Positions 1-64,000 of a stretch of 64,000 nucleotides of DNA are shown here, in pieces. The notes below the pieces were generated by a model. It was given only the letters and a program-made list of their open reading frames with translations, did not search any database and had not been told where the DNA came from. The position numbers were made by a program, and so were the translations under genes. Location: IMG/VR virus record IMGVR_UViG_3300032242_003291, positions 124,001 through 188,000 of that record, one strand, 5' to 3'. Positions within the stretch are counted from its first letter, which is position 1. Each line of letters starts with the position of its first letter.

Positions 1-367
1 GATTTCTGGTTTTAATATTCCTAAAATGATATTTGAATTTAGTATATTCATCACCTTTTCGTTTATACCCAAATTTTGATATATCAATTCTTTTATCTCC
101 AAAATTTTTAATATTGTGTTTCCCGACACAAGTTCTAGTACAAAAATTAGGTCTATTTAATTTTTCATTTCTTCTTATTTCTGTTAAAGGTTTTTCAAAT
201 TCAATACCGCAGTTTTTACAAACACATTTACCCATTTTGTATTTTTTTGTTTTGATTCCCATATTAATAAATATATGGATATGGGTTAAAAATCGTGGAG
301 ATGATAAAAAATATTAAACTATTTGGTTAATTTAATATTTATCATTATCTTTGTTTAAATTCTTAAT

Positions 368-529
368 ATGAAAAAACTATTATTTTTTTTATTGATTGCT
401 ATGACTTTCAGTAGTTGTATGTATTATCCTTATGGATATTCATATCGTCCTCATTATGGTGGTATATACCGTGGTGGATATCATGGTGGTGGTTCATTCC
501 GTGGATACGGAGGATATAGAAGACATTAG
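368..529 (+). CDS. Small lipoprotein with Gly/Tyr/Arg/His-rich tail (53 aa, below ORF-track cutoff)
   Basis: Hand translation MKKLLFFLLIAMTFSSCMYYPYGYSYRPHYGGIYRGGYHGGGSFRGYGGYRRH; lipobox FSS-C; TATCTTTG promoter box upstream near 348. Confidence 0.7.
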   Translation: MKKLLFFLLIAMTFSSCMYYPYGYSYRPHYGGIYRGGYHGGGSFRGYGGYRRH

Positions 530-569
530 GACACTCAACCTAAACCATTGATTTTAACAATCAATTAAC

Positions 570-577
570 TATTTATA
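570..577 (+). promoter_or_regulatory. TATTTATA motif (putative phage late promoter), representative copy
   Basis: Same motif recurs a short distance upstream of more than 20 genes on the coding strand. Confidence 0.55.
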
Positions 578-635
578 AGAGTATGTAAAATAATTTTTCA
601 TATTTTATATGCAATAAAATTCTAAACAAAAAAAC

Positions 636-1172
636 ATGAAAAAACAATTTAAATTCATTTTAGGAGCTTTGGCATTAATGTTCATTTCGCTTACCTCAAA
701 TGCACAATTTAAAAAAACAGAAAAGTTCTTAGAAGGAACAGTTTCTTATTCAAAAGCTACAGGTGCTGTAAGACAGTACAGTATTAACCCTTCATTCGGT
801 TATTTCTTAACTAATCGTTTTGCAGTAGGTGTTAATGGTGGAATTGGTGAAGATGCTTCAACAAAGAAAACAGTATTAGGTGCTTTCGGAAGATGTTACA
901 TAATGAACATTGGAGATAAATTAAACATTTTCTCTCAATTAAGTGTTTCAAGTAACAAAGCAGAAATTGGTAAAACTAAAACAACAACAACTAACTCAAA
1001 TTTAGGTATTGGTGCAAATTATTTCGTATCTAAGAAAATAGCACTTACTACAACGTTAGCTGGTTTAGTTGATTATAGTGAAGTTCATTCCAAATCTACA
1101 TTCTCAGTAGGATTCAACGGAATTAACAACCCATTAACTACAGCTCAATTTGGTGTTTTATACAAATTTTAA
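636..1172 (+). CDS. Outer-membrane beta-barrel protein, Bacteroidota-type
   Basis: Signal peptide (…SLTSNAQ), alternating amphipathic strands, terminal aromatic motif GVLYKF. Confidence 0.75.
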   Translation: MKKQFKFILGALALMFISLTSNAQFKKTEKFLEGTVSYSKATGAVRQYSINPSFGYFLTNRFAVGVNGGIGEDASTKKTVLGAFGRCYIMNIGDKLNIFSQLSVSSNKAEIGKTKTTTTNSNLGIGANYFVSKKIALTTTLAGLVDYSEVHSKSTFSVGFNGINNPLTTAQFGVLYKF

Positions 1173-1190
1173 TTAAAAAAAATAATACAC

Positions 1191-1222
1191 AAACAACCCT
1201 CACAGAAATGTGGGGGTTTTTT
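1191..1222 (+). terminator. Intrinsic terminator
   Basis: AACCCTCAC…GTGGGGGTT hairpin followed by T-tract. Confidence 0.7.
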
Positions 1223-1251
1223 ATGTAATAAACTTTTACTATATTTGTATC

Positions 1252-1602
1252 ATGAATAGAATTTTAATAGGGTTATTTATTTTTGTAGCCTACACAATAT
1301 CTCAAATTTTTACGTTTTATCAATTACAGGGACACCTGTGGAATAAGTGGATTAAAGAACATCCACTTTTAATGACCATATTTGGACTCCCAATCGGTTA
1401 TGTGGTTATATTAGCCAGTAGACAAATGGTCGAACTGTGGGGAGGACAAACGTGGCCAAACAGGATTATAGGATTTTGTCTTGGGGTCATAGTTTTTAGT
1501 TTTATGTCTTGGTTTATGTTGAAAGAACCAATTACCGTTAAAACATCAGTTTGTCTCTTATTAAGTTTTGTTATTCTTGGGATTCAATTGTTTTGGAAAT
1601 AA
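1252..1602 (+). CDS. Small four-TM membrane protein (SMR/DMT-like topology)
   Basis: Four hydrophobic segments; start moved to ATG 1252 just after TATATTTG promoter box. Confidence 0.6.
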   Translation: MNRILIGLFIFVAYTISQIFTFYQLQGHLWNKWIKEHPLLMTIFGLPIGYVVILASRQMVELWGGQTWPNRIIGFCLGVIVFSFMSWFMLKEPITVKTSVCLLLSFVILGIQLFWK

Positions 1603-1611
1603 AAGGTATTT

Positions 1612-3111
1612 ATGAATATGAAATTCATGGGTATCTTATTAAAGGAGGGTCGTAGAGAAGATTTAAAGAAAAAATATTCAACAAAGTTTAATGAAGAAGA
1701 CTTAGACTTTATTTTGAATATTTCCGATTTGAAAGATTTCAATCACAAGTACACCGATTTTGTATTAAAAAATACAGATGGTGATGGTGAATTGGATACT
1801 AATGAATTAGAACATCTGATAGGTCTCATAAAAGATTTTGACAAGTATCAATCTCAACTCCCTAAAAAAGATATCAATCAATATGTATCCATGAATGAAC
1901 TTGAAAAAGTAATTCTATATATTAGGGGAAAAAACAAAGATAAAGAATTAGAAAAACAAGTAGACAAAATTTATGAAGATGATAAGTTTCTTGTTGTAAA
2001 ACCAAAAACAGAACAAGCATCTTGCAAATATGGTTCAAATACAAAATGGTGTGTTACTCAAAAAGGTGGAGGTCATTTTCAAAGATATACAAGTGGAGAC
2101 CAAGGATTATATTTTATAATCAACAAAACCAATTCTACAAACAAAAATTATTCAAAAGTTGCAATTCATTTTAATGAAGATGGTGATGCAAAATATTGGG
2201 ATTCTCAAGACTCTCCTATGAGTCAAAGAGAAATAGATATACTTAACTACGCCTTTCCTGAAGTGATTGAATCAATCAACAAAGATTACGAAAAACTTAG
2301 AGGAAATGCAACCGATAAAATACTAACGCGAGTTTTTGATACTATTGGTGAAACTTCAGTTGGAAATTCAAATTATTTGAACTCACATTCTGACTTATCA
2401 GTATACATCAGAGGATTCCAAAATAACGATGATTTAGGTTTCGGACATTCAGAGGCTGAAATATCAATATCGTTATGGTCGATGGATGGAAGTAAATCAA
2501 TCGATTTGTATAAAGTTTTTATTACTTATAAATCTAAAGATAAAAAAACATTTACAGCTAGTATAGGATTTGAGGGTAAAGATGAAATTCCTGGTGATGA
2601 TTTTGAAGACCTTGGATTAGAAGAGTGGGGAATTGATGTAACATATAATATTGGTAGAAGTCCAGCAGAAACTGCTGAAGGTGTTAGAAGACACATAGTA
2701 CATAGAGTATTAGACCATATTGTCAACAATCCAAAACTTGTACAAAAAGTTGCTGGAACTTCAAAAGTTTGGAAAGCAAGTTCAGGTGGTTATAAATTCA
2801 GTAAAAATAAAGGATTAATTAAACAATTAATTGATTACTTAGATGCTGGTTATGATAATGGAACTAAATTAGATTTCTTAGAATATGTTGGTAAGCTTAA
2901 GTCTAAAGTTGTGAATGGTAAAAAACTATATTCACACTCAGGTGGTGGTGTGTGGTTACCGTCCGTAAATTGGAGGGGTCAATTTGGAACATTTTTTGCG
3001 GCGGCGAAACAATCAGGAATTATTCAATACAAAAAAGAGGGAAAAAATTTCATAATTAAACCAGGACCAAATTTTGAAGCTTTCAAATCAGGTGAACTTA
3101 AGGCTCTTTAG
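1612..3111 (+). CDS. Hypothetical phage protein (S-x-KYGS-x-T-x-WC family)
   Basis: 499-aa ORF; SCKYGSNTKWCVT motif shared with 35827..36867. Confidence 0.75.
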   Translation: MNMKFMGILLKEGRREDLKKKYSTKFNEEDLDFILNISDLKDFNHKYTDFVLKNTDGDGELDTNELEHLIGLIKDFDKYQSQLPKKDINQYVSMNELEKVILYIRGKNKDKELEKQVDKIYEDDKFLVVKPKTEQASCKYGSNTKWCVTQKGGGHFQRYTSGDQGLYFIINKTNSTNKNYSKVAIHFNEDGDAKYWDSQDSPMSQREIDILNYAFPEVIESINKDYEKLRGNATDKILTRVFDTIGETSVGNSNYLNSHSDLSVYIRGFQNNDDLGFGHSEAEISISLWSMDGSKSIDLYKVFITYKSKDKKTFTASIGFEGKDEIPGDDFEDLGLEEWGIDVTYNIGRSPAETAEGVRRHIVHRVLDHIVNNPKLVQKVAGTSKVWKASSGGYKFSKNKGLIKQLIDYLDAGYDNGTKLDFLEYVGKLKSKVVNGKKLYSHSGGGVWLPSVNWRGQFGTFFAAAKQSGIIQYKKEGKNFIIKPGPNFEAFKSGELKAL

Positions 3112-3343
3112 TCAACTTATTTAAGCACCTGCGAAAGTAAATATGCAAACCAAATAAGAATCCCGCAATACAGTACATAACGAAGTTCGCTCTCCATAAA
3201 CTTCCCGTTAATAATATCAGGGAATATTGTACGGCATCGAATCCAAAAGGATTGAAGAATAGAGCCAGGAACAATGTCATCTCTTTGTAAATCTCCATCC
3301 TCAGTTTCTTTTCTGAAAATTTGTTTTTGAGTCTGTTTATCAC
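3098..3343 (-). CDS. Small membrane protein
   Basis: Two hydrophobic helices; preferred over the overlapping 3117..3353 frame. Confidence 0.5.
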   Translation of the reverse strand: MINRLKNKFSEKKLRMEIYKEMTLFLALFFNPFGFDAVQYSLILLTGSLWRANFVMYCIAGFLFGLHIYFRRCLNKLTKEP

Positions 3344-3428
3344 CGTCGTCCATGTAGGGTTATTTAATCTTTATGCCAATAAAAATTAGCTTTGGTTTGT
3401 TTCAATAAATATCGTATCTTTGTGTTCT

Positions 3429-4046
3429 ATGAAAGTTATATTTTTAGATAATGACGGAGTAATCTGTTTGGTAAATAATTGGGGAGGACGTTCCAAAAAA
3501 TGGGCGAAGTACCGCTCTGCAAATCCTGAATCAAGTAAATTACTCAGCGAAGCCCCTGTTGATGTAAGATTTGATGATTTTGATAACAAAGCAATCAAAA
3601 TCTTAAACGAAATCTTAGAAGAAACAGGTGCCGAAATTGTGGTATCTTCTGATTGGAGATTTCATGCAACCTTAGAAGAATTAGGAGAATATTACACATC
3701 CCAAGGAATCTCAAAAAAACCAATTGGATTTACAAAAAAATTGGGAGAATGTGACCAACCTGAAAACTTTCCTTGGTCTCGCCATTGGGACTTAGAACAG
3801 TCAAGGTCCTTAGAGATACTTCAATACCTTAAAGACCATCCTGAAATCACCAATTGGGTTGCTGTGGATGACTTAAATATGGGAATACCACAAACCCATG
3901 AAACGTGGGGAGAAATGACTATGGATGATTGGGGTTTAACTAATTTTGTACACACACCACTAGGTAGTGAAGGAATTAAACAAACAGGAATAAAAGAAAA
4001 AATATTAAATAAATTAAATGGAGATATCAATAAACGAGATAGTTAA
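3429..4046 (+). CDS. HAD-family phosphatase of the RNA-repair-associated (Swiss-army-knife HAD) type
   Basis: IFLDNDGV motif I, IVVSSDWR motif II, WVAVDD motif IV. Confidence 0.75.
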   Translation: MKVIFLDNDGVICLVNNWGGRSKKWAKYRSANPESSKLLSEAPVDVRFDDFDNKAIKILNEILEETGAEIVVSSDWRFHATLEELGEYYTSQGISKKPIGFTKKLGECDQPENFPWSRHWDLEQSRSLEILQYLKDHPEITNWVAVDDLNMGIPQTHETWGEMTMDDWGLTNFVHTPLGSEGIKQTGIKEKILNKLNGDINKRDS

Positions 4047-4206
4047 GAATAGATATGCAGGAGTTGCTCCTGAAGGATACGTCCTACTTCTTGACAAGAC
4101 AATTCAAGATTTGCAAAATTTTGAAATTTGGAAAGAGTGGAAAAATAATATTCTTGAACTAGATTTAAGAAATAGAATTGAGATGGAAGAAAGTAAAAAA
4201 TCTTAA
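4018..4206 (+). CDS. Hypothetical protein
   Basis: 62-aa ORF coupled to upstream gene. Confidence 0.5.
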   Translation: MEISINEIVKNRYAGVAPEGYVLLLDKTIQDLQNFEIWKEWKNNILELDLRNRIEMEESKKS

Positions 4207-4308
4207 ATTTCAAAACTGGTCAAACTGGTGGTAACCATCTGCAGTGGTGAAAGGAAGTGCACTCCGAGGTATATATCCCACCAGTCCCTGACCTCAATAA
4301 AAACGATT

Positions 4309-4494
4309 ATGAAAAAATTAACAAGAAGCTCATATGGAGCATTAGGTGGTGTTTGTAAAGGTATAAGTGAATTTACAGATATCGATGCAACAATCATCAG
4401 ATTAATGTTTGTTGGATTAATTTTTACTCCATTCCCTAGTGTCATTGCTTATTTAATCTGTTGGGCAATAATTCCAAAAAAATATTATGACTAA
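4309..4494 (+). CDS. pspC: PspC-domain membrane protein
   Basis: MKKLTRS…LGGVCKGISEFTDIDATIIRLMFV…YLICWAIIP matches the PspC pattern; start corrected to ATG 4309. Confidence 0.8.
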   Translation: MKKLTRSSYGALGGVCKGISEFTDIDATIIRLMFVGLIFTPFPSVIAYLICWAIIPKKYYD

Positions 4495-4876
4495 AGTAAC
4501 AAAAAATCCCACCTTATTTGTGGACATAGATGGTACAATTGTTAAGTACCGTAAATTCAGTGAATTAGCAACAGCTATACTAACTCCAATCCAAGACGTA
4601 ATTGATTACGTAAATGACCATTATAATTCAGGTTCTGTGATAATTATTACTACAGCACGTCCTTCGAGTTATGAATTGATGACCAAACAAGAACTTGAAA
4701 CTCTTGGTGTAAAGTATCATCAAATTGTTATGGATTGTGGAAGAGGTACCAGAGTTGTTTTAAACGACATGGACCCTGAAAATCCTATTCAAAGGGCTGT
4801 TGGAATAAACTTTGTAAGAGATGGTGGATTCGAACCGATTGGTGGAATTCCCGACATTAAATCATATGAGTTATAA
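4487..4876 (+). CDS. HAD-superfamily phosphatase (polynucleotide 3'-phosphatase-like)
   Basis: FVDIDGT motif I, IIITTARP motif II, LNDMD motif IV. Confidence 0.7.
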   Translation: MTKVTKNPTLFVDIDGTIVKYRKFSELATAILTPIQDVIDYVNDHYNSGSVIIITTARPSSYELMTKQELETLGVKYHQIVMDCGRGTRVVLNDMDPENPIQRAVGINFVRDGGFEPIGGIPDIKSYEL

Positions 4877-5228
4877 AGTATCCCCAAAAAGACATATAGC
4901 TAAAACAGTTAGTTACAGAATTATTAGCACATTAATTGGATTTTTTGCATTATGGTGGGCAACAGGAGATGTTAAATTTGGAACCGCTTTTGGTTTTATG
5001 GAATTAATATTCAAACCATTTTTATATTATGCACACGAAAGGGCATGGTACAAATGGTTCAAGTTTGGTTTAATTGAAGAAAAAAAACCTAAACTTAAAA
5101 AAGTTCAATCAAATGAGATTGAAACAAAAGTATTAGACCAAGTTCAATCTGAAACATTTAGTGAAGAACCTACTAATTTGAATCAACCAATACAAAAGAA
5201 AGTATTAAGTTATTCTTCCAATAGATAA
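4866..5228 (+). CDS. DUF2061-like membrane protein
   Basis: KRHIAKTVSYRII…YYAHERAW pattern; start at ATG 4866. Confidence 0.65.
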   Translation: MSYKVSPKRHIAKTVSYRIISTLIGFFALWWATGDVKFGTAFGFMELIFKPFLYYAHERAWYKWFKFGLIEEKKPKLKKVQSNEIETKVLDQVQSETFSEEPTNLNQPIQKKVLSYSSNR

Positions 5229-5250
5229 ACCGAGTCATCTCGGTTTTTTT
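5227..5250 (+). terminator. Intrinsic terminator
   Basis: AAACCGAG-TCAT-CTCGGTTT plus T-tract. Confidence 0.75.
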
Positions 5251-5276
5251 ATTTTATATTGTGGTATTTATATGTT

Positions 5277-6587
5277 ATGAGTAAAGACATTAAACATATA
5301 TTCAAATCATTTGATACAATTCTTAATGAGAATAAATCAATGTTGAATGAGGTTGCAGCGTCAAGTACATCTTTATTTGGTGGTGCATCTGTTGTCGTTC
5401 CTGCAGATGGAAGTCATGCAGGTCAATCAGGATGGCAAAGTAACAACGCATGGGACATTAAATCAGACATCGGAACACCAGTATATGCAATTGCCGCAGG
5501 TACTGTTTTAACATTTACTGATTATGGACCAACACCAGTTCATAAAAATGGTAAAACCTTATTTGGTGCTGGATTCACAGTTGATAGTGACAACAATTTA
5601 CCTGACGTATATTATACTCACTTAGGAGATGTAACAGTTAGACCTGGTACTAAAATTGAATGTGGTCAACTTTTGGGATATGTTTTAGACTTTCCAGGTA
5701 GCGATTACGACCACGTACACATAGGTGTTGAAACTGGTCATAACATTAGAGAATTTCTTAATGCTGACGGTTCATTAAAATGCGGTGGAGGAACGATTCT
5801 TGGTCAGTTATCTAATACAAGTTCTGAGACCCCAACAGAAACTCAACCAAACAAAATTAGTACTGACGATTCAGGTGGAGACCCTTTAGTAGGACAGTTA
5901 GTTGCACCTTTATCAAAAATGTTCAAGTCAGGATTAAAAGAAAATAGAATAACTAAAGAAAAATTCTTTATTCAATTTTGTAATGTTTCTGACCCCAAAG
6001 TCAGTAATGGTCAACAAATAAGTGAAGGACAACTCATAGGAAAAACAACAGAGGATGTTGAAGTATCAAAATTAGATAGTTCATATTATAGAATCAATCT
6101 AACTAAAAATGATTATGATTTTGGTAAAAACGTTAAAAATAATCTTGGTATAATAATCATCCCAAAAGATTCAAACGATAAAATTAAAAGCCCTGTATCA
6201 GGAGTTGTTAATAATACAAGATATAACGCATCATGTAATAATCAAATTACAATTGAATGTTATAAGGAGAACGAACCTCAGTATGAACCTGAAAAGAAAA
6301 AATATAAAGGAGAACCTCAATATAGTGACCCTGTAGTTGCGGCACTAGTAGGGGCACCATTCAAACTGTTGAAGAATAAGTACAATAAAGACACTGGTGA
6401 ATTGGAGCAAAAAAGGTGGGGACGACCAGGTGATGGAAGACCTGTTGACCCATGGATTAAAGATGCGGTAACTGCACCATTCAAAAAAATAGGTGATATC
6501 TTTAGAAAAAAACAAAATGAAGAAGAGGAAAAAAGAAAAGTAAAAAAAGTTAATGAAAATATAGATAGAATTAAAAAACTTTTATAA
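5277..6587 (+). CDS. M23 family peptidase-domain protein
   Basis: DIKSDIGTPVYAIAAG, YYTHL and DHVHIGV zinc-site motifs; degenerate second M23-like domain. Confidence 0.75.
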   Translation: MSKDIKHIFKSFDTILNENKSMLNEVAASSTSLFGGASVVVPADGSHAGQSGWQSNNAWDIKSDIGTPVYAIAAGTVLTFTDYGPTPVHKNGKTLFGAGFTVDSDNNLPDVYYTHLGDVTVRPGTKIECGQLLGYVLDFPGSDYDHVHIGVETGHNIREFLNADGSLKCGGGTILGQLSNTSSETPTETQPNKISTDDSGGDPLVGQLVAPLSKMFKSGLKENRITKEKFFIQFCNVSDPKVSNGQQISEGQLIGKTTEDVEVSKLDSSYYRINLTKNDYDFGKNVKNNLGIIIIPKDSNDKIKSPVSGVVNNTRYNASCNNQITIECYKENEPQYEPEKKKYKGEPQYSDPVVAALVGAPFKLLKNKYNKDTGELEQKRWGRPGDGRPVDPWIKDAVTAPFKKIGDIFRKKQNEEEEKRKVKKVNENIDRIKKLL

Positions 6588-6618
6588 TAAAAAACCCACC
6601 GATTGGTGGGTTTATTTT
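6588..6618. terminator. Bidirectional intrinsic terminator
   Basis: AAAAAACCCACC-GATT-GGTGGGTTTATTTTTT between convergent genes. Confidence 0.8.
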
Positions 6619-7242
6619 TTAGATTACTTCAAACAATTCAGTCTGAGATTTTCTTACTTTTTTATAATGTTGAGTTTCGTCAAGCCAATCTCTTTTTCCA
6701 ATCGGACAAACAACAACACTTTCTGTATCAGTCAATCCTAAGATTTCATTATACTTTGTTTTATCAAAACCTTCCATAGGACAAGCATCAATTCCAACAG
6801 TTGACAATGATGTTAATAAGTTACCTAAAGCTAAATAAATTTGTTTTTCAACCCAAGTACCTTTAGTTGCCTCATCCATAGAGTTGACTGCGTATTTCAT
6901 CATACCTTCATACTCAGCTAACATTTCTTTTGGAACTCCTCTTGTTTCAACAATGTTTTGAACAAACGCATCAACATCTCCATCATTAACATTTTTATTT
7001 TTTACAAAAACTAATAATGCGCTTGAATCAGTAATTTGTGTTTGTCCATAAGATGCCTCTTTAAGAGCATTTCTTTTTTCATTATCCATTACAATTAAAA
7101 CTTTATATGGTTGTAAACCAAATGAAGCAGGTGATAATTGGATAATCTCCTTCACTGTAGTTAATTCTTCGTCAGTTAATTGGTATGTAGCGTTAAATTT
7201 TTTGGTCGCATATCTCCAATTTAATTTTTCAATAATATTCAT
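6619..7242 (-). CDS. NAD(P)H nitroreductase (NfsB/NfnB-like)
   Basis: LNWRYATKKF, LSPASFGLQP, IDACPMEGFD motifs. Confidence 0.9.
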   Translation of the reverse strand: MNIIEKLNWRYATKKFNATYQLTDEELTTVKEIIQLSPASFGLQPYKVLIVMDNEKRNALKEASYGQTQITDSSALLVFVKNKNVNDGDVDAFVQNIVETRGVPKEMLAEYEGMMKYAVNSMDEATKGTWVEKQIYLALGNLLTSLSTVGIDACPMEGFDKTKYNEILGLTDTESVVVCPIGKRDWLDETQHYKKVRKSQTELFEVI

Positions 7243-7320
7243 AATTTACTTTTTTATAATGATAATAAAAAACCCCCAAACCGTCAAGTAAGGGGGTTAA
7301 TTTCTTTACAGAGAGTTATA

Positions 7321-7500
7321 TTATTTAACTTCTACTGCTTTTGGAGCTTCAGCTTTTGCTGAGTCTACAGTAACAACTGTAGAATCTTTCTTAGTTGAAT
7401 CTGCAACTACAGCAGTTGAATCAGATTTTACTTCAGTTGATGTTCCGTTTCCGCAAGAGGCTAATGCTACGATTGCGAATAATGCTACGATTTTCTTCAT
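7321..7500 (-). CDS. Small lipoprotein with repeated D-S-T/A motifs (59 aa, below ORF-track cutoff)
   Basis: Hand translation MKKIVALFAIVALASCGNGTSTEVKSDSTAVVADSTKKDSTVVTVDSAKAEAPKAVEVK; lipobox LAS-C. Confidence 0.85.
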   Translation of the reverse strand: MKKIVALFAIVALASCGNGTSTEVKSDSTAVVADSTKKDSTVVTVDSAKAEAPKAVEVK

Positions 7501-7607
7501 GTTTTTTTTCTTTTTTTTGTTAATGTATTAAACGTAATAGATTATAAATATATAAATTTATATCTAATAAGTCAATTTTTATGATATTTTTTTGAAAAAT
7601 TTTTTTG

Positions 7608-7695
7608 CGGAGAGTGCTGGATTTGAACCAGCGGTACCCTTTAGGAGTACGACAGTTTAGCAAACTGTTGGTTTAAGCCACTCACCCAACTCTCC
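7608..7695 (-). tRNA. tRNA-Ser(GCU)
   Basis: Cloverleaf GGAGAGTTGGGTGAGTGG…, anticodon loop TT-GCT-AA, long variable arm, G73. Confidence 0.95.
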
Positions 7696-7765
7696 TTAAA
7701 CTTGTCTCATACAAATAAAAATTCCCCTGAGGATTCAGAGGAATTTTCAACTATTCAATTAATTC

Positions 7766-8230
7766 TTATTTCAAGAATCTTAATTTATATAAGGTTGAAA
7801 AGATTAACTCTTGAACTCCGTCGATTTGATTTTGAATATAAGATTCTTTGACAGCCTTTCTGTTTTTTTCTATATTATCATCCAAATCTTTGAAATAACT
7901 TATTAACTGTTCAGTTGATTTATAATCAACCATTTTAACCGTTTTATATCCTGTAATCAAGTCATGTTTTCCTTGATAACTTTCAACAATACCATCGATT
8001 AACTCAACAATTTCATCATAGTAAGTTCCTAAAGCCATGTGTTCTGCAAACGATGATTGAGATTTTGTTTGCCAATGAAAAATATGGGCCTGACTTCTTG
8101 AATGAAGTAATGTAGCAATCATATCAACAACATCCGCTGTTTCAGTTGTTTCTTCTTCTTTTTTTTCAGCCTCGTTCAAGTGCATCACTTTGAACAACTG
8201 CTCCTTTGTTAATGTTAATTTTTTTTCCAT
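7766..8230 (-). CDS. Ferritin/Dps-like four-helix-bundle protein (phage DUF5856-like)
   Basis: LHSRSQAHIFHWQT, EHMALGTYYDEI…DGIVESYQG, TLYKLRFL; start corrected to 8230. Confidence 0.7.
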   Translation of the reverse strand: MEKKLTLTKEQLFKVMHLNEAEKKEEETTETADVVDMIATLLHSRSQAHIFHWQTKSQSSFAEHMALGTYYDEIVELIDGIVESYQGKHDLITGYKTVKMVDYKSTEQLISYFKDLDDNIEKNRKAVKESYIQNQIDGVQELIFSTLYKLRFLK

Positions 8231-8249
8231 ACATATAAATATATGGACT

Positions 8250-8324
8250 TGGGTGAATAACGGAAATCGTACCCGTGACAACTAAAACCACAATCTAGTG
8301 CTCTACCAACTGAGATATATTCCA
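8250..8324 (-). pseudogene. Degenerate tRNA-His(GUG)
   Basis: Cloverleaf with GTG anticodon, but mismatched pairs 1-72 and 2-71, no G-1, D-stem mismatch, T-loop TACGATT. Confidence 0.7.
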
Positions 8325-8330
8325 ATTTTG

Positions 8331-8402
8331 TGTGACTAGGGAGAATCGAACTCCCACAGAAAGTGCCACAAACTTTCGCCCTACCATTAGGCTATAGCCA
8401 CC
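8331..8402 (-). tRNA. tRNA-His(GUG)
   Basis: G-1 then GTGGCTA/TAGTCAC acceptor, anticodon loop TT-GTG-GC, T-loop TTCGATT; discriminator reads A. Confidence 0.9.
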
Positions 8403-8408
8403 GTGTTG

Positions 8409-8481
8409 AGGTCTTATTAGGATTTGAACCCAAATCTCTTCGTCCGTAGCGAAGCGTACTCATCCATTATACTATAAGACC
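8409..8481 (-). tRNA. tRNA-Arg(ACG)
   Basis: CTTCG-CTACGGA-CGAAG anticodon arm, full cloverleaf. Confidence 0.95.
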
Positions 8482-8485
8482 ATTG

Positions 8486-8556
8486 TTATCCGACCTGGAT
8501 TCGAACCAGAAATGACAGAACCAAAAACTGTAGTGTTACCGTTACACTATCGGACA
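8486..8556 (-). tRNA. tRNA-Gln(UUG)
   Basis: TGTCCGA/TCGGATA acceptor, loop TT-TTG-GT, T-loop TTCGAAT. Confidence 0.93.
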
Positions 8557-8561
8557 ATGTG

Positions 8562-8635
8562 TGGACCCTCACGGGCTCGAACCGTGGACCTAATGATTAT
8601 GAGTCATTTGCTCTAACCTGCTGAGCTAAGGGTCC
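8562..8635 (-). tRNA. tRNA with CAU anticodon, probably Ile2 (lysidine, reads AUA)
   Basis: CT-CAT-AA loop; C4-G69 and C5-G68 pairs typical of TilS substrates; no initiator GGG/CCC stem. Confidence 0.85.
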
Positions 8636-8643
8636 TAAATGGG

Positions 8644-8725
8644 TGGGAGCAACAGGACTCGAACCTGTGAACTCGAAAGAGGGAAGATTTACAGTCTTCT
8701 GCCATTGCCACTAGGCGATGCTCCC
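8644..8725 (-). tRNA. tRNA-Tyr(GUA)
   Basis: CT-GTA-AA loop, long variable arm. Confidence 0.95.
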
Positions 8726-8730
8726 AAAAA

Positions 8731-8858
8731 CAGGAAAGGAGAAGATGGTTCAGTGGACATCTCCTTTTATGATTGGCATTACTTATGGTAGTTTAAACTC
8801 CGACGATGTCTTATTCCAACCACTACCAGGTTTTTACATCATCATTCCCCAATCAACC
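8731..8858 (-). ncRNA. Candidate structured ncRNA between tRNA-Trp and tRNA-Tyr
   Basis: Stems TGATTGG/CCAATCA and TGGTAGT/ACTACCA, crossing GATGATGT/ACATCGTC, 3' hairpin AAAGGAGA/TCTCCTTT. Confidence 0.6.
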
Positions 8859-8863
8859 TTTAG

Positions 8864-8936
8864 CACGCATGTCAGGACTCGAACCTGAAACTCCTAGTTT
8901 TGGAGACTAGTACTCTACCAATTGAGCTACACACGC
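8864..8936 (-). tRNA. tRNA-Trp(CCA)
   Basis: CTAGT-CTCCAAA-ACTAG anticodon arm. Confidence 0.95.
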
Positions 8937-8944
8937 ATTCTTTG

Positions 8945-9016
8945 AGGTCAGTACAGGATTTGAACCTGTGTAAATAGTTTTGCAGACTATCGCCTAAGCC
9001 ACTCGGCCAACTGACC
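8945..9016 (-). tRNA. tRNA-Cys(GCA)
   Basis: ATAGT-CTGCAAA-ACTAT anticodon arm, U73. Confidence 0.95.
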
Positions 9017-9202
9017 ATTTAATGTTTTTTTCTCCTTATATTTTTTACACCTTTTTTTAGGTATTTCAACATAATAGGAACCAAAGACAGAAGTAAAAAC
9101 TCCAACGTAATTCATACCTTTCTCTCTGACATCCTGTAATACCGTACCCTCATAAAGGTGGGGAAAAATATCTATACTGTCTTTTTTTACTACTACTTTC
9201 AT
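8987..9202 (-). CDS. Hypothetical protein (3' end runs into tRNA-Cys)
   Basis: 71-aa ORF with A-rich start context. Confidence 0.5.
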   Translation of the reverse strand: MKVVVKKDSIDIFPHLYEGTVLQDVREKGMNYVGVFTSVFGSYYVEIPKKRCKKYKEKKTLNGQLAEWLRR

Positions 9203-9212
9203 TTTTTTATTT

Positions 9213-9419
9213 TTAATGTGTTCCGTCTACTAATGAAATACCATGTCTCAAACCTGTAATGAAATCTTCAATGTCTTGTTTTTTCTTGAAGTGTTGACCT
9301 ACAACAACTCCAACTTCATTTCCAAAATCACTTATATCACCATAATAACCAATATCTTCTGAACGAGCTACTAATAATTTTCCCGTTTCTTCAACTAAAT
9401 TTTGTATTATTTTTTCCAT
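9213..9419 (-). CDS. Hypothetical protein
   Basis: ORF; start corrected to MEKII. Confidence 0.55.
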   Translation of the reverse strand: MEKIIQNLVEETGKLLVARSEDIGYYGDISDFGNEVGVVVGQHFKKKQDIEDFITGLRHGISLVDGTH

Positions 9420-9426
9420 ATTTTTT

Positions 9427-9660
9427 TCATTTAACCATATCAAAGTTAAGATTATTATCTGACATTAACTCACGAAGTTCATCCCTTATTTCTTGATAAG
9501 CATCATACTTATCCTGTGGTAAATCATCGGACGCATATTTGGTCTTAGCCCTCAAAGATTGGTCCAATTCCCATAATACACTCCAAAATTTAAGACCCTT
9601 TGTTGCCAATTCAAACTCCTGATTATCGTCAGGTAAATTAAATTCAAGTATCGCTCTCAT
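9427..9660 (-). CDS. Hypothetical phage protein (M-x-AILEFNLPDD family)
   Basis: ORF; start corrected to MRAILEF because the longer frame overlaps tRNA-Phe. Confidence 0.7.
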   Translation of the reverse strand: MRAILEFNLPDDNQEFELATKGLKFWSVLWELDQSLRAKTKYASDDLPQDKYDAYQEIRDELRELMSDNNLNFDMVK

Positions 9661-9675
9661 AACACATTTATTTTG

Positions 9676-9748
9676 TGGTGACGGGCGGAATTGAACCGCC
9701 GACACATAGATTTTCAGTCTATTGCTCTACCAACTGAGCTACGTCACC
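9676..9748 (-). tRNA. tRNA-Phe(GAA)
   Basis: ATAGA-CTGAAAA-TCTAT anticodon arm. Confidence 0.95.
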
Positions 9749-9749
9749 A

Positions 9750-9965
9750 TTAATACACTTCAATATCTTTCAAAGGTACATCTTCTCCCTGAGTGTGCCT
9801 ATAAACTGTGTTGAAAAATTCTCCTAACAATCTATAGTCCTCAGGAATCATATGACAAAAATCAAATGCAGGAATTGCATCATGAATTTTACCTTGAACT
9901 ACTTTATCCCTTTTATCATCTGGTTTGTATTCAAACACAACATGACCTCTAAAAACATATTTCAT
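9750..9965 (-). CDS. Hypothetical protein
   Basis: 71-aa ORF between tRNA-Glu and tRNA-Phe. Confidence 0.6.
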   Translation of the reverse strand: MKYVFRGHVVFEYKPDDKRDKVVQGKIHDAIPAFDFCHMIPEDYRLLGEFFNTVYRHTQGEDVPLKDIEVY

Positions 9966-9978
9966 AATCTTTATTTTG

Positions 9979-10050
9979 TACCCCCGACGGGAATCGAACC
10001 CGTCTTTTCAGGATGAAAACCTGATGACCTAACCGATAGTCGACAGGGGC
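9979..10050 (-). tRNA. tRNA-Glu(UUC)
   Basis: TCAGG-TTTTCAT-CCTGA anticodon arm. Confidence 0.95.
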
Positions 10051-10059
10051 ATTGTTTCA

Positions 10060-10067
10060 CAAAGATA
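10060..10067 (-). promoter_or_regulatory. Bacteroidota-type -7 promoter box before tRNA-Glu
   Basis: TATCTTTG on minus strand with TTTG about 19 nt upstream. Confidence 0.7.
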
Positions 10068-10087
10068 CAACCAATATTTCAAATAAC

Positions 10088-10124
10088 AAAAAAACCCCGA
10101 ACTTCATTTCTGTCGTTCAGGGCT
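10088..10124 (-). terminator. Intrinsic terminator of attenuator candidate 1
   Basis: AAGCCCTGAAC…GTTCGGGGTTT stem followed by T-tract. Confidence 0.8.
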
Positions 10125-10152
10125 TCTATATATAACTCTCTTCAGGAATTAA

Positions 10153-10251
10153 CTAATCTTGAGGGTCACCGTCTGAACTACGTAGCATACTCTCATACCA
10201 ACAAGTTTCTTGCTGTGTACTAAATTCTATATGTTGCATTGTAGTTTTCAT
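10153..10251 (-). CDS. Putative leader peptide 1 (32 aa) ahead of the Glu-to-Ser tRNA run
   Basis: MKTTMQHIEFSTQQETCWYESMLRSSDGDPQD; promoter upstream, terminator downstream; codons match downstream tRNAs. Confidence 0.7.
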   Translation of the reverse strand: MKTTMQHIEFSTQQETCWYESMLRSSDGDPQD

Positions 10252-10267
10252 GTTATTATAATTATAT

Positions 10268-10275
10268 CAAAGATA
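10268..10275 (-). promoter_or_regulatory. Bacteroidota-type promoter driving leader 1
   Basis: TTTGACAA…TATCTTTG on minus strand, 16 nt before the leader ATG. Confidence 0.7.
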
Positions 10276-10335
10276 GGGAATATCTTCGAATTGTCAAATA
10301 TTTTTTTATTACAGTATTAAGAATATTTATATTTA

Positions 10336-10764
10336 ATGAAGGATTTACGTGAAATAATTAAAGAAACCTTATTGTTAGAAATTGCTGAGGTAATTGGTAA
10401 AATTCGTTCGAATTATGATGGAGAACCTTATGTGTTTAATATAAAAACAACTCATCATTCTAATCAAAGAGGGAGGGGAAGAAATGACATTGAATTTTAT
10501 GATGAAAGAGAAGTAACAAAAGAAGAATTAATGGAATTTTTGAAATTGCACATTAAAGATATTTTGAACTCAATAAAAAACGATAATATTATTTCAAATA
10601 TACCATTTGTTATGAAAAGTAAAAAATGGTCATTGTCTCTTGCAATCGGACCAAATAATAAAAGAGGTAATGTTTGGGACTTTGTAATTATGACCGTTTT
10701 CAGAGAAGGATATAATCAAAAATTAAAAACAGGAAAATACCAATTTATTTTGGATGTTCAATAG
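10336..10764 (+). CDS. Hypothetical protein
   Basis: 142-aa ORF preceded by TATTTATA. Confidence 0.65.
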   Translation: MKDLREIIKETLLLEIAEVIGKIRSNYDGEPYVFNIKTTHHSNQRGRGRNDIEFYDEREVTKEELMEFLKLHIKDILNSIKNDNIISNIPFVMKSKKWSLSLAIGPNNKRGNVWDFVIMTVFREGYNQKLKTGKYQFILDVQ

Positions 10765-10771
10765 TTAGATG

Positions 10772-10852
10772 TGCCCCAAGAGAGATTCGAACTCTCATGA
10801 CTTACGTCACTGGTTCCTAAGACCAGCGTGTCTACCGTTCCACCATCAGGGC
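10772..10852 (-). tRNA. tRNA-Leu(UAG)
   Basis: CTGGT-CTTAGGA-ACCAG anticodon arm, long variable arm. Confidence 0.95.
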
Positions 10853-10856
10853 ATGT

Positions 10857-10947
10857 ATCACATCAGACAGGCATTCTACTTCCCGCAAGCACGAAATTGT
10901 ATCTTATTTAACCCTACGTTAGCGGTACGGGTACCTGAAGATATGAT
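10857..10947 (-). ncRNA. Candidate rod-like structured RNA between HNH gene and tRNA-Leu
   Basis: Nested stems ATCATATC/GATGTGAT, CAGGTA/TGCCTG, CCCGTA/TGCGGG. Confidence 0.5.
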
Positions 10948-10948
10948 T

Positions 10949-11398
10949 TTATTTTTTTATTTTTTTTCTCCCCCTCCATGTAGGAGTTAATGAATGACAA
11001 TTAGGACAAAGAACTTTTAAGTTAGTAATATCATTATTTTTATTATTACCGTCCATATGGTCAACTTCCATACTAATTGGTTTACCCATCCATTCTGTTA
11101 TACCGCATTCTTCACATTTGTTTCCTCTTTCTTCTTTAACCCATTTTTTGATACTCCATATATGTGCAGTTTCATAATTTCGTTTTTTTCTAAATGTTTC
11201 CCTTGATTTAGTTATTTTTTCTGGATTAGAGTTATGACTATAATCACAATTTAACCACCATTCAGATTTAAGAACACCTTCACTAATTTTTTTCTTTATA
11301 TCTTCCGTTCTTATTCTTGAATTAGCACAAGATTTAGAACAAAATTTACCACTACCAAAAGAACCATCATGTTCTTTTTCGCATTTTAAGCATTTCAT
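10949..11398 (-). CDS. Free-standing HNH endonuclease with N-terminal Cys-rich zinc finger
   Basis: CLKC…FCSKSC N-terminus; CEECG…EVDHMDGNNKNNDITNLKVLCPNCH HNH motif. Confidence 0.9.
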   Translation of the reverse strand: MKCLKCEKEHDGSFGSGKFCSKSCANSRIRTEDIKKKISEGVLKSEWWLNCDYSHNSNPEKITKSRETFRKKRNYETAHIWSIKKWVKEERGNKCEECGITEWMGKPISMEVDHMDGNNKNNDITNLKVLCPNCHSLTPTWRGRKKIKK

Positions 11399-11402
11399 AA
11401 TT

Positions 11403-11439
11403 GAACTATAATTTATTTATTATAAATAGTCAATAGTTC
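11403..11439 (-). promoter_or_regulatory. Hairpin enclosing TATTTATA and covering the HNH translation-initiation region
   Basis: GAACTAT…TATTTATA…ATAGTTC, 3' arm ends 4 nt before ATG. Confidence 0.55.
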
Positions 11440-11455
11440 GATTATAAGTTATTAG

Positions 11456-11527
11456 TAGTCCCACCAAGACTCGAACTTGGAACATTTCATTAGAAGTGAA
11501 AAGTTATATCCCTTTAACTATAGGACC
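11456..11527 (-). tRNA. tRNA-Arg(UCU)
   Basis: TTTCA-CTTCTAA-TGAAA anticodon arm. Confidence 0.95.
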
Positions 11528-11555
11528 AATATATTACAAAGATAAGGAAAAAAAA

Positions 11556-12296
11556 CTATTCGGCAAAACTTTCTTCGTATATTGTATCTGTATCGTTTTC
11601 TTCTGTATTGTAAGTGTGAACTAACTCAATTTCCATATTATTAAAATTAAATATAAATTCACCATCAGAACCTTCATTTATTTCCCACCCACCATAGTAA
11701 TTTTCAAGTTGTCTATAACACCAATCTTCTATGTCTGTTGGTACTCCATCGCTTGTTTCATCAAAACTACTTTCAATATATCCTGAGTCACCAGAACCAT
11801 TATATTTTACTGTCAATATTCCTCCATTAGGTACTTGAATATCTTCAAAAACACCATCTTTCTCCCACTCTTCGAATATTTCCTGACCATCCTCATCCAC
11901 CCAATGATGAGCACTTGAATCACTTTTTGCATAAAATGTCCACCAATGTTTCACAGATATTTCCTGTGTTTTACTGTCTATATCAAATTCAATTCTTTCA
12001 TAATTCAAATCTTGTTCGTTAGGTTCTTTGAATAAATTTTTGTCTTCAATATAATCTCCAATTTTTTTAAGGATTTGTGTTAATCCATTAGGAATTTCAG
12101 CACTGTAGTTGTTTGAAAAATGAGTTTCTTGTTGCCAATTTATATCGGAAAAATTGAAATCAGACCATCCGTCAATATCCAATTCAATACTGCCATCTCT
12201 CATTCCAAGTGATGACAAGTATCTACAGACTCTTCTGAGGTATTGTTTATCCTCAGGGGTTAATATATTAAACGAATTTACATTTCTTTTTTTCAT
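11556..12296 (-). CDS. Acidic protein with C-terminal DUF6878-like domain
   Basis: VKYNGSGDSGYIE…GGWEINEGSDGEF pattern. Confidence 0.6.
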   Translation of the reverse strand: MKKRNVNSFNILTPEDKQYLRRVCRYLSSLGMRDGSIELDIDGWSDFNFSDINWQQETHFSNNYSAEIPNGLTQILKKIGDYIEDKNLFKEPNEQDLNYERIEFDIDSKTQEISVKHWWTFYAKSDSSAHHWVDEDGQEIFEEWEKDGVFEDIQVPNGGILTVKYNGSGDSGYIESSFDETSDGVPTDIEDWCYRQLENYYGGWEINEGSDGEFIFNFNNMEIELVHTYNTEENDTDTIYEESFAE

Positions 12297-12307
12297 ATAA
12301 ATAAATA

Positions 12308-12934
12308 TTACTCAAAATCTTCTTTCCATGAATCCTTATGATAGTTGAATAACTTAAAATCCTTTTCCAATTTTTCATAAACATAATCAGCAATTTCTTG
12401 GTCATAGTATGTTTTCCAACTAGGTCTATCAGATTTGAATTTATTAACTTTAATAAACTTGTTGAAGGATTCAGTTAATATATCCATATTGTCTCTAATT
12501 ATTGATAATGATTTCAAATCAGATTCTAAATGTTCGTATCTAATATAATATTTTGGTGCCATCGGCATTGCTTTTAGTGCATCGTGACATCTTGTATGCC
12601 AATAATTTTTGTTTGGTTTACCCTGAAATGAATCGCTTGTTGGATTATTAATTGGGTCTGAAAAAACAAATTCCAACCATTCTCTGTAATTCAAATCTTT
12701 TGTATGATGAACTTCAAAAAAATGCCAGTGTGAATGTAATGACGTAAGTCTTGAATATGGATTTCTTATGTTTACATATAAATCATAGTCATCTTTTCCT
12801 TTTTCACGTGGCATTGCAATCTCATGTAAATGAGATTCTGAAAAATTTAACAACTTCATCAATTCAAATGTGGCCCTTGATGCAGTTCTTTCAGGTATTA
12901 ACCATATTACTTTGTATTTGTCTGAATAATTCAT
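12308..12934 (-). CDS. Sulfotransferase-family-like protein
   Basis: IPERTASRA, VNIRNPYSRLTS, IRYEHLESDL, YEKLEKDFKLFNY motifs. Confidence 0.65.
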   Translation of the reverse strand: MNYSDKYKVIWLIPERTASRATFELMKLLNFSESHLHEIAMPREKGKDDYDLYVNIRNPYSRLTSLHSHWHFFEVHHTKDLNYREWLEFVFSDPINNPTSDSFQGKPNKNYWHTRCHDALKAMPMAPKYYIRYEHLESDLKSLSIIRDNMDILTESFNKFIKVNKFKSDRPSWKTYYDQEIADYVYEKLEKDFKLFNYHKDSWKEDFE

Positions 12935-13281
12935 TAATCTTCAATTTTTAGTGTTCTTATCATCCATTGAGGTCTTTGGTTTGTTGCAACATTGTTGACC
13001 CATTCTTTTGCAGATGGTATATAATTATTACAATCTTCCTTAACGTGTTGTTCACCAACATATCTAGTATATACTACCTTACCATCAGAATTTTTGAATT
13101 CTGAACCAAATCTTTTTTCCATCTCAAAAATTCCTTCACTATGATGTCTAAACATTCTGTGTAAAGAATCACCAAACCAACCTTTGGTTTCATCCAACCA
13201 TTCGTGTAAATGAATATAGTCTTCAGGTTTTCCACCAAATTTTTTGGCAGATGATTTTGCGTGTACGTTAGGATGTGCCAT
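12934..13281 (-). CDS. DUF6915-like protein
   Basis: MAHPNVHAKSSAKKFGG…HRMFRHHSEG…GEQHVKED pattern. Confidence 0.7.
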   Translation of the reverse strand: MAHPNVHAKSSAKKFGGKPEDYIHLHEWLDETKGWFGDSLHRMFRHHSEGIFEMEKRFGSEFKNSDGKVVYTRYVGEQHVKEDCNNYIPSAKEWVNNVATNQRPQWMIRTLKIED

Positions 13282-13864
13282 TCTTCCAAGAATCTTTATT
13301 GTAGTTTAATAATATAAAATCTTCCTTCAAATAATCATAAACAAATTGGGCTAATTCATCAGTATAAAATGATTGCCAACTTCTTGGGTCAATACTTTTA
13401 TATGAATTATGACGTATGTGGTTATTAAAAATATATTCTAATTCATCATTAAAATTTTCTTTAATGAACCATAAGTTATTTAAGTCTTCCTCTAACGATT
13501 CAAATCTAACAAAATAATTGGGCATTTTATTCTTAAACGCCTTAACTAAAGAAATATACATTTGTGTTGGTAGAACGTATAAATCATCCATTTCAATGGG
13601 TATTTTTTTTCTAACCCATATTTCAAAGGGGACCTTTTTATCAATTATTTTTGTTTCAATCGAAAAGTTATATATAGAAACTAAACGAGAATAGGGATTT
13701 CTAACATTAGCTGTTAGATAGTAATCCATATACTCAGTGTTATCTATGAACTTATGTTGATTGGAATCGGAAAAATTAAAATATTCCACTATTGGTCTAC
13801 AAGAACGAGTTGCCGCTCTCATTGGTAAAAACCAAAATATTTTTAATTTTTTAGAATATGGCAT
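13268..13864 (-). CDS. Sulfotransferase-family-like protein, paralog of 12308..12934
   Basis: LPMRAATRS, NVRNPYSRLVS, VRFESLEEDL motifs. Confidence 0.65.
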   Translation of the reverse strand: MPYSKKLKIFWFLPMRAATRSCRPIVEYFNFSDSNQHKFIDNTEYMDYYLTANVRNPYSRLVSIYNFSIETKIIDKKVPFEIWVRKKIPIEMDDLYVLPTQMYISLVKAFKNKMPNYFVRFESLEEDLNNLWFIKENFNDELEYIFNNHIRHNSYKSIDPRSWQSFYTDELAQFVYDYLKEDFILLNYNKDSWKNGTS

Positions 13865-14097
13865 TATAAAATTTTCTCGTCTTGTTTTTTTCGAGTTTCA
13901 GACTCTTTTACCATTCTAACCCAAGTCAAAATCACATCGATAGGTGCCAACAACCATGACAAAATTACAACCATTAATACGTCCAAACCTGGAGATAAAC
14001 CAATCTGACCATCGTTGTATTCTTTTTTATACTTTACTCCAAGTTGATAAAAACAATAGAGTAAACTGATAATGTAATAACCAATAAAAATATTCAT
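13864..14097 (-). CDS. Small two-TM membrane protein
   Basis: True start MNIFIGYY at 14097; the longer track ORF runs through tRNA genes. Confidence 0.6.
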   Translation of the reverse strand: MNIFIGYYIISLLYCFYQLGVKYKKEYNDGQIGLSPGLDVLMVVILSWLLAPIDVILTWVRMVKESETRKKQDEKIL

Positions 14098-14111
14098 AAT
14101 AAAAATTTTAG

Positions 14112-14184
14112 AGCCTCCTATCGGAATCGAACCAATGACATTATCATTACAAATGATACGCTCTACCTGCTGAGCTAAGGAGGC
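14112..14184 (-). tRNA. tRNA-Thr(UGU)
   Basis: TATCA-TTTGTAA-TGATA anticodon arm. Confidence 0.95.
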
Positions 14185-14189
14185 AAATA

Positions 14190-14294
14190 TTGGAACTTTG
14201 CGGTATTCCAACTGATGGGTCAGTCCCCACACCTCGGTTCGTGAAATGTAAGTTTCCAACCGATGATACTCTTCTGTCTTACACATTAGTATCC
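14190..14294 (-). ncRNA. Candidate pseudoknotted RNA 3' of tRNA-Gly(GCC)
   Basis: GATACT/AGTATC crossed by GTGTAAG/CTTACAT; further stems TCGGTT/AACCGA and TTGGAA/TTCCAA. Confidence 0.6.
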
Positions 14295-14299
14295 AGATG

Positions 14300-14372
14300 A
14301 GCGGAAGACCAGGCTCGAACTGGCCACCCCAACCTTGGCAAGGTTGTGCTCTACCGAATGAGCTACTTCCGC
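14300..14372 (-). tRNA. tRNA-Gly(GCC)
   Basis: CAACC-TTGCCAA-GGTTG anticodon arm. Confidence 0.95.
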
Positions 14373-14378
14373 TTAAGA

Positions 14379-14425
14379 GTGTAGTGGCGGATATCACACC
14401 TGTGGTTACTACACGTTTTATCCAC
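14379..14425 (-). ncRNA. Candidate H-type pseudoknot 3' of tRNA-Gly(UCC)
   Basis: GTGGATA/TATCCGC crossed by GTGTAGT/ACTACAC. Confidence 0.6.
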
Positions 14426-14429
14426 TTTG

Positions 14430-14502
14430 AGCGGGAGACCAGGCTCGAACTGGCCACCTATAGCTTGGAAGGCTATCGCTCTACCGAATGAGCTACTCCC
14501 GC
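14430..14502 (-). tRNA. tRNA-Gly(UCC)
   Basis: TT-TCC-type loop (CTTCCAA) closed by ATAGC/GCTAT; nearly identical body to tRNA-Gly(GCC). Confidence 0.95.
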
Positions 14503-14504
14503 AT

Positions 14505-14612
14505 GTTCCCGTTTTTTCCTCACATTTAGCCCAATCAACAGTGAGACATTGATTGGATTTTGATTATAGAAGCTTACAAGGTTTCCCCATTAAGCCGTTA
14601 CCACGGGCAAAC
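14505..14612 (-). ncRNA. Candidate multi-stem RNA between tRNA-Asp and tRNA-Gly(UCC)
   Basis: Closing CCCGT/ACGGG, GGCTTA/TAAGCT arm with GAAA loop, CCAATCAA/TTGATTGG arm whose loop CTCAC can pair with GTGAG. Confidence 0.55.
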
Positions 14613-14620
14613 TAATTCAG

Positions 14621-14695
14621 CGGACTAGACGGGACTCGAACCCGCGACCCCAAGCGTGACAAGCTCGTATTCTAACCAAGCTGAACTACCAGTCC
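14621..14695 (-). tRNA. tRNA-Asp(GUC)
   Basis: TT-GTC-AC loop, full cloverleaf, G73. Confidence 0.95.
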
Positions 14696-14701
14696 TTTTT
14701 G

Positions 14702-14773
14702 CTCTTTCTGAGAATTACGATATCTCGACCCCATCATTAACAGTGATGTGCTCTGCCTCTGAGCTAAGAAAGA
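14702..14773 (-). tRNA. tRNA-Asn(GUU) with atypical T-loop
   Basis: CATCA-CTGTTAA-TGATG anticodon arm; T-arm GAGAT-ATCGTAA-TTCTC. Confidence 0.85.
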
Positions 14774-14778
14774 ATCTG

Positions 14779-14851
14779 TAGGGAAGACAGGGTTCGAACC
14801 TGCGACCCCTTGGTCCCAAACCAAGTACGCTACCTACTGCGCTACTTCCCT
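14779..14851 (-). tRNA. tRNA-Pro(UGG)
   Basis: CTTGG-TTTGGGA-CCAAG anticodon arm. Confidence 0.95.
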
Positions 14852-14861
14852 ATTGGTTCAA

Positions 14862-14869
14862 CAAAGATA
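14862..14869 (-). promoter_or_regulatory. Bacteroidota-type -7 promoter box before tRNA-Pro
   Basis: TATCTTTG; a TTG 20 nt upstream lies in the terminator loop. Confidence 0.65.
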
Positions 14870-14871
14870 AT

Positions 14872-14905
14872 AAAAAAACCCTGAACTTTCAAGATTCAGG
14901 GTTTT
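14872..14905 (-). terminator. Intrinsic terminator of attenuator candidate 2
   Basis: AAAACCCTGAAT…GTTCAGGGTTTT stem plus T-tract. Confidence 0.85.
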
Positions 14906-14926
14906 AATATTTGGCTTTATTTGTTA

Positions 14927-15022
14927 TTACCATCCACTAGCTTCTGAACTTAAGCATAAGATACCCGTGCCACCGTTAGTCGGCGTGAATCCCAAATCTG
15001 TATCTAAATTCAAATGTCTCAT
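14927..15022 (-). CDS. Putative leader peptide 2 (31 aa) ahead of the Pro-to-Thr tRNA run
   Basis: MRHLNLDTDLGFTPTNGGTGILCLSSEASGW; TATTTATA upstream, terminator downstream; codons match downstream tRNAs. Confidence 0.7.
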   Translation of the reverse strand: MRHLNLDTDLGFTPTNGGTGILCLSSEASGW

Positions 15023-15035
15023 AGTGTAATAATAT

Positions 15036-15043
15036 TATAAATA
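15036..15043 (-). promoter_or_regulatory. TATTTATA motif (putative late promoter) driving leader 2
   Basis: Motif 13 nt before the leader ATG. Confidence 0.55.
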
Positions 15044-15056
15044 TATCCAAAATCAA

Positions 15057-15728
15057 TTAGTTATTCCCTTTTATAAAAATGTTTCCAGGTTTACTCATAT
15101 CGAACCTCATTACAGGACTCACAAAAGTAGTGTAAAGACGATATCTCCCTTTTGGTAAATAATTACCTGTGTAGTCAAAGTAATAGTTATAAATGGTACT
15201 ATTCAAAGTAACTATGGATGTTTTTAAACCTGTTCCGCCAATTTTGATTAATGATTGTTTGTATGTGTCATTGTTCATCGCATTAACAGGGATAAAGATG
15301 GTAACCCACACACTATTATCATTAATCGTTAAATTATTAATAGTTAATGAATCTATATTATGTGATATAACATTAACAGATTTGACTGAGGGTAGTTGTC
15401 CATTATACCAATATTTCAAATTAATATAATTCAAAACATCATTTTTATTTGCATCTGTAATTCCTGTTCCTAAATTGAATCCTAAAAATGGAAATCTTGT
15501 TGAATGTGTTACTGAATCTTTAAGATATTTCACAATTAAGTCTTGTTTTGATTTTGGTTCAATAAAAATGTAAGCAAGATTATTTGATTCTGATGTTATT
15601 GTGGATTTTGTAACCACATCATTCACTTGAATTGTATTGGTTTGATGGGATACGAAAATATCCTGTTTTGAACAAGAAACCACTGACACGGTTATTACCG
15701 CTGCTAAGATGAATTGTTTTAGTTTCAT
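15057..15728 (-). CDS. Lipoprotein of unknown function
   Basis: Signal peptide with lipobox VVS-C. Confidence 0.7.
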   Translation of the reverse strand: MKLKQFILAAVITVSVVSCSKQDIFVSHQTNTIQVNDVVTKSTITSESNNLAYIFIEPKSKQDLIVKYLKDSVTHSTRFPFLGFNLGTGITDANKNDVLNYINLKYWYNGQLPSVKSVNVISHNIDSLTINNLTINDNSVWVTIFIPVNAMNNDTYKQSLIKIGGTGLKTSIVTLNSTIYNYYFDYTGNYLPKGRYRLYTTFVSPVMRFDMSKPGNIFIKGNN

Positions 15729-15732
15729 GGTG

Positions 15733-16008
15733 TTATATGTATTTCTGAATGATTGTTTTTAATACTTCTTCATCTTCAATTGAGATAGAGTAATATACAT
15801 TTGTTAATTTTTGTAAGTTATCTGCAAAGTCGGATTGCATTCTACCAAGACCGTCGGACTTATTTTTTTGGTTTGAATTTAATACTGATGTCGGCAAATG
15901 ACCACTATCAACTAACTCTTCTATTAATTCTTTGATGTCACCTGGTCCACAAGCACTTACATATTCATAAGGTTGGATGTCCATGTCATCGGGTGTAAAA
16001 TCTGGCAT
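15733..16008 (-). CDS. Hypothetical protein
   Basis: 91-aa ORF after a TATCTTTG promoter box. Confidence 0.65.
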   Translation of the reverse strand: MPDFTPDDMDIQPYEYVSACGPGDIKELIEELVDSGHLPTSVLNSNQKNKSDGLGRMQSDFADNLQKLTNVYYSISIEDEEVLKTIIQKYI

Positions 16009-16079
16009 AATTTTTAATTTTGAAACACAAAGATAACATTTAATTTGATTCTACAAAAATTTTGTTGATATTTATTATT

Positions 16080-16190
16080 ATGATAGACAGAAATAAACAG
16101 TGTCTTTTGGGAACAATGACAACGTATGAGAACGTAGATGTATTGAGAAAAAATAATTCTCGAACCAATAAACTATTGCTAAATCTGTAG
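16080..16190 (+). CDS. Short ORF (36 aa) between TATTTAT motif and terminator; possible leader peptide
   Basis: MIDRNKQCLLGTMTTYENVDVLRKNNSRTNKLLLNL. Confidence 0.4.
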   Translation: MIDRNKQCLLGTMTTYENVDVLRKNNSRTNKLLLNL

Positions 16191-16197
16191 TATATCT

Positions 16198-16228
16198 AAA
16201 GGGGTCGATAAATTTGACCCCTTTTTTG
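16198..16228 (+). terminator. Intrinsic terminator
   Basis: AAAGGGGTC…GACCCCTTT plus T-tract. Confidence 0.8.
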
Positions 16229-16270
16229 TTTTATAATCAAAAATAAACTATCTTTGTTAAAATTAAAATT

Positions 16271-16759
16271 ATGAGTGGAGTATTGGTGTTGAATTATGAC
16301 TATACCCCTCTAAATGTAACAACAATTAGGAGGGGATTTGTTCTTGTGGATAAGGGTAGGGCCGAAATTATAAAATCGGACGAAAATCCTATTGTCACAG
16401 GTTACAAAACATACGTACGCCCTGTTATAATCAGATTGTTGAATTATATTAGACATAAATCAAGATTGTTGAGGGCAAATAGAACAAGAATCTACAAACG
16501 CGACCAATACCAATGTGTATATTGCGGTTCAAATAAGGATTTAACCTTAGACCACGTTATGCCCAAATCAAGGGGTGGTGGAAATGATTGGACAAACCTT
16601 GTAACATCTTGTTTCAAATGTAATCTTAAAAAGGGAAATAAGACTCCTGAAGAAGCTAAGATGTATATGAGACATAAACCACATGTCCCAACCATCATGG
16701 GGGATGATGGCAAATTATTAAACGTTTGGAATGATTATCAAAAATCCTTTTTTTCATAA
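16271..16759 (+). CDS. HNH endonuclease (McrA-like family)
   Basis: VLVLNYDYTPL N-terminus; RDQYQCVYCG…LTLDHVMPKSRGG…WTNLVTSCFKCN. Confidence 0.9.
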   Translation: MSGVLVLNYDYTPLNVTTIRRGFVLVDKGRAEIIKSDENPIVTGYKTYVRPVIIRLLNYIRHKSRLLRANRTRIYKRDQYQCVYCGSNKDLTLDHVMPKSRGGGNDWTNLVTSCFKCNLKKGNKTPEEAKMYMRHKPHVPTIMGDDGKLLNVWNDYQKSFFS

Positions 16760-16783
16760 AAATTTTTATTAAATTTAACTAAC

Positions 16784-17056
16784 ATGTCAAACGAAACTAA
16801 ATTAAGAGCGGGATTAGTATTTTCAATTTTAACATCATTATGGTTAACATTGATGTGGAATAATAGTATCATTACCGTCAAAGAACAAAAAAACAAAATT
16901 GATACTCTAACAAACTTATCAGATAGTTTACATGACGAATTATTTAACACAAATGTTGAGGTGGGTCGTTATGAATTAACATTTGACCATTTAAATGAAA
17001 AATATCCCAAAATATCCACAGAGATGGAAAATTGGAAGAATCACGAAACTGAATAA
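16784..17056 (+). CDS. Hypothetical protein with N-terminal TM anchor and coiled coil
   Basis: 90-aa ORF. Confidence 0.65.
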   Translation: MSNETKLRAGLVFSILTSLWLTLMWNNSIITVKEQKNKIDTLTNLSDSLHDELFNTNVEVGRYELTFDHLNEKYPKISTEMENWKNHETE

Positions 17057-17064
17057 TTATTAAT

Positions 17065-17346
17065 ATGCAAGAAAATTACACAAATCCAGAGCAAGTAGGT
17101 GAAGGTGGAAATCCACAAGACCTTGTAAACGCAACATTAATCTTCGCAAGAGCTTTAGGTCTCATCTTCAAAGACGGAGAAGGAATCGTTGTAGACGTTA
17201 AAGGAGACATCAAACTTGATGATGACACAAAAAAAGTTATTGTATTCAAGGGTGAAAACCAAGTTCACATTTATAAATGTGATGAGGATATTCCAGAAGG
17301 AAACGCTGTGAATATGGGACCTGAACCTGAAGAAACACAGGAATAA
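17065..17346 (+). CDS. Hypothetical protein
   Basis: 93-aa acidic ORF in operon. Confidence 0.65.
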   Translation: MQENYTNPEQVGEGGNPQDLVNATLIFARALGLIFKDGEGIVVDVKGDIKLDDDTKKVIVFKGENQVHIYKCDEDIPEGNAVNMGPEPEETQE

Positions 17347-17366
17347 TTTTTTTAAAAATTTTTTAC

Positions 17367-19040
17367 ATGAGGGCATTAGGATTTTCTGTTGGCCATGATA
17401 AGGGCGCAGTTATAATTGAAGATGGCAAGGTTCTTGTTGGTATTACACAAGAAAGATTGACAAGAATAAAGCATGACGGAGCATATCAAGGGGGGAAAAT
17501 TCCTACCGAATCAATAAATTATTGCCTAAATTATTTGGGAATAACTTACAAGGATATCGATGTATTTGTATACAGTACAACAGAAATGATTGATGATGTA
17601 GATGACCAAATTAGAAAATTTTTTAAGTCCGATTTATCAGGTAAAACAACTTTTATACCTCACCATTTAGCACACGCATATTCATCTTTTTTCAGTTCGG
17701 GATTTGATGATGCTGCGGTTATTGTTGCAGACGCATCAGGAAGTATTCTTAACCTTTCAAACAAATTACCTAATTGGTATAAGGACGTTAAAAATGATGG
17801 TATAGATACAGAAGAAGATTGGACTGAAGGAATCTCAATATATAATTTCAAGAAAAATGAATATAATGAAGTTTATAAAAAATGGATAAAATATCCTGTA
17901 CCCTTAGAAACCGAGGATGGTGTGTCCCTTGGGACAATTTATTCTGAGGGTTCTTTACAATTAGTTTATGAATCAAATTTGCATACATGGCCTGCTGGTA
18001 AATTAATGGGATTAGCTTCTTATGCAAATCCTGAAATTGTTGAAGAAGCTCCTCCATTTGTAATTGAAAAAGACGATGATATTTTTATTCCAAATAAAAG
18101 AATTTATCCAAGAGTAGATTGGAGTTGCGATTTTTATTCAAGAGCATGTGTTGCAGGAATATATCAAAGAGAACAAGAAAGGGCAAGTTTAATTTTAGCA
18201 AACATGGCAAAAAAATTAACTAAATCAAATAATGTTTGTGTTGCTGGTGGTTCATTCTTGAATTGCAATTCCAACGAAAAAATATTGAATTCAGGTTTAT
18301 TTGAAGGGTGTTATTTTATTCCACCGTCAGACGACAGTGGAATTCCATTAGGATGTGCATGGTACGGTTATCAAAAATTAATTGATGTTGAACAAACAGA
18401 AATGTTGAGTCCTTATTTAGGTAAAACATATTCGGAGAAAGAAATTATTACAACAATTAATGAAAATCCATATTTGATTTTCGATAGGTATGATGATTTT
18501 AGTTTATTGAGTGAGGATGTATCTTATTGGTTATCTCAAAATAGAGTTATTGGTTGGTTTCAAGATGGTTCAGAAATTGGTCCGAGAGCCTTAGGAAATC
18601 GTTCTATATTAGCATCTCCAATCCATTCATGGATGACTGGACATATTAATTCAGATATTAAAAAAAGGGAATGGTATCGACCATTTGCGCCAGCTGTTTT
18701 ATTTGAACATCAATCAGAAATTTTTGAATCAGACGTATATTCACCTTACATGTTGGTTACTACATCAGTTAAAAAAGAATGGAAAAGCAAAATACCTGCG
18801 GTTACACACATAGATAATTCAGCAAGACATCAATCCGTGACTGAAACAAACAATCCAAAATTTTATTCTTTAATTAAAAATTTTTATAATAAGACTGGAG
18901 TTCCTGTTCTATTGAATACAAGCTTCAATGGTCCGAAAGAACCAATTGTTGAAACTCCTCAGGATGCCATAAATACATTTATGGAAACTGGCTTGGATTT
19001 TTTAGTTATCGGTAATATTTTAATTAAAAAGAAACCATAA
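17367..19040 (+). CDS. Carbamoyltransferase (NodU/CmcH/TobZ family)
   Basis: GHDKGA, QERLTRIKH, HHLAHAYS, EIGPRALGNRSILA, KKREWYRPFAP, VLLNTSFN motifs. Confidence 0.92.
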   Translation: MRALGFSVGHDKGAVIIEDGKVLVGITQERLTRIKHDGAYQGGKIPTESINYCLNYLGITYKDIDVFVYSTTEMIDDVDDQIRKFFKSDLSGKTTFIPHHLAHAYSSFFSSGFDDAAVIVADASGSILNLSNKLPNWYKDVKNDGIDTEEDWTEGISIYNFKKNEYNEVYKKWIKYPVPLETEDGVSLGTIYSEGSLQLVYESNLHTWPAGKLMGLASYANPEIVEEAPPFVIEKDDDIFIPNKRIYPRVDWSCDFYSRACVAGIYQREQERASLILANMAKKLTKSNNVCVAGGSFLNCNSNEKILNSGLFEGCYFIPPSDDSGIPLGCAWYGYQKLIDVEQTEMLSPYLGKTYSEKEIITTINENPYLIFDRYDDFSLLSEDVSYWLSQNRVIGWFQDGSEIGPRALGNRSILASPIHSWMTGHINSDIKKREWYRPFAPAVLFEHQSEIFESDVYSPYMLVTTSVKKEWKSKIPAVTHIDNSARHQSVTETNNPKFYSLIKNFYNKTGVPVLLNTSFNGPKEPIVETPQDAINTFMETGLDFLVIGNILIKKKP

Positions 19041-19090
19041 TATTTTGTTGGTTTTATCAAAAGTCCTTATCTTTGTCAAAATATTAGATT

Positions 19091-19771
19091 ATGACAATAG
19101 GACAAGATTTCCAAAATTACTATGTTAAACACTTAGGTAAAAATTCTTTAGATTTACACAATTTTACAAATCAGATTGAGTCATCCATGACTCCCTACAT
19201 TTTAGAAGAAAGAGAAATGAGGGTTACACAGATGGACATTTTTTCAAGATTAATGCGTGACCGTTTATTGTGGGTTGCAGGTCCTGTAGACGATAGAATG
19301 TCAACAGTGGTCCAAGCTCAATTAATGTTCCTAGACTCCTCAGATAAGTCTGATATTACCATGCACATTGATTCTCCTGGTGGTAGTGTTAAATCAGGTT
19401 TATCTATGGTTGACGTAATGAACTTCATTTCTTGTGACATCAGAACCGTTAACACAGGTATGGCAGCCTCTATGGGCTCAGTTTTACTTGGTGCTGGCAC
19501 TAAAGGTAAACGTAGTTCTCTTAGATTTTCCAAAACAATGTTACACCAAACCTCAGGTGGTGCTGGTGGTAACATTCAGGACGCTCGTATCAATATGATT
19601 GAGTGGGAAAAAACAAATAAAATCTTATTTGAACTTTTAGGTGAATTCTGTAGTAAAACTGCAGAACAAGTTATGAATGATGCTCAAAGAGATTTATGGT
19701 TAAGTGCTGAAGAAGCTTTGGATTATGGAATCATTGATGAAATTGTTAAAACAAAAAAGAAGGGTAAATAA
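19091..19771 (+). CDS. clpP: ATP-dependent Clp protease proteolytic subunit
   Basis: DIFSRLMRDR, IDSPGGSV, GMAASMGSVLL (catalytic Ser), MLHQ, RDLWLSAEEALDYGIID. Confidence 0.95.
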   Translation: MTIGQDFQNYYVKHLGKNSLDLHNFTNQIESSMTPYILEEREMRVTQMDIFSRLMRDRLLWVAGPVDDRMSTVVQAQLMFLDSSDKSDITMHIDSPGGSVKSGLSMVDVMNFISCDIRTVNTGMAASMGSVLLGAGTKGKRSSLRFSKTMLHQTSGGAGGNIQDARINMIEWEKTNKILFELLGEFCSKTAEQVMNDAQRDLWLSAEEALDYGIIDEIVKTKKKGK

Positions 19772-19785
19772 CCCTTCTTTTTTTA
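19758..19785. terminator. Intrinsic terminator after clpP
   Basis: AAGAAGGGT-AAATA-ACCCTTCTT plus T-tract. Confidence 0.7.
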
Positions 19786-19825
19786 GACTTTAGAACACCC
19801 CCTTTTGTTTTTTTTGCCCTTTTTA

Positions 19826-20506
19826 TTAACTAGCTGGTACCGCTGCTGGTGCATTGGCCCCGCTTGGTTTTAATTTTGATACAACTTCACTTGCATTACT
19901 TGTGAACTTACTAAATAAGTTACAAATTGTTTCTTCTAATTGTCCTTCTAAATGTTGAACAAAATCAGCATTTCTTATTGTTGCATTTAATGTGTTTCTA
20001 AGAAAACTATATCCAGCACCTGACATTCCATGAGATTGTAATAGTGACATTTCAACACCCTCAGTTAATGCTTCTGCAACTAATCTAGTTAACGTTTTAC
20101 AATCACCTCTTAAAACTTTGGCTAAATCACCTAAGTTACTTGTAAAAAATGAAATCAAAACATTTTTGAAATATCCGTCCTCAAAACCTAAAGCACTTAA
20201 AATAGAATTTACTAAAGGTTCTCCAATCATTTGAGATAATCCTGAAAATGAATTACCAAAAATAGAACTCAACATATCCCATAAACCTTCATTCAATATT
20301 TTTTGGTCATCCATGATTAACATTTCTCTTAGGATTCCATCTGCAATTTTTCTTTGTTTTCTTCTTGGTAAAGAATTGAAATTTCTGATATTATCCTCGG
20401 ATTCGACAATCATCATGATTCTACTTTTAACTAAACTTTGTTCAATCAAAAGTCTTTCTTTCTTTTCTTTAGCTTCAACTAAAGCTTGTCTTATTTCTTT
20501 TTTCAT
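19826..20506 (-). CDS. Hypothetical, probably virion-associated protein
   Basis: ORF in TATTTAT-led cluster; start corrected to MKKEIRQ. Confidence 0.65.
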   Translation of the reverse strand: MKKEIRQALVEAKEKKERLLIEQSLVKSRIMMIVESEDNIRNFNSLPRRKQRKIADGILREMLIMDDQKILNEGLWDMLSSIFGNSFSGLSQMIGEPLVNSILSALGFEDGYFKNVLISFFTSNLGDLAKVLRGDCKTLTRLVAEALTEGVEMSLLQSHGMSGAGYSFLRNTLNATIRNADFVQHLEGQLEETICNLFSKFTSNASEVVSKLKPSGANAPAAVPAS

Positions 20507-20516
20507 TATTTTTTTA

Positions 20517-21599
20517 TTACTTAAGTTTCCATTTAGCATCATCTCCGTATGGTGAAGGTCCACCAGCACCACCTCTTAATACGTCAATATATCCGTCAAG
20601 ACTTCCACTACCTTCTCCTTTTTTAAGACTTCCTATGAATCCCCATTTTTTATAGTATCTATCTGCACAAGCTTGAACTAATCTCTTAGCTTCATCAAAT
20701 TCTCTATCCGATACTGTTATTGAGTTTCTTCCGTTGTATAAGTTATAGAAACTTAATACATTTTGTCTACAAACTTCGATATTTGGAGTTTGGTCTTTAA
20801 TGATATTATTCAAAATATCAGTTTTTACATTAGCCAAATTTCTTTGTGTTGTATAAACAGTTAAACCTGGTTTAGGAAAAACTTTTTCACTTCCAGGTGC
20901 AATTGTTGATATGAATAATCCAGATGCTGCTTCACGAGGGGTTAAGTTTATTTTATATAAAACTTCATTTTGTTGTCCTGTTTTAACATCAACACCTTTT
21001 ACCCAGTTGTTAATCCAAGCTTCTTGTTCTGGTGTATAATTATCTGTTTTACCTTCTTGAGTTTTTAATCTATATAAATTATATTTTGGATGTTTTTCAT
21101 ATAACTGAGCTAATTCGTCATTAGTTACATTAATATCTTTTCTTTCTTTCCAATTACCTGATTTTTTCTCTAATTCAATGTCGCCAGCATTAGGGTCTGG
21201 TCCTTTTTCAAATAAAGCATCACATTTCCAAGGTTTGTTTTGTGCTACTAATGTTTTAACACCATTTTGATTTCTAACTACGTCAAACGTCATATCATCT
21301 TTCACATAAATTACATCTCCTACTGTAAAATATTTGTTGTTTGAATCATAATCAGCCACTTTAACTAAAACTGTTGGTTTACCTGGTGCACTTTGTAATT
21401 TACCCCCTACAGCAATTCTACATCCTTTTTCTCTTGCCGCTTTTAATAAGTCTACTCCTTTTAATTGGGGAGTTTGTGGAGCATCTTGCTCGTCAATTCT
21501 TTTTTTGGATAATTTAGAATTGAGAGATTCTTTAATTACATTATGTAATTCTAAAATTTGTTCTTTTTCAGATTCACTGATGTTAAAATTTGTTTTCAT
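20517..21599 (-). CDS. Hypothetical, probably virion-associated protein
   Basis: 360-aa ORF with N-terminal ISESEKEQILELH motif. Confidence 0.7.
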   Translation of the reverse strand: MKTNFNISESEKEQILELHNVIKESLNSKLSKKRIDEQDAPQTPQLKGVDLLKAAREKGCRIAVGGKLQSAPGKPTVLVKVADYDSNNKYFTVGDVIYVKDDMTFDVVRNQNGVKTLVAQNKPWKCDALFEKGPDPNAGDIELEKKSGNWKERKDINVTNDELAQLYEKHPKYNLYRLKTQEGKTDNYTPEQEAWINNWVKGVDVKTGQQNEVLYKINLTPREAASGLFISTIAPGSEKVFPKPGLTVYTTQRNLANVKTDILNNIIKDQTPNIEVCRQNVLSFYNLYNGRNSITVSDREFDEAKRLVQACADRYYKKWGFIGSLKKGEGSGSLDGYIDVLRGGAGGPSPYGDDAKWKLK

Positions 21600-21607
21600 A
21601 TCTTATA

Positions 21608-22576
21608 TTATTGTTCTGGTACTTCTTTTGTAGTTGAAGTTGTATTATTAGTTGCATTTGTGGTATTTGTATTGGTTTGATTTACATTTGGTGTTGCATC
21701 TTCCGTTTCTGATGATGAATAATCTTCGTATCCTGTTTTATTTTGATTACAAATTTTATCTACGTCCGCGTCCGTAAATGTTGTAAAACCTTTTTCAGTT
21801 AATGCTGCCTTTGTTTTAGGTCCAAATTTTCCGTCAGTAGATAGTTTTAAACAACCTTGTACTTTTGCTATAACATCAGACTTACATCCATACTGATAAG
21901 TTCCCGTGCATGGTTTATATGATGTTCCACCACCTGTTCCACCACCGTCAGTTTTTTTCTTATCGTCATTTGTTTTTTCAGAAGCAGCTTTACTTGCTCT
22001 GATTGCTGGTCGTAATGGTAAAAAAACGTAATCTCTCCATTCCGAATCACCATCCAAATCTCCATCTAAATCACTAACTAAATCACCATAAGTTTCTTTA
22101 TAGTTATCAACTAATCCACATAAATCTGGAACTGTGGGTATTTGTGAAAAAACACTTTTAATAGCATCTTCATCTGTACCCAGTCCATCCACCGCGGTAT
22201 ATATTGCATCGGATAATTTATCAAATGTGGCATCGTCTAAAGTTTTTTTACCAAGTTCATTTGTGTTTGTTGAACATGCTTTAACTAGTGCTTTGAAATT
22301 ATCTTCTCTTATACTGCTAGATGACATTCCAACAACTAATCCATAAATTCCACCTAAAACTGCTCCAGGTATTGCACCTACACCACCACCAAAAACGGCA
22401 CCAGCTCCAGCACCTACAGATGCTCCGCCAGCAATATCTTTCCAAATATTTGATTGTTCTGATAAATTAACTCCTGCAGATTCAACGTTTTCAGTTAATG
22501 TTTTTTTTGTATCATATCCCATCATTAATTTTGCTTTTTGTAAAGCTTCTTCGGGACTGTATTTAGGATGTACCAT
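21608..22576 (-). CDS. Protein with glycine zipper, annexin-like repeat and peptidoglycan-binding domain
   Basis: GAGAGAVFGGGVGAIPGAVLGG; AVDGLGTDEDAIKSVF; KVQGCLKLSTDGKFGPKTKAAL. Confidence 0.7.
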   Translation of the reverse strand: MVHPKYSPEEALQKAKLMMGYDTKKTLTENVESAGVNLSEQSNIWKDIAGGASVGAGAGAVFGGGVGAIPGAVLGGIYGLVVGMSSSSIREDNFKALVKACSTNTNELGKKTLDDATFDKLSDAIYTAVDGLGTDEDAIKSVFSQIPTVPDLCGLVDNYKETYGDLVSDLDGDLDGDSEWRDYVFLPLRPAIRASKAASEKTNDDKKKTDGGGTGGGTSYKPCTGTYQYGCKSDVIAKVQGCLKLSTDGKFGPKTKAALTEKGFTTFTDADVDKICNQNKTGYEDYSSSETEDATPNVNQTNTNTTNATNNTTSTTKEVPEQ

Positions 22577-22604
22577 ATTATTTTATTTTATAAATATATT
22601 GTTT

Positions 22605-22877
22605 TTACCAAATTTGATTTGCTAATCCTCGATTAAGACCTGTTGACCATTTTTCACCTGCCTTACCAAGCATATTTGCTTTCCCTCTTTTTATTCCGTA
22701 GTTATCTGCCCATTTTGGTACTGATGAAGATGAACTACCACCTGAAGATGATGATGGGGATGATGGAGCCGCTGCGGGAGCCGCAGCTGCTTCCTGCTCT
22801 CCTATTTCACTTTTATCACTTTCATTTTTAGTGTATTTCTCAAAAAAGTTGATTAAAAAATCTATATCTAAATTCAT
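22605..22877 (-). CDS. Hypothetical protein with Ala/Ser-rich linker
   Basis: Start at MNLDIDF, directly after TATTTATA. Confidence 0.6.
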   Translation of the reverse strand: MNLDIDFLINFFEKYTKNESDKSEIGEQEAAAAPAAAPSSPSSSSGGSSSSSVPKWADNYGIKRGKANMLGKAGEKWSTGLNRGLANQIW

Positions 22878-22899
22878 ATGATATAAATATTTTAATATC

Positions 22900-23199
22900 T
22901 TAATAAAACTCAGCCTTAGGTAAAACGTCAGAATTAATTGTGTAGTATTCATTTAAAAACGTAATCAACTCATCTTCATCCAATTCAACCTTTTCTTCTT
23001 CAATTAAATCATCTTCGAATTCTTCATCGAAAAAATCAAAAGATTCTGTTATTAAATCGAACCCATAAGTTTCAACTATAGTATAATCAATATTATCAGT
23101 CCTTAAAACCTCATCATTATCATCTATAGTCCTGAATGATACCTCCAAAATATTTGTATCTGAATTTAAAAAATACGATACGATTTCTTTTATTTCCAT
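22900..23199 (-). CDS. Acidic hypothetical protein
   Basis: 99-aa ORF. Confidence 0.65.
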   Translation of the reverse strand: MEIKEIVSYFLNSDTNILEVSFRTIDDNDEVLRTDNIDYTIVETYGFDLITESFDFFDEEFEDDLIEEEKVELDEDELITFLNEYYTINSDVLPKAEFY

Positions 23200-23295
23200 A
23201 ATAAAACAATTTATAAAGAAATATTACAAAAAGAAGCAAAAGTCATATTTTTTTATTCTTATTTATTATTATACTTAAATTATAAAACTTAACAT

Positions 23296-23877
23296 ATGAG
23301 ATTTAACTCTTTAACGATTGACGACTTTTACGCCAACCCAATGGAAGTTAGAGAATTTGCATTACAACAAGAATTTAAAGTAAGAGGAAATTATCCTGGA
23401 CAAAGAACAGTATCTTTTTTGAATGATTCCATCAAACAAAAAATGAGAGATATACTTTATCCATTTGCTGGTGAGGTTACTTGGTGGGGTGGAGACTATA
23501 CAGGGTCATTCCAATATACAACAGCCTCAGACAGGTCTTGGATACACGCGGACTCAACAACTGATTGGGCGGCAGTTTGTTATTTAACTCCGAATGCACC
23601 CGTAAGTGCTGGAACAGGCATTTTTAGACATAAAAAAACTGGATGGATGAATTACGATTATAAAAGAGAAAACGAACCAGGTTATAATGAATCAGCACCT
23701 CCAGGAAATGAAATGCAAGATTATACTAAATGGGAAATGGTTGATAGAGTTGGTAATATTTTTAATCGTCTAATCATGTACAGAGCAGATAACTATCACG
23801 TATCTTTAGACTATTTTGGTAAGGATATGTACGATGGAAGATTATTCCAAGTATTTTTCTTTAACACAGAACGTTAA
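23296..23877 (+). CDS. 2OG-Fe(II) oxygenase-like protein (phage DUF6445-like)
   Basis: TIDDFYANP, GNYPGQR, WIHADS, GTGIFRHK, NRLIMY…YH…GRLFQVFF. Confidence 0.7.
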   Translation: MRFNSLTIDDFYANPMEVREFALQQEFKVRGNYPGQRTVSFLNDSIKQKMRDILYPFAGEVTWWGGDYTGSFQYTTASDRSWIHADSTTDWAAVCYLTPNAPVSAGTGIFRHKKTGWMNYDYKRENEPGYNESAPPGNEMQDYTKWEMVDRVGNIFNRLIMYRADNYHVSLDYFGKDMYDGRLFQVFFFNTER

Positions 23878-24275
23878 GAATTGGCATCTAATATAAATTG
23901 GGGATTTAAATCTCCAATTATTTCCAAAATACCTTCAATACAATAACAACGAGAGAAAGTACTCGATACAACTCTTTTTCTATTAAATCCAATAATTAAA
24001 GGGTAAAACACATTATTTTTGTAAACATTTTTTGTAAAAATGTTACCAAGATTCATAACAAAGTCGAATGAATCTTCTATGTCACTTTCAAAGTAAGGGA
24101 TTGGGATAAATTCCAAAATACTTTTCAATGGATTTGGATTTCGATAATCTTCTGGTTCAAATAAAGGTTTAATGTGTGTTGATGACATATTCCGAACAAC
24201 AAAATTCCAAAGAAAATATTCATTCTCTTTGGAAATTCTATAAAAATCATCGACTTTAATTTTTTCTCTAACCAT
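23874..24275 (-). CDS. Hypothetical protein
   Basis: 133-aa ORF coupled to the oxygenase gene. Confidence 0.55.
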   Translation of the reverse strand: MVREKIKVDDFYRISKENEYFLWNFVVRNMSSTHIKPLFEPEDYRNPNPLKSILEFIPIPYFESDIEDSFDFVMNLGNIFTKNVYKNNVFYPLIIGFNRKRVVSSTFSRCYCIEGILEIIGDLNPQFILDANS

Positions 24276-24865
24276 TATCTAAGATTTGCACCACATAGCC
24301 ACGTAACTAAAGAAGTTCTTGTTCCTGATGTTAATGGAGTAACTCTATGTAAAACAAATGAAGGGAAGAAACAAATTAATCCATACTCTTTTGGGATTGA
24401 TATAATTGACCCTCCAATATTTAATTCCAAATCACCACCAACATAATCTTTTGGGTCTGATAATTGCAATACTACTGATAATTTTCTATTTGAGATTCCA
24501 GGACCTAAATCAGCATGCCAATCATAATGACCGCCATCCCCATAATAGTTAGTAAACTGTAAAGAATCATGGTAACCCCATATGTCAAAATTCCACATTT
24601 CTTTATTTGCTTGTCTAGCATAATCGGCAATTTTATCATATAACCAATTAGTTTTTTCTTCTTCTGTAATCCAAGAAATCTCACTTTTACGATAATCGCT
24701 TACTTGTGAGTCACTTCCGCCACCTACTTCAGCAAGTTTTTTAGGATAAGAGTTTCCCAATATTTTTATATCTTCTAACTCTTGTGTTGTAAACGCATTA
24801 GTAAAATAATAATAATTAAAGTGATTTACGTTGTTTCTTTCGTGTTCTAAGAAATGTTTTGACAT
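24275..24865 (-). CDS. 2OG-Fe(II) oxygenase (PKHD/prolyl-hydroxylase-like)
   Basis: YDWHAD, RKLSVVLQLSDPKDYVGGDL, FPSFVLHRVTP, RTSLVTW; start corrected to MSKHF. Confidence 0.9.
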   Translation of the reverse strand: MSKHFLEHERNNVNHFNYYYFTNAFTTQELEDIKILGNSYPKKLAEVGGGSDSQVSDYRKSEISWITEEEKTNWLYDKIADYARQANKEMWNFDIWGYHDSLQFTNYYGDGGHYDWHADLGPGISNRKLSVVLQLSDPKDYVGGDLELNIGGSIISIPKEYGLICFFPSFVLHRVTPLTSGTRTSLVTWLCGANLR

Positions 24866-24921
24866 TGTTGTTAATTTAGTTATATTAATAATAAACAAAT
24901 AAAAAAATTATTTCAATATTA

Positions 24922-25974
24922 ATGGGGAAAAAAATAAATGTTTTTGATACTATATTATTTGATGGAGATATCAAATTTTTAAAATTAAGAATTATAGAAT
25001 TTTTTGATGTTGTCGATTACTTTATTGTGTTACCGAACACAGAATACGCTAAACAAATTTTGGATATTGAATGGGAATTTGTTTCCTCACATAAGGATAA
25101 AATAGTTGTAATTAACAATTATATAAACAAATTAGATTTACAAGAATTAATAAAAGAAACAGTAAAAAAATTATATTTAAGTTTTGATGATTTAATCTTT
25201 CTATCCAAGGAAAATGAAATTCCAAACTATAAAAATTTAGTTACAGTAATTGATGAGATAAAATATAATTCTACCATATTAAATCACACAACATTTTATT
25301 GGAATATAGATTATATTCATAATGAATTGTCTCAAGGCTCTTATGTTTTCAATTTTACAAGTATTTTGACTATTTCAGATTTAATCTCAAACTTGTCGTA
25401 CAAAAAAAATTCAAATTCGGAAAAAATTATAAACGGATGGAAATTTGAAAATTTTCATAATCCTGAGGAAAATGAATCTTTTTTTCGTGAAAATTTATTA
25501 CCTTTGATGGATTATAATCCTGCAACTACTTATCAATTATCAAGAAGAGATTTTGAAATACCCGAAAATTTTAATATATTAGGGTACAATAAAATTGGGA
25601 GAGACCATATGAAAAAACACCTATTTTTAGTTGAGTCGCAAAAAAATGTCAACTTAAATGACATTAAAAAGTTATATGACTCTGTCTCAATTGTTACGTT
25701 TTCGGATAATGTGAACGAAATTATTGCTGAAAATATTGGTGATGAAGTTTATAAAAGTGTCCTTTATCTACCTGATAGAAAATTATATGGTGATTTGGGA
25801 TTGAAAGAATTTCAGGATGATTATAAGAAGAATGAAATAAAAAAAATTATATATACCGTATTTCCCTTAGACCAAGATTTAATTAGAATTATTTACAAGG
25901 ATTTCAATGACATCGAAAAAACTTGGGAACAATTGAAGGATGAAAATATCTCAAAAATAATAAACCCCTCATAA
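24922..25974 (+). CDS. Glycosyltransferase family 17-like protein (divergent)
   Basis: FDTILF…LKLRIIEFFDVVDYFIV, DLIFLSKENEIP, NGWKF resemble GT17. Confidence 0.45.
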   Translation: MGKKINVFDTILFDGDIKFLKLRIIEFFDVVDYFIVLPNTEYAKQILDIEWEFVSSHKDKIVVINNYINKLDLQELIKETVKKLYLSFDDLIFLSKENEIPNYKNLVTVIDEIKYNSTILNHTTFYWNIDYIHNELSQGSYVFNFTSILTISDLISNLSYKKNSNSEKIINGWKFENFHNPEENESFFRENLLPLMDYNPATTYQLSRRDFEIPENFNILGYNKIGRDHMKKHLFLVESQKNVNLNDIKKLYDSVSIVTFSDNVNEIIAENIGDEVYKSVLYLPDRKLYGDLGLKEFQDDYKKNEIKKIIYTVFPLDQDLIRIIYKDFNDIEKTWEQLKDENISKIINPS

Positions 25975-25987
25975 GAGGGGTTTTTTT
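25961..25987. terminator. Bidirectional intrinsic terminator
   Basis: AAACCCCTC-ATAA-GAGGGGTTT plus T-tract between convergent genes. Confidence 0.8.
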
Positions 25988-25988
25988 A

Positions 25989-27266
25989 TTAAATTACTTT
26001 CATTCTATTCATCATTTCCATGATTTTGTTTTTCTGATTGACTACCGATTCTTTAATATCTTCATCAAGGTGTGAAAACTCATCATCTCCTGTGTGAGCG
26101 GTGATTTCTTCCCATGATTTGTCTCTTGGGTCAAATTCATCAAAATCAACCTCTAACTCGTCTTCGTCAAAATCATCGTCATCAGTAAAATCTTCTGGTG
26201 AAAAAGCACTAAACTTTTCACCTGGTTTCATACCTCTTGGTTCTCCGTCAGAACCAATAACATAAGCAGCACCTTCATTATATTGACTATGTTGGTAAGG
26301 TCCCGCTTTACCAGGTCCTTCGCTATCGAAATCGTAAGCTGGGTCCATATCACCATAAATTCCTTGAGCCCCTGAAACGTCTTGTTCATCCACTTCATCT
26401 GCAAAGGCTGATTCCATTTTATCCCAACATTCATCACATTCTTCATCCATTTCCTCATAAACAGGGTAACCCGAAATAGGCCCATCACTTTGAAAATTAT
26501 AAGCGTCTTCCACGTTGCTGATATCAAAGTCAGGAGCATTTCCACCCTGTTCATCCATTTCCCCTGTATTCAAATCTTCAAATCCATCATCTTCATTATC
26601 TGAATCTTCAAAGTCATCTTCATTATCGTAATAATTTACATAATCCTCTGATTGTTCTCTCACGTGAAATGCATTCGTTTTATTAGATGCACCTTTAACG
26701 TAATCAAATTCTGCACTTGGGTTTAAATCTTGTTCATCATAGATGTCGTCTAAATGACCTGTTTCTTCATTCATATCACTTTTCCAACCACACTCAGAAC
26801 ATTCTCCTTCATACATTTCACCACCACATTCACAAACATTATGAGATTCGTCGTACTGATGTCTTTTGAATTTACCACTTCTTCTGTGTGATTTTGGACT
26901 GTGTGGGTCGTCAATTCTTGAATATTGTGGGTCACCATCTTCTTCGTGTTCTTCCATAGCACCAACCTCTCCTTTCCAACCACACTCAGTACATTCACCC
27001 TCCATCATCATTGAACCACATTCGTCACAAACTTCTTTAGTTTCTTTAGACTCATTGATTCCAAAGTTAGTATATTTTTTAACCTCACCCTTATTATTTA
27101 CAACCATACCACCTTTGTCTTTTGCAAAATCCTGAACATACAAAGGTTGTTCGTTATTAACTGTTGATTGCATGGTTCTATAACCATTATATAGACTTCT
27201 ATGTTGACTTAAAATGTTTTCTTTCTCATTTGGTGTCACATTTGAAGCTGAAAAATATGCGTTCAT
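25989..27266 (-). CDS. Very acidic protein with tandem Cys4 zinc-ribbon-like repeats
   Basis: CDECG…ECTECGWK and CECGG…ECSECGWK; Asp/Glu-rich. Confidence 0.7.
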   Translation of the reverse strand: MNAYFSASNVTPNEKENILSQHRSLYNGYRTMQSTVNNEQPLYVQDFAKDKGGMVVNNKGEVKKYTNFGINESKETKEVCDECGSMMMEGECTECGWKGEVGAMEEHEEDGDPQYSRIDDPHSPKSHRRSGKFKRHQYDESHNVCECGGEMYEGECSECGWKSDMNEETGHLDDIYDEQDLNPSAEFDYVKGASNKTNAFHVREQSEDYVNYYDNEDDFEDSDNEDDGFEDLNTGEMDEQGGNAPDFDISNVEDAYNFQSDGPISGYPVYEEMDEECDECWDKMESAFADEVDEQDVSGAQGIYGDMDPAYDFDSEGPGKAGPYQHSQYNEGAAYVIGSDGEPRGMKPGEKFSAFSPEDFTDDDDFDEDELEVDFDEFDPRDKSWEEITAHTGDDEFSHLDEDIKESVVNQKNKIMEMMNRMKVI

Positions 27267-27346
27267 AATATTATTTTTCTATAAATACCTAAAAAAGTTT
27301 TAATTTACATTTGACTCACAATAAAATCTATTTTACCTTTGTAATA

Positions 27347-27429
27347 GACAAGTGAGACTCAACATTCATTTTGATAGTATCTTGGTAATTTACTTTCGCC
27401 TTTAATTTTGAGTCCCTTGTCTTTTTTTT
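27347..27429 (+). ncRNA. Candidate small RNA
   Basis: Follows TACCTTTG promoter box; ends pair (GACAAG/CTTGTC, GACTCAA/TTGAGTC); T8 tract. Confidence 0.5.
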
Positions 27430-27464
27430 GCCAATTTCTCAAATTTACCTATCTTTGTAATGTT

Positions 27465-28124
27465 ATGATAAGAATAGACGAAAATATGCTAACAAATGTG
27501 TGGATAACTTCCGACACTCACTTTTCCCACAAAAATATATGTAGGGGAACTACCGCATGGAGAACTCAAGAAGGTGAAATACCTATCTCACAGACTCGTG
27601 ATTTTTCTACGTTAGAAAAGATGAATGCGACAATAGTTAACAACATCAATCAAAGTGTCGGACAAGATGATATATTAATTCACCTTGGTGACTGGTCGTT
27701 TGGTGGATTTGACCAAATACGCGAATTTTGGGATAGACTTATATGTAAAAACATACACTTGGTTTTAGGTAATCACGACCACCACATAGAAAATAACAGA
27801 GATGGGTCTCAAGGGTTATTCAAATCCGTATCTCACTACAATACACTTGAATTAGGTCAATTTAAATTTCGTTTGATGCACTATCCCATAAGTTCTTGGG
27901 ATGGTCTTAATAAGGGTGTAATGCACTTGCACGGTCACTGCCACCTTCCAACACACATGAGGTTCGGTAAGGGTCAGAGAATGGATGTGGGTATGGATGG
28001 TCACCCTGAATTTAGACCTTATAACGTATATCGTGAAGTAGTACCTTTGTTAAGACACAGAGAGAAACTTTCCGAAATGCCAAATGACCACCACGTAGAA
28101 AGATTATTAAATTCTGATAAGTGA
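27465..28124 (+). CDS. Calcineurin-like metallophosphoesterase
   Basis: TSDTHFSH, HLGDWSF, LGNHD, MHYP, HLHGHCH; start corrected to MIRID. Confidence 0.9.
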   Translation: MIRIDENMLTNVWITSDTHFSHKNICRGTTAWRTQEGEIPISQTRDFSTLEKMNATIVNNINQSVGQDDILIHLGDWSFGGFDQIREFWDRLICKNIHLVLGNHDHHIENNRDGSQGLFKSVSHYNTLELGQFKFRLMHYPISSWDGLNKGVMHLHGHCHLPTHMRFGKGQRMDVGMDGHPEFRPYNVYREVVPLLRHREKLSEMPNDHHVERLLNSDK

Positions 28125-28441
28125 TGACAACGGTAGAATTATTTTATAAACCTCCAAAAGATGAATGCTTCGAGGAACTACGAACAATTTGTATTCGCTT
28201 TTGGAGGTCTTTTGATGAGGTCGAGTATGTGGAAGAAAAGATTAATAGAATAAAGGATTTAACAAACGAAAGTTGTAATTTTGTGATGATGATTCAAATG
28301 ATTCATCCTGTAAGTAGAGAGTTAATTGCAAAATTACTATCTTTGGAGACCCGAAATGAAATTAGTATGAGATTACATGGGTGGGGAACAGAAAACGAAT
28401 TTGATTTTTTCAACATTTGGAATATAGATAACAATTTATGA
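28121..28441 (+). CDS. Hypothetical protein
   Basis: 106-aa ORF in operon. Confidence 0.6.
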   Translation: MMTTVELFYKPPKDECFEELRTICIRFWRSFDEVEYVEEKINRIKDLTNESCNFVMMIQMIHPVSRELIAKLLSLETRNEISMRLHGWGTENEFDFFNIWNIDNNL

Positions 28442-28851
28442 GTGGAGTATTATTTTTAGTTAGAGGACTACCTGGTTCAGGTAAGACATCATTCGCCACA
28501 GCGATTTGGAATGAATATGCTGTTTGTGAAGCCGATAAGTTTTTTTATGATAAAGAAGGGAACTATAACTTTGATGGGTCAAAGTTAAAAGAAGCTCACG
28601 AATGGTGTAAAAAAGAAGTGGAAACCAGAATGATTGACCACCAAAACAATGGACAATATTATCCCGAGATAGCAGTTTCAAATACTTTTACTCAAGAATG
28701 GGAAATGGAAGATTATTTCAAATTAGCTGAAAAATATGGATACAAAGTTGTATCTTTGATTATTGAAAATAGACACGGAAATAAAAGTGTTCATGGAGTA
28801 CCTGACGCTAAAATCCAAATTATGAAAGAAAGATTTGAAATTCAATTATAG
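28438..28851 (+). CDS. P-loop polynucleotide-kinase-like protein
   Basis: VRGLPGSGKTS Walker A, EADKFF, VSNTFTQEWE, HGVPD. Confidence 0.85.
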   Translation: MSGVLFLVRGLPGSGKTSFATAIWNEYAVCEADKFFYDKEGNYNFDGSKLKEAHEWCKKEVETRMIDHQNNGQYYPEIAVSNTFTQEWEMEDYFKLAEKYGYKVVSLIIENRHGNKSVHGVPDAKIQIMKERFEIQL

Positions 28852-28852
28852 T

Positions 28853-29086
28853 ATGATAAACCCATTTTGTTACATTGGTGCTCATAATTGGGAGTACCGT
28901 AAAGAGAAACATAAAGTAGAAAACCATCCTTTGGGTAGAGAATACGTCCGAGTTGTGGTTAGAGAATGTAAGTGGTGCGGACATAGAGAACACCACAGTT
29001 TACCGAGAGTAGGTAGAAAATTTACTCTGTGGAGAGACTTTGACAATTTTGGAAAAGACGACACAATAAAATTTGAACAATTATAA
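28853..29086 (+). CDS. Small Cys/His zinc-binding hypothetical protein
   Basis: C-x-IGAHNW…RECKWCGH. Confidence 0.6.
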   Translation: MINPFCYIGAHNWEYRKEKHKVENHPLGREYVRVVVRECKWCGHREHHSLPRVGRKFTLWRDFDNFGKDDTIKFEQL

Positions 29087-29096
29087 AAACAAACAC

Positions 29097-29318
29097 ATGC
29101 AAACATTAGTATTCAACACAACAACTAAAACCGCAAAACTTTACGTAGATAAGGCCGAGGATTCCGAAATTCTTTATACCTTCAATGACGTACCAACAGT
29201 AAAATTTGAAACCGATTTTTATCAAGTGATGCAAATAGACGGAACTTCAGTAGAAGATAAAAGAGTTCCTGTTGCTCGTTTTCCAATTGCAAACACAAAC
29301 ATGTTAATTAAAAAGTGA
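29097..29318 (+). CDS. Hypothetical protein
   Basis: Start at MQTLVF. Confidence 0.6.
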   Translation: MQTLVFNTTTKTAKLYVDKAEDSEILYTFNDVPTVKFETDFYQVMQIDGTSVEDKRVPVARFPIANTNMLIKK

Positions 29319-30397
29319 TAGTAGAATTAGACATATTAAACAAATACATTAGTGAGGGGTTGGTGGTCAAAAATGACCATCCAACTCTTCCTATTTCTAT
29401 CTACAATTATTCTCGTACTTGTCAGTATGAAAATAAGTGGGATGAAATCACTAAAATGTGTCGTGGTCTCATATTAGACCAAGAAGGGAACGTTATTGCC
29501 AAAGGTTTTAACAAATTCTTCAATATGGAAGAACATCAACCAGAAGAAATCCCAAATGATACATTTGAAGTATTTGAAAAATTAGACGGTTCTTTAGGAA
29601 TATTATTTTGGTACCAAGGAGAATGGATATTATCAACTAAAGGGTCATTTACTTCTAGCCAAGCCGTTAGAGCAAAAGAAATCCTAAAAAAATATAATTT
29701 CCAACCAATACCAAAAGGATATACTACTTTGGTTGAAATCATATATCCTGAAAACAGAATTGTTTGTGATTATGTAGGAGAAGAATCTTTGGTTGTTTTA
29801 TCGATGATAAACAATAGCTCAGGAAAAGAATTGGATTACACTTCTTTGTTGTACATCAGCGATGAGACTCGAATGCCAGTCGTTAAAAAATATGACGCTG
29901 TCGAGGATTATAAGACCCTCAAATCATTAATATCTAAAGACCGTGAAGGTTATGTTGTTCGTTTTAGAAATGGTTTTAGAATGAAGATAAAAGGGGAAGA
30001 ATATGTTCGTCTTCATAGAATCTTGACAGGATTTTCAAATGTGGACATATGGGAATATCTAAAAGACGGAAGAAATATTGATGAATTATTGGACAGAGTT
30101 CCTGACGAATTTGATAAATGGGTCAAAACCACAATCAAAGACCTTAGATATGCAAAAATGAGTATTCAAGAAAATGCTGGTAAGTTATACGATAGTTTTA
30201 TAGAAAACTTAACTGGACCGCCACATTATGGTGAATTACCACCAAAAAAAGAAATTGCTGAATGGGTGATGACTCATGAAGAATTTTTAAGACCTATTTT
30301 ATTCAGAATGTTTGATAATAAGGATTCTTCTGAATATATTTGGAAACTAATTAAACCAAAGTATTCAAAGCCGTTTTGGCAAAAGGAGATTGAATGA
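29315..30397 (+). CDS. RNA ligase 1 family (T4 Rnl1-like)
   Basis: IYNYS, CRGLILD, FNKFFN, EKLDGSLG motif I, EIIYP, REGYVVRF…MKIKGEEY. Confidence 0.9.
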   Translation: MIVELDILNKYISEGLVVKNDHPTLPISIYNYSRTCQYENKWDEITKMCRGLILDQEGNVIAKGFNKFFNMEEHQPEEIPNDTFEVFEKLDGSLGILFWYQGEWILSTKGSFTSSQAVRAKEILKKYNFQPIPKGYTTLVEIIYPENRIVCDYVGEESLVVLSMINNSSGKELDYTSLLYISDETRMPVVKKYDAVEDYKTLKSLISKDREGYVVRFRNGFRMKIKGEEYVRLHRILTGFSNVDIWEYLKDGRNIDELLDRVPDEFDKWVKTTIKDLRYAKMSIQENAGKLYDSFIENLTGPPHYGELPPKKEIAEWVMTHEEFLRPILFRMFDNKDSSEYIWKLIKPKYSKPFWQKEIE

Positions 30398-30642
30398 TGA
30401 AAGATAAATTTGATGAAATATTTTACAACACAATACCGCATTCATCTTTCTTATCGAAACATGCCATTGACAGTTGTATGCATCAAGCATATATGTTAGG
30501 AAAACATGAAGACGAGGAACGATATGTCAAACTTAGAAAAGCTTTTTTGGAGCTTTTGGAAAATTGGGGTGATTATGGTAATTACAATTCAGGAAGAAAT
30601 CAAATGGAAGAAGACTGGAAAAAACAAGGAGGATTAATATGA
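30394..30642 (+). CDS. Hypothetical protein
   Basis: 82-aa ORF in operon. Confidence 0.55.
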   Translation: MMKDKFDEIFYNTIPHSSFLSKHAIDSCMHQAYMLGKHEDEERYVKLRKAFLELLENWGDYGNYNSGRNQMEEDWKKQGGLI

Positions 30643-30827
30643 AAAAATGGTTTATAGCACAAAATGGTTTTTATCGTATTCACGGTAAGATTTGGATTAT
30701 TCCATGTATTAGTATTTGGTACGATAAAGAGTATTTTTTAGAAACAGGTGTTACATCACCCGCAATTGGTTTACATTTCGCATGGCTACATTATACCTAT
30801 GGTTTAACAATACAAAAAGGATATTAA
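30639..30827 (+). CDS. Hypothetical protein
   Basis: 62-aa ORF in operon. Confidence 0.55.
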   Translation: MKKWFIAQNGFYRIHGKIWIIPCISIWYDKEYFLETGVTSPAIGLHFAWLHYTYGLTIQKGY

Positions 30828-30828
30828 T

Positions 30829-31890
30829 ATGAATAATTTAGACGCAAGATATCAAGCACTAATCGAAGACATTTTACATTGTGGTGTTGAGAAAAAAGAT
30901 AGAACAGGTACTGGTACTATATCGGTATTTGGTAGACAAATTCGTCACAAAATGAGTGAAGGATTTCCATTACTTACAACTAAGAAAATGGCTTGGAAAA
31001 GTATTGTGACTGAATTATTATGGTTCCTTCGTGGGAATACCAATATCAAATACCTTGTTGATAATGGTTGTCACATATGGGATGGTGATGCTTATAAGAA
31101 TTACAAAACCAAAACTGAATTATTGGTTGGACATGGATTTCACGGAACATTATTAGCACAAGAAGAGTTTATCAACAAAGTTAAAACCGATAATGAGTTT
31201 GCTGAACGATGGGGTGATTTAGGGCCAATCTATGGTAAGCAATGGAGAAAATGGAAATATCAAGAGAATGAATGGTATGATGGTCACACACATTATCCTG
31301 AAATATCCACATCAATTGACCAAATTTCAAATTTAGTACAACAATTAAAAACAAATCCAGATAGCAGACGTTTAATGGTTAGTGCTTGGAATGTGGCTGA
31401 ATTAGGTCAAACGATTTTACCACCTTGCCATTATGGGTTTCAAATTTATACAAGAGAGTTAAGTTGGGAAGAACGAACTGAATTATTAGATACAACAAAC
31501 GGACCTTGGAATGGTATTGGTGAAATCACAATACAAATGGATAAACAAAATATTCCTGTGCGAGCAATATCTTTAATGTGGAATCAGCGTTCAGTAGATA
31601 CGTTCTTAGGATTACCATTCAATTTGGCATCATATGGTTTGTTATTAGAAATCCTTGCAAAGGAAGTTGATATGATTCCCGATGAATTGATTTGTAATTT
31701 AGGTGATGTACATTTATATTCAAATCATATTGAACAAGCAAAAGAACAAGTTGAAAGAACGTCATTTGAGTTACCTACATTAGAAATATTGAATACCGAA
31801 GTAGATGATATTGCTCACTATGAAATAGAAGACTTTGTAATTAAAAATTATCAATCACACCCTCCAATAAAGGCACCTTTAAGTAACTAA
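30829..31890 (+). CDS. thyA: Thymidylate synthase
   Basis: DRTGTGT, FPLLTTKK, ELLWFLRG, DSRRLMVSAWN, LPPCH, QRSVD…GLPFNLASY, GDVHLYSNH. Confidence 0.97.
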   Translation: MNNLDARYQALIEDILHCGVEKKDRTGTGTISVFGRQIRHKMSEGFPLLTTKKMAWKSIVTELLWFLRGNTNIKYLVDNGCHIWDGDAYKNYKTKTELLVGHGFHGTLLAQEEFINKVKTDNEFAERWGDLGPIYGKQWRKWKYQENEWYDGHTHYPEISTSIDQISNLVQQLKTNPDSRRLMVSAWNVAELGQTILPPCHYGFQIYTRELSWEERTELLDTTNGPWNGIGEITIQMDKQNIPVRAISLMWNQRSVDTFLGLPFNLASYGLLLEILAKEVDMIPDELICNLGDVHLYSNHIEQAKEQVERTSFELPTLEILNTEVDDIAHYEIEDFVIKNYQSHPPIKAPLSN

Positions 31891-31891
31891 A

Positions 31892-32074
31892 ATGGATATA
31901 GAAGAAAAAAAATTGTCCGATTTTCTTAGGTCTGAACAATTCAAAGAATCTTTTAGAAAAAGAGTTGAAGAAGAGACGTGGGGTAAAGGTAGACCAATGG
32001 TTTATCTTGACGATGATGGTTGGATTGTAAAACATTGGAAAGATGGTACAATTGAAAAAATTAAAAGGGCTTAA
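31892..32074 (+). CDS. Hypothetical protein
   Basis: 60-aa ORF after thyA. Confidence 0.6.
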   Translation: MDIEEKKLSDFLRSEQFKESFRKRVEEETWGKGRPMVYLDDDGWIVKHWKDGTIEKIKRA

Positions 32075-32676
32075 GCAAACACAATATAAAATTGATTTAT
32101 TTTCATTGCAAATTTATCCATCAAACTATTAACTCTACTCATATCTTCAAAATCAAGGTCTTTTGATTCCATGTACTTCATAAGTCCTTGAATCATTTTG
32201 AATTTAGATTCGTCTGCCATTTCTAAAACTTCTTGAAATGCTTCATTATCTTCTTCATCTTCACCATAATATCTATCTATCCATTCTTTTCCCGAATATA
32301 AAAACGGTGCAGCCTGAAACATATTTATAACGCTAGACTCTCTAAGTTTTAATAAATATTTTTTGAAAAATTTGTAATCAAAATTCTCAAATACATCAGG
32401 ATTTTTTTGGAAATAATCATACTCTTTTGAACCAGTTTGTTCTTTAATATTTTCTTTTGGTGCAAGTTTCCAAGCATCTGTTGAAGATATAAGTGCAAGT
32501 CCGCTCCCGTTATCCCATTTAACGTTAATTAGAACGTCATCAGCGGATTCGAATGGGTCTCTACCTATTCTTGTAACAGTTCCATGAGTACCTGGAGGAA
32601 CTCCTGTTTCACCTTCCATATGGAAGCAGATTATTCTATCACCTACGTTAACTTTTGGATTTAATGGACCTTTCAT
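32071..32676 (-). CDS. DUF4314-like domain fused to a DUF5049-like helical domain
   Basis: VPPGTHGTV…VKWDNGSGLALI and LRESSVINMF patterns; start corrected. Confidence 0.55.
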   Translation of the reverse strand: MKGPLNPKVNVGDRIICFHMEGETGVPPGTHGTVTRIGRDPFESADDVLINVKWDNGSGLALISSTDAWKLAPKENIKEQTGSKEYDYFQKNPDVFENFDYKFFKKYLLKLRESSVINMFQAAPFLYSGKEWIDRYYGEDEEDNEAFQEVLEMADESKFKMIQGLMKYMESKDLDFEDMSRVNSLMDKFAMKINQFYIVFA

Positions 32677-32710
32677 ACTAATAAATATATTGAGTATATT
32701 TATAATCAAT

Positions 32711-33334
32711 ATGGAATTTCTAATTAGCGAATCACAGCTTAGAGTAATCTTAATGGAACAGGATGAGTCAAAACTAAGTGACTACATGAAACAGTTACGT
32801 TCATTTACTGTTGATATAGTAAATAAGGTAATTAAGAACTACGGAATTAATGTAAAAATGTTATTGACGTGGGGTACATCAGTTGGTGGTATGATGATGC
32901 CATTGGATGTTTATCTCAGAAGTGGAAAATTTGATTTGAATGACCAACAAAGAGCTCTTGTTTTGGCTGGAGTTGCATTTGCAATATTCTTTGAAAACAA
33001 AAGAGGCTTTGTTTCAATTTTGAAAAAAATTAAAGAGGAAGGTTTACAAGAAACCTTTCGAACTGCATTTGATAAAGCACAAAATTTAAAAATATCGTTT
33101 GAAAAATTTTTAGACTCCGTAAGAGTCACATCAAGTTCTATTTTAGATACCGTAGCATATAGTTTTTTAATTCCAATAATAACTGACATATATTCAATGG
33201 CACATAATACGTCAAGTATAAAAGAAGCTGCACAAATGATTGCAACTCGATTAGTTGCATCTGGTGTAGTAATTGTTAGTAAAGAAATTTTGGAAAATGT
33301 TCTCAAAAAAATTGTTAAAAGGCTTCGAGATTAA
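32711..33334 (+). CDS. Hypothetical protein with N-terminal ISESQL motif
   Basis: Start MEFLISESQL after TATTTAT-like motif. Confidence 0.65.
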   Translation: MEFLISESQLRVILMEQDESKLSDYMKQLRSFTVDIVNKVIKNYGINVKMLLTWGTSVGGMMMPLDVYLRSGKFDLNDQQRALVLAGVAFAIFFENKRGFVSILKKIKEEGLQETFRTAFDKAQNLKISFEKFLDSVRVTSSSILDTVAYSFLIPIITDIYSMAHNTSSIKEAAQMIATRLVASGVVIVSKEILENVLKKIVKRLRD

Positions 33335-34061
33335 ACATTTCAGGTTCTAAGTCATACTCGCCACCATAACTGTGATTCACTTCCATACCATCAAACTTAC
33401 CTATATAATATATTACTTTATAGTATAAATCATCAATACTTGTAATATCCATTTCATCACCCATAACTTCATAGATTACGTTATTAATTGAATCATTAAA
33501 ATAATCATTATCGACCATAAAATTGAATATGGTTCCTGAGGTATCTCCCGCTAATTTCATATTAGGTTTTACATATTCTCCGTCCAATGAAAAATTTGAT
33601 ATATCAACAATGAATTGAAAATCAATGTAGATATCTTCTTGTACGTAAAACTTTTCCGAAGGTCTCCAAAAAATATTAAACTTTAATTGACCAAGATTGG
33701 TTTTTAATTCTATACTATCATATTTTTTTCTAATTGTAGAGATAACTTTTTTTTGTTTTTCTTTGCTAACAAAAACTTGCGCAACAGGTTCTTTACCATC
33801 AACTAATATTTTTTCTGAATATGAAAAAGAAGTGCCTATGTATTTCCAAATATTATTTAGTATTTCAAAAATATGTCCGCTGAACACAGCAGTTGAGTAC
33901 GATTGACCTTTTTTAGGTAAAACAACATTCACAATAATATTATAAGACCACCCTTCTTTATCTGATTCGATAGAGATAAAATGATATTCAAAACCATCCT
34001 TTTCAAATGAATGGTTCATCAATACTTTTTTAACAATTTTTAATCCTGCTCTAACATCCAT
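33315..34061 (-). CDS. Hypothetical protein
   Basis: 248-aa ORF. Confidence 0.7.
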   Translation of the reverse strand: MDVRAGLKIVKKVLMNHSFEKDGFEYHFISIESDKEGWSYNIIVNVVLPKKGQSYSTAVFSGHIFEILNNIWKYIGTSFSYSEKILVDGKEPVAQVFVSKEKQKKVISTIRKKYDSIELKTNLGQLKFNIFWRPSEKFYVQEDIYIDFQFIVDISNFSLDGEYVKPNMKLAGDTSGTIFNFMVDNDYFNDSINNVIYEVMGDEMDITSIDDLYYKVIYYIGKFDGMEVNHSYGGEYDLEPEMFNLEAF

Positions 34062-35050
34062 TATTTTTGAATAATTTGTTGTATAACCTTTTCGGCATCT
34101 TTAGGGTTCATCTTATGTTTGTGTTTGTTGTTTGCAAACCAATTTCTAACTAAGGTTTCAAAATCAACTTTTTCACCTTTGGCTCTTCTTTTGAATCCAG
34201 CTCTTTGAGCATCCAATTCATGTGGTTGTGTGTAGTATTTAACAGGGTTTTTTGGTTCTTTTTTTGGAAACTCATAACCTTGTTCATTTTGTTTCATGTG
34301 TTCTAATTCATGACGTATAACCTCATTTAACTCTCCTGTTAATTCTTGCAATATTGAATACTTTGCATCAGGATTTGAAATGATTGTAATATATAATAAG
34401 TCATCGTCACGATAATAATCGGCATCAACATCAATACCTTCAATATTTTTGTCTCCCTGTAAATCTAAGAAAATAGAAAAATCTGTAAGTCCTTTGAAAC
34501 TATATTCCATTTCATCAGGACGTAAATCTTCTGGTAAACCAAATTCACCCTGTCTTTGATATTTGAATAATGATATGATGTCTTTAACTATTTGACGAGT
34601 AATTCCATCATATTTTCCTTCAACTAGTAATCCTTCATTTAATTTCATAGGTTCTACTTCATTTACTACTTTAGTAAGTATTCCGTCAGGTAGTGAAAAA
34701 TATTTTAATAAATTTGATACTTTTTGTTTTAAAACCCAAGCCAAGTTATAATATCCCATGTCGTCATATGTTTTTATTTCAGTTTCACGACCAAAATGGG
34801 CTCTTAATATTGAATTAAACTTATCCGATTCTTTGTTAGTTGGTAAAATATATGCGGTAAACTGAACAAATGGTTTGGATGTTCCCATGTCAAGATAATG
34901 TTTCACACCAGTTAACTTTATTTTAATATTTGTTGGTGTTGCAAACTTACCATCACCATCAATGTCAAGATAATTTAATTCAAACACATGGTCTTTCAAA
35001 TATTTGTTGGCGGAAACAATTCCCTGTCTTATTTCATCAAGTTCGTTCAT
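34061..35050 (-). CDS. Putative zincin-like metallopeptidase-domain protein
   Basis: HELEH motif followed by YYTQPHELDA. Confidence 0.55.
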   Translation of the reverse strand: MNELDEIRQGIVSANKYLKDHVFELNYLDIDGDGKFATPTNIKIKLTGVKHYLDMGTSKPFVQFTAYILPTNKESDKFNSILRAHFGRETEIKTYDDMGYYNLAWVLKQKVSNLLKYFSLPDGILTKVVNEVEPMKLNEGLLVEGKYDGITRQIVKDIISLFKYQRQGEFGLPEDLRPDEMEYSFKGLTDFSIFLDLQGDKNIEGIDVDADYYRDDDLLYITIISNPDAKYSILQELTGELNEVIRHELEHMKQNEQGYEFPKKEPKNPVKYYTQPHELDAQRAGFKRRAKGEKVDFETLVRNWFANNKHKHKMNPKDAEKVIQQIIQK

Positions 35051-35152
35051 TAATTATAAATACCACTTGTCTTGTATAATTATTATTTGTATATTTGTCA
35101 TATAATATAAAAGGTTCTAATCTTTTTTGATACGAACGCCTATTTATATAAT

Positions 35153-35656
35153 ATGTCGTTAAAAGAAGAAATACTAAAACTTAAAGAAAAAGGATATTCT
35201 TATCAACAGATTCAAAAATCTCTGGGATGTAGTAAATCAACAATATCGTATCATTTAGGTGATAATCAAAAAGAAAGGGCTTACAATAGGGTTAAAAAAC
35301 AGAGAAAATTAAATCCTTGGTTGCATAAGACGGAAAAGTTCTTACAAGAATATGAGGGTAAGAAAATAACTTATAATCGAAGAGGTGATTTTGATAGGAA
35401 AAAATTAAAAGAATATTTATCGTCAGTAGATAAATGTTATTTGACGGGCAGACCAATTGATATTAATAATTTTAATACATATGAGTTTGACCATATAACT
35501 CCAAGATTGTTAGGTGGTAAAAGTTCTTTTGATAATTTAGGGATTGCTCGTCCCGAAGCAAATAGAGCAAAAAACGATTTAACCGTTGATGAATTTATTG
35601 AACTTTGTAAAGATGTTTTAGTAAATTTTGGTTATATTGTTAATAAAAAAATATAG
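35153..35656 (+). CDS. HNH endonuclease with N-terminal helix-turn-helix
   Basis: GYSYQQIQKSLGCSKSTISYHL; CYLTG…EFDHITPRLLGG…NLGIARPEANRAK. Confidence 0.85.
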   Translation: MSLKEEILKLKEKGYSYQQIQKSLGCSKSTISYHLGDNQKERAYNRVKKQRKLNPWLHKTEKFLQEYEGKKITYNRRGDFDRKKLKEYLSSVDKCYLTGRPIDINNFNTYEFDHITPRLLGGKSSFDNLGIARPEANRAKNDLTVDEFIELCKDVLVNFGYIVNKKI

Positions 35657-35739
35657 AGAGTTGGCCGAGTGGTTGATGGCACCGCTCTTGAAAAGCGGCA
35701 AGTGTAACAGCTTCTGGGGTTCGAATCCCTAACTCTCTG
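35655..35739 (+). tRNA. tRNA-Ser(UGA)
   Basis: CCGCT-CTTGAAA-AGCGG anticodon arm, long variable arm; first bases overlap the HNH stop codon. Confidence 0.95.
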
Positions 35740-35826
35740 CAAAAATCATAAACATTCAGTACAAATACTGAGTGTTTTTTTTTGACACAAACTTTTATTT
35801 TACTTATATTTTGTAAAAAGAATATT

Positions 35827-36867
35827 ATGTCCCGTTTAGATGAATTGAAGAAACAATATCCCGAATTAAATGTCTCAGTTTTTGATATGATGACAAGATT
35901 AGATACTTCGAAAACTTACAAGTATCTTCCATTGATGTGTAAAATATTTGGTCAAAAATTTAATCCAAAAAAATTCTGGTCTAATAAAGAAGATTATTCA
36001 TCAGGTATGTTGGAAATACAAGCTATGATGATGAATAAAGGAATTTCAACTGATGGTTTGATTGATGGTCAGATGTATTATATGGCAAATTACGTTGCAG
36101 AACATTTTAGTACTGACACCTATAATACCTTAAAAGAATTTATGGATTATATGGATAAAGGTCAAATTGAAAATAAAGATGTATCAGCATATAAGGATAT
36201 CGATGACGTAAGAGGTGCCGTAACATTAGCATCAATGAAAGAATTAACCAAAGACCTTGAGGGTCAAGTTGTGAAAGAATTTGAAGATGAAAAATGGGTT
36301 GCTGTAAGACCATTAACTTTCTCAGCATCCGCAAAATACGGTTCATCAACAAGATGGTGCACAACTTACCAAAGAGAAAAACAATATTTTGAAAAATATT
36401 GGAGGAGAGGCATTTTGGTTTATTTCATTAACAAACAAACAGGATACAAATTTGCTGGTTATAAAGGAATAGATGGAGACAATGATTTTAGTTTTTGGAA
36501 TGCTGAAGATTCAAGAATTGATTATCTTGACGTTGATGCTGACGATTACTTATTCCCAATTGTTAGAAAAATTTTCAAATCAGAACAAACAAATAAAAAT
36601 TTATGTTCTGATGAAATTCAAGAACAAGTTCATGAAGAATGTTTACACTCATATGATAAAATGAGAATTGATAGATTATATGAACCAGATGAAACAGTCC
36701 CAATTGATGAACAAGCAATCCAACAACCAGCTGAACCTGAACCAGCATCCTTTGCAGAACTGTTACGTGAAATATCTACGCATATGGAACAAGTTCAAGT
36801 TGAAACACAAGTTAGAGAATTAAGACCTGATGTAGTATATGATAATGTTCCAACTATGAGAGCTTAA
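35827..36867 (+). CDS. Hypothetical phage protein (S-x-KYGS-x-T-x-WC family)
   Basis: SAKYGSSTRWCTT, LVYFINK motifs shared with 1612..3111; start corrected. Confidence 0.75.
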   Translation: MSRLDELKKQYPELNVSVFDMMTRLDTSKTYKYLPLMCKIFGQKFNPKKFWSNKEDYSSGMLEIQAMMMNKGISTDGLIDGQMYYMANYVAEHFSTDTYNTLKEFMDYMDKGQIENKDVSAYKDIDDVRGAVTLASMKELTKDLEGQVVKEFEDEKWVAVRPLTFSASAKYGSSTRWCTTYQREKQYFEKYWRRGILVYFINKQTGYKFAGYKGIDGDNDFSFWNAEDSRIDYLDVDADDYLFPIVRKIFKSEQTNKNLCSDEIQEQVHEECLHSYDKMRIDRLYEPDETVPIDEQAIQQPAEPEPASFAELLREISTHMEQVQVETQVRELRPDVVYDNVPTMRA

Positions 36868-36871
36868 AATA

Positions 36872-36898
36872 TAGACCCACCCTCACGGTGGGTTTTTT
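36872..36898 (+). terminator. Intrinsic terminator
   Basis: GACCCACC-CTCAC-GGTGGGTT plus T-tract. Confidence 0.75.
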
Positions 36899-36926
36899 AT
36901 TACAAATAACAAAGTATTTATATTGA

Positions 36927-37697
36927 ATGGATAATAGACTACAGGAAATATTTGAAAGATACAACGTTACTGAAAAGAATAACTCTACAGGTAACTTGAA
37001 AAAACTTGAGAAGACAATATCTGAACTGCAAAAGTTGGATAAGGTATTACTATTAACATGCTCTAACAGATATAATTGGGACCCGAATGATATGGATATA
37101 CCAAAATCTACAATTCTTGCTATGGTCATCAATGAATATCTAAATGAAAAATCGGTTTTAATTGATGTTCCTGAATTACACATTACTCCTTGTGAAGGAA
37201 ACGTATCAAGAAAAGATGGGAACTCTTGTGGATTAATGAAAGCCAAATTAAAAGACAAAGATAAAAATCCAACAGGATATCATAGATGTTGGGCAAGTTT
37301 GAACGACAAGGATGATGAACTTTGGAAAATATCCAAAGAGTTATTTGAATCAAATGCGGTTATCTTTTTTACTTCTGTAAGGTGGGGTCAAGCCAGTATG
37401 TTCTATCAAAAATTAATTGAAAGATTGACTTGGATTGAAAATAGACACGAAACTTTGGGTGAATCCAACATTATTGAAAATATCCAAAGTGGATTTATTT
37501 GTACAGGTCAAAACTGGAAGGGTATGGATGTTGTAGATACTCAGAAAAGAGTACATACTTTTTATGGTTTCAAACCTAATGATTCATTTTATTGGAACTG
37601 GCAGTTTACAAACAAGATTACAGATGAGTCTCAAAAATCATATCAGGAAGCATTTCCTACGTTTGTGAAAAAATTTGACTTAAATAATTTATATTAG
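36927..37697 (+). CDS. Flavodoxin-fold NAD(P)H-dependent FMN reductase / iron-sulfur flavoprotein-like
   Basis: VLLLTCSNR, HITPCEGNVS…C, ESNAVIFFTSVRWG. Confidence 0.7.
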   Translation: MDNRLQEIFERYNVTEKNNSTGNLKKLEKTISELQKLDKVLLLTCSNRYNWDPNDMDIPKSTILAMVINEYLNEKSVLIDVPELHITPCEGNVSRKDGNSCGLMKAKLKDKDKNPTGYHRCWASLNDKDDELWKISKELFESNAVIFFTSVRWGQASMFYQKLIERLTWIENRHETLGESNIIENIQSGFICTGQNWKGMDVVDTQKRVHTFYGFKPNDSFYWNWQFTNKITDESQKSYQEAFPTFVKKFDLNNLY

Positions 37698-37991
37698 GTC
37701 GAGTTTTTCTTTATCTTTGAATGAAGGTCTTTTGTTCCAATGAACTTTTATTTTATTATTGATAGAAAAAATTTTGAAGAAGTCAGCAATATCTGACTCA
37801 GTTTGTTTTAATGTACTCTTCAAAGTATCATGTGGCTCAATATTAATAAAAACATGATATATTGGAGGTTGGTAACTTCCTTTCAAAACATCCATTACTT
37901 CCATACGAATAGGCATATCTGAACTAACTTTTGGTAACAAGACTGAGTTCAAATAATTACTTAAATATTCTTTAATTCTATTCAGGTTCAT
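37689..37991 (-). CDS. Hypothetical protein
   Basis: IKEYLSNYL motif; paralogous to adjacent gene. Confidence 0.6.
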   Translation of the reverse strand: MNLNRIKEYLSNYLNSVLLPKVSSDMPIRMEVMDVLKGSYQPPIYHVFINIEPHDTLKSTLKQTESDIADFFKIFSINNKIKVHWNKRPSFKDKEKLDLI

Positions 37992-38292
37992 AAATTGGTT
38001 GTGTTCTTTTATTCCAAGCGATTGTATATAATTTTTTAAGACCAATCATATTCAAAAATCTACCTATGTCAGTATTAATATGTGGTATAATACTTCCGTG
38101 TGACCAATCGGGGTCCATATCTAAAAAAACAACCATTTCACTTGGGGAAAATTCTTTACGTTTGATATCATAAACTTTTACTGTAATTGGTTCATCTTCA
38201 TCACCAACCAATTCTTGATTAATTTTTGGTGTTATAACATCATCGAGATATACTTGTAGATATTTTTTTATTTTTTCTAATTCCATTACCAA
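37978..38292 (-). CDS. Hypothetical protein
   Basis: IKKYLQVYL motif; paralogous to adjacent gene. Confidence 0.6.
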   Translation of the reverse strand: MVMELEKIKKYLQVYLDDVITPKINQELVGDEDEPITVKVYDIKRKEFSPSEMVVFLDMDPDWSHGSIIPHINTDIGRFLNMIGLKKLYTIAWNKRTQPIYEPE

Positions 38293-38831
38293 GAATTTGA
38301 AGATGACAATCCCATCTGTTTAGAATATCTAGCAACATGACATGACCAATATCCTGCAGTTGTCCTATCCGTTTTTTGAGAGCAATTTCGGCTTTCATTA
38401 ATCATTGTGTTAGAGTTTCCAAAAGTAACTTTTTTAACCCCACCTGTTTTGCTCTTAGTATAAACCGCAAATTTATTAGAACGTCTTGGACTTTTGGATT
38501 CAGTTAAAACATCTTCTTTAGTTTCATAGATGTAAGGTGCATCCAAATAAACATATTCTTTACCCACCTTAATTTTAATACCTAAATCGGATTCAATCAT
38601 TAATCTATCTTCTTCATTTAGGTCAATTTTACCTTCATTAAATAATTCTCTCACTTCATTAACCAAATCAAAATATCCCTCAGAGTAGACTCTGAATGCA
38701 TTATTTTTTAAAGATAATCCATTATCAATGTGGTATTTTAATACGTCAGAAACGTTCACATTTTCCTTCAAAATAAGGGACCTATCAATATGTTTCTGTA
38801 AAGATTCTTTAATTAAATCACGTAAACCCAT
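38286..38831 (-). CDS. Hypothetical phage protein
   Basis: 181-aa ORF after TATTTAT; C-terminal KKVTFG…AGYWSC. Confidence 0.7.
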   Translation of the reverse strand: MGLRDLIKESLQKHIDRSLILKENVNVSDVLKYHIDNGLSLKNNAFRVYSEGYFDLVNEVRELFNEGKIDLNEEDRLMIESDLGIKIKVGKEYVYLDAPYIYETKEDVLTESKSPRRSNKFAVYTKSKTGGVKKVTFGNSNTMINESRNCSQKTDRTTAGYWSCHVARYSKQMGLSSSNSW

Positions 38832-38854
38832 AAGACTATTTTATAATAAATACT

Positions 38855-39478
38855 CTAATCTTTTTTAAGTTTAATCTTCCAATAAACCCCCCCTCCAATA
38901 TAAGGTCTGAATTCGCCAGAAGTACCATCTATAGTCCTATTCGTCGCACCAAGATTAATTTGATATAGGTGGTCTTGTTTAGTTTTGAGTATCAATCCCA
39001 AGCCGACTGAGTTAACCCAATCCTCTTTGCTTACAGCTCCGTTGATACCGAAGAAAACTTGGTTTCTAATTGGAGGTGGGGGTGGCGGTGTTTCTCTTAC
39101 AATCTTTGGTTTGATAGTTGCTGAGAACTTTCTATCTACAATTTTGTTTTGATTTACCGTTTCATTCAAATAAACAAAACCTTGATTATTGGATAATTTT
39201 AGTGTGTCTTTTGTTGTAGTGAAAACCATGTAATCTTTAAGGATTGCTGCGGTATCAACACTTTGTATTGTCGTTACGTAGATTGTTGTATCTTTTATGA
39301 TTGTTTCACCAGGTAAATAAACTGGTACCTCCATTGGAATTGTATCGTGTAGTAATTCAGGTTTAGACGGTACTTCTTGAAAGACAATTTCCTTCTTTGG
39401 TTTTTTTATGTATAGGAATACACATAATCCTAATAGGATTAAAATAATAAAATGTCTTACGTCTAAAATCTTTTTCAT
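38855..39478 (-). CDS. Membrane-anchored exported protein
   Basis: N-terminal TM, D-T-I/T/A motifs, beta-rich C-terminus ending YWKIKL. Confidence 0.7.
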   Translation of the reverse strand: MKKILDVRHFIILILLGLCVFLYIKKPKKEIVFQEVPSKPELLHDTIPMEVPVYLPGETIIKDTTIYVTTIQSVDTAAILKDYMVFTTTKDTLKLSNNQGFVYLNETVNQNKIVDRKFSATIKPKIVRETPPPPPPIRNQVFFGINGAVSKEDWVNSVGLGLILKTKQDHLYQINLGATNRTIDGTSGEFRPYIGGGVYWKIKLKKD

Positions 39479-39479
39479 A

Positions 39480-40922
39480 TTATAATATTACTCTTGAACC
39501 AATCAGGAAGTTATGCAAGATTGGTGAACCTTTCTGAGTTGAACTCGAAAGTTTATAGTTGAAACTAAATCCAAATCTTTTACTTATTTTATAGTCAAAT
39601 GAACTACCAAGTAGGAATGAAAAATTTCTATTTACTAAAGTCTGTCCTGTTTTTGGGTTCCATGCTATCGGAGAATTCATAAGAAATACTTGTGGAGATA
39701 TTGTTAGTTTATTACTGTATTGATAAGGCTTAGTCCAAAACGCAACTGCGGATGTACTCATATTGTAGTCAAAGTTTTTAGAAGAATTTACTAAGAACAA
39801 ATTAATCACACTAAGGTTGTAACCAAATGTTCCGTATTTTGGGTGCGGTTTGATATATGTATATCCCATTAAATTCATATAGTTACCACTTAGGTATGCA
39901 AATGCTGTTGAATAAGAATGTATCGCATTTAATTTACCACCTTCGAAATCCATTTTTGTATATCCACCACCAACAACGAATTGTTGTAGGTTACTATAAA
40001 TCATTGAAGTTAAACTCCAACTTTCATTACCAATTGCTGATGACTTACTAATACCCATAGTAATTGCAGCGGAATATTTTCCATCTGCACCTTGACCTGT
40101 TGTTAAATCAGATGCCAACAACATTGGATTTGGATTTACTTGTTTTTTCTTCTCTTCTTTCTTTTTGTCATCCTTTTTTTCTTCTTTTTTCTCTTCCTTT
40201 TTTTCTTCTTTTTTCTCTTCCTTTTTTTCTTCAGATTTTTTTTCTTCTTTCTTTTCCTCGGTTTTAGATTCTTCCTTTTTTTCTTCAGATTTACTTTCAG
40301 ATTTAGATTCTGATTTAGATTCTGATTTAGATTCTGATTTGTTTTCAGATGAACTATTTTCAGATTTACTCTCAGTTTTTGTTTCGGTTTTACTTTCGGA
40401 TGACGATGACGAAGATGACGATGATGATGACGATGATGATGACGAAGAACTACTACTAGAACTTGTAGAAGAATTATTTCCTGATGGTGGAGGAGGTGGT
40501 GTTGAACTTGCTGATGAACTTGCAGCACTTGACGCTGAACTACTTGCCGCACTTGAAGCAGACGAACTTGCGGCACTTGACGCTGAACTTGCAGCTGCGG
40601 CTGCGGCTGAACTCGCAGCATTAGAAGCGGCGTTTGACGCTGCTTGAGTTACCACGGCAGTTACAACAGTATTTACAACACAAGGAGTTGTTAAAACACT
40701 ATTAACCCAAGTTTGAAACGTTCCGTTATTGATGTCGGCTAAAGTAACAACTCTTGATTTACCTCGTATTACAGCCACCGTACTATTCATACCAAATGGA
40801 ATAGTTACGACATAAACCTTATTATCACAAGGGTCAATATAAGTTTGAGTAATAGTTTGCCCCTCCACTTTTTTAATGGAAAATAACATTATTATTAACA
40901 GGAGGGGAAACCATTTCTTCAT
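39480..40922 (-). CDS. Exported protein with long low-complexity stalk and C-terminal beta-barrel-like domain
   Basis: Signal peptide; Ala/Ser, poly-Pro, poly-Ser and KEEK tracts; amphipathic strands at C-terminus. Confidence 0.75.
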   Translation of the reverse strand: MKKWFPLLLIIMLFSIKKVEGQTITQTYIDPCDNKVYVVTIPFGMNSTVAVIRGKSRVVTLADINNGTFQTWVNSVLTTPCVVNTVVTAVVTQAASNAASNAASSAAAAAASSASSAASSSASSAASSSASSAASSSASSTPPPPPSGNNSSTSSSSSSSSSSSSSSSSSSSSSSESKTETKTESKSENSSSENKSESKSESKSESKSESKSEEKKEESKTEEKKEEKKSEEKKEEKKEEKKEEKKEEKKDDKKKEEKKKQVNPNPMLLASDLTTGQGADGKYSAAITMGISKSSAIGNESWSLTSMIYSNLQQFVVGGGYTKMDFEGGKLNAIHSYSTAFAYLSGNYMNLMGYTYIKPHPKYGTFGYNLSVINLFLVNSSKNFDYNMSTSAVAFWTKPYQYSNKLTISPQVFLMNSPIAWNPKTGQTLVNRNFSFLLGSSFDYKISKRFGFSFNYKLSSSTQKGSPILHNFLIGSRVIL

Positions 40923-41647
40923 TATTTAGCGAATATTCCTTTTTTCACCATTTTACCTAAGATATTTGCACATGCAATATCCAAAGATTTTTTAGTTGCA
41001 ATACTGATTGTGGATTGATTAAATTTAACAGGGTCTACAGTTGCATCAGACAAGAAAGTTAATTCTCTTGTTGTTTTTGCCTCACCTAATCCAGATGCTG
41101 CAATGATTGTACCATTTTCAGCATCTGTGAATCTAACTTGTAAACCAATACGAGTTACCATTAAATTTTTAACACCATCTTTTAGGTTCACAGTTTCATC
41201 TTCTGAAACAGAATAGTCATAACATTCTATTTCAACAAAGTAGTGAGCTAATTTAATCTTACCTCTACCATCTAATTTGTTTTCAGATATTCCAGCTTGT
41301 GATGCTTGGAATTGTTTTACCATTCTGTTCTTAATTTCTGTTTTGTCTTCAGTAAATTCAAAACGATTCAAGTTATCAAGATATTCAAGTACAATATTTG
41401 TAACACCTAAACCTACTCTTTTTTCTTTCAATTCAGGATACATTTCATACATCTCATCATTGATTCCACATTTCAAAAGTTGGATATTTTTCTTTGGTCC
41501 ATTATAATCCAAGAATTGTGATATATCACTTTTAGTTTCAAACGACGCTTTGTAATCTTCTGTTTTAGTTTTACCAATTGTTTGTGCCGATACAATTGTT
41601 GTTGTCCCTAAAAATAATAGTGACAACAAACTTAATTTTTTTATCAT
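40922..41647 (-). CDS. CsgG-like (curli secretion channel family) protein
   Basis: Signal peptide; GLGVTNIVLEYLDNLNRFEF, IGLQVRFTDAENGTII pattern. Confidence 0.65.
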   Translation of the reverse strand: MIKKLSLLSLLFLGTTTIVSAQTIGKTKTEDYKASFETKSDISQFLDYNGPKKNIQLLKCGINDEMYEMYPELKEKRVGLGVTNIVLEYLDNLNRFEFTEDKTEIKNRMVKQFQASQAGISENKLDGRGKIKLAHYFVEIECYDYSVSEDETVNLKDGVKNLMVTRIGLQVRFTDAENGTIIAASGLGEAKTTRELTFLSDATVDPVKFNQSTISIATKKSLDIACANILGKMVKKGIFAK

Positions 41648-41650
41648 AGA

Positions 41651-42019
41651 TTAAATTTTGTTGAAGTCAGTAATCGCCAATAGACTACCATTATTATCAT
41701 ACACCGCAATTCTATAAGCCGAACTTGGTAAAGCTGACGTATAAAGTTTTAGTATATTGTCACCAGATTGTAGGTCTGATGTAGATTTTGAAACAACTCT
41801 GTTTGTAATGTCCGTAATTTTAACGGTTACAGTTTGTGCCGCTTGAGTTTTTACATTCATTGAAACTTCAGTCGTTACAAATGACGTTTGTAATTTAATA
41901 CCCACCGAACTTGTAATTGCTAAGTTGGGGTCAATTTGAGCTGGGTTTGACGCAATAGGTACATTCTTAGTACAACCTACGAGTACAAATAAACCAATTA
42001 AAAAAGATAGTTTTTTCAT
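41651..42019 (-). CDS. Lipoprotein with T9SS-CTD/FlgD-like Ig domain
   Basis: Lipobox LVG-C; VKITDITNRVV…GDNILKLYTSALPSSAYRI. Confidence 0.6.
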   Translation of the reverse strand: MKKLSFLIGLFVLVGCTKNVPIASNPAQIDPNLAITSSVGIKLQTSFVTTEVSMNVKTQAAQTVTVKITDITNRVVSKSTSDLQSGDNILKLYTSALPSSAYRIAVYDNNGSLLAITDFNKI

Positions 42020-42020
42020 T

Positions 42021-42380
42021 TTATTTGATTGTTATTTTAGTTTTATTTATTTGATTATTATTGTTATCCATTAACACCACATCCAAATAAGTTTGAGTCA
42101 ATGTTTTTGTATATATGTTTAAGGTGTTTACACCTACTTTACCAGTGAATTTTTCCCTGCTCACAACTTGATTTTGAATTGTATCAACCATGGTTAATGT
42201 ATATAATCCACTCATCTGAAGGGTAAAATTAATTGTATCACCATTTGATACAGTATTCATCGAGTTATCAAAAAAACTTGATTTGTTAGGCTTAAATTCT
42301 ACAGGTGCATTTAATACTTTTTTACAAGAAATCATAAAAATAGCACAACACAATATTATAATTTTGATACGATTCATCAT
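42021..42380 (-). CDS. Lipoprotein with Ig-like domain, paralogous to 41651..42019
   Basis: Lipobox MIS-C; TLTMVDTIQNQVV…GVNTLNIYTKTL. Confidence 0.6.
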   Translation of the reverse strand: MMNRIKIIILCCAIFMISCKKVLNAPVEFKPNKSSFFDNSMNTVSNGDTINFTLQMSGLYTLTMVDTIQNQVVSREKFTGKVGVNTLNIYTKTLTQTYLDVVLMDNNNNQINKTKITIK

Positions 42381-44272
42381 ATTAATTTAATTTTAAGTTG
42401 TGTTCCATTTTGATTAACAGCGTCAGTAGCATTTACCGATATCAAACCAAATACATTATTTAGTTTTGTTAGTGTTTTGAAACTTATTTTATATGATGTT
42501 TTATTATCCAAAGTTGTGGTACCATCAGTAATCAAAGAACCGACATTTATATACGTTCCTTTATCAGTTCCAAAATTTGATGGATTACCATTTGTTGTGA
42601 ACTTAACCGTTGAAAATTTCAACAAACTATTATCATAGTTTATCATAAATTGTGTACCAACGACCTGTTGTAATGATGGATTCAATGTTATTGTTACAAC
42701 AACAGAATCACCAATTAATTCTGATACAATTGTCGATTGTATTTCATTACTAACACCCATCGTTTTAACCGACATTGTTGTTAGATTATTAGATTTTGGT
42801 GTTGTTGAATGTGATAGATTTACATCTCCCTTCCAAGCCACCGATAAATTTAATGAATCAGTCGATTTACCTGTGTTTATGTCGAATGAATATGTTGAAC
42901 TCAATGGATTAATAAATGTATTCCAATTGGATTTCCCAATACTATCATATCTTGTTTGAGGGATTAATCTCACCGTCTTATTTAGATTGAATGTGTCCAC
43001 TAAAGTCTTCGTACCTGTCAAATTTTGTAATAAAGCGAAACAATCTGCCTCATTAAAAATACCATCATTATTTATATCTGCATTTTGATATTGAATTCCG
43101 TATGTAAATGATGAACCGTTTTGATTTCCAAATAATCCTTGATTTGAATATTCTTGAAACGCCATATACACATCAGAAACTGTTACAATACTATTATAAA
43201 GAGTTGTTAAGTTGTTTGTTGTTGTAAGTGTAATTGATTGTGTTTTGTACACCATATTAGAACTGAATGATACATTACAAGAGAATGCATAATTATTATA
43301 TCCTGCATTTCTTATACTAGAATTGTATAAAGAAGTACCATCCAAAACTTTTGCTAATGTTGATGGAACAGTATATTGAGCCCATGTACCGTCACTTGTT
43401 CTAAACGTCACAGGACCACTATATACATCCAATATTGAGACACTATTAACTGAGGATGGTGTTGTATTCCCGAATTGTCTCATATCAATATAGAGTGTTG
43501 TAACCCCATTGAAAAAATTAACATAACTCCACTCTACTTGTCCTGAAGTAATTTTACCGTTATAACCGTTAGATATTTTTGTACTATCTAAACTTGTTGT
43601 TATATCAATCAAACCTGCAGTACTTAATGGCGAACTAATTGAAAATGTTGTTGGTGTTATACTAGTATTAAAATTAAAATTTGCTACCGCTTTTTTAGTT
43701 GGTGTAGATGGTGATATTGAATAACACTCGTCTGATTGAAGGCTGTATGTGGATTGTGAAGGTCTTTTCCAAATTACATATAGTCCCCAACCTCCTCCTA
43801 CTTGTTGAAATCTTGCCTTCAAAGCGTAAGCACGACCAGCAACTAAATTAATAGTTCCATAACGATAACCACCAAATCCATGTACTCCATAAAATGATGT
43901 TATAACAACACCATCTAATAAAAAATCAACAGCATCATCACCATCTATTGCAAATGTATATGTACCTGTTTCTTTTGGAACAAACCATCCAGTTGTTTGG
44001 ATTCCAAAATAATTCGCACCATTTGGAACACCTGTGAAAAATGTTTGACTATAATACAATGCATTTGATGCTGTTGTTGTTCCAGATTTATAAATGATAG
44101 TACCCGTTGATGTGTTAAATAGATTTACAAAATCAGCATCATTATTTGGATATGTATTTCTAAAACTACTTGCGTTAGTATTATAGATGGTATAATTCAA
44201 ATAACCCACTCCCGACTGGGAGTAGGTTATTGAAAATATTATTAAAAATAAAAACGTTAATAGTTTTTTCAT
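42377..44272 (-). CDS. Exported PA14 + dockerin-like + cohesin-like protein
   Basis: Signal peptide; GWFVPKETGTYTFAIDGDD (PA14); ADINNDGIFNEAD (EF-hand/dockerin); GTQFMINYDNSLLKF (cohesin). Confidence 0.75.
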   Translation of the reverse strand: MKKLLTFLFLIIFSITYSQSGVGYLNYTIYNTNASSFRNTYPNNDADFVNLFNTSTGTIIYKSGTTTASNALYYSQTFFTGVPNGANYFGIQTTGWFVPKETGTYTFAIDGDDAVDFLLDGVVITSFYGVHGFGGYRYGTINLVAGRAYALKARFQQVGGGWGLYVIWKRPSQSTYSLQSDECYSISPSTPTKKAVANFNFNTSITPTTFSISSPLSTAGLIDITTSLDSTKISNGYNGKITSGQVEWSYVNFFNGVTTLYIDMRQFGNTTPSSVNSVSILDVYSGPVTFRTSDGTWAQYTVPSTLAKVLDGTSLYNSSIRNAGYNNYAFSCNVSFSSNMVYKTQSITLTTTNNLTTLYNSIVTVSDVYMAFQEYSNQGLFGNQNGSSFTYGIQYQNADINNDGIFNEADCFALLQNLTGTKTLVDTFNLNKTVRLIPQTRYDSIGKSNWNTFINPLSSTYSFDINTGKSTDSLNLSVAWKGDVNLSHSTTPKSNNLTTMSVKTMGVSNEIQSTIVSELIGDSVVVTITLNPSLQQVVGTQFMINYDNSLLKFSTVKFTTNGNPSNFGTDKGTYINVGSLITDGTTTLDNKTSYKISFKTLTKLNNVFGLISVNATDAVNQNGTQLKIKLI

Positions 44273-45903
44273 TATTCTACAGTCAAATTAACTTTATTAC
44301 CATTACCGTCAATCGCGTCAGATAAGACAGTATAAAATAAACCAGTTGTGTTAGTTAATTTTGTTTTAGGTGTGAAAATTAATGTGTACGGTGTACCTGT
44401 TTTAATTCTTGCTGTTTTTGTTTGGTCTAATGAACCAAATGTGATTCGGTTCTCGTTATTCGTTGAGAAATTAGTAATACTTGGTCCTGCGTCAAACGTT
44501 ACGTTATCTAACGTTAATAAAGTGTTATCGTATTGTAATATAACTTGTAGTCCCGCTAAATTATCTTTTGTTAATGTACCTGTTAATATAACTTTTCCTT
44601 GACCATTAATTGTTGAGGCCAAACTTAAAGTTGCGTTCTGAGATGATGGTGGTTGTGTGTTTCCAAAAGTTGCAATTCTGTCTGTACTACCAACCGATAA
44701 ACCAGTAACTGAATTTGCAACTAACGCAGGATTTGTTGAATTTGAATAATCCAAATCACCTGAATATGCATATGCAAAATCATCAGTTTGAGATGCAGAT
44801 GTTATTGTAATTGTATGGTCTGTTAAAATACCTGTATACCAAGAAGTTAATTTACCTGAAAGGAAACCTATTTGACTTGTAGTTGATGATGGTACTCTTG
44901 TTTTAGAAGTAACATCAATTCCCATAACGTTTGCAAACAAATAATATGCATCGTTATTGTCAAAAACGGTATCAGCAATTGTTACGTGACCTATTGCCTT
45001 TTCTAATGTTGGATACTGAAAATAGTTTGTTGTACCATTCAATCCCACTGAAGAAACTTGTAAAAACGCTTTGTAAGCATCAGACACAGTAATAATATTA
45101 TTCAAATAACTTTTACCTGTTGTTGGAAAAATGTAAACACCAAATTTATCTCCTATTTTTGGAGTTGTGAATGTTGCAATACCTTGTGCATTAAAATTTG
45201 CGGTTGCAATCGGTGCTACACTCCAATTTGTTGTGCCATCAATATTAAGTGGTTGTAATTGTGCTTTCAAATTTACAATACTTGTATCTGTTGATGGATA
45301 TGTAATTCTAACACTGTAAGCGGCAATACCACCTGTTACCGTACCCAAAGATAAAGTACTTTGAGTTGTTGTAACATCTGTAATATTAACACCTGAATTA
45401 TCAACGCCATATGCCATATCTAATTTATGAATATTTGTATAATCTGATTTAGATAATACAACATACTTTTGTGTTGCAATTACACCATCTACCGCAGCAT
45501 CAGTTCTTTGAACTGTTAACTGTGCAACATTCCAATCAGCATTTGATTGATAACTCCAAGGTGTTGCACCATACTGCTTATAAAGATTTTTAACGTCATA
45601 ATTTGCGTTTGCGTTAAAAATATAATTGTTCCAACTTGTAAAATAAGTTTGAACAGAATTACCTTGAGTAAATGTTGTACTGTTATTAATAAATGACAAC
45701 GCCTTATTATTGTATTGGTATCTCAACCAAAAATAACGAGGTAATGTCGTTCCTTTTGAAACGGTATATTTTACTGTAAGTGTATCACCAACCTTATATG
45801 GTCCTGTTTGTACTATGGATTGGTCCACAATTAACTGAGCATTAGATTGTAAACAAACAAAGGAGAATACTAATACTCCTAAAAATTTTGTTATTTTTTT
45901 CAT
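44272..45903 (-). CDS. Exported cohesin-like / dockerin-like protein
   Basis: Start corrected to MKKITKF; LRYQYNNKALSF and AGLQVILQYDNTLLTL cohesin-like ends; ITVSDAYKAF…DNNDAYYLF dockerin-like segment. Confidence 0.7.
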   Translation of the reverse strand: MKKITKFLGVLVFSFVCLQSNAQLIVDQSIVQTGPYKVGDTLTVKYTVSKGTTLPRYFWLRYQYNNKALSFINNSTTFTQGNSVQTYFTSWNNYIFNANANYDVKNLYKQYGATPWSYQSNADWNVAQLTVQRTDAAVDGVIATQKYVVLSKSDYTNIHKLDMAYGVDNSGVNITDVTTTQSTLSLGTVTGGIAAYSVRITYPSTDTSIVNLKAQLQPLNIDGTTNWSVAPIATANFNAQGIATFTTPKIGDKFGVYIFPTTGKSYLNNIITVSDAYKAFLQVSSVGLNGTTNYFQYPTLEKAIGHVTIADTVFDNNDAYYLFANVMGIDVTSKTRVPSSTTSQIGFLSGKLTSWYTGILTDHTITITSASQTDDFAYAYSGDLDYSNSTNPALVANSVTGLSVGSTDRIATFGNTQPPSSQNATLSLASTINGQGKVILTGTLTKDNLAGLQVILQYDNTLLTLDNVTFDAGPSITNFSTNNENRITFGSLDQTKTARIKTGTPYTLIFTPKTKLTNTTGLFYTVLSDAIDGNGNKVNLTVE

Positions 45904-46029
45904 TTTTTTTCTTATTTTAAGAATGGTGTTAAAATCATGCTGAACCCAAAGAAAAGAATCATTAATCCAAATGACACAATTCCGCATGTCAACACAAATT
46001 TTACAATTTCTTGAGTCTTTGTCATAAAA

Positions 46030-46260
46030 TTATTTTTTAGGTGTTTCATACCAAATGTTATCAGGACTATCTTTGAACGTTCCGTCAAATTTCCATTCTA
46101 TTTTATTTATGATGTCTTGTCCTCTTTGCTCTTGTCCAGTTGCTTGCAAATACACACAAAACAATTCAAAACATAATGCCGATACTACCCATAAACAGCA
46201 TAGTTTTACGAAGCTTAACATTATTTGGTCGCTTAGTTTGTCTAAATTTATTGTTTTCAT
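46030..46260 (-). CDS. Small membrane protein
   Basis: Single TM segment, in operon. Confidence 0.55.
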   Translation of the reverse strand: MKTINLDKLSDQIMLSFVKLCCLWVVSALCFELFCVYLQATGQEQRGQDIINKIEWKFDGTFKDSPDNIWYETPKK

Positions 46261-46273
46261 AGTTTTAGTTTTT

Positions 46274-46843
46274 TTATCCTACATTTTCTCTTAATAGTCC
46301 ACATACTAAACATTCTTCATGTCCGTCGTGGTCTGAATCGCCCCAAACGTGGTGACAATTTCTATGGTCAAAATATTCGTCGATAATTCCGTCTCCATCA
46401 TTATCAATACCATCAGCAATACCATCACCATCTTCATCAATTTCTACACCAACTTTTTGTGTAACAGTTTCTGTAGTAGTAACAATTGGTAACGATACTT
46501 GTGGTTGTACTGTAGGTGCAGGAGCATTAACAGGTTCTCCACCTAAGGTACTAGATAATGAAACTCCGTCCTCTTCGTCCATTTTTTGAACCAACATTTT
46601 ATCCTTGTCTTGGTCACTAAACCAGTAATCAATAATTTTACCGTAACTTCCGATGAAAGCTCCTAATAGTAACAATAACAATTCTTTCCATTCTCCAGCC
46701 ATTGGTGATTTAGCTAAAATTGCGGCAAATATTGCAAGAATAGTCCCGAAGAATGTAAATAATACAATGGCCGTAATAAACCATCTTCTTTTCATAACCG
46801 AAAAGAGTAAATCTTTGAATCCCGTGCTTGGTTGGTTTTCCAT
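46274..46843 (-). CDS. Two-TM protein with Ca-binding DxDxDG repeats and Cys/His tail
   Basis: DEDGDGIADGIDNDGDGIIDE; CHHVWGDSDHDGHEECLVC. Confidence 0.7.
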   Translation of the reverse strand: MENQPSTGFKDLLFSVMKRRWFITAIVLFTFFGTILAIFAAILAKSPMAGEWKELLLLLLGAFIGSYGKIIDYWFSDQDKDKMLVQKMDEEDGVSLSSTLGGEPVNAPAPTVQPQVSLPIVTTTETVTQKVGVEIDEDGDGIADGIDNDGDGIIDEYFDHRNCHHVWGDSDHDGHEECLVCGLLRENVG

Positions 46844-46860
46844 AGTTTAATCTTTTGTTT

Positions 46861-47187
46861 TTACCATTGAGCTGGTTTTTCCTTAAACTCATCACCATCT
46901 TTCTTTTTGGGAGTAGGTGATGGTTGTGCTGGTTTTACAGCTTCTTTTTCTTTTATAACAACAGTTTTACTTCCACCAGCAGCTTGCTGCTGTTGAGAGT
47001 TGTTGATAACAATACTCGGTTGAGCTTGTTGTACAGGTTTTTCCTCTTCTTTATGGCCACCACCTAATAATGTTGCTAACCATACACCACCGCCTGCAAC
47101 CGCAGTAGTTAGAGTTCCGATAATTGTTTTTTTTAGACCTGACCATGTTCCGTCATTATGGTCTTTTACTTCTGTTTCTTCTGACAT
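46861..47187 (-). CDS. Single-TM protein with Gln/Pro-rich tail
   Basis: 108-aa ORF in operon. Confidence 0.65.
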   Translation of the reverse strand: MSEETEVKDHNDGTWSGLKKTIIGTLTTAVAGGGVWLATLLGGGHKEEEKPVQQAQPSIVINNSQQQQAAGGSKTVVIKEKEAVKPAQPSPTPKKKDGDEFKEKPAQW

Positions 47188-47209
47188 TTTTTTGTTTTTT
47201 TATTTTTTT

Positions 47210-47701
47210 TTATTTTGTATCAAATAATTTATCCACCAATTTTTCACATGCCTTTTTGATTGCATTACTTAACGATTGTTGGTTAAATTGACCACCATTG
47301 TCTACGGCAAGAGTCGACATAGAAATTTCTGAAGATTCTTCTTCGACAATGACTTCTTTTATTTTTTTATTATCAATTTTTAGAATTCCCTTGAGTCTAA
47401 TAACGACAGACTCTTCGTTTTTGTGGAAAACGGAAATGTTGGACTTTGTTTTAAGAACATCCAAATATACAATCTCAACTGAAACCTTTGTTTTAGATTC
47501 AGGATTTAAGTCATAATCTTTTTCTTGTAAAAATTCTTCTAAAATGTTACGAATACCAAACTCAAGGTTTCTATTTCCTGCAAGATTACCTATTTGAATC
47601 TTGTTGGAAACAGACTCCACGTAAATGTCTTTAGTTGTAATAAAGTTCGTCGGTATTACACATAATATGAGCAATAAAACGACTAGGATGAGCTTGTTCA
47701 T
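47210..47701 (-). CDS. Exported protein with LptE/CsgG-like alpha-beta fold
   Basis: Signal/TM; FGIRNILEEFLQ…LSNAIKKACEKLV; start corrected to MNKLIL. Confidence 0.5.
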   Translation of the reverse strand: MNKLILVVLLLILCVIPTNFITTKDIYVESVSNKIQIGNLAGNRNLEFGIRNILEEFLQEKDYDLNPESKTKVSVEIVYLDVLKTKSNISVFHKNEESVVIRLKGILKIDNKKIKEVIVEEESSEISMSTLAVDNGGQFNQQSLSNAIKKACEKLVDKLFDTK

Positions 47702-47785
47702 TCTATTAGTATCTTGGTATATATAAATACTACTCACTTGGAATATCACAACAAAACAGAACTATTTATTGTAAAATAAATTACT

Positions 47786-48655
47786 ATGTTATTAAAAAAT
47801 GGGTCTCAAGGAGAAGACGTAAAACAACTCCAAATCAAATTGGGTGTTGACCCAGTAGGTAAATTTGGTCCCAAAACTGAAGCAGCAGTAAAAGCTTGGC
47901 AATCCGAACATGGTTTAACCGCAGATGGAATTGTTGGTCCCAAAACTTGGGCTGTAATTATGGGTATTAATGACCAAGTAACAGAACAAGTAAGTGCACC
48001 AGTAAGTGCCCCTATTGTAATCACAGAACCAGCACCAATTAAAAGTATTGGTGGATTAAAATTAGAAAATCTAAAGGGTCATATTCCTGACTCTGTAATC
48101 GCACAAATCCCTGACACCGCATCAAAATTTGAACTTAATACTCCGTTGAGATTAGCACACTTTTTAGCACAATGTGGTCATGAATCAGGTGGATTCAAGT
48201 TAGTTCAAGAAAATCTTAACTATGGTGCTAAAGGTTTATTAGGTTTATTTGGGAAGTATTTCAAAGATGCTGGTAAAGCTGCTTTATATGAAAGAAAACC
48301 TGAAAAAATTGCAAATTTAATTTATGGTGGTCGTATGGGTAATGGCTCCGAACCAACAGGAGAAGGATGGAAATATCACGGACGTGGATTTATCCAATTA
48401 ACAGGAAAAGATAACTATTCAGCTTTTTCTAAATCAATAGGAGAAGATTGTGTGTCAAATCCTGATTTGGTGGCAACAAAATATCCGTTAGCGTCAGCTG
48501 CGTGGTTTTTCAATAAAAATGGATTACATAAAATAGCTGATGGAGGTTCAAGTGAAGCGGTTGTAACACAAATTACTAAAAGAGTTAATGGAGGAACAAT
48601 TGGATTACCTGACAGGATTAAACATTTCAAAGAATTTTACAATTTATTGGCTTAA
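47786..48655 (+). CDS. Endolysin: peptidoglycan-binding domain plus GH19 catalytic domain
   Basis: LKNGSQGEDVKQLQIKL…DGIVGPKT; LRLAHFLAQCGHESGGF…ENLNY…YHGRGFIQLTGKDNY. Confidence 0.92.
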   Translation: MLLKNGSQGEDVKQLQIKLGVDPVGKFGPKTEAAVKAWQSEHGLTADGIVGPKTWAVIMGINDQVTEQVSAPVSAPIVITEPAPIKSIGGLKLENLKGHIPDSVIAQIPDTASKFELNTPLRLAHFLAQCGHESGGFKLVQENLNYGAKGLLGLFGKYFKDAGKAALYERKPEKIANLIYGGRMGNGSEPTGEGWKYHGRGFIQLTGKDNYSAFSKSIGEDCVSNPDLVATKYPLASAAWFFNKNGLHKIADGGSSEAVVTQITKRVNGGTIGLPDRIKHFKEFYNLLA

Positions 48656-48693
48656 ATCCATATAAATTCAGTATCTTCGAAAAAAATATTTTT

Positions 48694-48927
48694 ATGTTAA
48701 TACAAATGAAAATTAAAGACGTAGTAAAAGATTTTGAGTGGGTAATTCGTGTGTTGGAATCTGCAGAAACTAAAACTCAAATGGAATGTGTTATGAATTG
48801 TTTTAATTTGTGGGAAACGAAATATAATACAGGTAGTTTTTCAGGAACAGAATCAAATGTTATTAAACGATTAAAAGGAAATTTTTGGGCATTATTCAAA
48901 AATAAATCACTCAAATTAATTAAATAA
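48694..48927 (+). CDS. Hypothetical protein
   Basis: 77-aa ORF. Confidence 0.55.
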   Translation: MLIQMKIKDVVKDFEWVIRVLESAETKTQMECVMNCFNLWETKYNTGSFSGTESNVIKRLKGNFWALFKNKSLKLIK

Positions 48928-49025
48928 TTAGTGTTCCTAATATCAGGATTTGTATATTTTTTTATTTTTAACTATATTTATATGGTACATCGCTCGAAAG
49001 AGTGTTCTCATATATCCCTTTCCAA

Positions 49026-49064
49026 AAGACCCGCGAAATTTATTTTGTCGGGTCTTATTTTTTT
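49026..49064 (+). terminator. Intrinsic terminator
   Basis: AAGACCCG…CGGGTCTT plus T-tract. Confidence 0.7.
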
Positions 49065-49166
49065 ATTATATTTGCAATATGTTGAGTAAAATTATAGGTA
49101 TTCTATTGATTATTATAGGTCTTGGAATCACATATTATATTTTCAAAAGACCAACAGAATAACATT

Positions 49167-49769
49167 ATGGAAGTAAAATTTGCGGATAGTTTTTGGAAAA
49201 GTCTAAAAACTTTATCAAGACACCAAACTTGGTGGTATAAAACCTATGAATTTTTTCGTAGAGATTTACCATATTTTTTAGAGAATATTTGGTTCTTTAG
49301 AAAAGAATTATATGCATTTCGTTCTTGGGATTATTCGTTCAATCTTGATTTATTTCGTCGTTCTTTAGAAAAGACCGTAGATACAATTGAAAATTACGGT
49401 CATGAGGTTGATGATTCGAGAATGAAAAAAGTTGAAAAAATGAAACGAGCAATTCAACTAATTAAGAATATCCGTAGTGATGAATATATTAGTCAGGCAG
49501 AATCAGAATTAGGAAAAATAAAAAATTCTGACTGGTTATGGACTGATAGGGAAGACACTGAAGAAGAGAGTATACACAATAGAAAAGTATTCAACAGAGC
49601 TAGAGAAATTCAAGATAATGAGTGGAAAGAATTATGGTCAATAATTCACGGACAAGATGTAAATGAATATCGTAAATTATACGATGCTCAGACTGAAGAA
49701 GAAAAAGGAGAACGAGAACTTTGGAACGAATGGTTTGATGGTTCGGGAATGAAATCATGGTGGGATTAA
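49167..49769 (+). CDS. Hypothetical helical protein
   Basis: Start corrected to MEVKFADSF. Confidence 0.7.
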   Translation: MEVKFADSFWKSLKTLSRHQTWWYKTYEFFRRDLPYFLENIWFFRKELYAFRSWDYSFNLDLFRRSLEKTVDTIENYGHEVDDSRMKKVEKMKRAIQLIKNIRSDEYISQAESELGKIKNSDWLWTDREDTEEESIHNRKVFNRAREIQDNEWKELWSIIHGQDVNEYRKLYDAQTEEEKGERELWNEWFDGSGMKSWWD

Positions 49770-49782
49770 AAAAAATTATTAT

Positions 49783-49935
49783 ATGTGGAAAGTTTATCTA
49801 TTAATGGCAACAGTTGTCGGAATAATATCGTACTTTTGGGTTCGAGGAATTGATTATATGAAAAAAAATCATCCTGATTATAAAGGTGATGATTTTTTGA
49901 ATTGGGATGACGAAGACACAGATTGGTTAAGTTAA
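49783..49935 (+). CDS. Small membrane protein (50 aa, below ORF-track cutoff)
   Basis: MWKVYLLMATVVGIISYFWVRGIDYMKKNHPDYKGDDFLNWDDEDTDWLS fills an intergenic gap. Confidence 0.6.
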   Translation: MWKVYLLMATVVGIISYFWVRGIDYMKKNHPDYKGDDFLNWDDEDTDWLS

Positions 49936-49946
49936 AAAACTATTTT

Positions 49947-50627
49947 ATGAAAATTACTTTTATCAGTGACACGCACAACAAACACAACCACCTAACAAGT
50001 AAGGGGATGGGCAATATATTGGGTAGTGGTGACGTTCTTGTACACGCTGGTGATTGTACCAGTATGGGTAAAAGTCATGAAATCACTAACTTCTTGAATT
50101 GGTTTGGTATGACCGATTTCAAACACAAAATCTTTATTGCGGGAAACCATGATTTCGGTTTTGAGATGCACACTGACATTGCAGAAGAGTTCAAAGAAAG
50201 AGGTATCATTTATCTTTTTGATAGTGAAGTTGTAATTGACGGTGTAAAGTTTTATGGTAGTCCTTGGCAACCTGAATTTTATGACTGGGCATTCAATTTA
50301 CCAAGAGGAGAAAAACTTGCTGAGAAGTGGGCTAAAATTCCTGGTAACACTGACATCTTAATTACTCACGGTCCAGCACACGGAATGTTAGATTGGACTC
50401 TAAGTGGACAAAGAGTTGGTTGTGAAGATTTATTTCACAGAATTATGGAAGTTCAACCAAAAATTCATGTTTGTGGTCATATCCATTGTGCGTACGGACA
50501 AAAAAATTTCAATGATGTTGAATTTTTAAACGCATCTGTATTAAATGAAAGATACGAACACGAAAACAAACCAATCAAATTGGAGTTCGATGTAAACGAC
50601 AAGAAAATTGTTGAATATTACGATTAA
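49947..50627 (+). CDS. Calcineurin-like metallophosphoesterase (MPPED-like)
   Basis: ISDTH, VHAGD, IAGNHD, YGSPWQP, ILITHGP, HVCGHIH. Confidence 0.9.
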   Translation: MKITFISDTHNKHNHLTSKGMGNILGSGDVLVHAGDCTSMGKSHEITNFLNWFGMTDFKHKIFIAGNHDFGFEMHTDIAEEFKERGIIYLFDSEVVIDGVKFYGSPWQPEFYDWAFNLPRGEKLAEKWAKIPGNTDILITHGPAHGMLDWTLSGQRVGCEDLFHRIMEVQPKIHVCGHIHCAYGQKNFNDVEFLNASVLNERYEHENKPIKLEFDVNDKKIVEYYD

Positions 50628-50637
50628 ATCAAAAATT

Positions 50638-50946
50638 ATGAAAAAGACTTGGGATAAAGACGTTCTTATTTGTGAATGTCATTCAGACGAACATCAAATG
50701 TTGTTGTTCTATAATGAAGAAGAATATACTAATGGTCAAAAATATAATATGTGTTATGCACACGTACACTTAACAACATATAAATCCTTTTGGAAACGAT
50801 TGATACACGGAGTAAAATATATCTTTGGATACAAGTCACAATATGGGGCATGGGACGAATTTATGTTCAACCCCCAAGACGCCGATAAGCTCCAAGAGCT
50901 TGTGGATTATCTTAAAAAACAAAAAAATGAAGAAACTGTATCTTGA
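50638..50946 (+). CDS. Hypothetical protein
   Basis: ICECHSDEH motif; start corrected. Confidence 0.65.
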   Translation: MKKTWDKDVLICECHSDEHQMLLFYNEEEYTNGQKYNMCYAHVHLTTYKSFWKRLIHGVKYIFGYKSQYGAWDEFMFNPQDADKLQELVDYLKKQKNEETVS

Positions 50947-51268
50947 CGATATCAGAATCCCAAAAACCGAAGGGTGGGACATCGTTAGAACTTACGAAGA
51001 ATTCGTAGATTGGATTAAAAAAAATGGATTACCAAATGAAGTGTCTTTCGACCATGATTTAGCTGAAATCCATTATGACCCATCAACTTGGACTGAAAAT
51101 TTCAAGTATTACGAAAAAACTGGATATGATGCTGCAAAATGGATGTGTGGTTATTGTGTGGAAAATGGTTTACCTTTACCTGAATTTAACTGTCACTCAG
51201 CAAATCCTGTAGGAAGAGAAAATATATTGGCAATCTTAAACAGTCATAAAGAAAGACTTAATTATTAG
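50927..51268 (+). CDS. Cyclic-phosphate-processing receiver-like domain protein
   Basis: LYLDDIR, VSFDHDL, TGYDAAKW, HSANPVG; start corrected to MKKLYLD. Confidence 0.8.
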   Translation: MKKLYLDDIRIPKTEGWDIVRTYEEFVDWIKKNGLPNEVSFDHDLAEIHYDPSTWTENFKYYEKTGYDAAKWMCGYCVENGLPLPEFNCHSANPVGRENILAILNSHKERLNY

Positions 51269-51307
51269 AAGGTGAGAGAAATCTCACCTTTTTTAATATT
51301 TATTGAC

Positions 51308-51958
51308 ATGCCAACAGCTCAAAGTCAATTTTCAAGACTACCGAAAAAACAGTTAGTATTTATTGCTGAGAAATTAGTTGATGAAGATTTCCCTATTGGA
51401 AATCCTTACGATGATGATTTTGATAAGGCGACCGTAATACTTGAAACAGTTTCAAAATATTTTAGTATTGAGGTTGTTAGTGAAGATGTTGAATTCTTTG
51501 CAAAATTCTTAGAAATTAATGATGATTTAATTGCAGATTTGTTTGCTAACAATAAGGAACAAATGAGAAATAAAGAACTAATAGAACAATTAGTGATTCC
51601 TTTTGCAAAAACTTATAATTTGCTTTATGATGTGTGGGGTACTTGTAATTATACAGATTATAAACAACAAGAATTTGATTCTTATGACAAGAATTGGGTT
51701 AAAGAATCTGCACACCAACAAATGACTGATGGTGATTGGAACACGTGGGATGGTCAAGATAGAAGAGAAAGCGAGTATGATAATTATGAAGAAAGTAATT
51801 GGGAATTTAATAGTGTATATGAGGTTGAAGATAAACCTGTTCAAGAAACTTTACTTAGTAAACTTGTTCTTGAAAACACCTCAGATTTAATTAATTCCTT
51901 AGATAGAACAACTTTAATGAAGTTAAGAAACTTAATCAATCAGAAACTTTCTTCTTAG
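51308..51958 (+). CDS. Acidic hypothetical protein
   Basis: Start MPTAQ after TATTTAT. Confidence 0.7.
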   Translation: MPTAQSQFSRLPKKQLVFIAEKLVDEDFPIGNPYDDDFDKATVILETVSKYFSIEVVSEDVEFFAKFLEINDDLIADLFANNKEQMRNKELIEQLVIPFAKTYNLLYDVWGTCNYTDYKQQEFDSYDKNWVKESAHQQMTDGDWNTWDGQDRRESEYDNYEESNWEFNSVYEVEDKPVQETLLSKLVLENTSDLINSLDRTTLMKLRNLINQKLSS

Positions 51959-52175
51959 ATTCCTTTCTTGCATCCTTAGCTAACTCACCCAAACTTTTCT
52001 TTTTACCCTTATTCCACGGATTGAAATGTTTCTTCCATTTATATTCCACTTCTACGGGTCCTTTTGTCGTTATTTTTGAGTTATATTTCCAAATTGATAT
52101 ACACTCATCATCTTCATAAACAACCTCCCATTTGGTCGGTTTTACGACTTGTGTTTGATTTACTATTACTGACAT
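51936..52175 (-). CDS. Hypothetical protein
   Basis: 79-aa ORF. Confidence 0.55.
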   Translation of the reverse strand: MSVIVNQTQVVKPTKWEVVYEDDECISIWKYNSKITTKGPVEVEYKWKKHFNPWNKGKKKSLGELAKDARKESKKKVSD

Positions 52176-52193
52176 GATGTAAATATATAAAAA

Positions 52194-53444
52194 TTATTGA
52201 AGTAATCCTTTACAAAACTCAGAATTTTTTTTTCTTCTACAAGAATTGTATTGTAATAATTTTTGGAATGATTTTTCAGTACCGTTTTTAACTGTAAAGA
52301 AACCATAACCTCCTTCAATTTCTTCATTTTTTGTTGGGGCAACGGAAATACCACCGATACCGTAACCTAAGAGCATACTATTTTTGGCACTATCTGTGTT
52401 AGATTTAACTTGTATTGGAACCCAATATTTTTCTTGATTAAACCAAGGTTGATACATATTAACCAACATATCAATACTAAATACTTGGTCAACTCTATTA
52501 CCAGGTGATGAAAAGTCTACAATATCATTATCAGTAATTGCACCTCCTGAAAAAAGTTTCAACAAACCTTTTATGTTGGCTTCAACTCTATCTCCTTTTT
52601 CACTACTTTTGAGTAATCTATTTTTAATATTCAAGAAATCCTTATTATATTCTCTCAAAATTTCATAATCAGCCTGACTTAACGTTGGAATTTTAACATT
52701 AAATTCTTTTTCAATTATTTTTAGATTTTCAACTTTTTTAGAATCTAATAAATCACCAATAGGAACTTGTTTAAAAAATGAATTAACCTTTTCTTCTGAG
52801 GTAACACCTTTTAATTTATTATGATAGTCTGCTTCACCAATGAGTCTAAACCAATTGGAGTAATGAGTATCCAATTTATTCATAACACTCCATTCACCAT
52901 TTTTTTCAATAAATCCTGGATAACTTTCTGGGTCGTTATTTAAACGATTTAGAATGTCTTCAATTTCTGAATCAATTGTAGTTTCCACACCATTTGGAAA
53001 AGTAATTTTTTTTGTTAAAGAATCTGATGATAAATTATTTTTTAGTTTTTCTAAATCTTTTACATTTCTTTTAACCCATTCAGGACTTGGAGTACCAATT
53101 TTTGTGTTTAAATCTTCTCTACTTTTAAATAAATGTTTTTTTCCTGATTTAATCAAACTAATATAAGTTTCAATCCCTTTTTTAATAATTGTTTTACCCA
53201 AAGGAGTTCTTGAATCCAAATTATGTAATAAAGTTTTTTTCAACTTTTCATTTTTAAAAAAATCTTTTCCTGCATCCTTTTGTTTCTGTGTGAGCTGTTT
53301 GTTGAAAACAATTTTTCCTTTTAAATCATTAATAAAATTATTAGTCCCTTCATATCCTTCCAATGATTTATTTAGTTCCTCATCTGAAATGTCCAAGCTT
53401 TCAATTAAAGGGCCTCTTAGGTGTTTTAAAATCAAATCTCTCAT
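52194..53444 (-). CDS. Hypothetical protein with possible C-terminal PD-(D/E)xK nuclease-like motif
   Basis: RVDQVFSIDMLV…PIQVKS; start corrected to MRDLIL. Confidence 0.55.
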   Translation of the reverse strand: MRDLILKHLRGPLIESLDISDEELNKSLEGYEGTNNFINDLKGKIVFNKQLTQKQKDAGKDFFKNEKLKKTLLHNLDSRTPLGKTIIKKGIETYISLIKSGKKHLFKSREDLNTKIGTPSPEWVKRNVKDLEKLKNNLSSDSLTKKITFPNGVETTIDSEIEDILNRLNNDPESYPGFIEKNGEWSVMNKLDTHYSNWFRLIGEADYHNKLKGVTSEEKVNSFFKQVPIGDLLDSKKVENLKIIEKEFNVKIPTLSQADYEILREYNKDFLNIKNRLLKSSEKGDRVEANIKGLLKLFSGGAITDNDIVDFSSPGNRVDQVFSIDMLVNMYQPWFNQEKYWVPIQVKSNTDSAKNSMLLGYGIGGISVAPTKNEEIEGGYGFFTVKNGTEKSFQKLLQYNSCRRKKNSEFCKGLLQ

Positions 53445-53467
53445 ACCTTTATAAATACCCACCATAA

Positions 53468-53495
53468 ATAAAAATCCCCACCTTGTGAGTGGGGA
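53468..53495 (-). terminator. Intrinsic terminator, identical copy at 54396-54423
   Basis: AAAAATCCCCACCTTGTGAGTGGGGACT occurs twice. Confidence 0.75.
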
Positions 53496-53513
53496 CTTAA
53501 ATTATATTATTTT

Positions 53514-53912
53514 TTAGTCATAATCAAAGTCATACAATCCTTGACCTATATGTTCATAACAACCATCTTGAGTTTCCTCTAAATTATTTGGAGTCCCCGT
53601 AACATTTACAAACATTAATTTAGGATATTCACATAAATTAATATCACTAAAGTCAGCATATTCACAATCAAGGAATGAAAGATACTTAATATTTTCAGTT
53701 AGATTAGAAAGTACCCTTTTAATTTGTCTAGAACTTTTACGTTTTAACCCAATATGTGTATCAGAATGTTCATGTTCCAAGTCACCAAATTGATTTCTGG
53801 CTGTGGTATTAAATTCAAAATCATTATCATTATATTGTTCTTTAACTACTTTTTTAACTAATCTTACTAAATCAGACTCAGTTAATCTTATTATTTTTTT
53901 TTTGGTTGTCAT
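53514..53912 (-). CDS. Hypothetical protein with IRLTESDL N-terminal motif
   Basis: KKIIRLTESDLVRLVKKVVKEQ. Confidence 0.7.
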   Translation of the reverse strand: MTTKKKIIRLTESDLVRLVKKVVKEQYNDNDFEFNTTARNQFGDLEHEHSDTHIGLKRKSSRQIKRVLSNLTENIKYLSFLDCEYADFSDINLCEYPKLMFVNVTGTPNNLEETQDGCYEHIGQGLYDFDYD

Positions 53913-53938
53913 AAATCTAATGTTAAATATAAATTGAA

Positions 53939-54361
53939 TTATTTCCTAACTCTGATGCCTTTTGGCTTTTTAGCATAGACATCGTACATTTTCTTTGTTT
54001 GCATACACCATTTTGTATCGCAATTATTGATAAATTTCATGAAACTATCATAATCATTAGGACCAAAAGTTTTTTCTTCAGAATAGTTTGTTGGTTCTTT
54101 TACTCTTATATCACTTGAGTCATACCAATCTTCACCTGCTGATGCAAATGGACCATTTTTAGGTTCTCTTGTTGGAGCTTTTGGTGGAAATTTTTCCATG
54201 TAGGCATCGAATTTATCCAAATCAATTTTTCCGTCAGTTCCCTTTAATTTTTCAAGTTCATGAGGATTGTCCCATTGCTCATCAATTGATTGTTCTTTAA
54301 CTACTCTTTTAACCAATCTTACTAAGTCAGATTCAGTTAATCTTACTATTTTCTTTGACAT
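53939..54361 (-). CDS. Hypothetical protein with VRLTESDL N-terminal motif
   Basis: MSKKIVRLTESDLVRLVKRVVKEQ; start corrected. Confidence 0.7.
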   Translation of the reverse strand: MSKKIVRLTESDLVRLVKRVVKEQSIDEQWDNPHELEKLKGTDGKIDLDKFDAYMEKFPPKAPTREPKNGPFASAGEDWYDSSDIRVKEPTNYSEEKTFGPNDYDSFMKFINNCDTKWCMQTKKMYDVYAKKPKGIRVRK

Positions 54362-54431
54362 CTTATTATTTTTATTATAAATATCCACCATAATCAAAAA
54401 TCCCCACCTTGTGAGTGGGGACTAGTTCCTT

Positions 54432-54719
54432 TTATCCTTCGGACTCTGTTTCGGCAGGTTCTGCTGTTTCAGTTGGTGCTGATTTAGGATTTTTTCCAAA
54501 GATTTTGTCGATAGAAGATAAACCCAAACAACCAAATGCCAACATTGCAACAGCATCTACTAATTCTTTTGATGGAGCTACCTCCATTTTAGTGAAACTA
54601 TTTTGATACATTGTTACACAAAGTGCAACTGTACATAATAGTCCACACAGACGTTTCATAGAAATTGTGCCGTGTTCATCCGAGAATAAACTCTTGATAG
54701 CGCTTAGAAATTTGTTCAT
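54432..54719 (-). CDS. Two-TM protein, possible holin
   Basis: Two hydrophobic helices, charged C-terminus, TATTTATA upstream. Confidence 0.45.
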   Translation of the reverse strand: MNKFLSAIKSLFSDEHGTISMKRLCGLLCTVALCVTMYQNSFTKMEVAPSKELVDAVAMLAFGCLGLSSIDKIFGKNPKSAPTETAEPAETESEG

Positions 54720-54750
54720 AATTAGGTAATTTACTAACTATAAATATCCG

Positions 54751-55752
54751 TTAAGGTATAATAGTCATGACTAACGTACTTGCATTTCCTCCTGAACCCC
54801 AACTCCAAGTGTATGTTCCACCACTTAATCCCAAACCTGAAATTGTGTTATTTGCGTAGGTTGCACTTCCACTAATAGTTGTGTTCGAAGTATATCCTGA
54901 AGGAACATATAATGTTCTTCCACTACCACCTGGAAGAATTCCGAATGTAGAACCAGAAGTTGACGTTACTGGAGTTCCTCCCGTACCAAAGCTTGTAGGA
55001 TAAGTAATTGTTCCTTGATATTGGTCTATAGTTACATTTGGTCCAATAGCCCAAATTGCTTGGTTTGCTTGGAATCCAGCCCCTATATTAAGGTTTGCAA
55101 CGAACGACAATGCTCCTAAATTAAATTTACCCGAACCATTCCATACAACGTTAGGTCCTTGTTGTGAAACTGTCACTGTAAAGTCACCAGTTGCACCTGA
55201 TGTAGGAGTTGGTGTAGGTGTTGCAGAAATTGGTGTTCCTGTTGGCGTTTGAGTATGTGTAACACTTGGAGTTGGTGTATTAGTTTGTGTAACACTTGGT
55301 GTCGGTGTTGGTACAACAGGACTAGCCGTTGGTGTTGACGTAACCGATAATGTAGCTGTTGGCGTTGGTGTTATTGAATTAAAAGATGTCCAATATCCAT
55401 TCGCAGCTAACCATGCCGAAGCATCTGATGTATTTGTAAATGGAGGAAATCCAATTCTTGGAGGAATTGAGTTACATAAATCTAAAAAAGATTGGTCTGT
55501 AAGTGCTGAACTTCTCCAAAATCCTAAATAAGCTGGTGTTGATGGTTCACCATTATGACCACCTGTTGGGTCAGTATGAGCTATGACGTAACCATTAGTT
55601 TCATCTGGTCCACCCCACCACTGAACACCTCCGTAGTTATCACTGTATTGTGTTGCAATATCACTAATTGCAATATCTCCGACTTGAGATGTTCCTGAAA
55701 TAGGTGCTCCTGTATTATATGCGAATATTTTTTGAATTGGTACTATAGCCAT
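54751..55752 (-). CDS. Fibre/decoration-like protein: shared N-domain, Pro/Thr linker, beta-rich C-domain
   Basis: N-domain AYNTG…GVQWWGGPD…LGFWRS; TPTPT repeats. Confidence 0.7.
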   Translation of the reverse strand: MAIVPIQKIFAYNTGAPISGTSQVGDIAISDIATQYSDNYGGVQWWGGPDETNGYVIAHTDPTGGHNGEPSTPAYLGFWRSSALTDQSFLDLCNSIPPRIGFPPFTNTSDASAWLAANGYWTSFNSITPTPTATLSVTSTPTASPVVPTPTPSVTQTNTPTPSVTHTQTPTGTPISATPTPTPTSGATGDFTVTVSQQGPNVVWNGSGKFNLGALSFVANLNIGAGFQANQAIWAIGPNVTIDQYQGTITYPTSFGTGGTPVTSTSGSTFGILPGGSGRTLYVPSGYTSNTTISGSATYANNTISGLGLSGGTYTWSWGSGGNASTLVMTIIP

Positions 55753-55817
55753 GGTATTTTACTTATTAAACAATAAATATATAAAAAAAGGAGATTTTTT
55801 AGGTCTCCTTTTTAATT

Positions 55818-56540
55818 TTATACTAATCTTTCTATTGTAATCATGTTGTTATTGTAACTCACACCGATTATCACTGATATTCTCCATGAAATACCACTGC
55901 CTGTGTCCATGATTAACCATTGGTCAGTGTAACCAGCACGACTAAAATTATTACTTGGTGCGAGGTAAGTTGGTGTTGTTGTGACTGACACTGGTGTTGC
56001 CCCATCAATAAATCCCGTACCAACTCCTCCAGCAGTATAAACGCCACTTCCATAAACACTATATGAACCCGTTACAGTTGATACTTGTAAACTACGATTA
56101 CCTGATGTTGGTATTCTGGCTTTGAGATTTCCTAACGTTACATCTACACCAGCATTTACTAAACCACTAGCCTTTGTTAAAAGCTCCGCACCAACTCCTG
56201 TAGGTGCTTTACTCAAATCAATATAAACACCTCTTGCATTCCCACCTTGTTCAAAAAATCTTAACCTATTTTGATATGCATCAATTGTTGTTCCACCACT
56301 TAATGTACTATTGGGTGGTTTTGCAAGATTTATTTCTCCACCCTCATCTCCTGTTGCATTTGTGGAAATTAAGTATCTACCCCTAATATCGTTAGTAGTA
56401 GTTATTCCTGATAATGACCCAAGTAATGAGTCTATTGAAACTTTGTAAGTTTGTGTTAACCCTGCATTATCAATAACGACATAAACACCTGTGGTGTCTC
56501 CTGTAAATGTTGCTAATGCACTTATTTTTGTATTTGCCAT
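55818..56540 (-). CDS. Fibre-like protein, MANTKISAL family
   Basis: N-terminus shared with 56542..57036; Gly/Thr-rich. Confidence 0.65.
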   Translation of the reverse strand: MANTKISALATFTGDTTGVYVVIDNAGLTQTYKVSIDSLLGSLSGITTTNDIRGRYLISTNATGDEGGEINLAKPPNSTLSGGTTIDAYQNRLRFFEQGGNARGVYIDLSKAPTGVGAELLTKASGLVNAGVDVTLGNLKARIPTSGNRSLQVSTVTGSYSVYGSGVYTAGGVGTGFIDGATPVSVTTTPTYLAPSNNFSRAGYTDQWLIMDTGSGISWRISVIIGVSYNNNMITIERLV

Positions 56541-56541
56541 T

Positions 56542-57036
56542 TTAACTTATTTTAGTATATCCGTAATAAACTTCCTGAGATGCACCACTGTTATTTGTTA
56601 TTCCGAATGTAAAGGTATTTGTATTCGAAACTGCTGGTGACGAATTACTAATAGTTCCCGCAGTTCCAATTATTTGACTTGGTATTGATGTTAATACCAA
56701 AGCGTTTCCCGCAGCATAATACCAACCATATTGTACACCTATTACAGGTACGTTTAAGTTTGATAGTGTTACTGTTGCATTCCAATTAACAATACCGTTT
56801 GGAATGTTTCCATTCACCCACATAACATATGATTGACCTCCAGTGACTGTAAAACTAACTGTATTTGCACCTGTGGTCAAAGTCCAACTTCCTGTTACAG
56901 TTGTAACCGCTGCACCTAATAAGGTCTCTTTAGTAACTTTATAAGTTTGGGTCAGTCCACTATTATCCATTACAAGATAAGCACCTGTGGTGTTTCCTGT
57001 GTATAGTGGTAATGCACTTATTTTTGTATTTGCCAT
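56542..57036 (-). CDS. Fibre-like protein, MANTKISAL family
   Basis: N-terminal ~40 aa paralogous to 55818..56540. Confidence 0.65.
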   Translation of the reverse strand: MANTKISALPLYTGNTTGAYLVMDNSGLTQTYKVTKETLLGAAVTTVTGSWTLTTGANTVSFTVTGGQSYVMWVNGNIPNGIVNWNATVTLSNLNVPVIGVQYGWYYAAGNALVLTSIPSQIIGTAGTISNSSPAVSNTNTFTFGITNNSGASQEVYYGYTKIS

Positions 57037-57047
57037 TTTATTCTATT

Positions 57048-59213
57048 TTATATTACATCTATTTCAATATTATCGTTATTTTCCGCTGTGGCTATTGAAC
57101 TATCTTCAAATAACAAGAAGTATGGTGGTGGTGTAACAGACGGTGTTGGAGTGTTTGTAGTTGTTACTGTAGGAGTTACTGTTTTGGTTGGAGTTACTGA
57201 TGGAGTATTTGTAGTTGTTGGAGTAGGTGTTATTTCCACAAATCTTGGTGCCAAGTAATTGTATTGTTGTGTTATTTCAGCAAGGCTTAATTGTCTATTG
57301 TAGAAAAACATGTTGGCAACATGTCCCCAAGGTTGAGCAACAACATCATTATTACCCCATCCCCAATGTCTAGTTCCACCTGCACCTTCATTGATTGTAC
57401 TTCCCACTTGTGTACCATTTAGGTAGAATGTTTGAGATGTATTTGTTCCAACTACTGCTAACTGAACCCAAACACTTGCGGAAGATGAAATATCATATGT
57501 TGAACTTACAAATCCTGTCGCCCAATATCCTAATGTACTTGTTCCATTAGGGATAGTAATTGGTGTGATTTTAGGAGGGCCGCTCGTGTAAAGTAATGTT
57601 CTAAATCCAGCGGTGCTTGGCATCAATCTTGCCCAAGTAATATATGTGTATCCTGAATTCGGTAATGTAGGTCCTGTTGCGTTGTAATTAACTCTATTAG
57701 TTCCTGTTGTACAATCAAAACATTTTATACCATTTAGAACGGTGTAAGTAGCACCTATTAATGTATGATTATATCCACTTGTTATATCGTATACTGTTGT
57801 TCCTGTACCAGGGTAACTTGAACTATTGTATGCGTCAAGTTGAATAACCAATCCTGAAGTTACAATATTTGCAGTAGGTGTTACAGTTGGTGTTTGGCTT
57901 GCAGTAATACTTGGCGTTGGAGTAGGACTTGGAGTTCCTGCAGCAAATACAATTGAATTACCTACTAATTTTGTTAATGGTGAAGTCGCATCACTTATCC
58001 CACCAGGAAATGCATTTATACTTACAAGTGTTGAACTACCAACTTGTCTTGCCGCTACTAAAGGGGCTGAGTTGGAGCTGTACGATGCATAGAGTGTTGA
58101 CCCAGCAACTAACGTTGGAGAAGCGTTTGTTAAAGTAAATCCAACTGTAGTTCCAATACCATTTGTTATTGTGGATGGAGTATTCACGGTGAAATTACCA
58201 CCATCATTAGATTGAGAATTAGTAACGTTAAATGCAGTTGTACCTGTGAAGTTATATCCTGATGGATACAAATTCCATAAGAATACTCCTGAAACTAAAT
58301 TACCACCTCCATTAACATAACTTGTAAGTGCGGTTGCCAAAGTTGCAGTTCCTGTCTGACCACCATTAGTCCATAATAATACAACATCATAGTTGGCTTT
58401 GGTGATATTACCACTACCTGTATATGTTGTACCAATTGTTACCGCTGAATAAGTGATAGGATGTCCTGTCGTACTTAAATAAGTTGATAAATAACCTCCA
58501 ATAGCAGGAGCTCCACCATCACCTAAGACTAAGACCTTAATTGGTACAAGATTCGTTGGTGTCACAGTTGGAGTATTTGTTGGTGTTGAAGTTTGGCTAG
58601 CAGTTACACTCGGGCTCGGTGTCACAGTTTGAGTAATTGTAGGTGTCTGAGTAATTGTAGGTGTTTGAGTTAACGTTGGCGTTTGTGTTGTAGTCGGTGT
58701 TGGTGTCTGAGTAATTGTAGGTGTTTGAGTTAACGTTGGCGTTTGTGTTGTAGTCGGTGTCACAGTTGGCGTAGATGTGACTTGTGGTGTTGCAGTTTGA
58801 GTAACTGTTGGAGTTGGTGTTGGTAAATTAAAACTTGTGTAATAACCATTACTTTGCAACCAATTTTCCGCATCTGCAGTTGTTGCAAATGGAGGTTGCC
58901 CGTTCTTAGCTCCAATATAATTTGCTAAATCTAAAAAAGATTGGTCGGTGTGATATTTTGACCTCCAAAACCCAACAGAACCTGTTCCTACAACCCCTGG
59001 AGGAACTGGTTGACCTGAAGGTCTTGCATTTCCAACTACATAACCTAAATAATCAGTTTCTAACGGTCCACCCCACCATTTCAATCCAGCATAATCAGAA
59101 CTATAATCTGTATTAATATCACCAACAGCAACATCACCATATTCTGTTGTTCCTGAAATTGGTGATAAACTTGGATTATATGCGAAGGGTCTTGTAGTTC
59201 CTGTTACTGACAT
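57048..59213 (-). CDS. Fibre/decoration-like protein with Pro/Thr linkers and LamG-like domain
   Basis: Shared N-domain; TPTxT repeats; GLVIQLDA…YPGTGTT…WVQLAVV…FYLNG…FYNRQLSLAEITQQY. Confidence 0.75.
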   Translation of the reverse strand: MSVTGTTRPFAYNPSLSPISGTTEYGDVAVGDINTDYSSDYAGLKWWGGPLETDYLGYVVGNARPSGQPVPPGVVGTGSVGFWRSKYHTDQSFLDLANYIGAKNGQPPFATTADAENWLQSNGYYTSFNLPTPTPTVTQTATPQVTSTPTVTPTTTQTPTLTQTPTITQTPTPTTTQTPTLTQTPTITQTPTITQTVTPSPSVTASQTSTPTNTPTVTPTNLVPIKVLVLGDGGAPAIGGYLSTYLSTTGHPITYSAVTIGTTYTGSGNITKANYDVVLLWTNGGQTGTATLATALTSYVNGGGNLVSGVFLWNLYPSGYNFTGTTAFNVTNSQSNDGGNFTVNTPSTITNGIGTTVGFTLTNASPTLVAGSTLYASYSSNSAPLVAARQVGSSTLVSINAFPGGISDATSPLTKLVGNSIVFAAGTPSPTPTPSITASQTPTVTPTANIVTSGLVIQLDAYNSSSYPGTGTTVYDITSGYNHTLIGATYTVLNGIKCFDCTTGTNRVNYNATGPTLPNSGYTYITWARLMPSTAGFRTLLYTSGPPKITPITIPNGTSTLGYWATGFVSSTYDISSSASVWVQLAVVGTNTSQTFYLNGTQVGSTINEGAGGTRHWGWGNNDVVAQPWGHVANMFFYNRQLSLAEITQQYNYLAPRFVEITPTPTTTNTPSVTPTKTVTPTVTTTNTPTPSVTPPPYFLLFEDSSIATAENNDNIEIDVI
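58642..58760. repeat. Tandem 60-nt direct repeat encoding a 20-aa Pro/Thr linker unit
   Basis: ggtgtctgagtaattgtaggtgtttgagttaacgttggcgtttgtgttgtagtcggtgt at 58642 and 58702. Confidence 0.9.
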
Positions 59214-59308
59214 GACAATAGATTGAATTTTATTTTAATAACAATAAATACTTTACAAATAAAAAAACCCTCCGATAATGGAGGGCTTAATTTTTTTTCT
59301 TTGGTGGA

Positions 59309-59476
59309 TTACAATGCCGCTTGTTCTGCTGCAAGTGCTGCGTCAGCCGCAACTTGTGCGTCTTGAATCGCTAACAACTGTAAGTCAGCCGCAACTTGTG
59401 CGTCTTGAATTGCTAATAATTGTAAATTAGCTGCAACTTCTGCGTCTTGTATCGCCAATAATTCCTCGTCTGTCAT
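59309..59476 (-). CDS. 55-aa protein made of 14-aa tandem repeats (below ORF-track cutoff)
   Basis: MTDEELLAIQDAEVAANLQLLAIQDAQVAADLQLLAIQDAQVAADAALAAEQAAL; TATTTAT upstream, terminator downstream. Confidence 0.75.
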   Translation of the reverse strand: MTDEELLAIQDAEVAANLQLLAIQDAQVAADLQLLAIQDAQVAADAALAAEQAAL

Positions 59477-59500
59477 AGTAATAGATTTGATAATAAATAT

Positions 59501-60172
59501 CTAAATTAAATCAAATAGAATAATTTCTGATTCTATGTTTGGATTAATTTTTATTTCTGATTCTTCAATAAAACTAAGTCCATCACCTTCAATAAGGGAT
59601 AAATCATTTATTGTTGTTTCACCAGAAATAACATATAAATAATATTTGCGAGAATTATTAATCTCAAATGTGAAATCTTCTGTGAATATTCCTGATAATA
59701 ATTTGGCATCTTGTTTGATTGGTAATTTTTCTGTAACATCACAAAACTTATTAAGTTTGTCTTCTCTTGTAAATTGATACCATTCGTGAATTGGTTCTGT
59801 ATCAAAAACGTTTGGTTCAATCCATAACTGTAAATAACGATTTGGTTTGTCAGATGCATTTCCTTCGGTATGTTTTATACTTGTACCTGTACTCATTCTT
59901 TGAACTGCTCCAGCTGGAATATCTAAAATGTTTCCGTGACTATCTGTGTGTCTACAAACTCCTTCAACAACATAACCGAATATTTCCATATTCTTATGTT
60001 CATGAATTGGAACATGACCTCCTGGTTGAACTCTATCATCATTAATTGTTTGAAGATGACCAAAGTTCATATAGTTTGGGTCAAAATAACCAGGAAAACT
60101 AAATGTTCTATATGAATTAATCCAATCTGCTCTCGGATTTCCTCGAGTATGTGCAGGTCTGTAGATTACCAT
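59501..60172 (-). CDS. Pirin family protein (YhhW-like)
   Basis: RTFSF…MNFGHLQTINDD…HEHKNMEI…HTDSHGN…VQRMSTGTSIKHTE…LQLWIEP. Confidence 0.92.
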   Translation of the reverse strand: MVIYRPAHTRGNPRADWINSYRTFSFPGYFDPNYMNFGHLQTINDDRVQPGGHVPIHEHKNMEIFGYVVEGVCRHTDSHGNILDIPAGAVQRMSTGTSIKHTEGNASDKPNRYLQLWIEPNVFDTEPIHEWYQFTREDKLNKFCDVTEKLPIKQDAKLLSGIFTEDFTFEINNSRKYYLYVISGETTINDLSLIEGDGLSFIEESEIKINPNIESEIILFDLI

Positions 60173-60183
60173 GTTATCTTAAA

Positions 60184-61404
60184 TTAACACCAATCTACTT
60201 TATTAATTAATGGTGTGATAAATGTAAATTTAGCTGGAAAATTGAATGTTCCAGGTAAGTTTAATCCGTTATTGTTATTTTGTTGTGTGAAAGAACTATC
60301 AATCCCATCAACCGATGTTACAAAGAATTGACTTCCGTTAAAAGCAATTTTCGCCAATCCACTTGGATAGGTACTACCCGCACCCCACTGTACCAAAGCA
60401 ATATAACCATTGTAATTTTCAGGTGCACCAACAGCATTAAATGCATTATTTATTTCTGTTGTGTCATTCAATTGTCCATAAACACCGTGATACAAGTTGT
60501 TAATTTGATTTGTCACGGTAAATCCTGTAGTACCATTAGGTGAACCATATTGTGCTTGACCCGCACTGTTGAGATAATTCAACATTGACGAATTTATTGT
60601 AAATGAATAACCTGAAGGATATATTTCTTGGTAAATGTTTGTCACATCCGAAACATTGAAATCACCTGATGCAAAAGATGTTACACATAAAGAACCTGGA
60701 ACAGCATTTCCATATACATAATCCGAAGTAACTTCTCCACCATTAGAATCAAATGCATCATTTGTAAATGAATATGTCACACTATTACTTCCTTGTGTTA
60801 ACGTTAAATTTCCATAATTTCCAAGTAATTGACTAAAATTGCTTGCGTTATTTGAACCTGCTAAATTGTTATTATTAATATAAAGTTGAGTCATAGTCAC
60901 TCCGCTATTAGTAAACTGCCCAACATCATTTGGATTTGGGTCTCCTTGACCAGCAGCATGATTTGGGAATGTTATTTGACCGTTAAATCCTGCATCATTG
61001 TAAATGTCGGCAAAACGCCAGTAACCATACGTATTCCAAAAACCATTTAGGGTTAACCAACTGCTAGCATCGGTTGCTGCCGAAAATGTTTGAGGGTTAT
61101 TATACAATATTGACACTTCTTGAGCCAATCCAATAAATTCATTATCATCAGTAGTATTTGTTTGGAAAAATCCAACTGATGCGGTTACTCCAGATAAATC
61201 GGTTGGTTGAGTATTCCCTGATACAGGAACTCCAATTATATATCCGTTATTTTGGTCAGGGCTCATCCAAAAAGGAACTCCCCCTGGGTTTAGACTATAT
61301 TCTTGGTAGCTTCTTCCTACCGCTAAATTTCCTATTTGAGCTGTTCCCGTAATCGGTGAACCTGTATTATACGCTAAAGGTGCTGATACTATTGGTTGAG
61401 ACAT
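60184..61404 (-). CDS. Fibre/decoration-like protein with shared N-domain and distinct C-region
   Basis: AYNTGSPITGTAQIGNLAV…WMSPD…VGFFQT N-domain; Asn/Gly/Thr-rich. Confidence 0.7.
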   Translation of the reverse strand: MSQPIVSAPLAYNTGSPITGTAQIGNLAVGRSYQEYSLNPGGVPFWMSPDQNNGYIIGVPVSGNTQPTDLSGVTASVGFFQTNTTDDNEFIGLAQEVSILYNNPQTFSAATDASSWLTLNGFWNTYGYWRFADIYNDAGFNGQITFPNHAAGQGDPNPNDVGQFTNSGVTMTQLYINNNNLAGSNNASNFSQLLGNYGNLTLTQGSNSVTYSFTNDAFDSNGGEVTSDYVYGNAVPGSLCVTSFASGDFNVSDVTNIYQEIYPSGYSFTINSSMLNYLNSAGQAQYGSPNGTTGFTVTNQINNLYHGVYGQLNDTTEINNAFNAVGAPENYNGYIALVQWGAGSTYPSGLAKIAFNGSQFFVTSVDGIDSSFTQQNNNNGLNLPGTFNFPAKFTFITPLINKVDWC

Positions 61405-61437
61405 TTTTCTTTTTTCTTATAAATAGTTAGATAGCAC

Positions 61438-61466
61438 AAAAAAAAAGGAGACACCGTCGTGTCTCC
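61438..61466 (-). terminator. Intrinsic terminator
   Basis: GGAGACAC-GACG-GTGTCTCC plus T-tract. Confidence 0.85.
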
Positions 61467-61584
61467 CCGAGTGTCCCCGTCAGGACAAAGTTGTGAGATT
61501 TTTGAGATGGCTGGGTAAATCATCAACACCCATGAAGTCGGACAAACTTCTGTTTTAGTTCTAATCCAAAACATCCAAAATGAC

Positions 61585-61737
61585 CTAGTGTTTTTGTCTA
61601 ATTAAGGTCAGACAAAGGAAACTATCCATTAAGACCTCCCGTGTTTCATTCAACTTTTTTCTAATTTGTAGCGCGGAGAAGAAAAGTGTTAGGGCGAGTA
61701 TGGGGAACCACCACTGAAAAAACATTCCGCTGTCCAT
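61585..61737 (-). CDS. Possible 50-aa hydrophobic peptide on a structured transcript
   Basis: MDSGMFFQWWFPILALTLFFSALQIRKKLNETREVLMDSFLCLTLIRQKH directly after TATCTTTG; atypical G/C-ending codons. Confidence 0.3.
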   Translation of the reverse strand: MDSGMFFQWWFPILALTLFFSALQIRKKLNETREVLMDSFLCLTLIRQKH

Positions 61738-61828
61738 TTCTTTTCAAAGATAAGATAAGTCTTTCAACTTGTCAAATTCTTTTGGCGAAAATTCCGAAAT
61801 AAAACGTCTTTATTCCGAAGGACTTTCG

Positions 61829-61920
61829 TGGTTGGGAGTGGAATCGAACCACTGGCACACCGCTTTCACACAGCTGCTCTACCTATGTTAAGTCACCTTA
61901 ACAACTGAGCTACCTCAACC
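61829..61920 (-). ncRNA. tRNA-like RNA (Phe-like GAA) with extra D-loop hairpin and 6-nt anticodon loop
   Basis: GGTTGAG/CCCAACC acceptor, GCTC/GAGC D-stem, TGTTAAG-GTGA-CTTAACA insert, AGTGG-TTCGATT-CCACT T-arm. Confidence 0.75.
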
Positions 61921-62064
61921 ATAATATTTCTAAGAACTATTATCGAGATTTCAAACCATTTGGTGTAGTAAACTTGTTACTCTCACTTCAGGTACATTTT
62001 TATTGTCCTCCCGATTTCTATACAAAGATAAGAACTTTTTTACAAACCGTCAAATCTTTTTTTC

Positions 62065-62112
62065 TGAGTTTGGATACCGAGTATCTTTCATCACCTATAA
62101 GTTCCAAACTCA
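62065..62112 (-). ncRNA. Candidate short hairpin RNA after a host-type promoter
   Basis: Perfect 10-bp TGAGTTTGGA/TCCAAACTCA stem; TATCTTTG box at 62116-62123. Confidence 0.4.
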
Positions 62113-62134
62113 TTACAAAGATATAAAAAACTTT

Positions 62135-62389
62135 TTAATTAAACAACATCCATCCCAACTTATTTTGTTCTTGATATTGAGAATAAGTACATTTACGTAA
62201 AGACTTATAATCAGGTCTTAATTTTACATGTTCAGGATATTTCTTTTCAGATTCAATCCTTTCTTTCATGATACGTTTATATGCTTCTTTCTTACTCGAA
62301 GCCCATACATCGTTAAAACCACCACCAATCCAATTGAATAAATAAAGATATTCTCCTGTTGGACTTCTGAAAAGTTTTTCTTTTGTCAT
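62135..62389 (-). CDS. Hypothetical protein
   Basis: 84-aa ORF after TATCTTTG box at 62411-62418. Confidence 0.7.
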   Translation of the reverse strand: MTKEKLFRSPTGEYLYLFNWIGGGFNDVWASSKKEAYKRIMKERIESEKKYPEHVKLRPDYKSLRKCTYSQYQEQNKLGWMLFN

Positions 62390-62588
62390 ATTGTTTCTCT
62401 ATTTGTTTCACAAAGATAAGAACTATTTCTGAATCCACCAAACTTTTTTTTAAGTACAGGGTGGGAATTTTTCCAGTCTCCCACCCCGTGGCTTTTGAGT
62501 ATTTTAGAATCAGAATACAAATATAGAAAGTATTTTTTACATCACCAAATTTTTTTTGAAAGATAGTATTTATTAAAAAATCTAATAC

Positions 62589-62717
62589 ATGGCAAAAGCA
62601 AAATCGTCAGGAGAATCAAGAAAGGTAACTTTCGGTAAAAGAAAAACAGGAGCAGCTAAAAAGACTTACAACAAACATTCTCCAAGACCAAAAGCTTACA
62701 AAGGTCAAGGAAGATAA
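62589..62717 (+). CDS. 42-aa very basic peptide ending YKGQGR (below ORF-track cutoff)
   Basis: MAKAKSSGESRKVTFGKRKTGAAKKTYNKHSPRPKAYKGQGR; TATTTAT upstream. Confidence 0.75.
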   Translation: MAKAKSSGESRKVTFGKRKTGAAKKTYNKHSPRPKAYKGQGR

Positions 62718-62753
62718 TCTTCAAAACACAAATTAATTTGCTATATTTTTATC

Positions 62754-63041
62754 ATGTTAGATAAGAAAAGGAGAATCTTTCGCCTGATTGAAAATTATAT
62801 CAACGATTATCAGGGTAACGCTGTACAAACTTTGTATGGTAAAGGAGCTCATATCAAAATTCATAACATAAATTTTTCAGTAACTCAAAAATCAATTTTG
62901 ATGAAGGCCGTTATTATCTTAGGTGAATTAATCAACGAAGAAGTAATGGATAGGACTCTTGCTGATATACTAATTAACGACGCAATGACCTATTTTTATC
63001 CCGAATGTTCCGTAAAAACTTATATTAGATTTGATGTATAA
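62754..63041 (+). CDS. Hypothetical protein
   Basis: 95-aa ORF. Confidence 0.6.
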   Translation: MLDKKRRIFRLIENYINDYQGNAVQTLYGKGAHIKIHNINFSVTQKSILMKAVIILGELINEEVMDRTLADILINDAMTYFYPECSVKTYIRFDV

Positions 63042-63079
63042 TTTTTGGTGAATTCACACAAAAATAATATCTTTGTATT

Positions 63080-63556
63080 ATGAAAAGAATATTATACATT
63101 TTAATACCGTTACTATTTTTATCTTTTACAAAACCATTTTATATCCGTTATAAAGTTTTGTTCACATTAGAAAATTTCACAATATCGGGTAAAAAAGTGG
63201 AAAATATTAAACCAATTTTATATGAAGTTTTAGATAACACTACAGATGATTTATCGTTTAGTTTACATAGTAAAATTTCAGACATCAAAAGTAGTAAGAA
63301 AGCAAATTGTATTGGTTATACCAAATATTATAATTCTAAATTAATCGAGAAGTTGAAAGAAAAAGGGATTGGAAATATCACAATTTCACATGCTAGAGTT
63401 AAAATATTATTGTTTGGTGTTAATATTCACGTATTTAATTCAAACTCTTGGAAAGACCACGACGTATCTGTTGTAAAAAATAACACGACAGGAGATGTCT
63501 ATTATGTAGACCCAAGTCTGTCTGAGGTATTTGGAGATATAATTGTTAAACAGTGA
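63080..63556 (+). CDS. Exported protein, possible transglutaminase-like (Cys-His-Asp) fold
   Basis: Signal peptide; NCIGY…DHD…YYVDPS. Confidence 0.45.
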   Translation: MKRILYILIPLLFLSFTKPFYIRYKVLFTLENFTISGKKVENIKPILYEVLDNTTDDLSFSLHSKISDIKSSKKANCIGYTKYYNSKLIEKLKEKGIGNITISHARVKILLFGVNIHVFNSNSWKDHDVSVVKNNTTGDVYYVDPSLSEVFGDIIVKQ

Positions 63557-64000
63557 TATTGACAGGATAACCAGGGTATCCATCTCCTTCTTTGAAGGCA
63601 ACTGCATTTCTCACAACACTATATAAAGTTCCTTTACCAGTAAAATAACCCGATAATGCATCTGTGAAATTTTGCATAATTTTTTCTTTTGGTAATCCAA
63701 CACTGTTAAAATCATAGTTGTCTCTTACAGTTACAGATGTTTTGTCTGGGGACACTTTGATTGCTGGTGGGTCAACTTCCCCTAACGTATACATAAACTC
63801 ACCCGCTAAACCAGGGTCGAATAGACTTCCTTGACCCGATGATTTCAAATTTTGGCTTTCTTTTTCAGAACCAGTGGCTGTCATTGCTGTTGGTAAATTT
63901 CCAGCACCTATTGACTTCCAAAGAGGATAAGTTAATCCTTTTTTAGCATTTGCTATTGCAACGCTTTTAAGAAATTCTTGTTCTTTTCTTGTTAAATCGG
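63546..64000 (-). CDS. Hypothetical protein, 5' end outside window
   Basis: Frame of track ORF 63546..63884 stays open to the window edge. Confidence 0.65.
   Translation of the reverse strand, partial: DLTRKEQEFLKSVAIANAKKGLTYPLWKSIGAGNLPTAMTATGSEKESQNLKSSGQGSLFDPGLAGEFMYTLGEVDPPAIKVSPDKTSVTVRDNYDFNSVGLPKEKIMQNFTDALSGYFTGKGTLYSVVRNAVAFKEGDGYPGYPVNITV

Follow-up and report, generated by a model that had tools for sequence, protein, structure and literature searches.

A giant phage of Bacteroidota-type hosts places, in front of each of two tRNA gene clusters, a short leader ORF spelled in the codons read by the tRNAs that follow it. We propose that slow decoding of this leader lets transcription run on into those tRNA genes by ribosome-mediated (trp-type) attenuation, although neither translation of the leaders nor termination and regulated read-through has been shown experimentally. 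The analyzed window is a stretch of 64,000 nucleotides from the IMG/VR virus record IMGVR_UViG_3300032242_003291. A sequence-only reading of the window had described the two leaders and proposed that stalling on a depleted or cleaved tRNA switches on the operon that supplies it. The observation is confirmed, it becomes much stronger with comparative data from more than 100 related uncultured jumbo-phage loci, and the proposed attenuation is supported. The suggested link to tRNA-cleaving host defences, however, remains speculation.

Architecture of the two leader units

All tRNAs in 7607-14851 are on the minus strand. The promoter of leader 1 (P1, 10268..10297, −) is TTG-N19-TAtcTTTG, of the Bacteroidota sigma-A type, with the −7 box ending 16 nt before the ATG. 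The same box lies 16-19 nt before the ATG in 18 of 38 type B relatives (the leader classes are defined below). The leader 1 ORF, MKTTMQHIEFSTQQETCWYESMLRSSDGDPQD (10251..10153, −), has 32 codons plus a stop and is conserved as an ORF in all 37 distinct type B homologs aligned. It is followed by a terminator at 10127..10090, consisting of AGAAGCCCTGAAC, a 12-nt loop and GTTCGGGGTTTTT, and then a T run. A second promoter, P2 (10060..10089, −), again TTG-N19-TAtcTTTG with its box at 10067..10060, begins in the T tract of the terminator and ends 9 nt before tRNA-Glu. A TAnnTTTG box is present in 31 of 38 type B relatives. Run 1 (7607..10050, −) contains tRNA-Glu, Phe, Cys, Trp, Tyr, CAU (Met or Ile2), Gln, Arg(ACG), His, a weak tRNA-like gene with anticodon GUG (8255-8322), and Ser(GCU), with small protein genes interspersed.

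The promoter region of leader 2 (15029..15056, −) carries the ATATATTTAT box (15046..15037) and an overlapping sigma-70-like TTGATT-16-TATTAT. The TATATTTAT box is conserved 7-17 nt before the ATG of type A, type C and some type B leaders, and it also sits upstream of several protein genes in the window. The leader 2 ORF, MRHLNLDTDLGFTPTNGGTGILCLSSEASGW (15022..14927, −), has 31 codons plus a stop and is conserved in 25 distinct type A homologs. Its terminator (14905..14875, −) has the 5′ arm AAAACCCUGAAU, the loop CUUGAAA and the 3′ arm GUUCAGGGUUUU, followed by a U tract to 14872. The −7 box of P2 of run 2, TAtcTTTG (14862..14869, −), lies 10 nt before tRNA-Pro, and its −33 TTG is located in the terminator loop. 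Interestingly, the loop sequence and the box co-occur among relatives. The proximal cluster of run 2 (14111..14851, −) comprises tRNA-Pro, Asn, Asp, Gly(UCC), Gly(GCC) and Thr(UGU). Arg(UCU) at 11455-11527 and Leu(UAG) at 10771-10852 lie further on, behind their own promoter box (11537-11566).

Both leaders share the motif AGTTCAGA at codons 25-27, which are AGT TCA GAC in leader 1 and AGT TCA GAA in leader 2. TATGCT precedes the motif in both, but 4 nt versus 2 nt away and in different frames. GTTCAG is complementary to CTGAAC in leader 1 and, with one G-U pair, to CTGAAT in leader 2. In leader 1, 15 of the 19 codons 6-24 are read by run 1, or 16 if the CAU tRNA reads ATA. In leader 2, 12 of the 16 codons 5-20 are read by run 2 under strict wobble, or 13, as the sequence-only reading had counted, if Thr(UGU) also reads ACT. 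Before codon 25, leader 1 indeed lacks Gly, Asp, Asn and Pro, and leader 2 lacks Gln, Glu, Trp and Tyr. Leader 1 has codons for all 10 tRNA species of its run within 23 codons, whereas none of the other 185 short ORFs and none of 2738 23-codon windows inside long ORFs does so. Leader 2 alone is only moderately unusual, with 13/23 matches and 7/8 species, roughly the top 0.5-2% of gene windows.

Covariation of leader codons with the downstream tRNAs

The leader ORFs are conserved in relatives only 68-85% identical at the DNA level, and indels in the first ~20 codons are multiples of three. We distinguish at least four leader classes, each mirroring its own run. Type A precedes Pro-Asn-Asp-Gly-Thr(-Ala), and type B precedes Glu/Val-Phe-Lys-Cys-Trp-Tyr-CAU-Gln-Arg-His-Ser-Ile. 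Type C, MRTTLLHTLLLDRQGLLRRLMP, precedes Leu-Arg-Leu, while a fourth, MRNLSLHSLSYLYLHS..., precedes His-Ser-Ser-Tyr-Leu-Leu-Leu, with 13 of 13 codons cognate. Interestingly, the relative L053 has run B split in two, and each half has its own matching leader. In 20 phages, own-run versus other-run cognate codons were 285/420 versus 35/420 for type A and 307/420 versus 51/420 for type B, that is, about 70% versus 10%, compared with a gene-wide use of either codon set of 30%.

The sequence-only reading had proposed testing whether leader codons in relatives track the downstream tRNA inventory, and they do so at both the amino-acid and the synonymous-codon level. When runs were permuted among leaders, 0 of 5000 permutations reached the observed match for both types. 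One-sided Fisher tests per tRNA gave 3e-6 for CAU/ATA, 2e-6 for Ser(UGA)/TCR, 3e-5 for Arg(ACG)/CGN, 2e-4 for Phe and 8e-4 for Glu. Non-overlapping nearest-pair contrasts gave 37 changes in the predicted direction, 7 against and 64 ties. The statistical tests are not fully corrected for shared ancestry, and run boundaries and operon structure are assumed. In 21 further leader variants from an independent scan, 217/336 codons were cognate, versus 156 ± 11 when permuted (0 of 5000). Exceptions exist: Val codons are kept in six phages without a Val tRNA, and QQ is kept in the phage L062 without a Gln tRNA, possibly because CAACA/UGUUG forms a hairpin. Synonymous codon choice (AGT versus TCR, CGY versus AGA, ATA with the CAU tRNA) follows the isoacceptor, which selection on the peptide cannot explain.

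The cognate fraction is low at codons 2-4, 0.6-0.97 at most of codons 5-20, and back to background from codon 21-25 onward, an end point about one ribosome footprint before the motif. In leader 1, the sensing codons 5-20 (10192..10239, −) are M Q H I E F S T Q Q E T C W Y E, with further cognate codons extending to codon 24 (down to 10180). In leader 2 they are N L D T D L G F T P T N G G T G (14963..15010, −). Most codon species occur only once or twice per leader, and sensitivity to any one tRNA may be low.

Alternative RNA helices and the proposed switch

The shared motif lies in RNA segment 2, (GUA)GUUCAG/GUUCGG, which lies about 73-79 nt after the ATG. Across relatives the motif sits 66-84 nt from the ATG in all three frames, and the stop codon ranges from −6 to +32 nt from the motif. 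In leader 1, segment 2 is GUAGUUCAG (10173..10181, −; end of codon 24 to codon 27), and its GUUCAG pairs with CUGAAC of segment 3, the terminator 5′ arm AGAAGCCCUGAAC (10115..10127, −). Segment 4 comprises the 3′ arm GUUCGGGGUUUUU and the U tract (10088..10102, −). In leader 2, segment 2 is UAAGUUCAGA (14943..14952, −; codons 24-27), and the two terminator arms are segments 3 and 4.

The sequence-only reading had cautioned that the antiterminator core is only 6 bp. This concern is eased by conservation of the 2:3 helix, at 5-9 bp, across the three leader classes examined for it (A, B and C). The helix is predicted in the MFE of transcripts cut before the 3′ arm in most homologs. In the alignment, 81% of cells are paired, against 46% or less for slid controls; five pairs show compensatory changes, and 0 of 500 shuffles reach the observed covariation. 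Helix pairs include GTTCAG/CTGAAC, ATTCAG/CTGAAT, AGTTCGG/CCGAACT and GTAGTTCGG/TCGGACTAC. Nevertheless, the helix is short, with a 23-52 nt loop, and much weaker than the terminator, so it must act kinetically. A few type B leaders (the group of relatives L041, L063, L080 and L045, plus L056, L057 and L062) have only a weak 2:3 helix.

The 2:3 helix is complemented by a 1:2 helix that the sequence-only reading did not see, present in the three classes examined for it (A, B and C). In leader 1, segment 1 is AACUAC (10241..10246, −; codons 2-4), which pairs with GUAGUU of segment 2 as an anti-antiterminator in the MFE of the full leader. Across 37 homologs 83% of cells are paired, against 45% or less for slid controls, although covariation is weak; codons 2-4 are conserved but rarely cognate to the run. 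In leader 2, segment 1, UUUGAAUUUA (15005..15014, −; codons 3-6), pairs with UAAGUUCAGA in a 10-bp MFE helix, and 71% of cells are paired across homologs, against 43% or less for slid controls. The 1:2 helix is supported by conservation more than by covariation, since 28 of 500 and 6 of 500 shuffles reach the observed score.

We consider it likely that each unit is a four-segment attenuator in front of a phage tRNA operon. The direction of the switch and its physiological trigger are inferred, as is translation of the leaders. With no ribosome, 1:2 and 3:4 would form and transcription would stop. A ribosome that decodes the list quickly would run over segment 2, or sit at the stop codon next to it, while RNA polymerase makes segments 3 and 4, and the terminator would form. 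Conversely, a ribosome slowed or stalled anywhere in codons 5-20, because a cognate charged tRNA is scarce, would break 1:2 but leave segment 2 free, so that 2:3 forms, the terminator cannot, and polymerase reads into the tRNA genes. The result would be negative feedback, in which the supply of decoding-competent tRNA of exactly the species in the operon sets its transcription. As the sequence-only reading had noted, a host-type promoter box follows the terminator; a consensus promoter (P2) lies there in the window and in most relatives, where attenuation can therefore only modulate a basal level. In the L017 subgroup of type A relatives, however, tRNA-Pro starts 9 nt after the terminator stem with no promoter between, and these tRNAs can only be reached by read-through.

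Comparison with known systems and alternative explanations

The trp, his, leu, thr, phe and ilv leader-peptide attenuators of Proteobacteria (trpL, hisL, ilvL and others) likewise combine a short leader ORF with regulatory codons, four RNA segments, an intrinsic terminator before the regulated genes and a ribosome position that selects the fold, and the ilv leaders also sense several amino acids at once. Here, the regulated genes are tRNA genes instead of amino-acid biosynthesis genes, the leader lists up to about 13 different codon species, mostly once or twice each, instead of tandem runs of one, the list tracks the isoacceptor content of the operon, and the system is in a phage with Bacteroidota-type promoters. 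No Rfam leader family matches, the best hit being Thr_leader at 24 bits against a gathering score of 55. By leader-peptide attenuation, the pheM leader of the pheST (phenylalanyl-tRNA synthetase) operon of E. coli probably also controls a component of the decoding machinery in response to the supply of charged tRNA, but it controls a synthetase, senses a single tRNA species and is cellular. In T-box riboswitches, tRNA status also sets read-through of a terminator through a competing antiterminator; however, a T-box binds uncharged tRNA directly and needs no ribosome or ORF, and no T-box match was found. Work on the large tRNA arrays of T4, T5 and huge phages, seen as codon-usage compensation or as counter-defence to tRNA depletion, is the origin of the idea in the sequence-only reading that such tRNAs replace depleted host tRNAs. 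That work concerns what the tRNAs do, not how they are regulated, and our full-text literature searches found no leader-peptide control of phage or cellular tRNA genes.

It is possible, though unlikely, that the leaders are attenuators that evolved to read amino-acid starvation or tRNA charging in the host, switching the operon on under starvation or after host shut-off without a feedback loop. As established for trp and his, attenuation senses charged tRNA arriving at the A site, so it cannot tell low charging from low tRNA abundance. The anatomy fits either trigger. However, amino-acid sensing alone would not select for synonymous codon choice that follows the downstream isoacceptor, nor for leaders that change when single tRNA genes are gained or lost. 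Moreover, making more tRNA does not relieve amino-acid starvation.

It is somewhat more doubtful that the leader, its promoter and its terminator form an independent small protein or small RNA gene that ends constitutively, with the tRNAs transcribed only from P2 and the codon resemblance serving another purpose, for example a translated reporter of tRNA function whose output is not transcription of the run. P2 is a full consensus promoter directly before the first tRNA in the window and in most relatives, and the terminators are strong, the full leaders folding at about −42 kcal/mol with the hairpin formed. In contrast, the absence of P2 in the L017 group, the frame-independent motif at a fixed distance from the ATG, its covariation with the terminator 5′ arm, and the end of the cognate codons one footprint before it are not expected for a free-standing small gene.

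Finally, chance, or a by-product of phage codon usage or shared ancestry, might be invoked because leader 2 alone is only moderately unusual, the codon ranges were chosen after the sequence had been seen, and related phages are not independent samples, but this explanation is effectively refuted by the own-run excess, the match of at least four unrelated leader classes to their own runs, the permutation tests and the nearest-pair contrasts.

tRNA runs and their leaders

Eighteen tRNA genes lie on the minus strand of the window between 7607 and 14851. Rfam adds a weak tRNA-like gene at 8255-8322 (-) (36.6 bits), missed by ARAGORN, with the anticodon loop UUGUGGU (GUG, His-like) and a degenerate T arm. 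It lies directly after the regular tRNA-His and may be a decaying duplicate. Read on the minus strand, the genes form two runs. Run 2 consists of Pro, Asn, Asp, Gly(UCC), Gly(GCC) and Thr, followed by about 2.6 kb of protein genes and then Arg(UCU) and Leu(UAG). Run 1 consists of Glu, Phe, Cys, Trp, Tyr, CAU, Gln, Arg(ACG), His, the weak tRNA and Ser(GCU). As the sequence-only reading described, each run is preceded by a promoter-like region, a short ORF and an intrinsic terminator, with a TAtcTTTG box before the tRNAs. Leader 1 (10251..10153) reads MKTTMQHIEFSTQQETCWYESMLRSSDGDPQD and leader 2 (15022..14927) reads MRHLNLDTDLGFTPTNGGTGILCLSSEASGW, and both carry AGT TCA GAn at codons 25-27. 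The window is part of a 317-kb uncultured viral contig with no close cultured relative, as a near-identity search of the region against cultured phages gave only tRNA-sized hits.

The correspondence in leader 1 exceeds what is seen elsewhere in the window. In this leader, 17 of 23 codons (2-24) are read by run 1, and codons for all 10 tRNA species of that run are present. It is the only one of 186 short ORFs of the window with this property, and none of 2738 23-codon windows inside long ORFs shares it (maximum 9 species). Genes use the run-1 codon set at 30%. Leader 2, with 13 of 23 matches and 7 of 8 species, falls in roughly the top 0.5-2% of gene windows, which is suggestive but not decisive on its own.

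To extend the comparison, a neighboring DUF6915 gene (12934-13281 (-)) was used to collect 80 related loci (designated by L numbers) out of 597 confirmed matches, from contigs of up to 326 kb. The leader regions are only 68-85% identical at the DNA level, yet ORFs of 22-37 codons are present in every distinct homolog found, and indels in the first ~20 codons are in frame. The leaders fall into families. Type A (leader 2 of the window) precedes Pro-Asn-Asp-Gly-Thr(-Ala), and type B (leader 1 of the window) precedes Glu/Val-Phe-Lys-Cys-Trp-Tyr-CAU-Gln-Arg(ACG)-His-Ser-Ile. Type C, which is absent from the window, is MRTTLLHTLLLDRQGLLRRLMP and precedes Leu(UAA)-Arg(UCU)-Leu(UAG), with five TTA and four AGA codons.

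A pattern scan of bacterial genome records gave mostly chance hits, such as a terminator after a ribosomal protein S9 gene (L114), and only two contigs, L089 and L092, were relevant. L089 (JAVTWD010000016.1, 375 kb) carries a fourth class, in which MRNLSLHSLSYLYLHSVGSGDILM precedes His-Ser-Ser-Tyr-Leu-Leu-Leu and all 13 codons at positions 4-16 are cognate at the codon level. L089 and L092 (JBAXAJ010000017.1) are filed under bacterial MAGs (a Bacteroidota bacterium and a Candidatus Shapirobacteria bacterium, respectively) and are probably mis-binned phage DNA. A scan of viral contigs added 21 further variants with rearranged runs. One of them is MKNMNLHIAVIKPMAVCQWYPRAISGSDQVFS before Pro-Pro-Lys-Cys-Trp-Leu-Val-Tyr-Ala-Gln-Met-His-Arg-Ile, with 15 of 16 codons cognate.

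Correspondence between leader codons and the tRNA inventory

The sequence-only reading had proposed examining whether leader codons in related phages change with the downstream tRNA content, and we find that they do. In 20 phages with both leaders, codons 2-22 are read by the leader's own run in 285/420 (type A) and 307/420 (type B) cases, whereas the other run of the same phage reads 35/420 and 51/420. Permuting runs among leaders of the same type never reached the observed match (type B, 480 vs 406 +/- 9; type A, 388 vs 364 +/- 6; 0 of 5000 each). In these counts, the tRNA calls come from ARAGORN and may miss genes, runs were taken to extend to the next leader or to the end of the locus and some are truncated, CAU tRNAs were allowed to read ATG or ATA, and U34 was taken to read only A and G, which is conservative. 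Per-tRNA associations are strong where the tRNA varies, namely the CAU tRNA with ATA (3e-6), Ser(UGA) with TCA/TCG (2e-6), Arg(ACG) with CGN (3e-5), Phe (2e-4) and Glu (8e-4).

To limit the effect of shared ancestry, we took non-overlapping nearest pairs, ranked by the marker gene, that differ in tRNA content. The cognate codon count was higher in the phage that has the tRNA 37 times, lower 7 times and equal 64 times (one-sided binomial about 3e-6). Such controls reduce the effect of relatedness among phages but do not remove it. The independent set of 21 new variants gives 217/336 cognate codons against 156 +/- 11 when permuted, with 0 of 5000 permutations reaching the observed value.

Individual cases are telling. 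The window lacks Val, Lys and Ile(GAU) tRNAs and reads HIEFSTQQETCWYESM, whereas L003 has them and reads HIVFSKQQEICWYEIM. L057 lacks the Thr tRNA, and its type A leader has no Thr. L046 and L040 lack the CAU tRNA and have Phe where relatives have ATA. Interestingly, L053 has run B split in two, each half behind its own leader. The first uses only TCA/TCG for Ser (its run has Ser(UGA)), and the second uses AGT (its run has Ser(GCU)). Selection on the peptide cannot explain synonymous choices of this kind. Exceptions exist, however, as six phages keep a Val codon without a Val tRNA and QQ is kept in L062 without a Gln tRNA. In the latter case, the explanation may lie in the RNA. In type B leaders, CAACA (the QQ codons) and UGUUG (the CW codons) form a small invariant hairpin (alignment A2 columns 40-71; window about 10199-10215 (-)), which may explain why QQ..CW is kept even where the Gln tRNA is missing. 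This hairpin could be a polymerase pause hairpin, although it never varies and offers no covariation.

RNA segments, promoters and the inferred switch

The cognate codons are not spread evenly. Their fraction is low at codons 2-4 (0.20-0.48 in type A and 0.06-0.25 in type B), is 0.6-0.97 at most of codons 5-20 (lowest 0.52 in type A and 0.34 in type B), and returns to the 0.2-0.3 background from codon 21 (type A) or from about codon 23-25 (type B). The conserved motif [A/G]TTC[A/G]G starts 66-84 nt after the ATG, at about codon 25, in all families and in all three reading frames, and the stop codon lies anywhere from 6 nt before to 32 nt after it. The motif is therefore an RNA element, not a peptide element. 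The sensing codons end about one ribosome half-footprint (4-5 codons) before it, a spacing such that a ribosome stalled at these codons would leave the motif free, while one at or near the stop codon would mask it. Just 5' of the motif, the TATGCT box noted in the sequence-only reading forms a small hairpin with an upstream GGUAU in the predicted folds of both window leaders (10183-10199 and 14953-14965 (-)), and TATGC is conserved in types A, B and C.

The motif (segment 2) is complementary to the 5' arm of the terminator (segment 3). The helix is 5-9 bp in nearly all units, although it is weak or absent in a few type B leaders. Matched variants include GTTCAG/CTGAAC, ATTCAG/CTGAAT, AGTTCGG/CCGAACT, GAGTTCGG/CCGAACTT and GTAGTTCGG/TCGGACTAC. 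On the type B alignment, 80.7% of cells pair, against 46% or less when the partner is slid, five of eight pairs show changes on both sides, and no shuffle of 500 reaches the observed covariation. Type A gives 81% paired, with G-C to A-U changes in two lineages. RNAalifold on the whole leaders recovered only the terminator and, in type B, the CAACA/UGUUG hairpin, so the alternative helices had to be specified and counted explicitly. In transcripts cut before the 3' arm, the minimum-energy fold pairs the 5' arm with the motif in most homologs of all three types, and does so in the window's own leaders.

Full-length folds show a further feature missed by the sequence-only reading, namely that without a ribosome the motif is predicted to pair with the start of the ORF (segment 1). 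In leader 1, AACUAC (codons 2-4) pairs with GUAGUU, in leader 2, UUUGAAUUUA (codons 3-6) pairs with UAAGUUCAGA, and in type C, GAACAA pairs with UUGUUC. The helices of the leader 1 and leader 2 types are kept in 83% and 71% of cells, respectively, against 45% or less when slid. They vary little, and their support comes mainly from conservation, as 28 of 500 and 6 of 500 shuffles reach the observed covariation score. Such a pairing would explain why codons 2-4 are conserved yet not cognate. In type A, the first base of the motif, the matching base of segment 1 and the last base of the 5' arm change together in L003 and L063. With segment 4 as the 3' arm, this layout appears to be that of the classical four-segment attenuator, with 1:2 and 3:4 in one state and 2:3 in the other.

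The TAnnTTTG promoter boxes (TTG-N19-21-TAnnTTTG) appear to be of the Bacteroidota sigma-A type. Leader 1 and many type B leaders have a full TTG-N19-TAnnTTTG promoter 16-19 nt before the ATG. Conversely, a strict TAnnTTTG search upstream of type A leaders found almost nothing (1 of 26), and type A, type C and some type B leaders carry a TATATTTAT box instead. The same box sits upstream of several protein genes in the window. Seven exact copies of ATATATTTAT are present (267, 7544, 8235, 15037, 22590, 32681 and 55773, all on the minus strand), and those examined lie just upstream of start codons, including that of leader 2. This box is a candidate phage promoter element distinct from TAnnTTTG, although with one mismatch allowed the count (36) is not above chance.

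A second TAnnTTTG box lies between the terminator and the first tRNA in 31 of 38 type B, 15 of 26 type A and 5 of 5 type C units, usually 6-16 nt before the tRNA. In type A, its -33 TTG lies in the terminator loop (TTGAAA), and this loop sequence is found in the units that have the box and replaced in those that lack it. In the window (14887-14893 with 14862-14869 (-)), the -7 box directly follows the U tract, and a terminator and a promoter share the same 45 nt. In the L017 subgroup and a few other type A units, there is no such box and tRNA-Pro begins 8-15 nt after the terminator stem, where the tRNAs can be reached only by reading through the terminator. Attenuation would therefore add to a basal level in the window, as the sequence-only reading cautioned, but would be the sole access in some relatives.

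From these computational data, we infer the following mechanism as the most likely one. In the default state, 1:2 and 3:4 form and transcription terminates. Fast decoding of codons 5-20 takes the ribosome over segment 2, or to a stop codon next to it, while the polymerase makes the terminator, and transcription again terminates. In contrast, slow decoding or a stall at any cognate codon keeps 1:2 open and leaves segment 2 free, so that 2:3 forms and the polymerase reads into the tRNA genes. Because most codon species occur once or twice, the leader may act as a timer over the summed decoding time of the set as much as an OR gate for single stalls. The output is the very tRNAs being tested, so the loop is homeostatic, and its natural trigger may be the absence of phage tRNAs early in infection, loss of host tRNAs, tRNA-cleaving defences or starvation.

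Among other explanations, a pyrBI-type mechanism, in which the ribosome blocks the terminator directly, was rejected since the stop codon lies 25-35 nt before the terminator stem in the window. A peptide with a function of its own was rejected since the frame of the motif varies and synonymous codons track the tRNAs. A by-product of codon usage and chance were likewise rejected.

Comparison with known systems and neighboring features

As inferred, the mechanism works like the trp, his and ilv attenuators and like the pheM-pheST attenuator, and it resembles T-boxes only in purpose. Rfam at a permissive threshold found only the tRNAs, the extra weak tRNA and a sub-threshold Thr_leader hit at 14870-14968 (24.1 bits against 55, E = 0.43), and no T-box hit was obtained at E <= 1 in 7000-15500. 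How phages regulate their tRNA genes is essentially unknown, and we found no report of leader-peptide attenuation of tRNA genes in phages or cells, although most subscription journals were outside the full-text searches. What appears to be new is the regulated target and the sensor logic, while the mechanism itself is known.

It is likely, though not established, that these leaders represent a previously undescribed regulatory principle for tRNA genes. In this view, a modular 'codon barcode' leader peptide lets a virus measure, by translation, how well the exact set of tRNAs in an operon is being supplied, and adjust that operon's transcription by attenuation. The barcode is rewritten as tRNA genes are gained, lost or moved, and it would also switch the operon on when host tRNAs are degraded or cleaved during infection or by anticodon-nuclease defences. 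If the model holds, it gives a direct feedback loop from decoding capacity to tRNA gene transcription, shows that attenuation works in phages with Bacteroidota-type promoters, and provides a natural, evolvable multi-input sensor over up to about 13 codon species. The leader sequences could then be read as the phage's own statement of which codons each tRNA decodes (for example, ATA appears to be read by the CAU tRNA), which makes them useful for annotating isoacceptor function and operon boundaries in uncultured phages. The idea that phage tRNAs answer tRNA depletion would also become directly testable.

The DUF6915 protein encoded inside the tRNA region (12934-13281 (-)) has 44-54% identical homologs in tRNA-rich phages of Streptomyces, Bacillus, Gordonia and others (127 cultured-phage records). 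In Streptomyces phage Bmoc, it lies about 2.3 kb from a tRNA-Leu, and it may have a tRNA-associated function of unknown nature. Two paralogous sulfotransferase-like ORFs (12308-12934 and 13268-13864 (-)), with borderline Pfam Sulfotransfer_2 scores, flank this gene between the tRNA clusters, and a DUF6878 protein (11556-12296) and an HNH endonuclease (10949-11398) lie in the same region. The 96-136-nt spacers inside the tRNA runs (14503-14619, 14185-14298, 8727-8862 and 10853-10948 (-)) contain no ORF of note and no Rfam hit, and their folding showed no convincing structure (z-scores from -0.6 to -2.6). They could be degraded tRNAs or processing spacers. Finally, a conserved 26-codon ORF (MPASSLASLPHQEFCCPYLDYTLNNK and variants), at 8917-8997 in L012 and at the same place in L015, L020, L022, L037 and L055, lies about 450 nt upstream of a Met-Thr-Ser(UGA) tRNA run, but it does not resemble the tRNA set of that run.

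What the first reader, a model, noticed from the sequence alone, without database searches (positions are those of the whole stretch)
8731..8858. Pseudoknotted ~125-nt RNA between tRNA-Trp and tRNA-Tyr
Seen: P1 TGATTGG/CCAATCA encloses P2 TGGTAGT/ACTACCA, crossed by an 8-bp GATGATGT/ACATCGTC helix, followed by a hairpin AAAGGAGA/TCTCCTTT. GACATC can alternatively pair with GATGTC in that hairpin, suggesting two conformations. Flanking tRNA processing would release it as a discrete RNA. Known: T4 tRNA clusters carry stable non-tRNA species of unclear function. I cannot assign a family.
Basis: partly seen in the sequence, partly recalled or inferred. Interest (0 to 1): 0.6.

Follow-up and report, generated by a model that had tools for sequence, protein, structure and literature searches.

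The report
New double-pseudoknot RNA in phage tRNA arrays
The 136 bases between tRNA-Trp and tRNA-Tyr encode a real, conserved, intricately folded small RNA, found in over a hundred uncultured freshwater phages, that matches no catalogued RNA family and has no known function.

Summary

- **Not visible from one sequence.** The single-sequence fold is unremarkable (z = -0.59).
- **Covariation.** At least 119 related IMG/VR phage contigs carry homologues. Across 76 distinct sequences 97-98% of pairs are kept, with abundant compensatory changes in every helix, both crossing helices included.
- **New tertiary helix.** The 3' hairpin loop pairs with the linker after the 8-bp helix. One pair switches G-C/U-G in 69 of 72 sequences. 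The RNA is therefore a compact double pseudoknot.
- **Strand and coding.** G-U pairs (122, against 1 A-C) fix the strand. No reading frame is conserved.
- **No known family.** There is no Rfam match. It is not homologous to T4 rnaC/rnaD and does not have the topology of an HDV-like (theta) ribozyme.
- **Context.** It sits like a gene in tRNA arrays, usually just upstream of tRNA-Tyr. Lake metatranscriptome contigs contain it.

My best reading is a stand-alone small RNA cut out by the tRNA-processing enzymes. Its function is open: a partner-binding RNA, a ribozyme, a sensor or a nuclease block.

The parts
8727..8862 (-). Whole element: the 136-nt spacer between tRNA-Trp and tRNA-Tyr. RNA position i corresponds to window coordinate 8863-i.
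   Evidence: CM R1 scores 160.5 bits here, and this is the only copy in the 317-kb genome.
8849..8855 (-). P1, 5' strand (UGAUUGG)
   Evidence: 100% paired in 76 sequences. One pair covaries: GC 65, AU 9.
8770..8776 (-). P1, 3' strand (CCAAUCA)
8836..8843 (-).
   Evidence: All 8 pairs change on both sides, with up to 6 pair types, and 97.7% are paired.
8802..8809 (-). P2, 3' strand (ACAUCGUC)
8822..8828 (-). It crosses the helix called P2 here.
   Evidence: Found at the same place in nearly all members of the subtypes that have a crossing helix, with many compensatory versions. In the 9-bp subtype it is 100% paired and 8 of 9 pairs covary.
8786..8792 (-). PK1, 3' strand (ACUACCA)
8795..8798 (-). 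PK2, 5' strand (GUUU, within the conserved linker GGAGUUU)
   Evidence: Found by mutual information. Pair counts: GC 70; UA 63 / GC 4; UA 56 / UG 12; GC 38 / UG 31.
8748..8751 (-). PK2, 3' strand (GAAC, inside the P4 loop)
   Evidence: An Illumina adapter abuts 8748 in one deep RNA-library contig.
8760..8767 (-).
   Evidence: Three pairs covary, for example GC 43 / CG 17 / UA 10 / AU 6.
8743..8759 (-). P4 loop, 17 nt (UGUCCACUGAACCAUCU). GUCCAC and CCAUCU are invariant in the homologue set that was collected without using these motifs.
8735..8742 (-). P4, 3' strand (UCUCCUUU)
8857..8859 (-). Putative P0, 5' strand (AGG). It could pair with CCU at 8732-8734 and close a three-way junction with P1 and P4.
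   Evidence: Both sides are nearly invariant, so there is no covariation test. This is inference.
8732..8734 (-). Putative P0, 3' strand (CCU)
   Evidence: CCU follows P4 in every downstream junction listed; the CM alignment holds two CCG exceptions (L004, L139).
8863..8936 (-). Upstream neighbour: tRNA-Trp (CCA anticodon), with no encoded CCA end
8640..8726 (-). Downstream neighbour: tRNA-Tyr (GUA anticodon). It starts 8 nt after P4.

Best explanation
Window 8727-8862 (minus strand) is a gene for a structured non-coding RNA of about 125-140 nt. The family is absent from Rfam and is carried by uncultured freshwater phages inside their tRNA gene arrays.

**Fold (shown by covariation).** P1 closes a core in which the P2(-P3) hairpin presents a loop strand. 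That strand pairs with a downstream strand to form PK1. A 3' hairpin, P4, follows, and four nucleotides of its conserved 17-nt loop pair with the linker GGAGUUK to form PK2. The result is one compact double-pseudoknotted domain with about 35 conserved unpaired nucleotides.

**How it most likely works (inferred).**
- It is transcribed with the tRNAs.
- It is set free by the enzymes that process them: RNase P cutting at the 5' end of the next tRNA, 7-10 nt after P4, and 3'-end processing of the previous tRNA, usually 2-3 nt before the conserved AGGU.
- It then acts as a separate small RNA whose conserved surface (the P4 loop and the junctions) binds a partner, which may be a protein, another RNA or a small molecule.

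What it does after release is not known.
For: **Real and structured**
- Covariation in all helices on 76 distinct sequences, and on a structure-blind alignment that includes both pseudoknots.
- PK2 was found independently by mutual information.

**Strand**
- 122 G-U pairs against 1 A-C in the helices. Every copy whose neighbourhood holds tRNA genes lies on their strand.

**Not coding**
- No frame is open in more than 30 of 76 sequences, and the lengths (125-144 nt) are not multiples of three.

**Behaves as an independent gene in the array**
- It is spaced like a tRNA on both sides.
- It occurs with different neighbours: upstream Trp, Asn, Lys, Val, Pro or a protein gene; downstream Tyr, Thr, Met, Val or nothing.
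- It is present as tandem copies in some phages.
- It lies at either edge of arrays.
- It is absent from three complete related jumbo phages, at least one of which (G001) still has tRNA-Tyr.

**Present in RNA libraries**
- Contigs from four lake or freshwater metatranscriptome runs, from different studies, cover 8732-8861 or homologues of it. Two nearby coding stretches (9051-9174 and 8400-8554) are uncovered.

**Phage-specific**
- At least 119 IMG/VR contigs carry it, against one 2.7-kb MAG contig among 185,579 prokaryote species.
Against: - No transcript ends, abundance or stability were measured. The RNA-library evidence consists of assembled contigs, which may include DNA carry-over or unprocessed precursors.
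- No partner was found. The phyletic profile across five jumbo phages gave 14 ORFs, none RNA-related. The genome encodes no Ro60, CCA-adding enzyme, QueC, FolE or TGT.
- tRNA-Tyr follows in 55 of 82 contexts. This could instead mean a cis role for that tRNA.
- One deep contig suggests an RNA end inside the P4 loop, which would fit cleavage or trimming rather than an intact free RNA.
- The invariance of AGGUUGAUU and GUCCAC..CCAUCUUC in loci L075-L153 was imposed by my search pattern. Only the homologues first found by blast in the protein-neighbour loci (20 sequences aligned) test it without that bias.
Confidence: 0.6

Rival explanations
1. It is a self-cleaving ribozyme, or another RNA-processing element, that helps to cut the polycistronic tRNA precursor. 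This would resemble the HDV-like theta ribozymes that sit next to phage tRNAs.
For: - Complex pseudoknotted fold with many invariant unpaired nucleotides.
- It directly abuts tRNAs.
- The genome encodes no CCA-adding enzyme of its own.
- Precedent: 1753 theta ribozymes lie with their cleavage site at the 3' end of phage tRNAs (PMC10879173).
- Lead: in run X15, a contig of depth 726 from a close homologue has the Illumina read-1 adapter abutting window 8748. That is C115, the last nucleotide of PK2 inside the P4 loop. A contig with the loop intact has depth 46.
Against: - There is no match to any Rfam ribozyme model, even at E up to 10.
- The order of helix strands is that of P1 enclosing P2/P3 and PK1, followed by P4 with PK2. 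The HDV order (P1, P2, P3, P1, P1.1, P4, P2) is different.
- The distance from the upstream tRNA to the conserved core varies from 0 to 9 nt, so a fixed cut at the tRNA 3' end is not obvious.
- The adapter junction rests on one assembled contig in one run. It could equally mark exonuclease trimming or a priming bias.
Confidence: 0.15
2. It is a cis-acting leader of the downstream tRNA, mainly tRNA-Tyr. It would control or protect that tRNA's maturation, for example by blocking exonucleases or by presenting the RNase P site.
For: - tRNA-Tyr follows in 55 of 82 contexts, while the upstream neighbour changes among Trp, Asn, Val, Pro and Lys.
- The distance from P4 to tRNA position +1 is held at 7-10 nt.
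- The knotted fold (PK1 plus PK2) is the kind of structure that stalls exonucleases. This comparison with exonuclease-resistant viral RNAs is from my own knowledge and is an inference.
- The RNA end at the edge of PK2 would fit 3'-to-5' trimming that stops at the knot.
Against: - Copies exist with no downstream tRNA, or with a distant one (L004, L139, L082, L080, L085, L074).
- Other tRNAs follow it in some arrays: Thr, Met, Val, Asn, Trp.
- The related jumbo phage G001 has tRNA-Tyr preceded by tRNA-Val at 6 nt, without the element.
- A recombination boundary lies exactly between the element and tRNA-Tyr when the window is compared with L002.
- The 82 contexts are not phylogenetically independent.
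Confidence: 0.12
3. It is a ligand-sensing, riboswitch-like RNA, possibly sensing a 7-deazapurine (preQ0/preQ1-type) compound.
For: - Pseudoknotted aptamer-like fold with a conserved pocket-like set of junction nucleotides.
- In L082 the element lies between folE (GTP cyclohydrolase I, E = 1e-51) and a DUF2061 gene, with no tRNA nearby.
- In L127 it follows queC (E = 5e-37).
- The commonest neighbours, Tyr and Asn, are queuosine-modified tRNAs (my own knowledge).
Against: - There is no match to the preQ1-I, -II or -III models or to any other riboswitch model.
- No conserved alternative structure or expression platform exists.
- P4 always forms and is not terminator-like in the scan.
- The window's own complete genome has no queC, folE or TGT gene.
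- Only 2 of the 13 or so copies examined outside tRNA arrays have such neighbours.
Confidence: 0.06
4. It is a chance fold, a degenerate tRNA, or a protein-coding stretch on the opposite strand (the 56-aa ORF at 8718-8888 on the plus strand).
For: - The single-sequence fold energy is unremarkable.
- An ORF with an upstream AAGGAG overlaps the element on the plus strand.
Against: - Covariation is far above the controls.
- ARAGORN and the Rfam tRNA model find nothing in the spacer.
- No frame is open across the family, and indels are not in threes.
- The G-U pattern fixes the minus strand.
Confidence: 0.01

Closest known systems
T4 rnaC (species 1, 139 nt) and rnaD (species 2, 119 nt), the stable RNAs of the T4 tRNA cluster
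   Same: They are non-tRNA RNAs of about 120-140 nt. They are encoded on the tRNA strand, a few bases from a tRNA gene (rnaD lies next to tRNA-Arg), are co-transcribed with the cluster, and still have no known function.
   Different: There is no homology: CM R1 run with filters off scores at most 10 bits anywhere in the T4 tRNA region. rnaC carries a tRNA-like T arm (GGGUUCGAAUCCC) and folds as nested helices. The present RNA has no tRNA-like arm and has two pseudoknots.
Theta (minimal HDV-like) ribozymes next to phage tRNAs (PMC10879173)
   Same: They are small pseudoknotted RNAs that abut phage tRNA genes on the same strand. They show that phages place catalytic RNAs in tRNA arrays to process tRNAs.
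   Different: Theta ribozymes are roughly half the size. They sit 3' of the tRNA, with their cleavage site at the tRNA end, and they have the HDV helix order. The present RNA has a different helix order and matches no Rfam ribozyme family, HDV-type ones included. Its spacing is held more tightly on its 3' side. Those ribozymes came from gut phages; this RNA comes from freshwater phages.
GOLLD and ROOL large ornate RNAs (PMC12286853)
   Same: They are phage or prophage RNAs of unknown function, multi-pseudoknotted, and often encoded near tRNA islands.
   Different: They are much longer (many GOLLD RNAs exceed 800 nt) and form homo-oligomeric cages. They are Rfam families, and neither matches here.
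Pseudoknot riboswitches such as preQ1-II and preQ1-III
   Same: The architecture is a pseudoknot plus a downstream hairpin. Two copies lie next to 7-deazaguanine pathway genes.
   Different: There is no model match and no expression platform. The usual downstream feature is a tRNA, not an mRNA.

Membership tests
Any Rfam 15 family (4227 models) | Score at or above the family's gathering threshold | tested here: not met
   Only tRNAs pass the threshold in the window. In 8600-9000 at E up to 10, only chance-level hits of 13-15 bits touch the spacer (FTX_1, snoR35).
tRNA | Cloverleaf with T arm, D arm and anticodon arm | tested here: not met
   ARAGORN and the Rfam tRNA model find nothing in 8727-8862. 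The covariation-supported fold is not a cloverleaf.
HDV-like / theta ribozyme | Nested double pseudoknot with strand order P1, P2, P3, P3', P1', P1.1, P4, P2', and the cleavage site at the first nucleotide of P1 | tested here: not met
   The supported strand order is P1, P2, P3, PK1, P3', P2', PK2, PK1', P1', P4, PK2', P4'. No Rfam ribozyme model, HDV-type ones included, matches.
HDV-like / theta ribozyme | Self-scission in vitro | not testable with these tools
   The only lead is an adapter junction at C115 in one contig.
T4 rnaC/rnaD | Sequence or structure homology to the T4 species 1 and 2 RNAs | tested here: not met
   CM R1 with filters off scores at most 10.2 bits on the T4 region, and those hits do not lie on rnaC or rnaD. 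The folds differ.
Riboswitch | A conserved aptamer coupled to an alternative structure (expression platform) | tested here: not met
   The proposed alternative pairing is at chance level. The P4 stem covaries as a constant helix and is not terminator-like.
Riboswitch | Specific ligand binding | not testable with these tools
   There is only a context hint, from 2 copies next to folE and queC.
Stand-alone small RNA excised from a tRNA precursor | Same strand as the flanking tRNAs and the same spacing as a tRNA gene | tested here: met
   The upstream gap is mostly 2-3 nt, and the downstream gap is 7-10 nt.
Stand-alone small RNA excised from a tRNA precursor | A discrete stable transcript with defined ends | tested here: inconclusive
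   It is present in contigs from four metatranscriptome runs. Contigs cannot show transcript ends.

The most novel reading that the evidence does not exclude
The RNA is a new class of catalytic RNA that phages place in tRNA arrays. It would be a self-cleaving or otherwise processing ribozyme, unrelated in fold to HDV-like theta ribozymes, that cuts within its own P4 loop (after C115) or at its borders to mature the neighbouring tRNAs.
Probability: 0.12. Interest if true: 0.9.

Novelty: categorically new. Interest (0 to 1): 0.68.

Why it matters
Complex-folded RNAs with two pseudoknots and dozens of invariant unpaired nucleotides are rare. In the past they have mostly turned out to be ribozymes, riboswitches or the cores of RNA-protein machines.

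- **A well-supported new class.** There are 76 distinct sequences, and every helix covaries. The class is confined to phages and always sits among their tRNA genes.
- **An old puzzle becomes testable.** Why phage tRNA clusters carry extra stable RNAs has been open since the T4 species 1 and 2 RNAs, and more recently for GOLLD and ROOL. This RNA offers a small, testable case.
- **A recent theme.** Phages manage their own tRNA supply and processing, as seen with theta ribozymes and with tRNAs that evade host nucleases.
- **If it is catalytic or ligand-binding**, it would add a new fold to those short lists.

One caveat on novelty. An IMG/VR-wide catalogue of 8,495 unnamed candidate RNAs exists (PMC10690425) and may already list this motif. 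I could not check its supplement.

Tried and rejected
- **Single-sequence folding**. It was uninformative, with z = -0.59 and -0.15. Its MFE register for the hairpin (GGAGAUG/CAUCUUC plus 5' AAAGG/CCUUU) is contradicted by covariation.
- **Cultured phages.** blastn against GenBank phages with three subtype queries found no match.
- **Closest relative, L002.** It is 99% identical across the element, so it gives no covariation.
It is at chance level.
- **Coding on either strand.** Rejected.
- **P4 as an intrinsic terminator.** It is not flagged by the scan, and most 3' tails read CCUAAA. Only L004, L005 and L139, at the end of an array, have CCGCUUUUUU.
- **T4 rnaC/rnaD homology.** None.
- **HDV topology.** It does not fit.
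- **Protein partner by phyletic profile.** I compared G000 and G003, which have the RNA, with the near-complete or complete relatives G001, G002 and G004, which lack it. Absence was checked by nhmmer and motif search. The comparison gave 14 ORFs: GDP-mannose dehydratase, a nitroreductase, a non-specific endonuclease, an HTH protein and several unknowns. None is telling, and five genomes are too few.
- **DUF2061 as a partner.** It is adjacent in L082 but present in G002 and absent from G003, so it was rejected.
- **Queuosine link.** The window's own genome lacks queC, folE and TGT.
- **Ro60/Y-RNA idea.** There is no TROVE gene.
- **Literature.** The searches found no description of this motif. 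The supplement of PMC10690425 is not held.
- **Divergent subtype 'a'.** Its P4 loop reads GCACCCAUCU, and it often lies upstream of tRNA-Thr. It keeps P1, P4 and probably PK2, but its core could not be modelled with confidence. It may use a GNRA-capped hairpin in place of PK1.

Full report
**Where the finding lies.** The window is bases 124001-188000 of a 317,259-base IMG/VR virus record rated 100% complete. Its G+C content is about 32%. ARAGORN finds 19 tRNA genes in the window, 18 of them on the minus strand, and Rfam adds one more. Read on the minus strand, the order around the finding is:
- tRNA-Cys (9016-8944)
- tRNA-Trp (8936-8863)
- a 136-nt spacer (8862-8727)
- tRNA-Tyr (8726-8640)
- then Met, Gln, Arg and His, each a few bases apart.

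The finding is that spacer.

**Checking the observation.**
- The 8-bp helix contains a U-G pair that would be an A-C mismatch on the plus strand.
- Taken alone, the sequence does not fold better than shuffles (z = -0.59). The minimum-energy fold also puts the 3' hairpin in a register that later proved wrong.
- Rfam has no family for it. This holds at gathering thresholds and at E up to 10 on a 401-nt slice.

**Finding relatives.**
- GenBank phages hold nothing similar (and with other subtypes).
- One IMG/VR contig (L002) has the element at 99% identity. It lies inside a block of about 750 bp (window 8727-9450) that is 99-100% identical, while the flanks are 70-89% identical. The block ends exactly at the first base of tRNA-Tyr. 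This is a recombination mosaic, and it carries no covariation information.
- A search with the neighbouring DUF5856 protein (7766-8281) brought 70 related loci.
- blastn, and extraction of the Trp-to-Tyr spacers, found homologues at 76-99% identity in about 30 of them. Some phages carry two tandem copies.
- The same pattern found a single 2.7-kb contig, from a Sphingobacteriaceae MAG, among one genome each of 185,579 prokaryote species.
- A covariance model (R1) collected 100 matches, 76 of them distinct.
- Caveat: in loci L075-L153 the two pattern motifs are invariant by construction. The homologues found through the protein-neighbour search (20 sequences aligned) show the same invariance without that bias.

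**Structure.**
- *CM-based alignment.* 97.9% of cells are standard pairs, against 82.1% in shuffles. The covariation score is 0.438 against 0.145 (0 of 500 shuffles reach it), and the slid controls give 0.04-0.09.
- *Per helix.* Every pair of the 8-bp helix (P2 here) changes on both sides. Three pairs of the 3' hairpin (P4) and one pair of P1 do so as well.
Examples are UGGUAGU/ACUACCA, UGUUGGU/ACCAACA, UGAUGAU/AUCAUCA, GUGAAUACU/GGUAUUCAC, GUGUAUUUC/GAAAUACAC and CUAAUGGUC/GAUCAUUAG.
- *A second tertiary helix, PK2.* A mutual-information scan picked out one pair outside these helices: the seventh base of the conserved linker GGAGUUK and one base of the P4 loop. It reads G-C in 38 sequences and U-G in 31, with 3 exceptions. 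With its three neighbours it forms a 4-bp helix that is 94.5% paired.
- *Structure-blind test.* I aligned 29 distinct members of one length class with MAFFT alone and wrote in all six helices, using separate brackets for the two pseudoknots.
  - 98.1% of cells are paired.
  - 21 pairs change on both sides, against 14.0 +/- 1.4 in shuffles (0/500).
  - The slid controls reach at most 0.113.
  - PK1 is 100% paired and 8 of its 9 pairs covary.
  - A small helix P3 inside P2 also covaries.
- *The window's own subtype.* Here P3 would be only ACC/GGU and cannot be tested.
- *P0.* A 3-bp pairing of the invariant 5' AGG with the 3' CCU would close a three-way junction with P1 and P4. It is possible but untestable, because neither side varies.
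- *Strand.* The helices hold 122 G-U pairs and 1 A-C pair, so the fold belongs to the tRNA strand.
- *Coding.* No reading frame is open in more than 30 of the 76 sequences, and the lengths run from 125 to 144 nt. It is not coding.

The complementarity between the 3' strand of P2 and the start of the P4 loop is no better than in shuffles: mean run 4.69 against 4.12, median p 0.49. P4 behaves as a constant helix. I find no conserved switch.

**Context.**
- Every copy whose neighbourhood holds tRNA genes is on their strand.
- The nearest downstream tRNA is Tyr in 55 of 82 non-identical contexts. Thr follows in 6 (mostly a divergent subtype), Met in 4 and Val in 3.
- The nearest upstream tRNA is Trp in 45, Asn in 9, Lys in 4 and Val in 4. 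There is none within 1.5 kb in 11.
- P4 ends 7-10 nt before the next tRNA. The previous tRNA ends 0-9 nt, mostly 2-3 nt, before the conserved AGGU. That is the ordinary spacing between tRNA genes in these arrays.
- Copies occur at the 5' edge of arrays, at the 3' edge (L004, L139, followed by a U run), and outside arrays. The last group includes L082, between folE and a DUF2061 gene, and L127, after queC.
- Three related jumbo phages, 98-100% complete, lack the element altogether. At least one of them, G001, still has tRNA-Tyr.
- The element therefore behaves as a separate gene that travels with tRNA arrays, with a preference for the position just before tRNA-Tyr. It is not an obligatory part of that tRNA.

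**Expression.**
- Six lake or freshwater metatranscriptome runs from six studies share words with the region. I laid four of them.
- All four have contigs over the element or close homologues. One 1334-nt contig has a single difference over 8732-8861. Another carries a tandem copy.
- Two nearby coding stretches, 9051-9174 and 8400-8554, are uncovered in all four.
- These are contigs, so they show presence in RNA libraries and not transcript ends. DNA carry-over cannot be excluded.
- One observation deserves follow-up. A contig of depth 726 from a close homologue has the read-1 adapter joined directly to window 8748. That is C115, the last base of PK2 within the P4 loop. A contig with the loop intact has depth 46.
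- This could mean cleavage in the loop, exonuclease trimming that stops at the knot, or a library artefact.

**Comparison with what is known.**
- *T4 rnaC and rnaD.* They lie after tRNA-Arg and are the classical analogy. The model finds nothing in the T4 region, and rnaC is tRNA-like. It is an analogy only.
- *Theta ribozymes.* These minimal HDV-like ribozymes sit at the 3' end of gut-phage tRNAs (PMC10879173). They are the nearest functional precedent, but the helix order here is different and no Rfam ribozyme model, HDV-type ones included, matches.
- *GOLLD and ROOL.* They share the habit of lying near phage tRNA islands and the unknown function (PMC12286853). They are much larger: many GOLLD RNAs exceed 800 nt.
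- *Candidate catalogue.* A screen of IMG/VR listed 8,495 unnamed candidate RNAs of 29-151 nt (PMC10690425). This motif may be among them, but the supplement is not held.

**Search for a partner.**
- The profile 'present in G000 and G003, absent from G001, G002 and G004' gave 14 ORFs with no RNA-related function.
- DUF2061 does not co-occur with the element.
- The genome encodes no Ro60, CCA-adding enzyme, QueC, FolE or TGT.

**Verdict.**
This is a bona fide structured RNA gene of a family that I could not find described. It has a double-pseudoknot fold.
- The most likely mode of action is as a small RNA excised from the tRNA precursor that works through its conserved loop and junction surface (confidence about 0.6 for that package).
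- A ribozyme or processing role (0.15), a cis role for the downstream tRNA (0.12) and ligand sensing (0.06) remain open.
- What is shown: the fold, the strand, the distribution, the array context and presence in RNA libraries.
- What is inferred: excision by RNase P and the 3'-end processing enzymes, and action in trans.

Noticed in passing
window 8727-9450 compared with L002 2800-3531: A block of about 750 bp is 99-100% identical to another phage whose flanks are only 70-89% identical. The block holds two small ORFs, tRNA-Cys, tRNA-Trp and the element. It ends exactly at the first base of tRNA-Tyr, which points to a recent recombination or gene-conversion tract.
   Followed up: partly
L041:1263-1407, L029:1273-1412, L123:8941-9085 (minus), L124:4517-4664 and others: A second conserved non-tRNA element of about 140-148 nt lies in the tRNA arrays of relatives, between Glu and Val, Val and Phe, Glu and Ala, or Arg and Pro. 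It has a covarying closing helix (AAGAUGAUGG/CCAUCAUC against AAGAACAACG/CGUUGUUC) and an invariant GGAGCGAGAYGGGUACUCC hairpin. It has no Rfam match. I did not see it in the window's own array, but I did not search the window for it.
   Followed up: partly
L023:2733-2853 and L023:3436-3515 (and homologues): Some spacers in these tRNA arrays are tiny ORFs. The 121-nt Cys-to-Trp spacer encodes a conserved 39-aa lysine-rich peptide. The 80-86-nt Gln-to-Arg spacer encodes a hydrophobic peptide of about 21-25 aa.
   Followed up: no
L075:2142-2222, L078:6183-6263 (Arg-to-His spacers, 81 nt): This spacer looks like a tRNA-like gene, with a T arm (GGGUUCGAAACCC-like) and a CUCAUAA anticodon-like loop. 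ARAGORN and the Rfam gathering threshold both miss it.
   Followed up: no
window 8255-8322 (minus): Rfam calls a weak tRNA here (36.6 bits) that ARAGORN does not report.
   Followed up: no
window 10949-11398 (minus); L108:797-1369 (minus): Homing-type endonuclease genes lie inside the tRNA regions. The window has an HNH gene. In L108 a GIY-YIG/NUMOD3 gene lies directly upstream of two tandem copies of the element. They may drive the mosaicism of these arrays.
   Followed up: partly
L082:4756-5750; L127:3856-5074: Two copies of the element lie next to 7-deazaguanine or folate pathway genes: folE-element-DUF2061 in L082, and queC, a 62-aa ORF, the element and tRNA-Thr in L127. The window's own genome has none of these genes.
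   Followed up: partly
window 8748 (run X15, contig record 4): An Illumina read-1 adapter is joined directly to position 8748, inside the P4 loop at the edge of PK2. The contig has depth 726 and comes from a metatranscriptome. This may mark a predominant RNA end.
   Followed up: partly
L023:2929-3192, and L024, L025, L029, L035, L078, L102, L141; L108:393-652: Several phages carry tandem pairs of the element. In most of them the first copy is the divergent subtype 'a' and the second is the window's subtype.
   Followed up: partly
window 12308-13864 (minus): Two paralogous sulfotransferase-like genes (weak Pfam Sulfotransfer_2 matches) flank a DUF6915 gene between the two tRNA sub-clusters.
   Followed up: no

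Follow-up and report, generated by a model that had tools for sequence, protein, structure and literature searches.

A putative leader-peptide attenuator written in the codons of the downstream tRNA genes of a giant phage

Leader-peptide transcription attenuators regulate the amino acid biosynthetic operons of Proteobacteria (trp, his, pheA, leu, thr, ilvGMEDA/ilvBN). In these systems a short ORF in the leader transcript is rich in regulatory codons, an intrinsic terminator precedes the regulated genes, an upstream segment competes for the 5' arm of the terminator, and the stop codon is placed so that a ribosome finishing the ORF covers that segment. Multivalent leaders exist, as thr senses Thr and Ile, and ilv senses Ile, Leu and Val. 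The mechanism also applies to a few genes of the translation apparatus, the aminoacyl-tRNA synthetases, as in the pheST (pheM leader) attenuator of E. coli and the histidine leader peptides upstream of hisS paralogues in bacilli (PMC2965389). T-box riboswitches respond to tRNA status without translation, whereas leaders of the ermC and cat type sense translation without amino acid specificity. Our full-text searches found no description of leader-peptide control upstream of tRNA genes in cells or phages. Why large phages carry tRNA arrays, and how they express them, are open questions; current ideas link phage tRNAs to host tRNA loss during infection and to tRNA-cleaving defences.

We examined a 64,000-nucleotide stretch (the window; positions 124,001 to 188,000 of IMG/VR record IMGVR_UViG_3300032242_003291), in which a short ORF and a terminator lie just upstream of a run of ten tRNA genes from Glu to Ser. 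A second, paralogous module lies upstream of a Pro-Asn-Asp-Gly-Gly-Thr run. All features are on the minus strand:

10268..10298 (-), promoter of leader 1: TTTG, a 19-base spacer and TATCTTTG (Bacteroidota-type -33/-7 elements), leaving a 5' UTR of roughly 10-12 bases
10153..10251 (-), leader ORF 1: 32 codons from ATG plus TAG, with codons 5-22 as the proposed sensing part
10199..10215 (-), predicted hairpin inside the ORF (CAGCAAG, AAA, CTTGTTG; codons 13-18, Gln-Gln-Glu-x-Cys-Trp), a possible pause or anti-antiterminator element
10173..10181 (-), region 2, GTAGTTCAG, the 5' strand of the antiterminator, overlapping codons 24-27
10140..10146 (-), second CCTGAAG segment between the stop codon and the terminator, which could compete for region 2
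10088..10122 (-), intrinsic terminator: CCCTGAAC (10122..10115), a 12-base loop, GTTCGGGG (10102..10095, region 4) and seven T (10094..10088)
10060..10090 (-), second promoter-like site (TTTG, 19-base spacer, TATCTTTG) between the terminator and tRNA-Glu, its -33 element overlapping the T run of the terminator
9978..10050 (-), tRNA-Glu(UUC), first gene of the run that continues to tRNA-Ser(GCU) at 7607..7695
7749..7716 (-), terminator-like hairpin before tRNA-Ser(GCU)
14927..15022 (-), leader ORF 2: 31 codons plus TAA, rich in Asn, Asp, Thr, Gly and Pro codons
14944..14952 (-), region 2 of module 2 (TAAGTTCAG)
14875..14905 (-), terminator of module 2 (stem AAAACCCTGAA / TTCAGGGTTTT), followed by a T run
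14862..14869 (-), TATCTTTG -7 box directly before tRNA-Pro (14851..14778)

The original prediction held that the codons of leader 1 cover all ten specificities of the Glu-to-Ser run, partly in gene order, and this observation holds for the coverage, the order being present but weak. Glu(UUC), Phe, Cys, Trp, Tyr, Gln and His are covered by GAA/GAG, TTT, TGT, TGG, TAT, CAA/CAG and CAT, Arg(ACG) by CGT, Ser(GCU) by AGT, and the CAU tRNA by ATA (and ATG). The CAU tRNA is most similar, over its full length (77-80%), to E. coli genes annotated as tRNA-Ile, and its reading as Ile2 is therefore plausible. The complementary segments are also present: GTTCAG at 10178..10173 and CTGAAC at 10120..10115, one base from the predicted 10114-10119, with the second CTGAA at 10145..10141. 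The run is not one uninterrupted unit, as it holds five small ORFs and the hairpin at 7749..7716, neither of which had been noted in the original prediction; the promoter-like site before tRNA-Glu had not been noted either.

Random 32-codon ORFs drawn from the gene codon usage of the window cover all ten tRNAs with P = 6e-4 (2.7e-4 if the CAU tRNA must read ATA). A shuffle test on 19 codons had been proposed in advance as the way to challenge the coverage; no set of 19 random codons covered all ten in 200,000 trials, although that segment was chosen after the fact. Among 32-codon windows of real genes P = 1e-3, and among the 161 short ATG ORFs of the window P = 0.006. The Gln, Cys and Trp codons are tied together by the hairpin inside the ORF; after setting this block aside, P = 0.004. 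Overall, 61% of the leader codons are served by the run against 30% in genes (P = 2.7e-4), although four invariant or frequent Thr codons are not. Leader 2 covers 6 of 6 tRNAs of its run, and 43% of its codons are served by that run against 27% in genes (P = 0.04); in the relative L005 (relatives and their modules carry L numbers) the figure is 60% (P = 1.5e-4). The claimed agreement with gene order is weaker than stated. The longest common subsequence between leader and tRNA order is 8 of 10 (P = 0.01 by shuffling), but in relatives P ranges from 0.006 to 0.57 and the order is not significant in the second leader, so we treat it as chance.

The element is conserved in 44 distinct variants from uncultivated jumbo phages (the L1 family), the paralogous modules form a second family (L2), and more distant phages hold three further modules (L021a, L021b and L114). 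The L1 ORF is intact in all 44 variants, with an invariant start codon and one 3-base in-frame indel, and the core PTTPNGDxG is conserved in most of the L2 family. GenBank phage records gave no match, either by DNA or by the neighbouring 71-residue protein. No leader was found before the Leu/Arg runs, which follow ordinary protein genes. Among relatives, leaders cover 13/13 (L005), 10/10 (L014), 8/8 (L008) and 11/12 (L012) tRNAs. The distant modules cover 11/11 (L021a, P about 2e-4), 8/9 (L021b) and all ten tRNAs called by ARAGORN in the L114 run (P about 1e-3). A putative tRNA-Cys directly after the L114 terminator was confirmed by neither ARAGORN nor Rfam and was not used as evidence that a tRNA depends on read-through.

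Leader codons and tRNA content also change in parallel between lineages. The L021a and L114 runs lack tRNA-Glu, and their leaders have no Glu codon. The clade with tRNA-Asn inserted in the run has 3-4 Asn codons in its leader, and the L114 run, which also holds tRNA-Asn, has 3, whereas leaders whose run lacks tRNA-Asn average 0.7. The L021b run gains Ala, Glu and Met and lacks Asn, and so does its leader. However, the match is one-sided. Across 23 combinations of leader and run, 199 of 201 cases with a tRNA present have a cognate codon in the leader, but in 87 cases a codon is present whose tRNA is absent. Identical leaders occur with different tRNA sets, leaders keep Phe, Tyr, Gln and His codons where those tRNAs are missing, and L082 has tRNA-Glu but no Glu codon. 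A permutation test of strict two-way covariation is significant, but the relatives are not independent, so permutation P values overstate the support and we do not rely on this test. In the ORF itself, there is no excess of variation at third codon positions, and the hypervariable codons 6, 9 and 12 switch among chemically unlike amino acids, almost all of them served by the run, which fits selection on codon class rather than on a folded protein.

In all modules, the 3' end of the ORF carries a copy of the terminator's 3' arm, which can pair with the 5' arm and part of the loop to form an antiterminator mutually exclusive with the terminator. The module 1 terminator (an 8-bp G+C-rich stem, hairpin energy about -18 kcal/mol) is almost invariant in stem and loop across the 44 variants. 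In all of these, GTAGTTCAG pairs with CTGAACgAC (10120..10112) at 8 of 9 positions, and the changes within the pairing positions keep pairing as G-U wobble. In 7 of 7 modules folded without region 4, the minimum-energy structure pairs the ORF's 3' end with the terminator's 5' arm, the helix reaching into the loop. Four different stem sequences (CCCTGAAC, CCCTGAA-T, CCCGAAC and CCCATCT) each have a matching upstream copy; in L021a this is a 12-base perfect complement. In module 2, the helix with CTGAA plus three bases of the loop side is 92.7% paired in 12 sequences, two of its pairs show compensatory changes, and the covariation score is 0.148 against 0.068 in shuffles (reached by 0 of 500 shuffles). 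Duplex energies are -7.7 to -23.1 kcal/mol for eight leader modules and -1.6 to -6.7 for five ordinary terminators that follow protein genes in the same loci, which lack such a copy. The window's own antiterminators are the weakest of the set, at -11.3 kcal/mol (P = 0.04) for module 1 and -7.7 (P = 0.16) for module 2. The second CCTGAAG segment, conserved as TCCTGA in most L1 variants and absent in the L010/L011/L042 clade, could trap region 2, although in predicted folds it lies within the intervening hairpin. Region 2 is constrained as RNA, as the L014 clade keeps these bases although they are read in another frame.

Two further features expected of an attenuator gave mixed observations. In the modules measured, the stop codon lies from inside region 2 to 26 bases after it: 5 bases in L005, which represents the commonest L1 C-termini, 14 in L2, 10 in L021a and 1 in L021b. 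In the window the distance is 17 bases, at the edge of a ribosome footprint, so that a terminating ribosome would only just reach region 2, and these distances do not settle whether a ribosome finishing the ORF masks the antiterminator strand. No clear anti-antiterminator was found. The hairpin inside the ORF is predicted in single-sequence folds and in the consensus fold of the 44 sequences and is nearly invariant, with a hairpin of different sequence predicted at the equivalent place in L021a, and a weak helix sequesters GTAGTT. Neither has covariation, which leaves their role as a pause or anti-antiterminator element undecided. The candidate region 1 helix from the single-sequence fold, AACUAC (codons 2-4) with GUAGUU, was rejected because an uncompensated T-to-A change breaks it in nine variants.

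The leader promoter belongs to a pattern (TTTG-N18-21-TAnnTTTG) that occurs 17 times in the window against 3.9 expected, and TATCTTTG alone occurs 24 times against 5 expected. The block TTTGAMATATTGG is not enriched as a genome-wide motif (20 matches in the window against 14 expected). The leader promoter is conserved in most relatives; in L005 and L007 tRNA-Leu lies directly upstream in its place. The second promoter-like site, before tRNA-Glu, is well formed and conserved in relatives together with the block TTTGAAATATTGG, although it is a consensus match and not a mapped start site. The regulated genes are therefore not free of a promoter-like site of their own, and the attenuator cannot be the sole control. 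The same terminator-then-promoter layout follows ordinary protein genes, so the terminator could simply end an upstream unit.

These observations leave room for a different reading, which we consider unlikely, in which the switch is real but reports general translation status and mainly governs or insulates read-through from upstream units, with tRNA output coming essentially from the promoter after the terminator and the codon match being loose or secondary. A promoter-like site follows the terminator in the L1 family and in L021b, the L005 and L007 leaders have no promoter of their own, ORF 2 begins 32 bases after a 223-codon gene, and leaders keep codons for tRNAs that the run has lost. However, coverage is far above chance in five modules, down to the rare CGN Arg codons (0.64% of gene codons), and lineage-specific gains and losses (Glu, Asn, Ala) are mirrored in the leaders. 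In L021a and L114 the sequence after the terminator lacks a good -7 box, and read-through may be the main source of tRNA transcripts there.

It is also possible, though similarly unlikely, that the region is an untranslated structured RNA, either a small RNA ending at its own terminator or a switch operated by a protein or another RNA, the open frame surviving only because the bases are conserved for structure. Third codon positions show no excess variation (12, 13 and 16 variable columns at positions 1, 2 and 3), the most conserved peptide core coincides with a hairpin, region 2 is conserved as bases rather than codons, and the full leader folds better than shuffles (z = -3.5). On the other hand, the frame stays open in every L1 variant whose upstream sequence was available, the one indel in the L1 sensing part is 3 bases long, and an ORF of similar length ending near region 2 is present in most L2 variants and in all three distant modules, despite many substitutions. 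The stop codon always falls within or shortly after region 2, even where indels change the frame, and the codon content tracks the downstream tRNA set. In module 2 two synonymous changes (ACA to ACT, GGT to GGA) are also compensatory in a hairpin, which fits coding and structure acting together. An Rfam scan with permissive filters over 7000..15500 matched no known family at the locus; the best hit, Thr_leader (RF00506) on module 2 (14870..14968), scored 24.1 bits against a gathering threshold of 55 (E = 0.43), and module 1 had no hit.

Least likely is an ordinary small phage protein gene with its own promoter and terminator, for which the match to the run and the complementarity of GTTCAG to the terminator would be coincidences. 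Phage tRNA regions are full of small ORFs, the 19 tRNAs of the phage serve 63% of all gene codons, so some match is expected, and the segment and set were chosen after looking. Against this, the substitution pattern is not that of a protein under purifying selection, the C-terminus varies in length and frame, and neither peptide matched a PHROGs family. Moreover, five modules with different sequences share the same architecture while control terminators do not, the antiterminator helix shows compensatory changes, and coverage P values are 1e-3 or lower in several modules.

We therefore favor, with moderate confidence, the interpretation of 10298..10088 as a ribosome-mediated transcription attenuator tuned to the downstream tRNA set. 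The proposed interpretation of the original prediction, a translated leader matching the downstream tRNAs with GTTCAG competing for the terminator's 5' arm, is thus partly supported: the core idea gains comparative support. In this model, a Bacteroidota-type promoter starts a transcript with a very short 5' UTR. If the ribosome runs through to the stop codon it passes over and covers region 2, the terminator (regions 3 and 4) forms, and transcription stops at 10088. If it stalls earlier, at a codon whose charged tRNA is scarce, region 2 stays free and pairs with region 3 (the 5' arm plus the first loop bases), the terminator cannot form, and the polymerase reads on into the tRNA genes and the small ORFs among them. 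A shortage of the decoding capacity that the phage supplies would raise transcription of those tRNA genes, on top of a basal level from the promoter-like site after the terminator. Our data establish that the ORF, promoter, terminator and alternative pairing exist and are conserved, that the pairing covaries, and that the codon content matches the run more than chance allows. Translation of the ORF, the stalling geometry, the direction of the effect and a material contribution of read-through to tRNA output are inferences; no experiment was performed, and whether stalling changes termination, named beforehand as a point on which the idea could fail, was not measured. One detail does not fit, as the only CGT codon (codon 24) and one AGT lie inside the antiterminator segment and, by inference from the size of a ribosome footprint, a ribosome stalled there would mask that segment rather than free it.

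A broader possibility, which we judge about as likely as not, is that uncultivated jumbo phages of (inferred) Bacteroidota hosts carry a family of composite attenuators, each in front of one tRNA array and written in its codons. The phage would then measure by ribosome stalling whether the decoding capacity it supplies is sufficient, and raise transcription of exactly those tRNA genes when it is not, which would also be a built-in response to depletion or cleavage of host tRNAs. Such a sensor would give phage tRNA arrays a concrete, testable regulatory logic. It provides a compact design for sensing many tRNAs at once, extends ribosome-mediated attenuation to phages of Bacteroidota-like hosts, where such leaders are little documented, and gives a signature for annotating short ORFs in phage tRNA regions, namely a short ORF whose end copies the 3' arm of the next terminator.

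The locus shares with the Proteobacterial biosynthetic attenuators a short leader ORF rich in regulatory codons, an intrinsic terminator and an upstream segment competing for its 5' arm, with the reservation on stop codon placement given above. It differs in that the regulated genes are tRNA genes rather than enzymes, the leader samples 8-13 specificities, mostly once or twice each, instead of runs of one to three amino acids, it is phage-encoded with an inferred Bacteroidota host, a promoter-like site separates the attenuator from the regulated genes, no clear region 1 was found, and there is no sequence similarity. A Phe-rich leader with tandem promoters upstream of E. coli pheV was considered, but the MG1655 sequence upstream of pheV shows no such ORF, no paper was found, and it was dropped. 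The pheST and hisS leaders likewise apply attenuation to the translation apparatus and sense charging of the cognate tRNA, but they regulate synthetase genes for a single amino acid, whereas here the products are the tRNAs themselves and many specificities are combined. T-box riboswitches share the terminator and antiterminator alternatives responding to tRNA status, but a T-box binds one uncharged tRNA directly through a specifier codon and the T-box sequence; the Rfam scan gave no T-box hit, and the element is much shorter and contains a conserved ORF. Finally, in leaders of the ermC and cat type the translation status of a short ORF also remodels downstream RNA structure, but those leaders respond to drug-stalled ribosomes and mostly control translation initiation, whereas here an intrinsic terminator would be controlled and the codon content is matched to the downstream genes.

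The DNA examined is AT-rich phage sequence from the 317-kb IMG/VR contig IMGVR_UViG_3300032242_003291, and it has no relatives among GenBank phage records. Eighteen tRNA genes lie on the - strand between 7607 and 14851, with small ORFs, an ORF carrying an HNH-nuclease-like motif and a Dps-like gene interspersed among them. The two-part promoter pattern TTTG-N18-21-TAnnTTTG, which is typical of Bacteroidota, occurs 17 times against 3.9 expected, and TATCTTTG alone occurs 24 times against 5 expected. The host phylum is inferred from this pattern. Other features in and around the tRNA region are as follows:

5259-6587 (+), ORF containing an M23 peptidase domain, an auxiliary gene of the phage outside the present finding
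7766-8281 (-), gene for a Dps-like, starvation-inducible DNA-binding protein (PHROG 858, E = 6e-19) inside the tRNA cluster, followed by a strong hairpin terminator at 7749..7716, just before tRNA-Ser(GCU)
8255-8322 (-), possibly a decayed tRNA between tRNA-His and the Dps-like ORF, overlapping the TTG start of that ORF; the Rfam tRNA model scores 36.6 bits (threshold 29) but ARAGORN calls nothing, and relatives carry tRNA-Ile(GAU) after tRNA-His
10949-11398 (-), 149-codon ORF with the HNH-nuclease-like motif (Cys pairs and a DH...N...H pattern) between tRNA-Arg(UCU) and tRNA-Leu(UAG), which looks like a homing-endonuclease-type insertion
12308-12934 and 13268-13864 (-), two ORFs of about 200 codons, close together, with similar N-termini and similar C-terminal ends, apparently a nearby gene duplication of unknown function
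13864-14457 (-), 197-codon GTG ORF running across tRNA-Thr and both tRNA-Gly genes, almost certainly not a gene
17367-19040 (+), carbamoyltransferase (Pfam N- and C-terminal domains, E = 3e-68 for the C-terminal domain), also an auxiliary gene outside the finding

Upstream of the Glu-to-Ser tRNA run we found a short ORF (leader 1) with the following elements:

10298..10268 (-), promoter of the Bacteroidota type
10251..10153 (-), ATG ORF of 32 codons
10178..10173 (-), GTTCAG
10145..10141 (-), a second CTGAA
10120..10115 (-), CTGAAC
ending at 10088 (-), intrinsic terminator with stem CCCTGAAC / GTTCGGGG, a 12-base loop and seven T

The codons of this ORF include at least one for each of the ten tRNAs of the run, and this holds at isoacceptor level for AGT with Ser(GCU), CGT with Arg(ACG), and ATA with the CAU tRNA, which matches E. 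coli genes annotated tRNA-Ile over its full length (77-80% identity). The observation made in the original prediction, that the leader encodes all ten specificities, therefore held, although CTGAAC lies one base off the position first assigned to it. Comparison with genomic codon usage had been proposed in advance as a check on this coverage; random 32-codon ORFs drawn from the gene codon usage of the window cover all ten specificities with P = 6e-4. Windows of real genes reach full coverage with P = 1e-3, and the 161 short ORFs of the window with P = 0.006. Moreover, 61% of the leader codons are served by this run, against 30% in genes (P = 2.7e-4). The Gln-Gln-Glu-x-Cys-Trp core is a palindromic hairpin (CAACAAG, AAA, CTTGTTG in most relatives), and those codons are thus not independent; when they are left out, the remaining 25 codons still cover the other seven specificities with P = 0.004. 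The partial agreement with gene order, also claimed originally, is only weakly unusual and is not reproducible.

Related loci were retrieved by one protein-guided scan and two DNA-pattern scans, which gave 44 distinct versions of the leader region. The ATG is invariant, the frame is open in all versions, and the one indel in the sensing part is 3 bases long. The C-terminus, in contrast, varies in length and even in frame; one group of relatives (the L014 clade) reads GTAGTTCAGA in another frame but keeps the bases. Variable columns are spread evenly over codon positions (12, 13, and 16 at positions 1, 2, and 3, respectively), and the hypervariable codons 6, 9, and 12 switch among unlike amino acids, nearly all of which are served by the run. 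This pattern does not look like that of a folded protein under purifying selection, and fits a frame whose codon classes and embedded RNA segments matter. In two relatives (L005 and L007, about 5440-5490), tRNA-Leu(UAG) ends about 25-40 bases before the ATG and the leader's own promoter is missing, so the leader would be translated from the trailer of a tRNA transcript.

A second module lies in the same window upstream of the Pro-Asn-Asp-Gly-Gly-Thr run:

15022..14927 (-), 31-codon ORF, followed by a terminator with nearly the same stem (CCCTGAA / TTCAGGG) and a TATCTTTG box before tRNA-Pro

This module contains the same AGTTCAGA segment about 45 bases before the terminator, and these are the only two terminators of this kind in 64 kb. 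Its peptide is rich in Asn, Asp, Thr, Gly, and Pro, and the core of the family, PTTPNGDxG, uses only the five amino acids of that run. The enrichment is modest in the window (P = 0.04) and strong in L005 (P = 1.5e-4).

More distant modules were found on two further contigs, two on L021 (a 268-kb contig) and one on L114 (a separate 7.3-kb viral contig). The first module of L021 (L021a) has 31 codons before a Phe-Ile-Gln-Lys-Val-Tyr-Cys-His-Arg-Trp-Met run; it covers 11 of 11 and has no Glu codon, and the run has no tRNA-Glu. The second (L021b) has 22 codons before a run containing Glu, Thr, Met, Gly, Gly, Asp, Ala, and Pro, and eight consecutive codons are each exactly cognate to a tRNA of the run; the leader has Ala and Glu codons and no Asn codon, as does the run. 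The L114 leader (25 codons) covers the ten tRNAs that ARAGORN called in its run, including Asn, with three Asn codons. Directly after the L114 terminator (about 1575-1645, -) lies a tRNA-Cys-like sequence with an intact anticodon arm (GCA) and T arm but a broken acceptor stem. It is not called by ARAGORN and not listed by Rfam at its gathering threshold, and is probably a decayed tRNA gene, while the leader still carries a Cys codon.

In every module the last part of the ORF (region 2) carries a copy of the 3' arm of the terminator. When the 3' arm itself (region 4) is left out, the minimum-energy fold pairs this copy with the 5' arm (region 3) in the 7 of 7 modules folded (L114 was not folded), and the helix runs into the terminator loop. 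The stems differ between modules (CCCTGAAC, CCCGAAC, CCCATCT) but the upstream copy follows suit, in L021a as a 12-base perfect complement. Six kinds of ordinary terminator precede tRNA runs but follow protein genes, and none has such a copy at that distance. The best duplex energies are -7.7 to -23.1 kcal/mol for the leaders and -1.6 to -6.7 for five of the control terminators, although the antiterminators of the window are the weakest of the set. In the 12-sequence alignment of module 2 the helix is 92.7% paired and two of its pairs show compensatory changes, one of which involves a base in the terminator loop; the covariation score exceeds all 500 shuffles and all slid controls. In module 1 the changes within the pairing positions keep pairing as G-U wobble. 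The stop codon lies from inside region 2 to 26 bases downstream of it, and in the window it is 17 bases past region 2.

Whereas these elements and their conservation are shown here, the mechanism is inferred. In this view, a ribosome that completes the ORF would cover region 2, so that the terminator forms, while a ribosome stalled earlier, at a codon whose charged tRNA is scarce, would leave region 2 free to pair with region 3, and the polymerase would read on into the tRNA genes. The only CGT codon and one AGT lie inside region 2, and, by inference from ribosome footprint size, stalling there would mask the antiterminator strand rather than free it. The hairpin inside the ORF may act as a pause or anti-antiterminator element, but we could not support this by covariation. 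The original interpretation of leader 1 as an attenuator matched to its tRNAs is partly supported.

A well-formed promoter-like site lies between the terminator and tRNA-Glu (10090..10060, -) and is conserved; read-through would therefore add to basal transcription rather than be the sole control. The same terminator-then-promoter layout follows ordinary genes. A conserved block, TCTTTGA(A/C)ATATTGG, lies 10-25 bases before the first tRNA of a run, even in distant phages where the -7 box is poor:

window 10060-10083 (-)
L021, about 1113-1128 and 9753-9768
L114, about 1550-1565 (-)

This block is not enriched elsewhere in the window, and could be a promoter for another polymerase or sigma factor, or a processing signal. 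The match of leader to tRNA set is one-sided, as 199 of 201 tRNA-present cases have a cognate codon but 87 cases have a codon without the tRNA, and identical leaders occur with different tRNA sets. The lineages are related, so the number of independent events is small. Overall, we consider the attenuator reading somewhat more likely than not, with the remainder split among a general translation-status switch of little consequence for tRNA output, an untranslated RNA element, and a coincidental small gene.

No T-box or other Rfam family matches the element. Module 2 (14870-14968, -) gives a sub-threshold match to the Rfam threonine operon leader (24.1 bits against a threshold of 55, E = 0.43), which is not significant and is mentioned only because that family is also a leader-peptide attenuator. 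Full-text searches found no description of such control of tRNA genes. The architecture is that of classical leader-peptide attenuators, from which the element differs in that the regulated genes are tRNA genes, the leader samples many specificities, the element is phage-borne, and a promoter-like site follows it.
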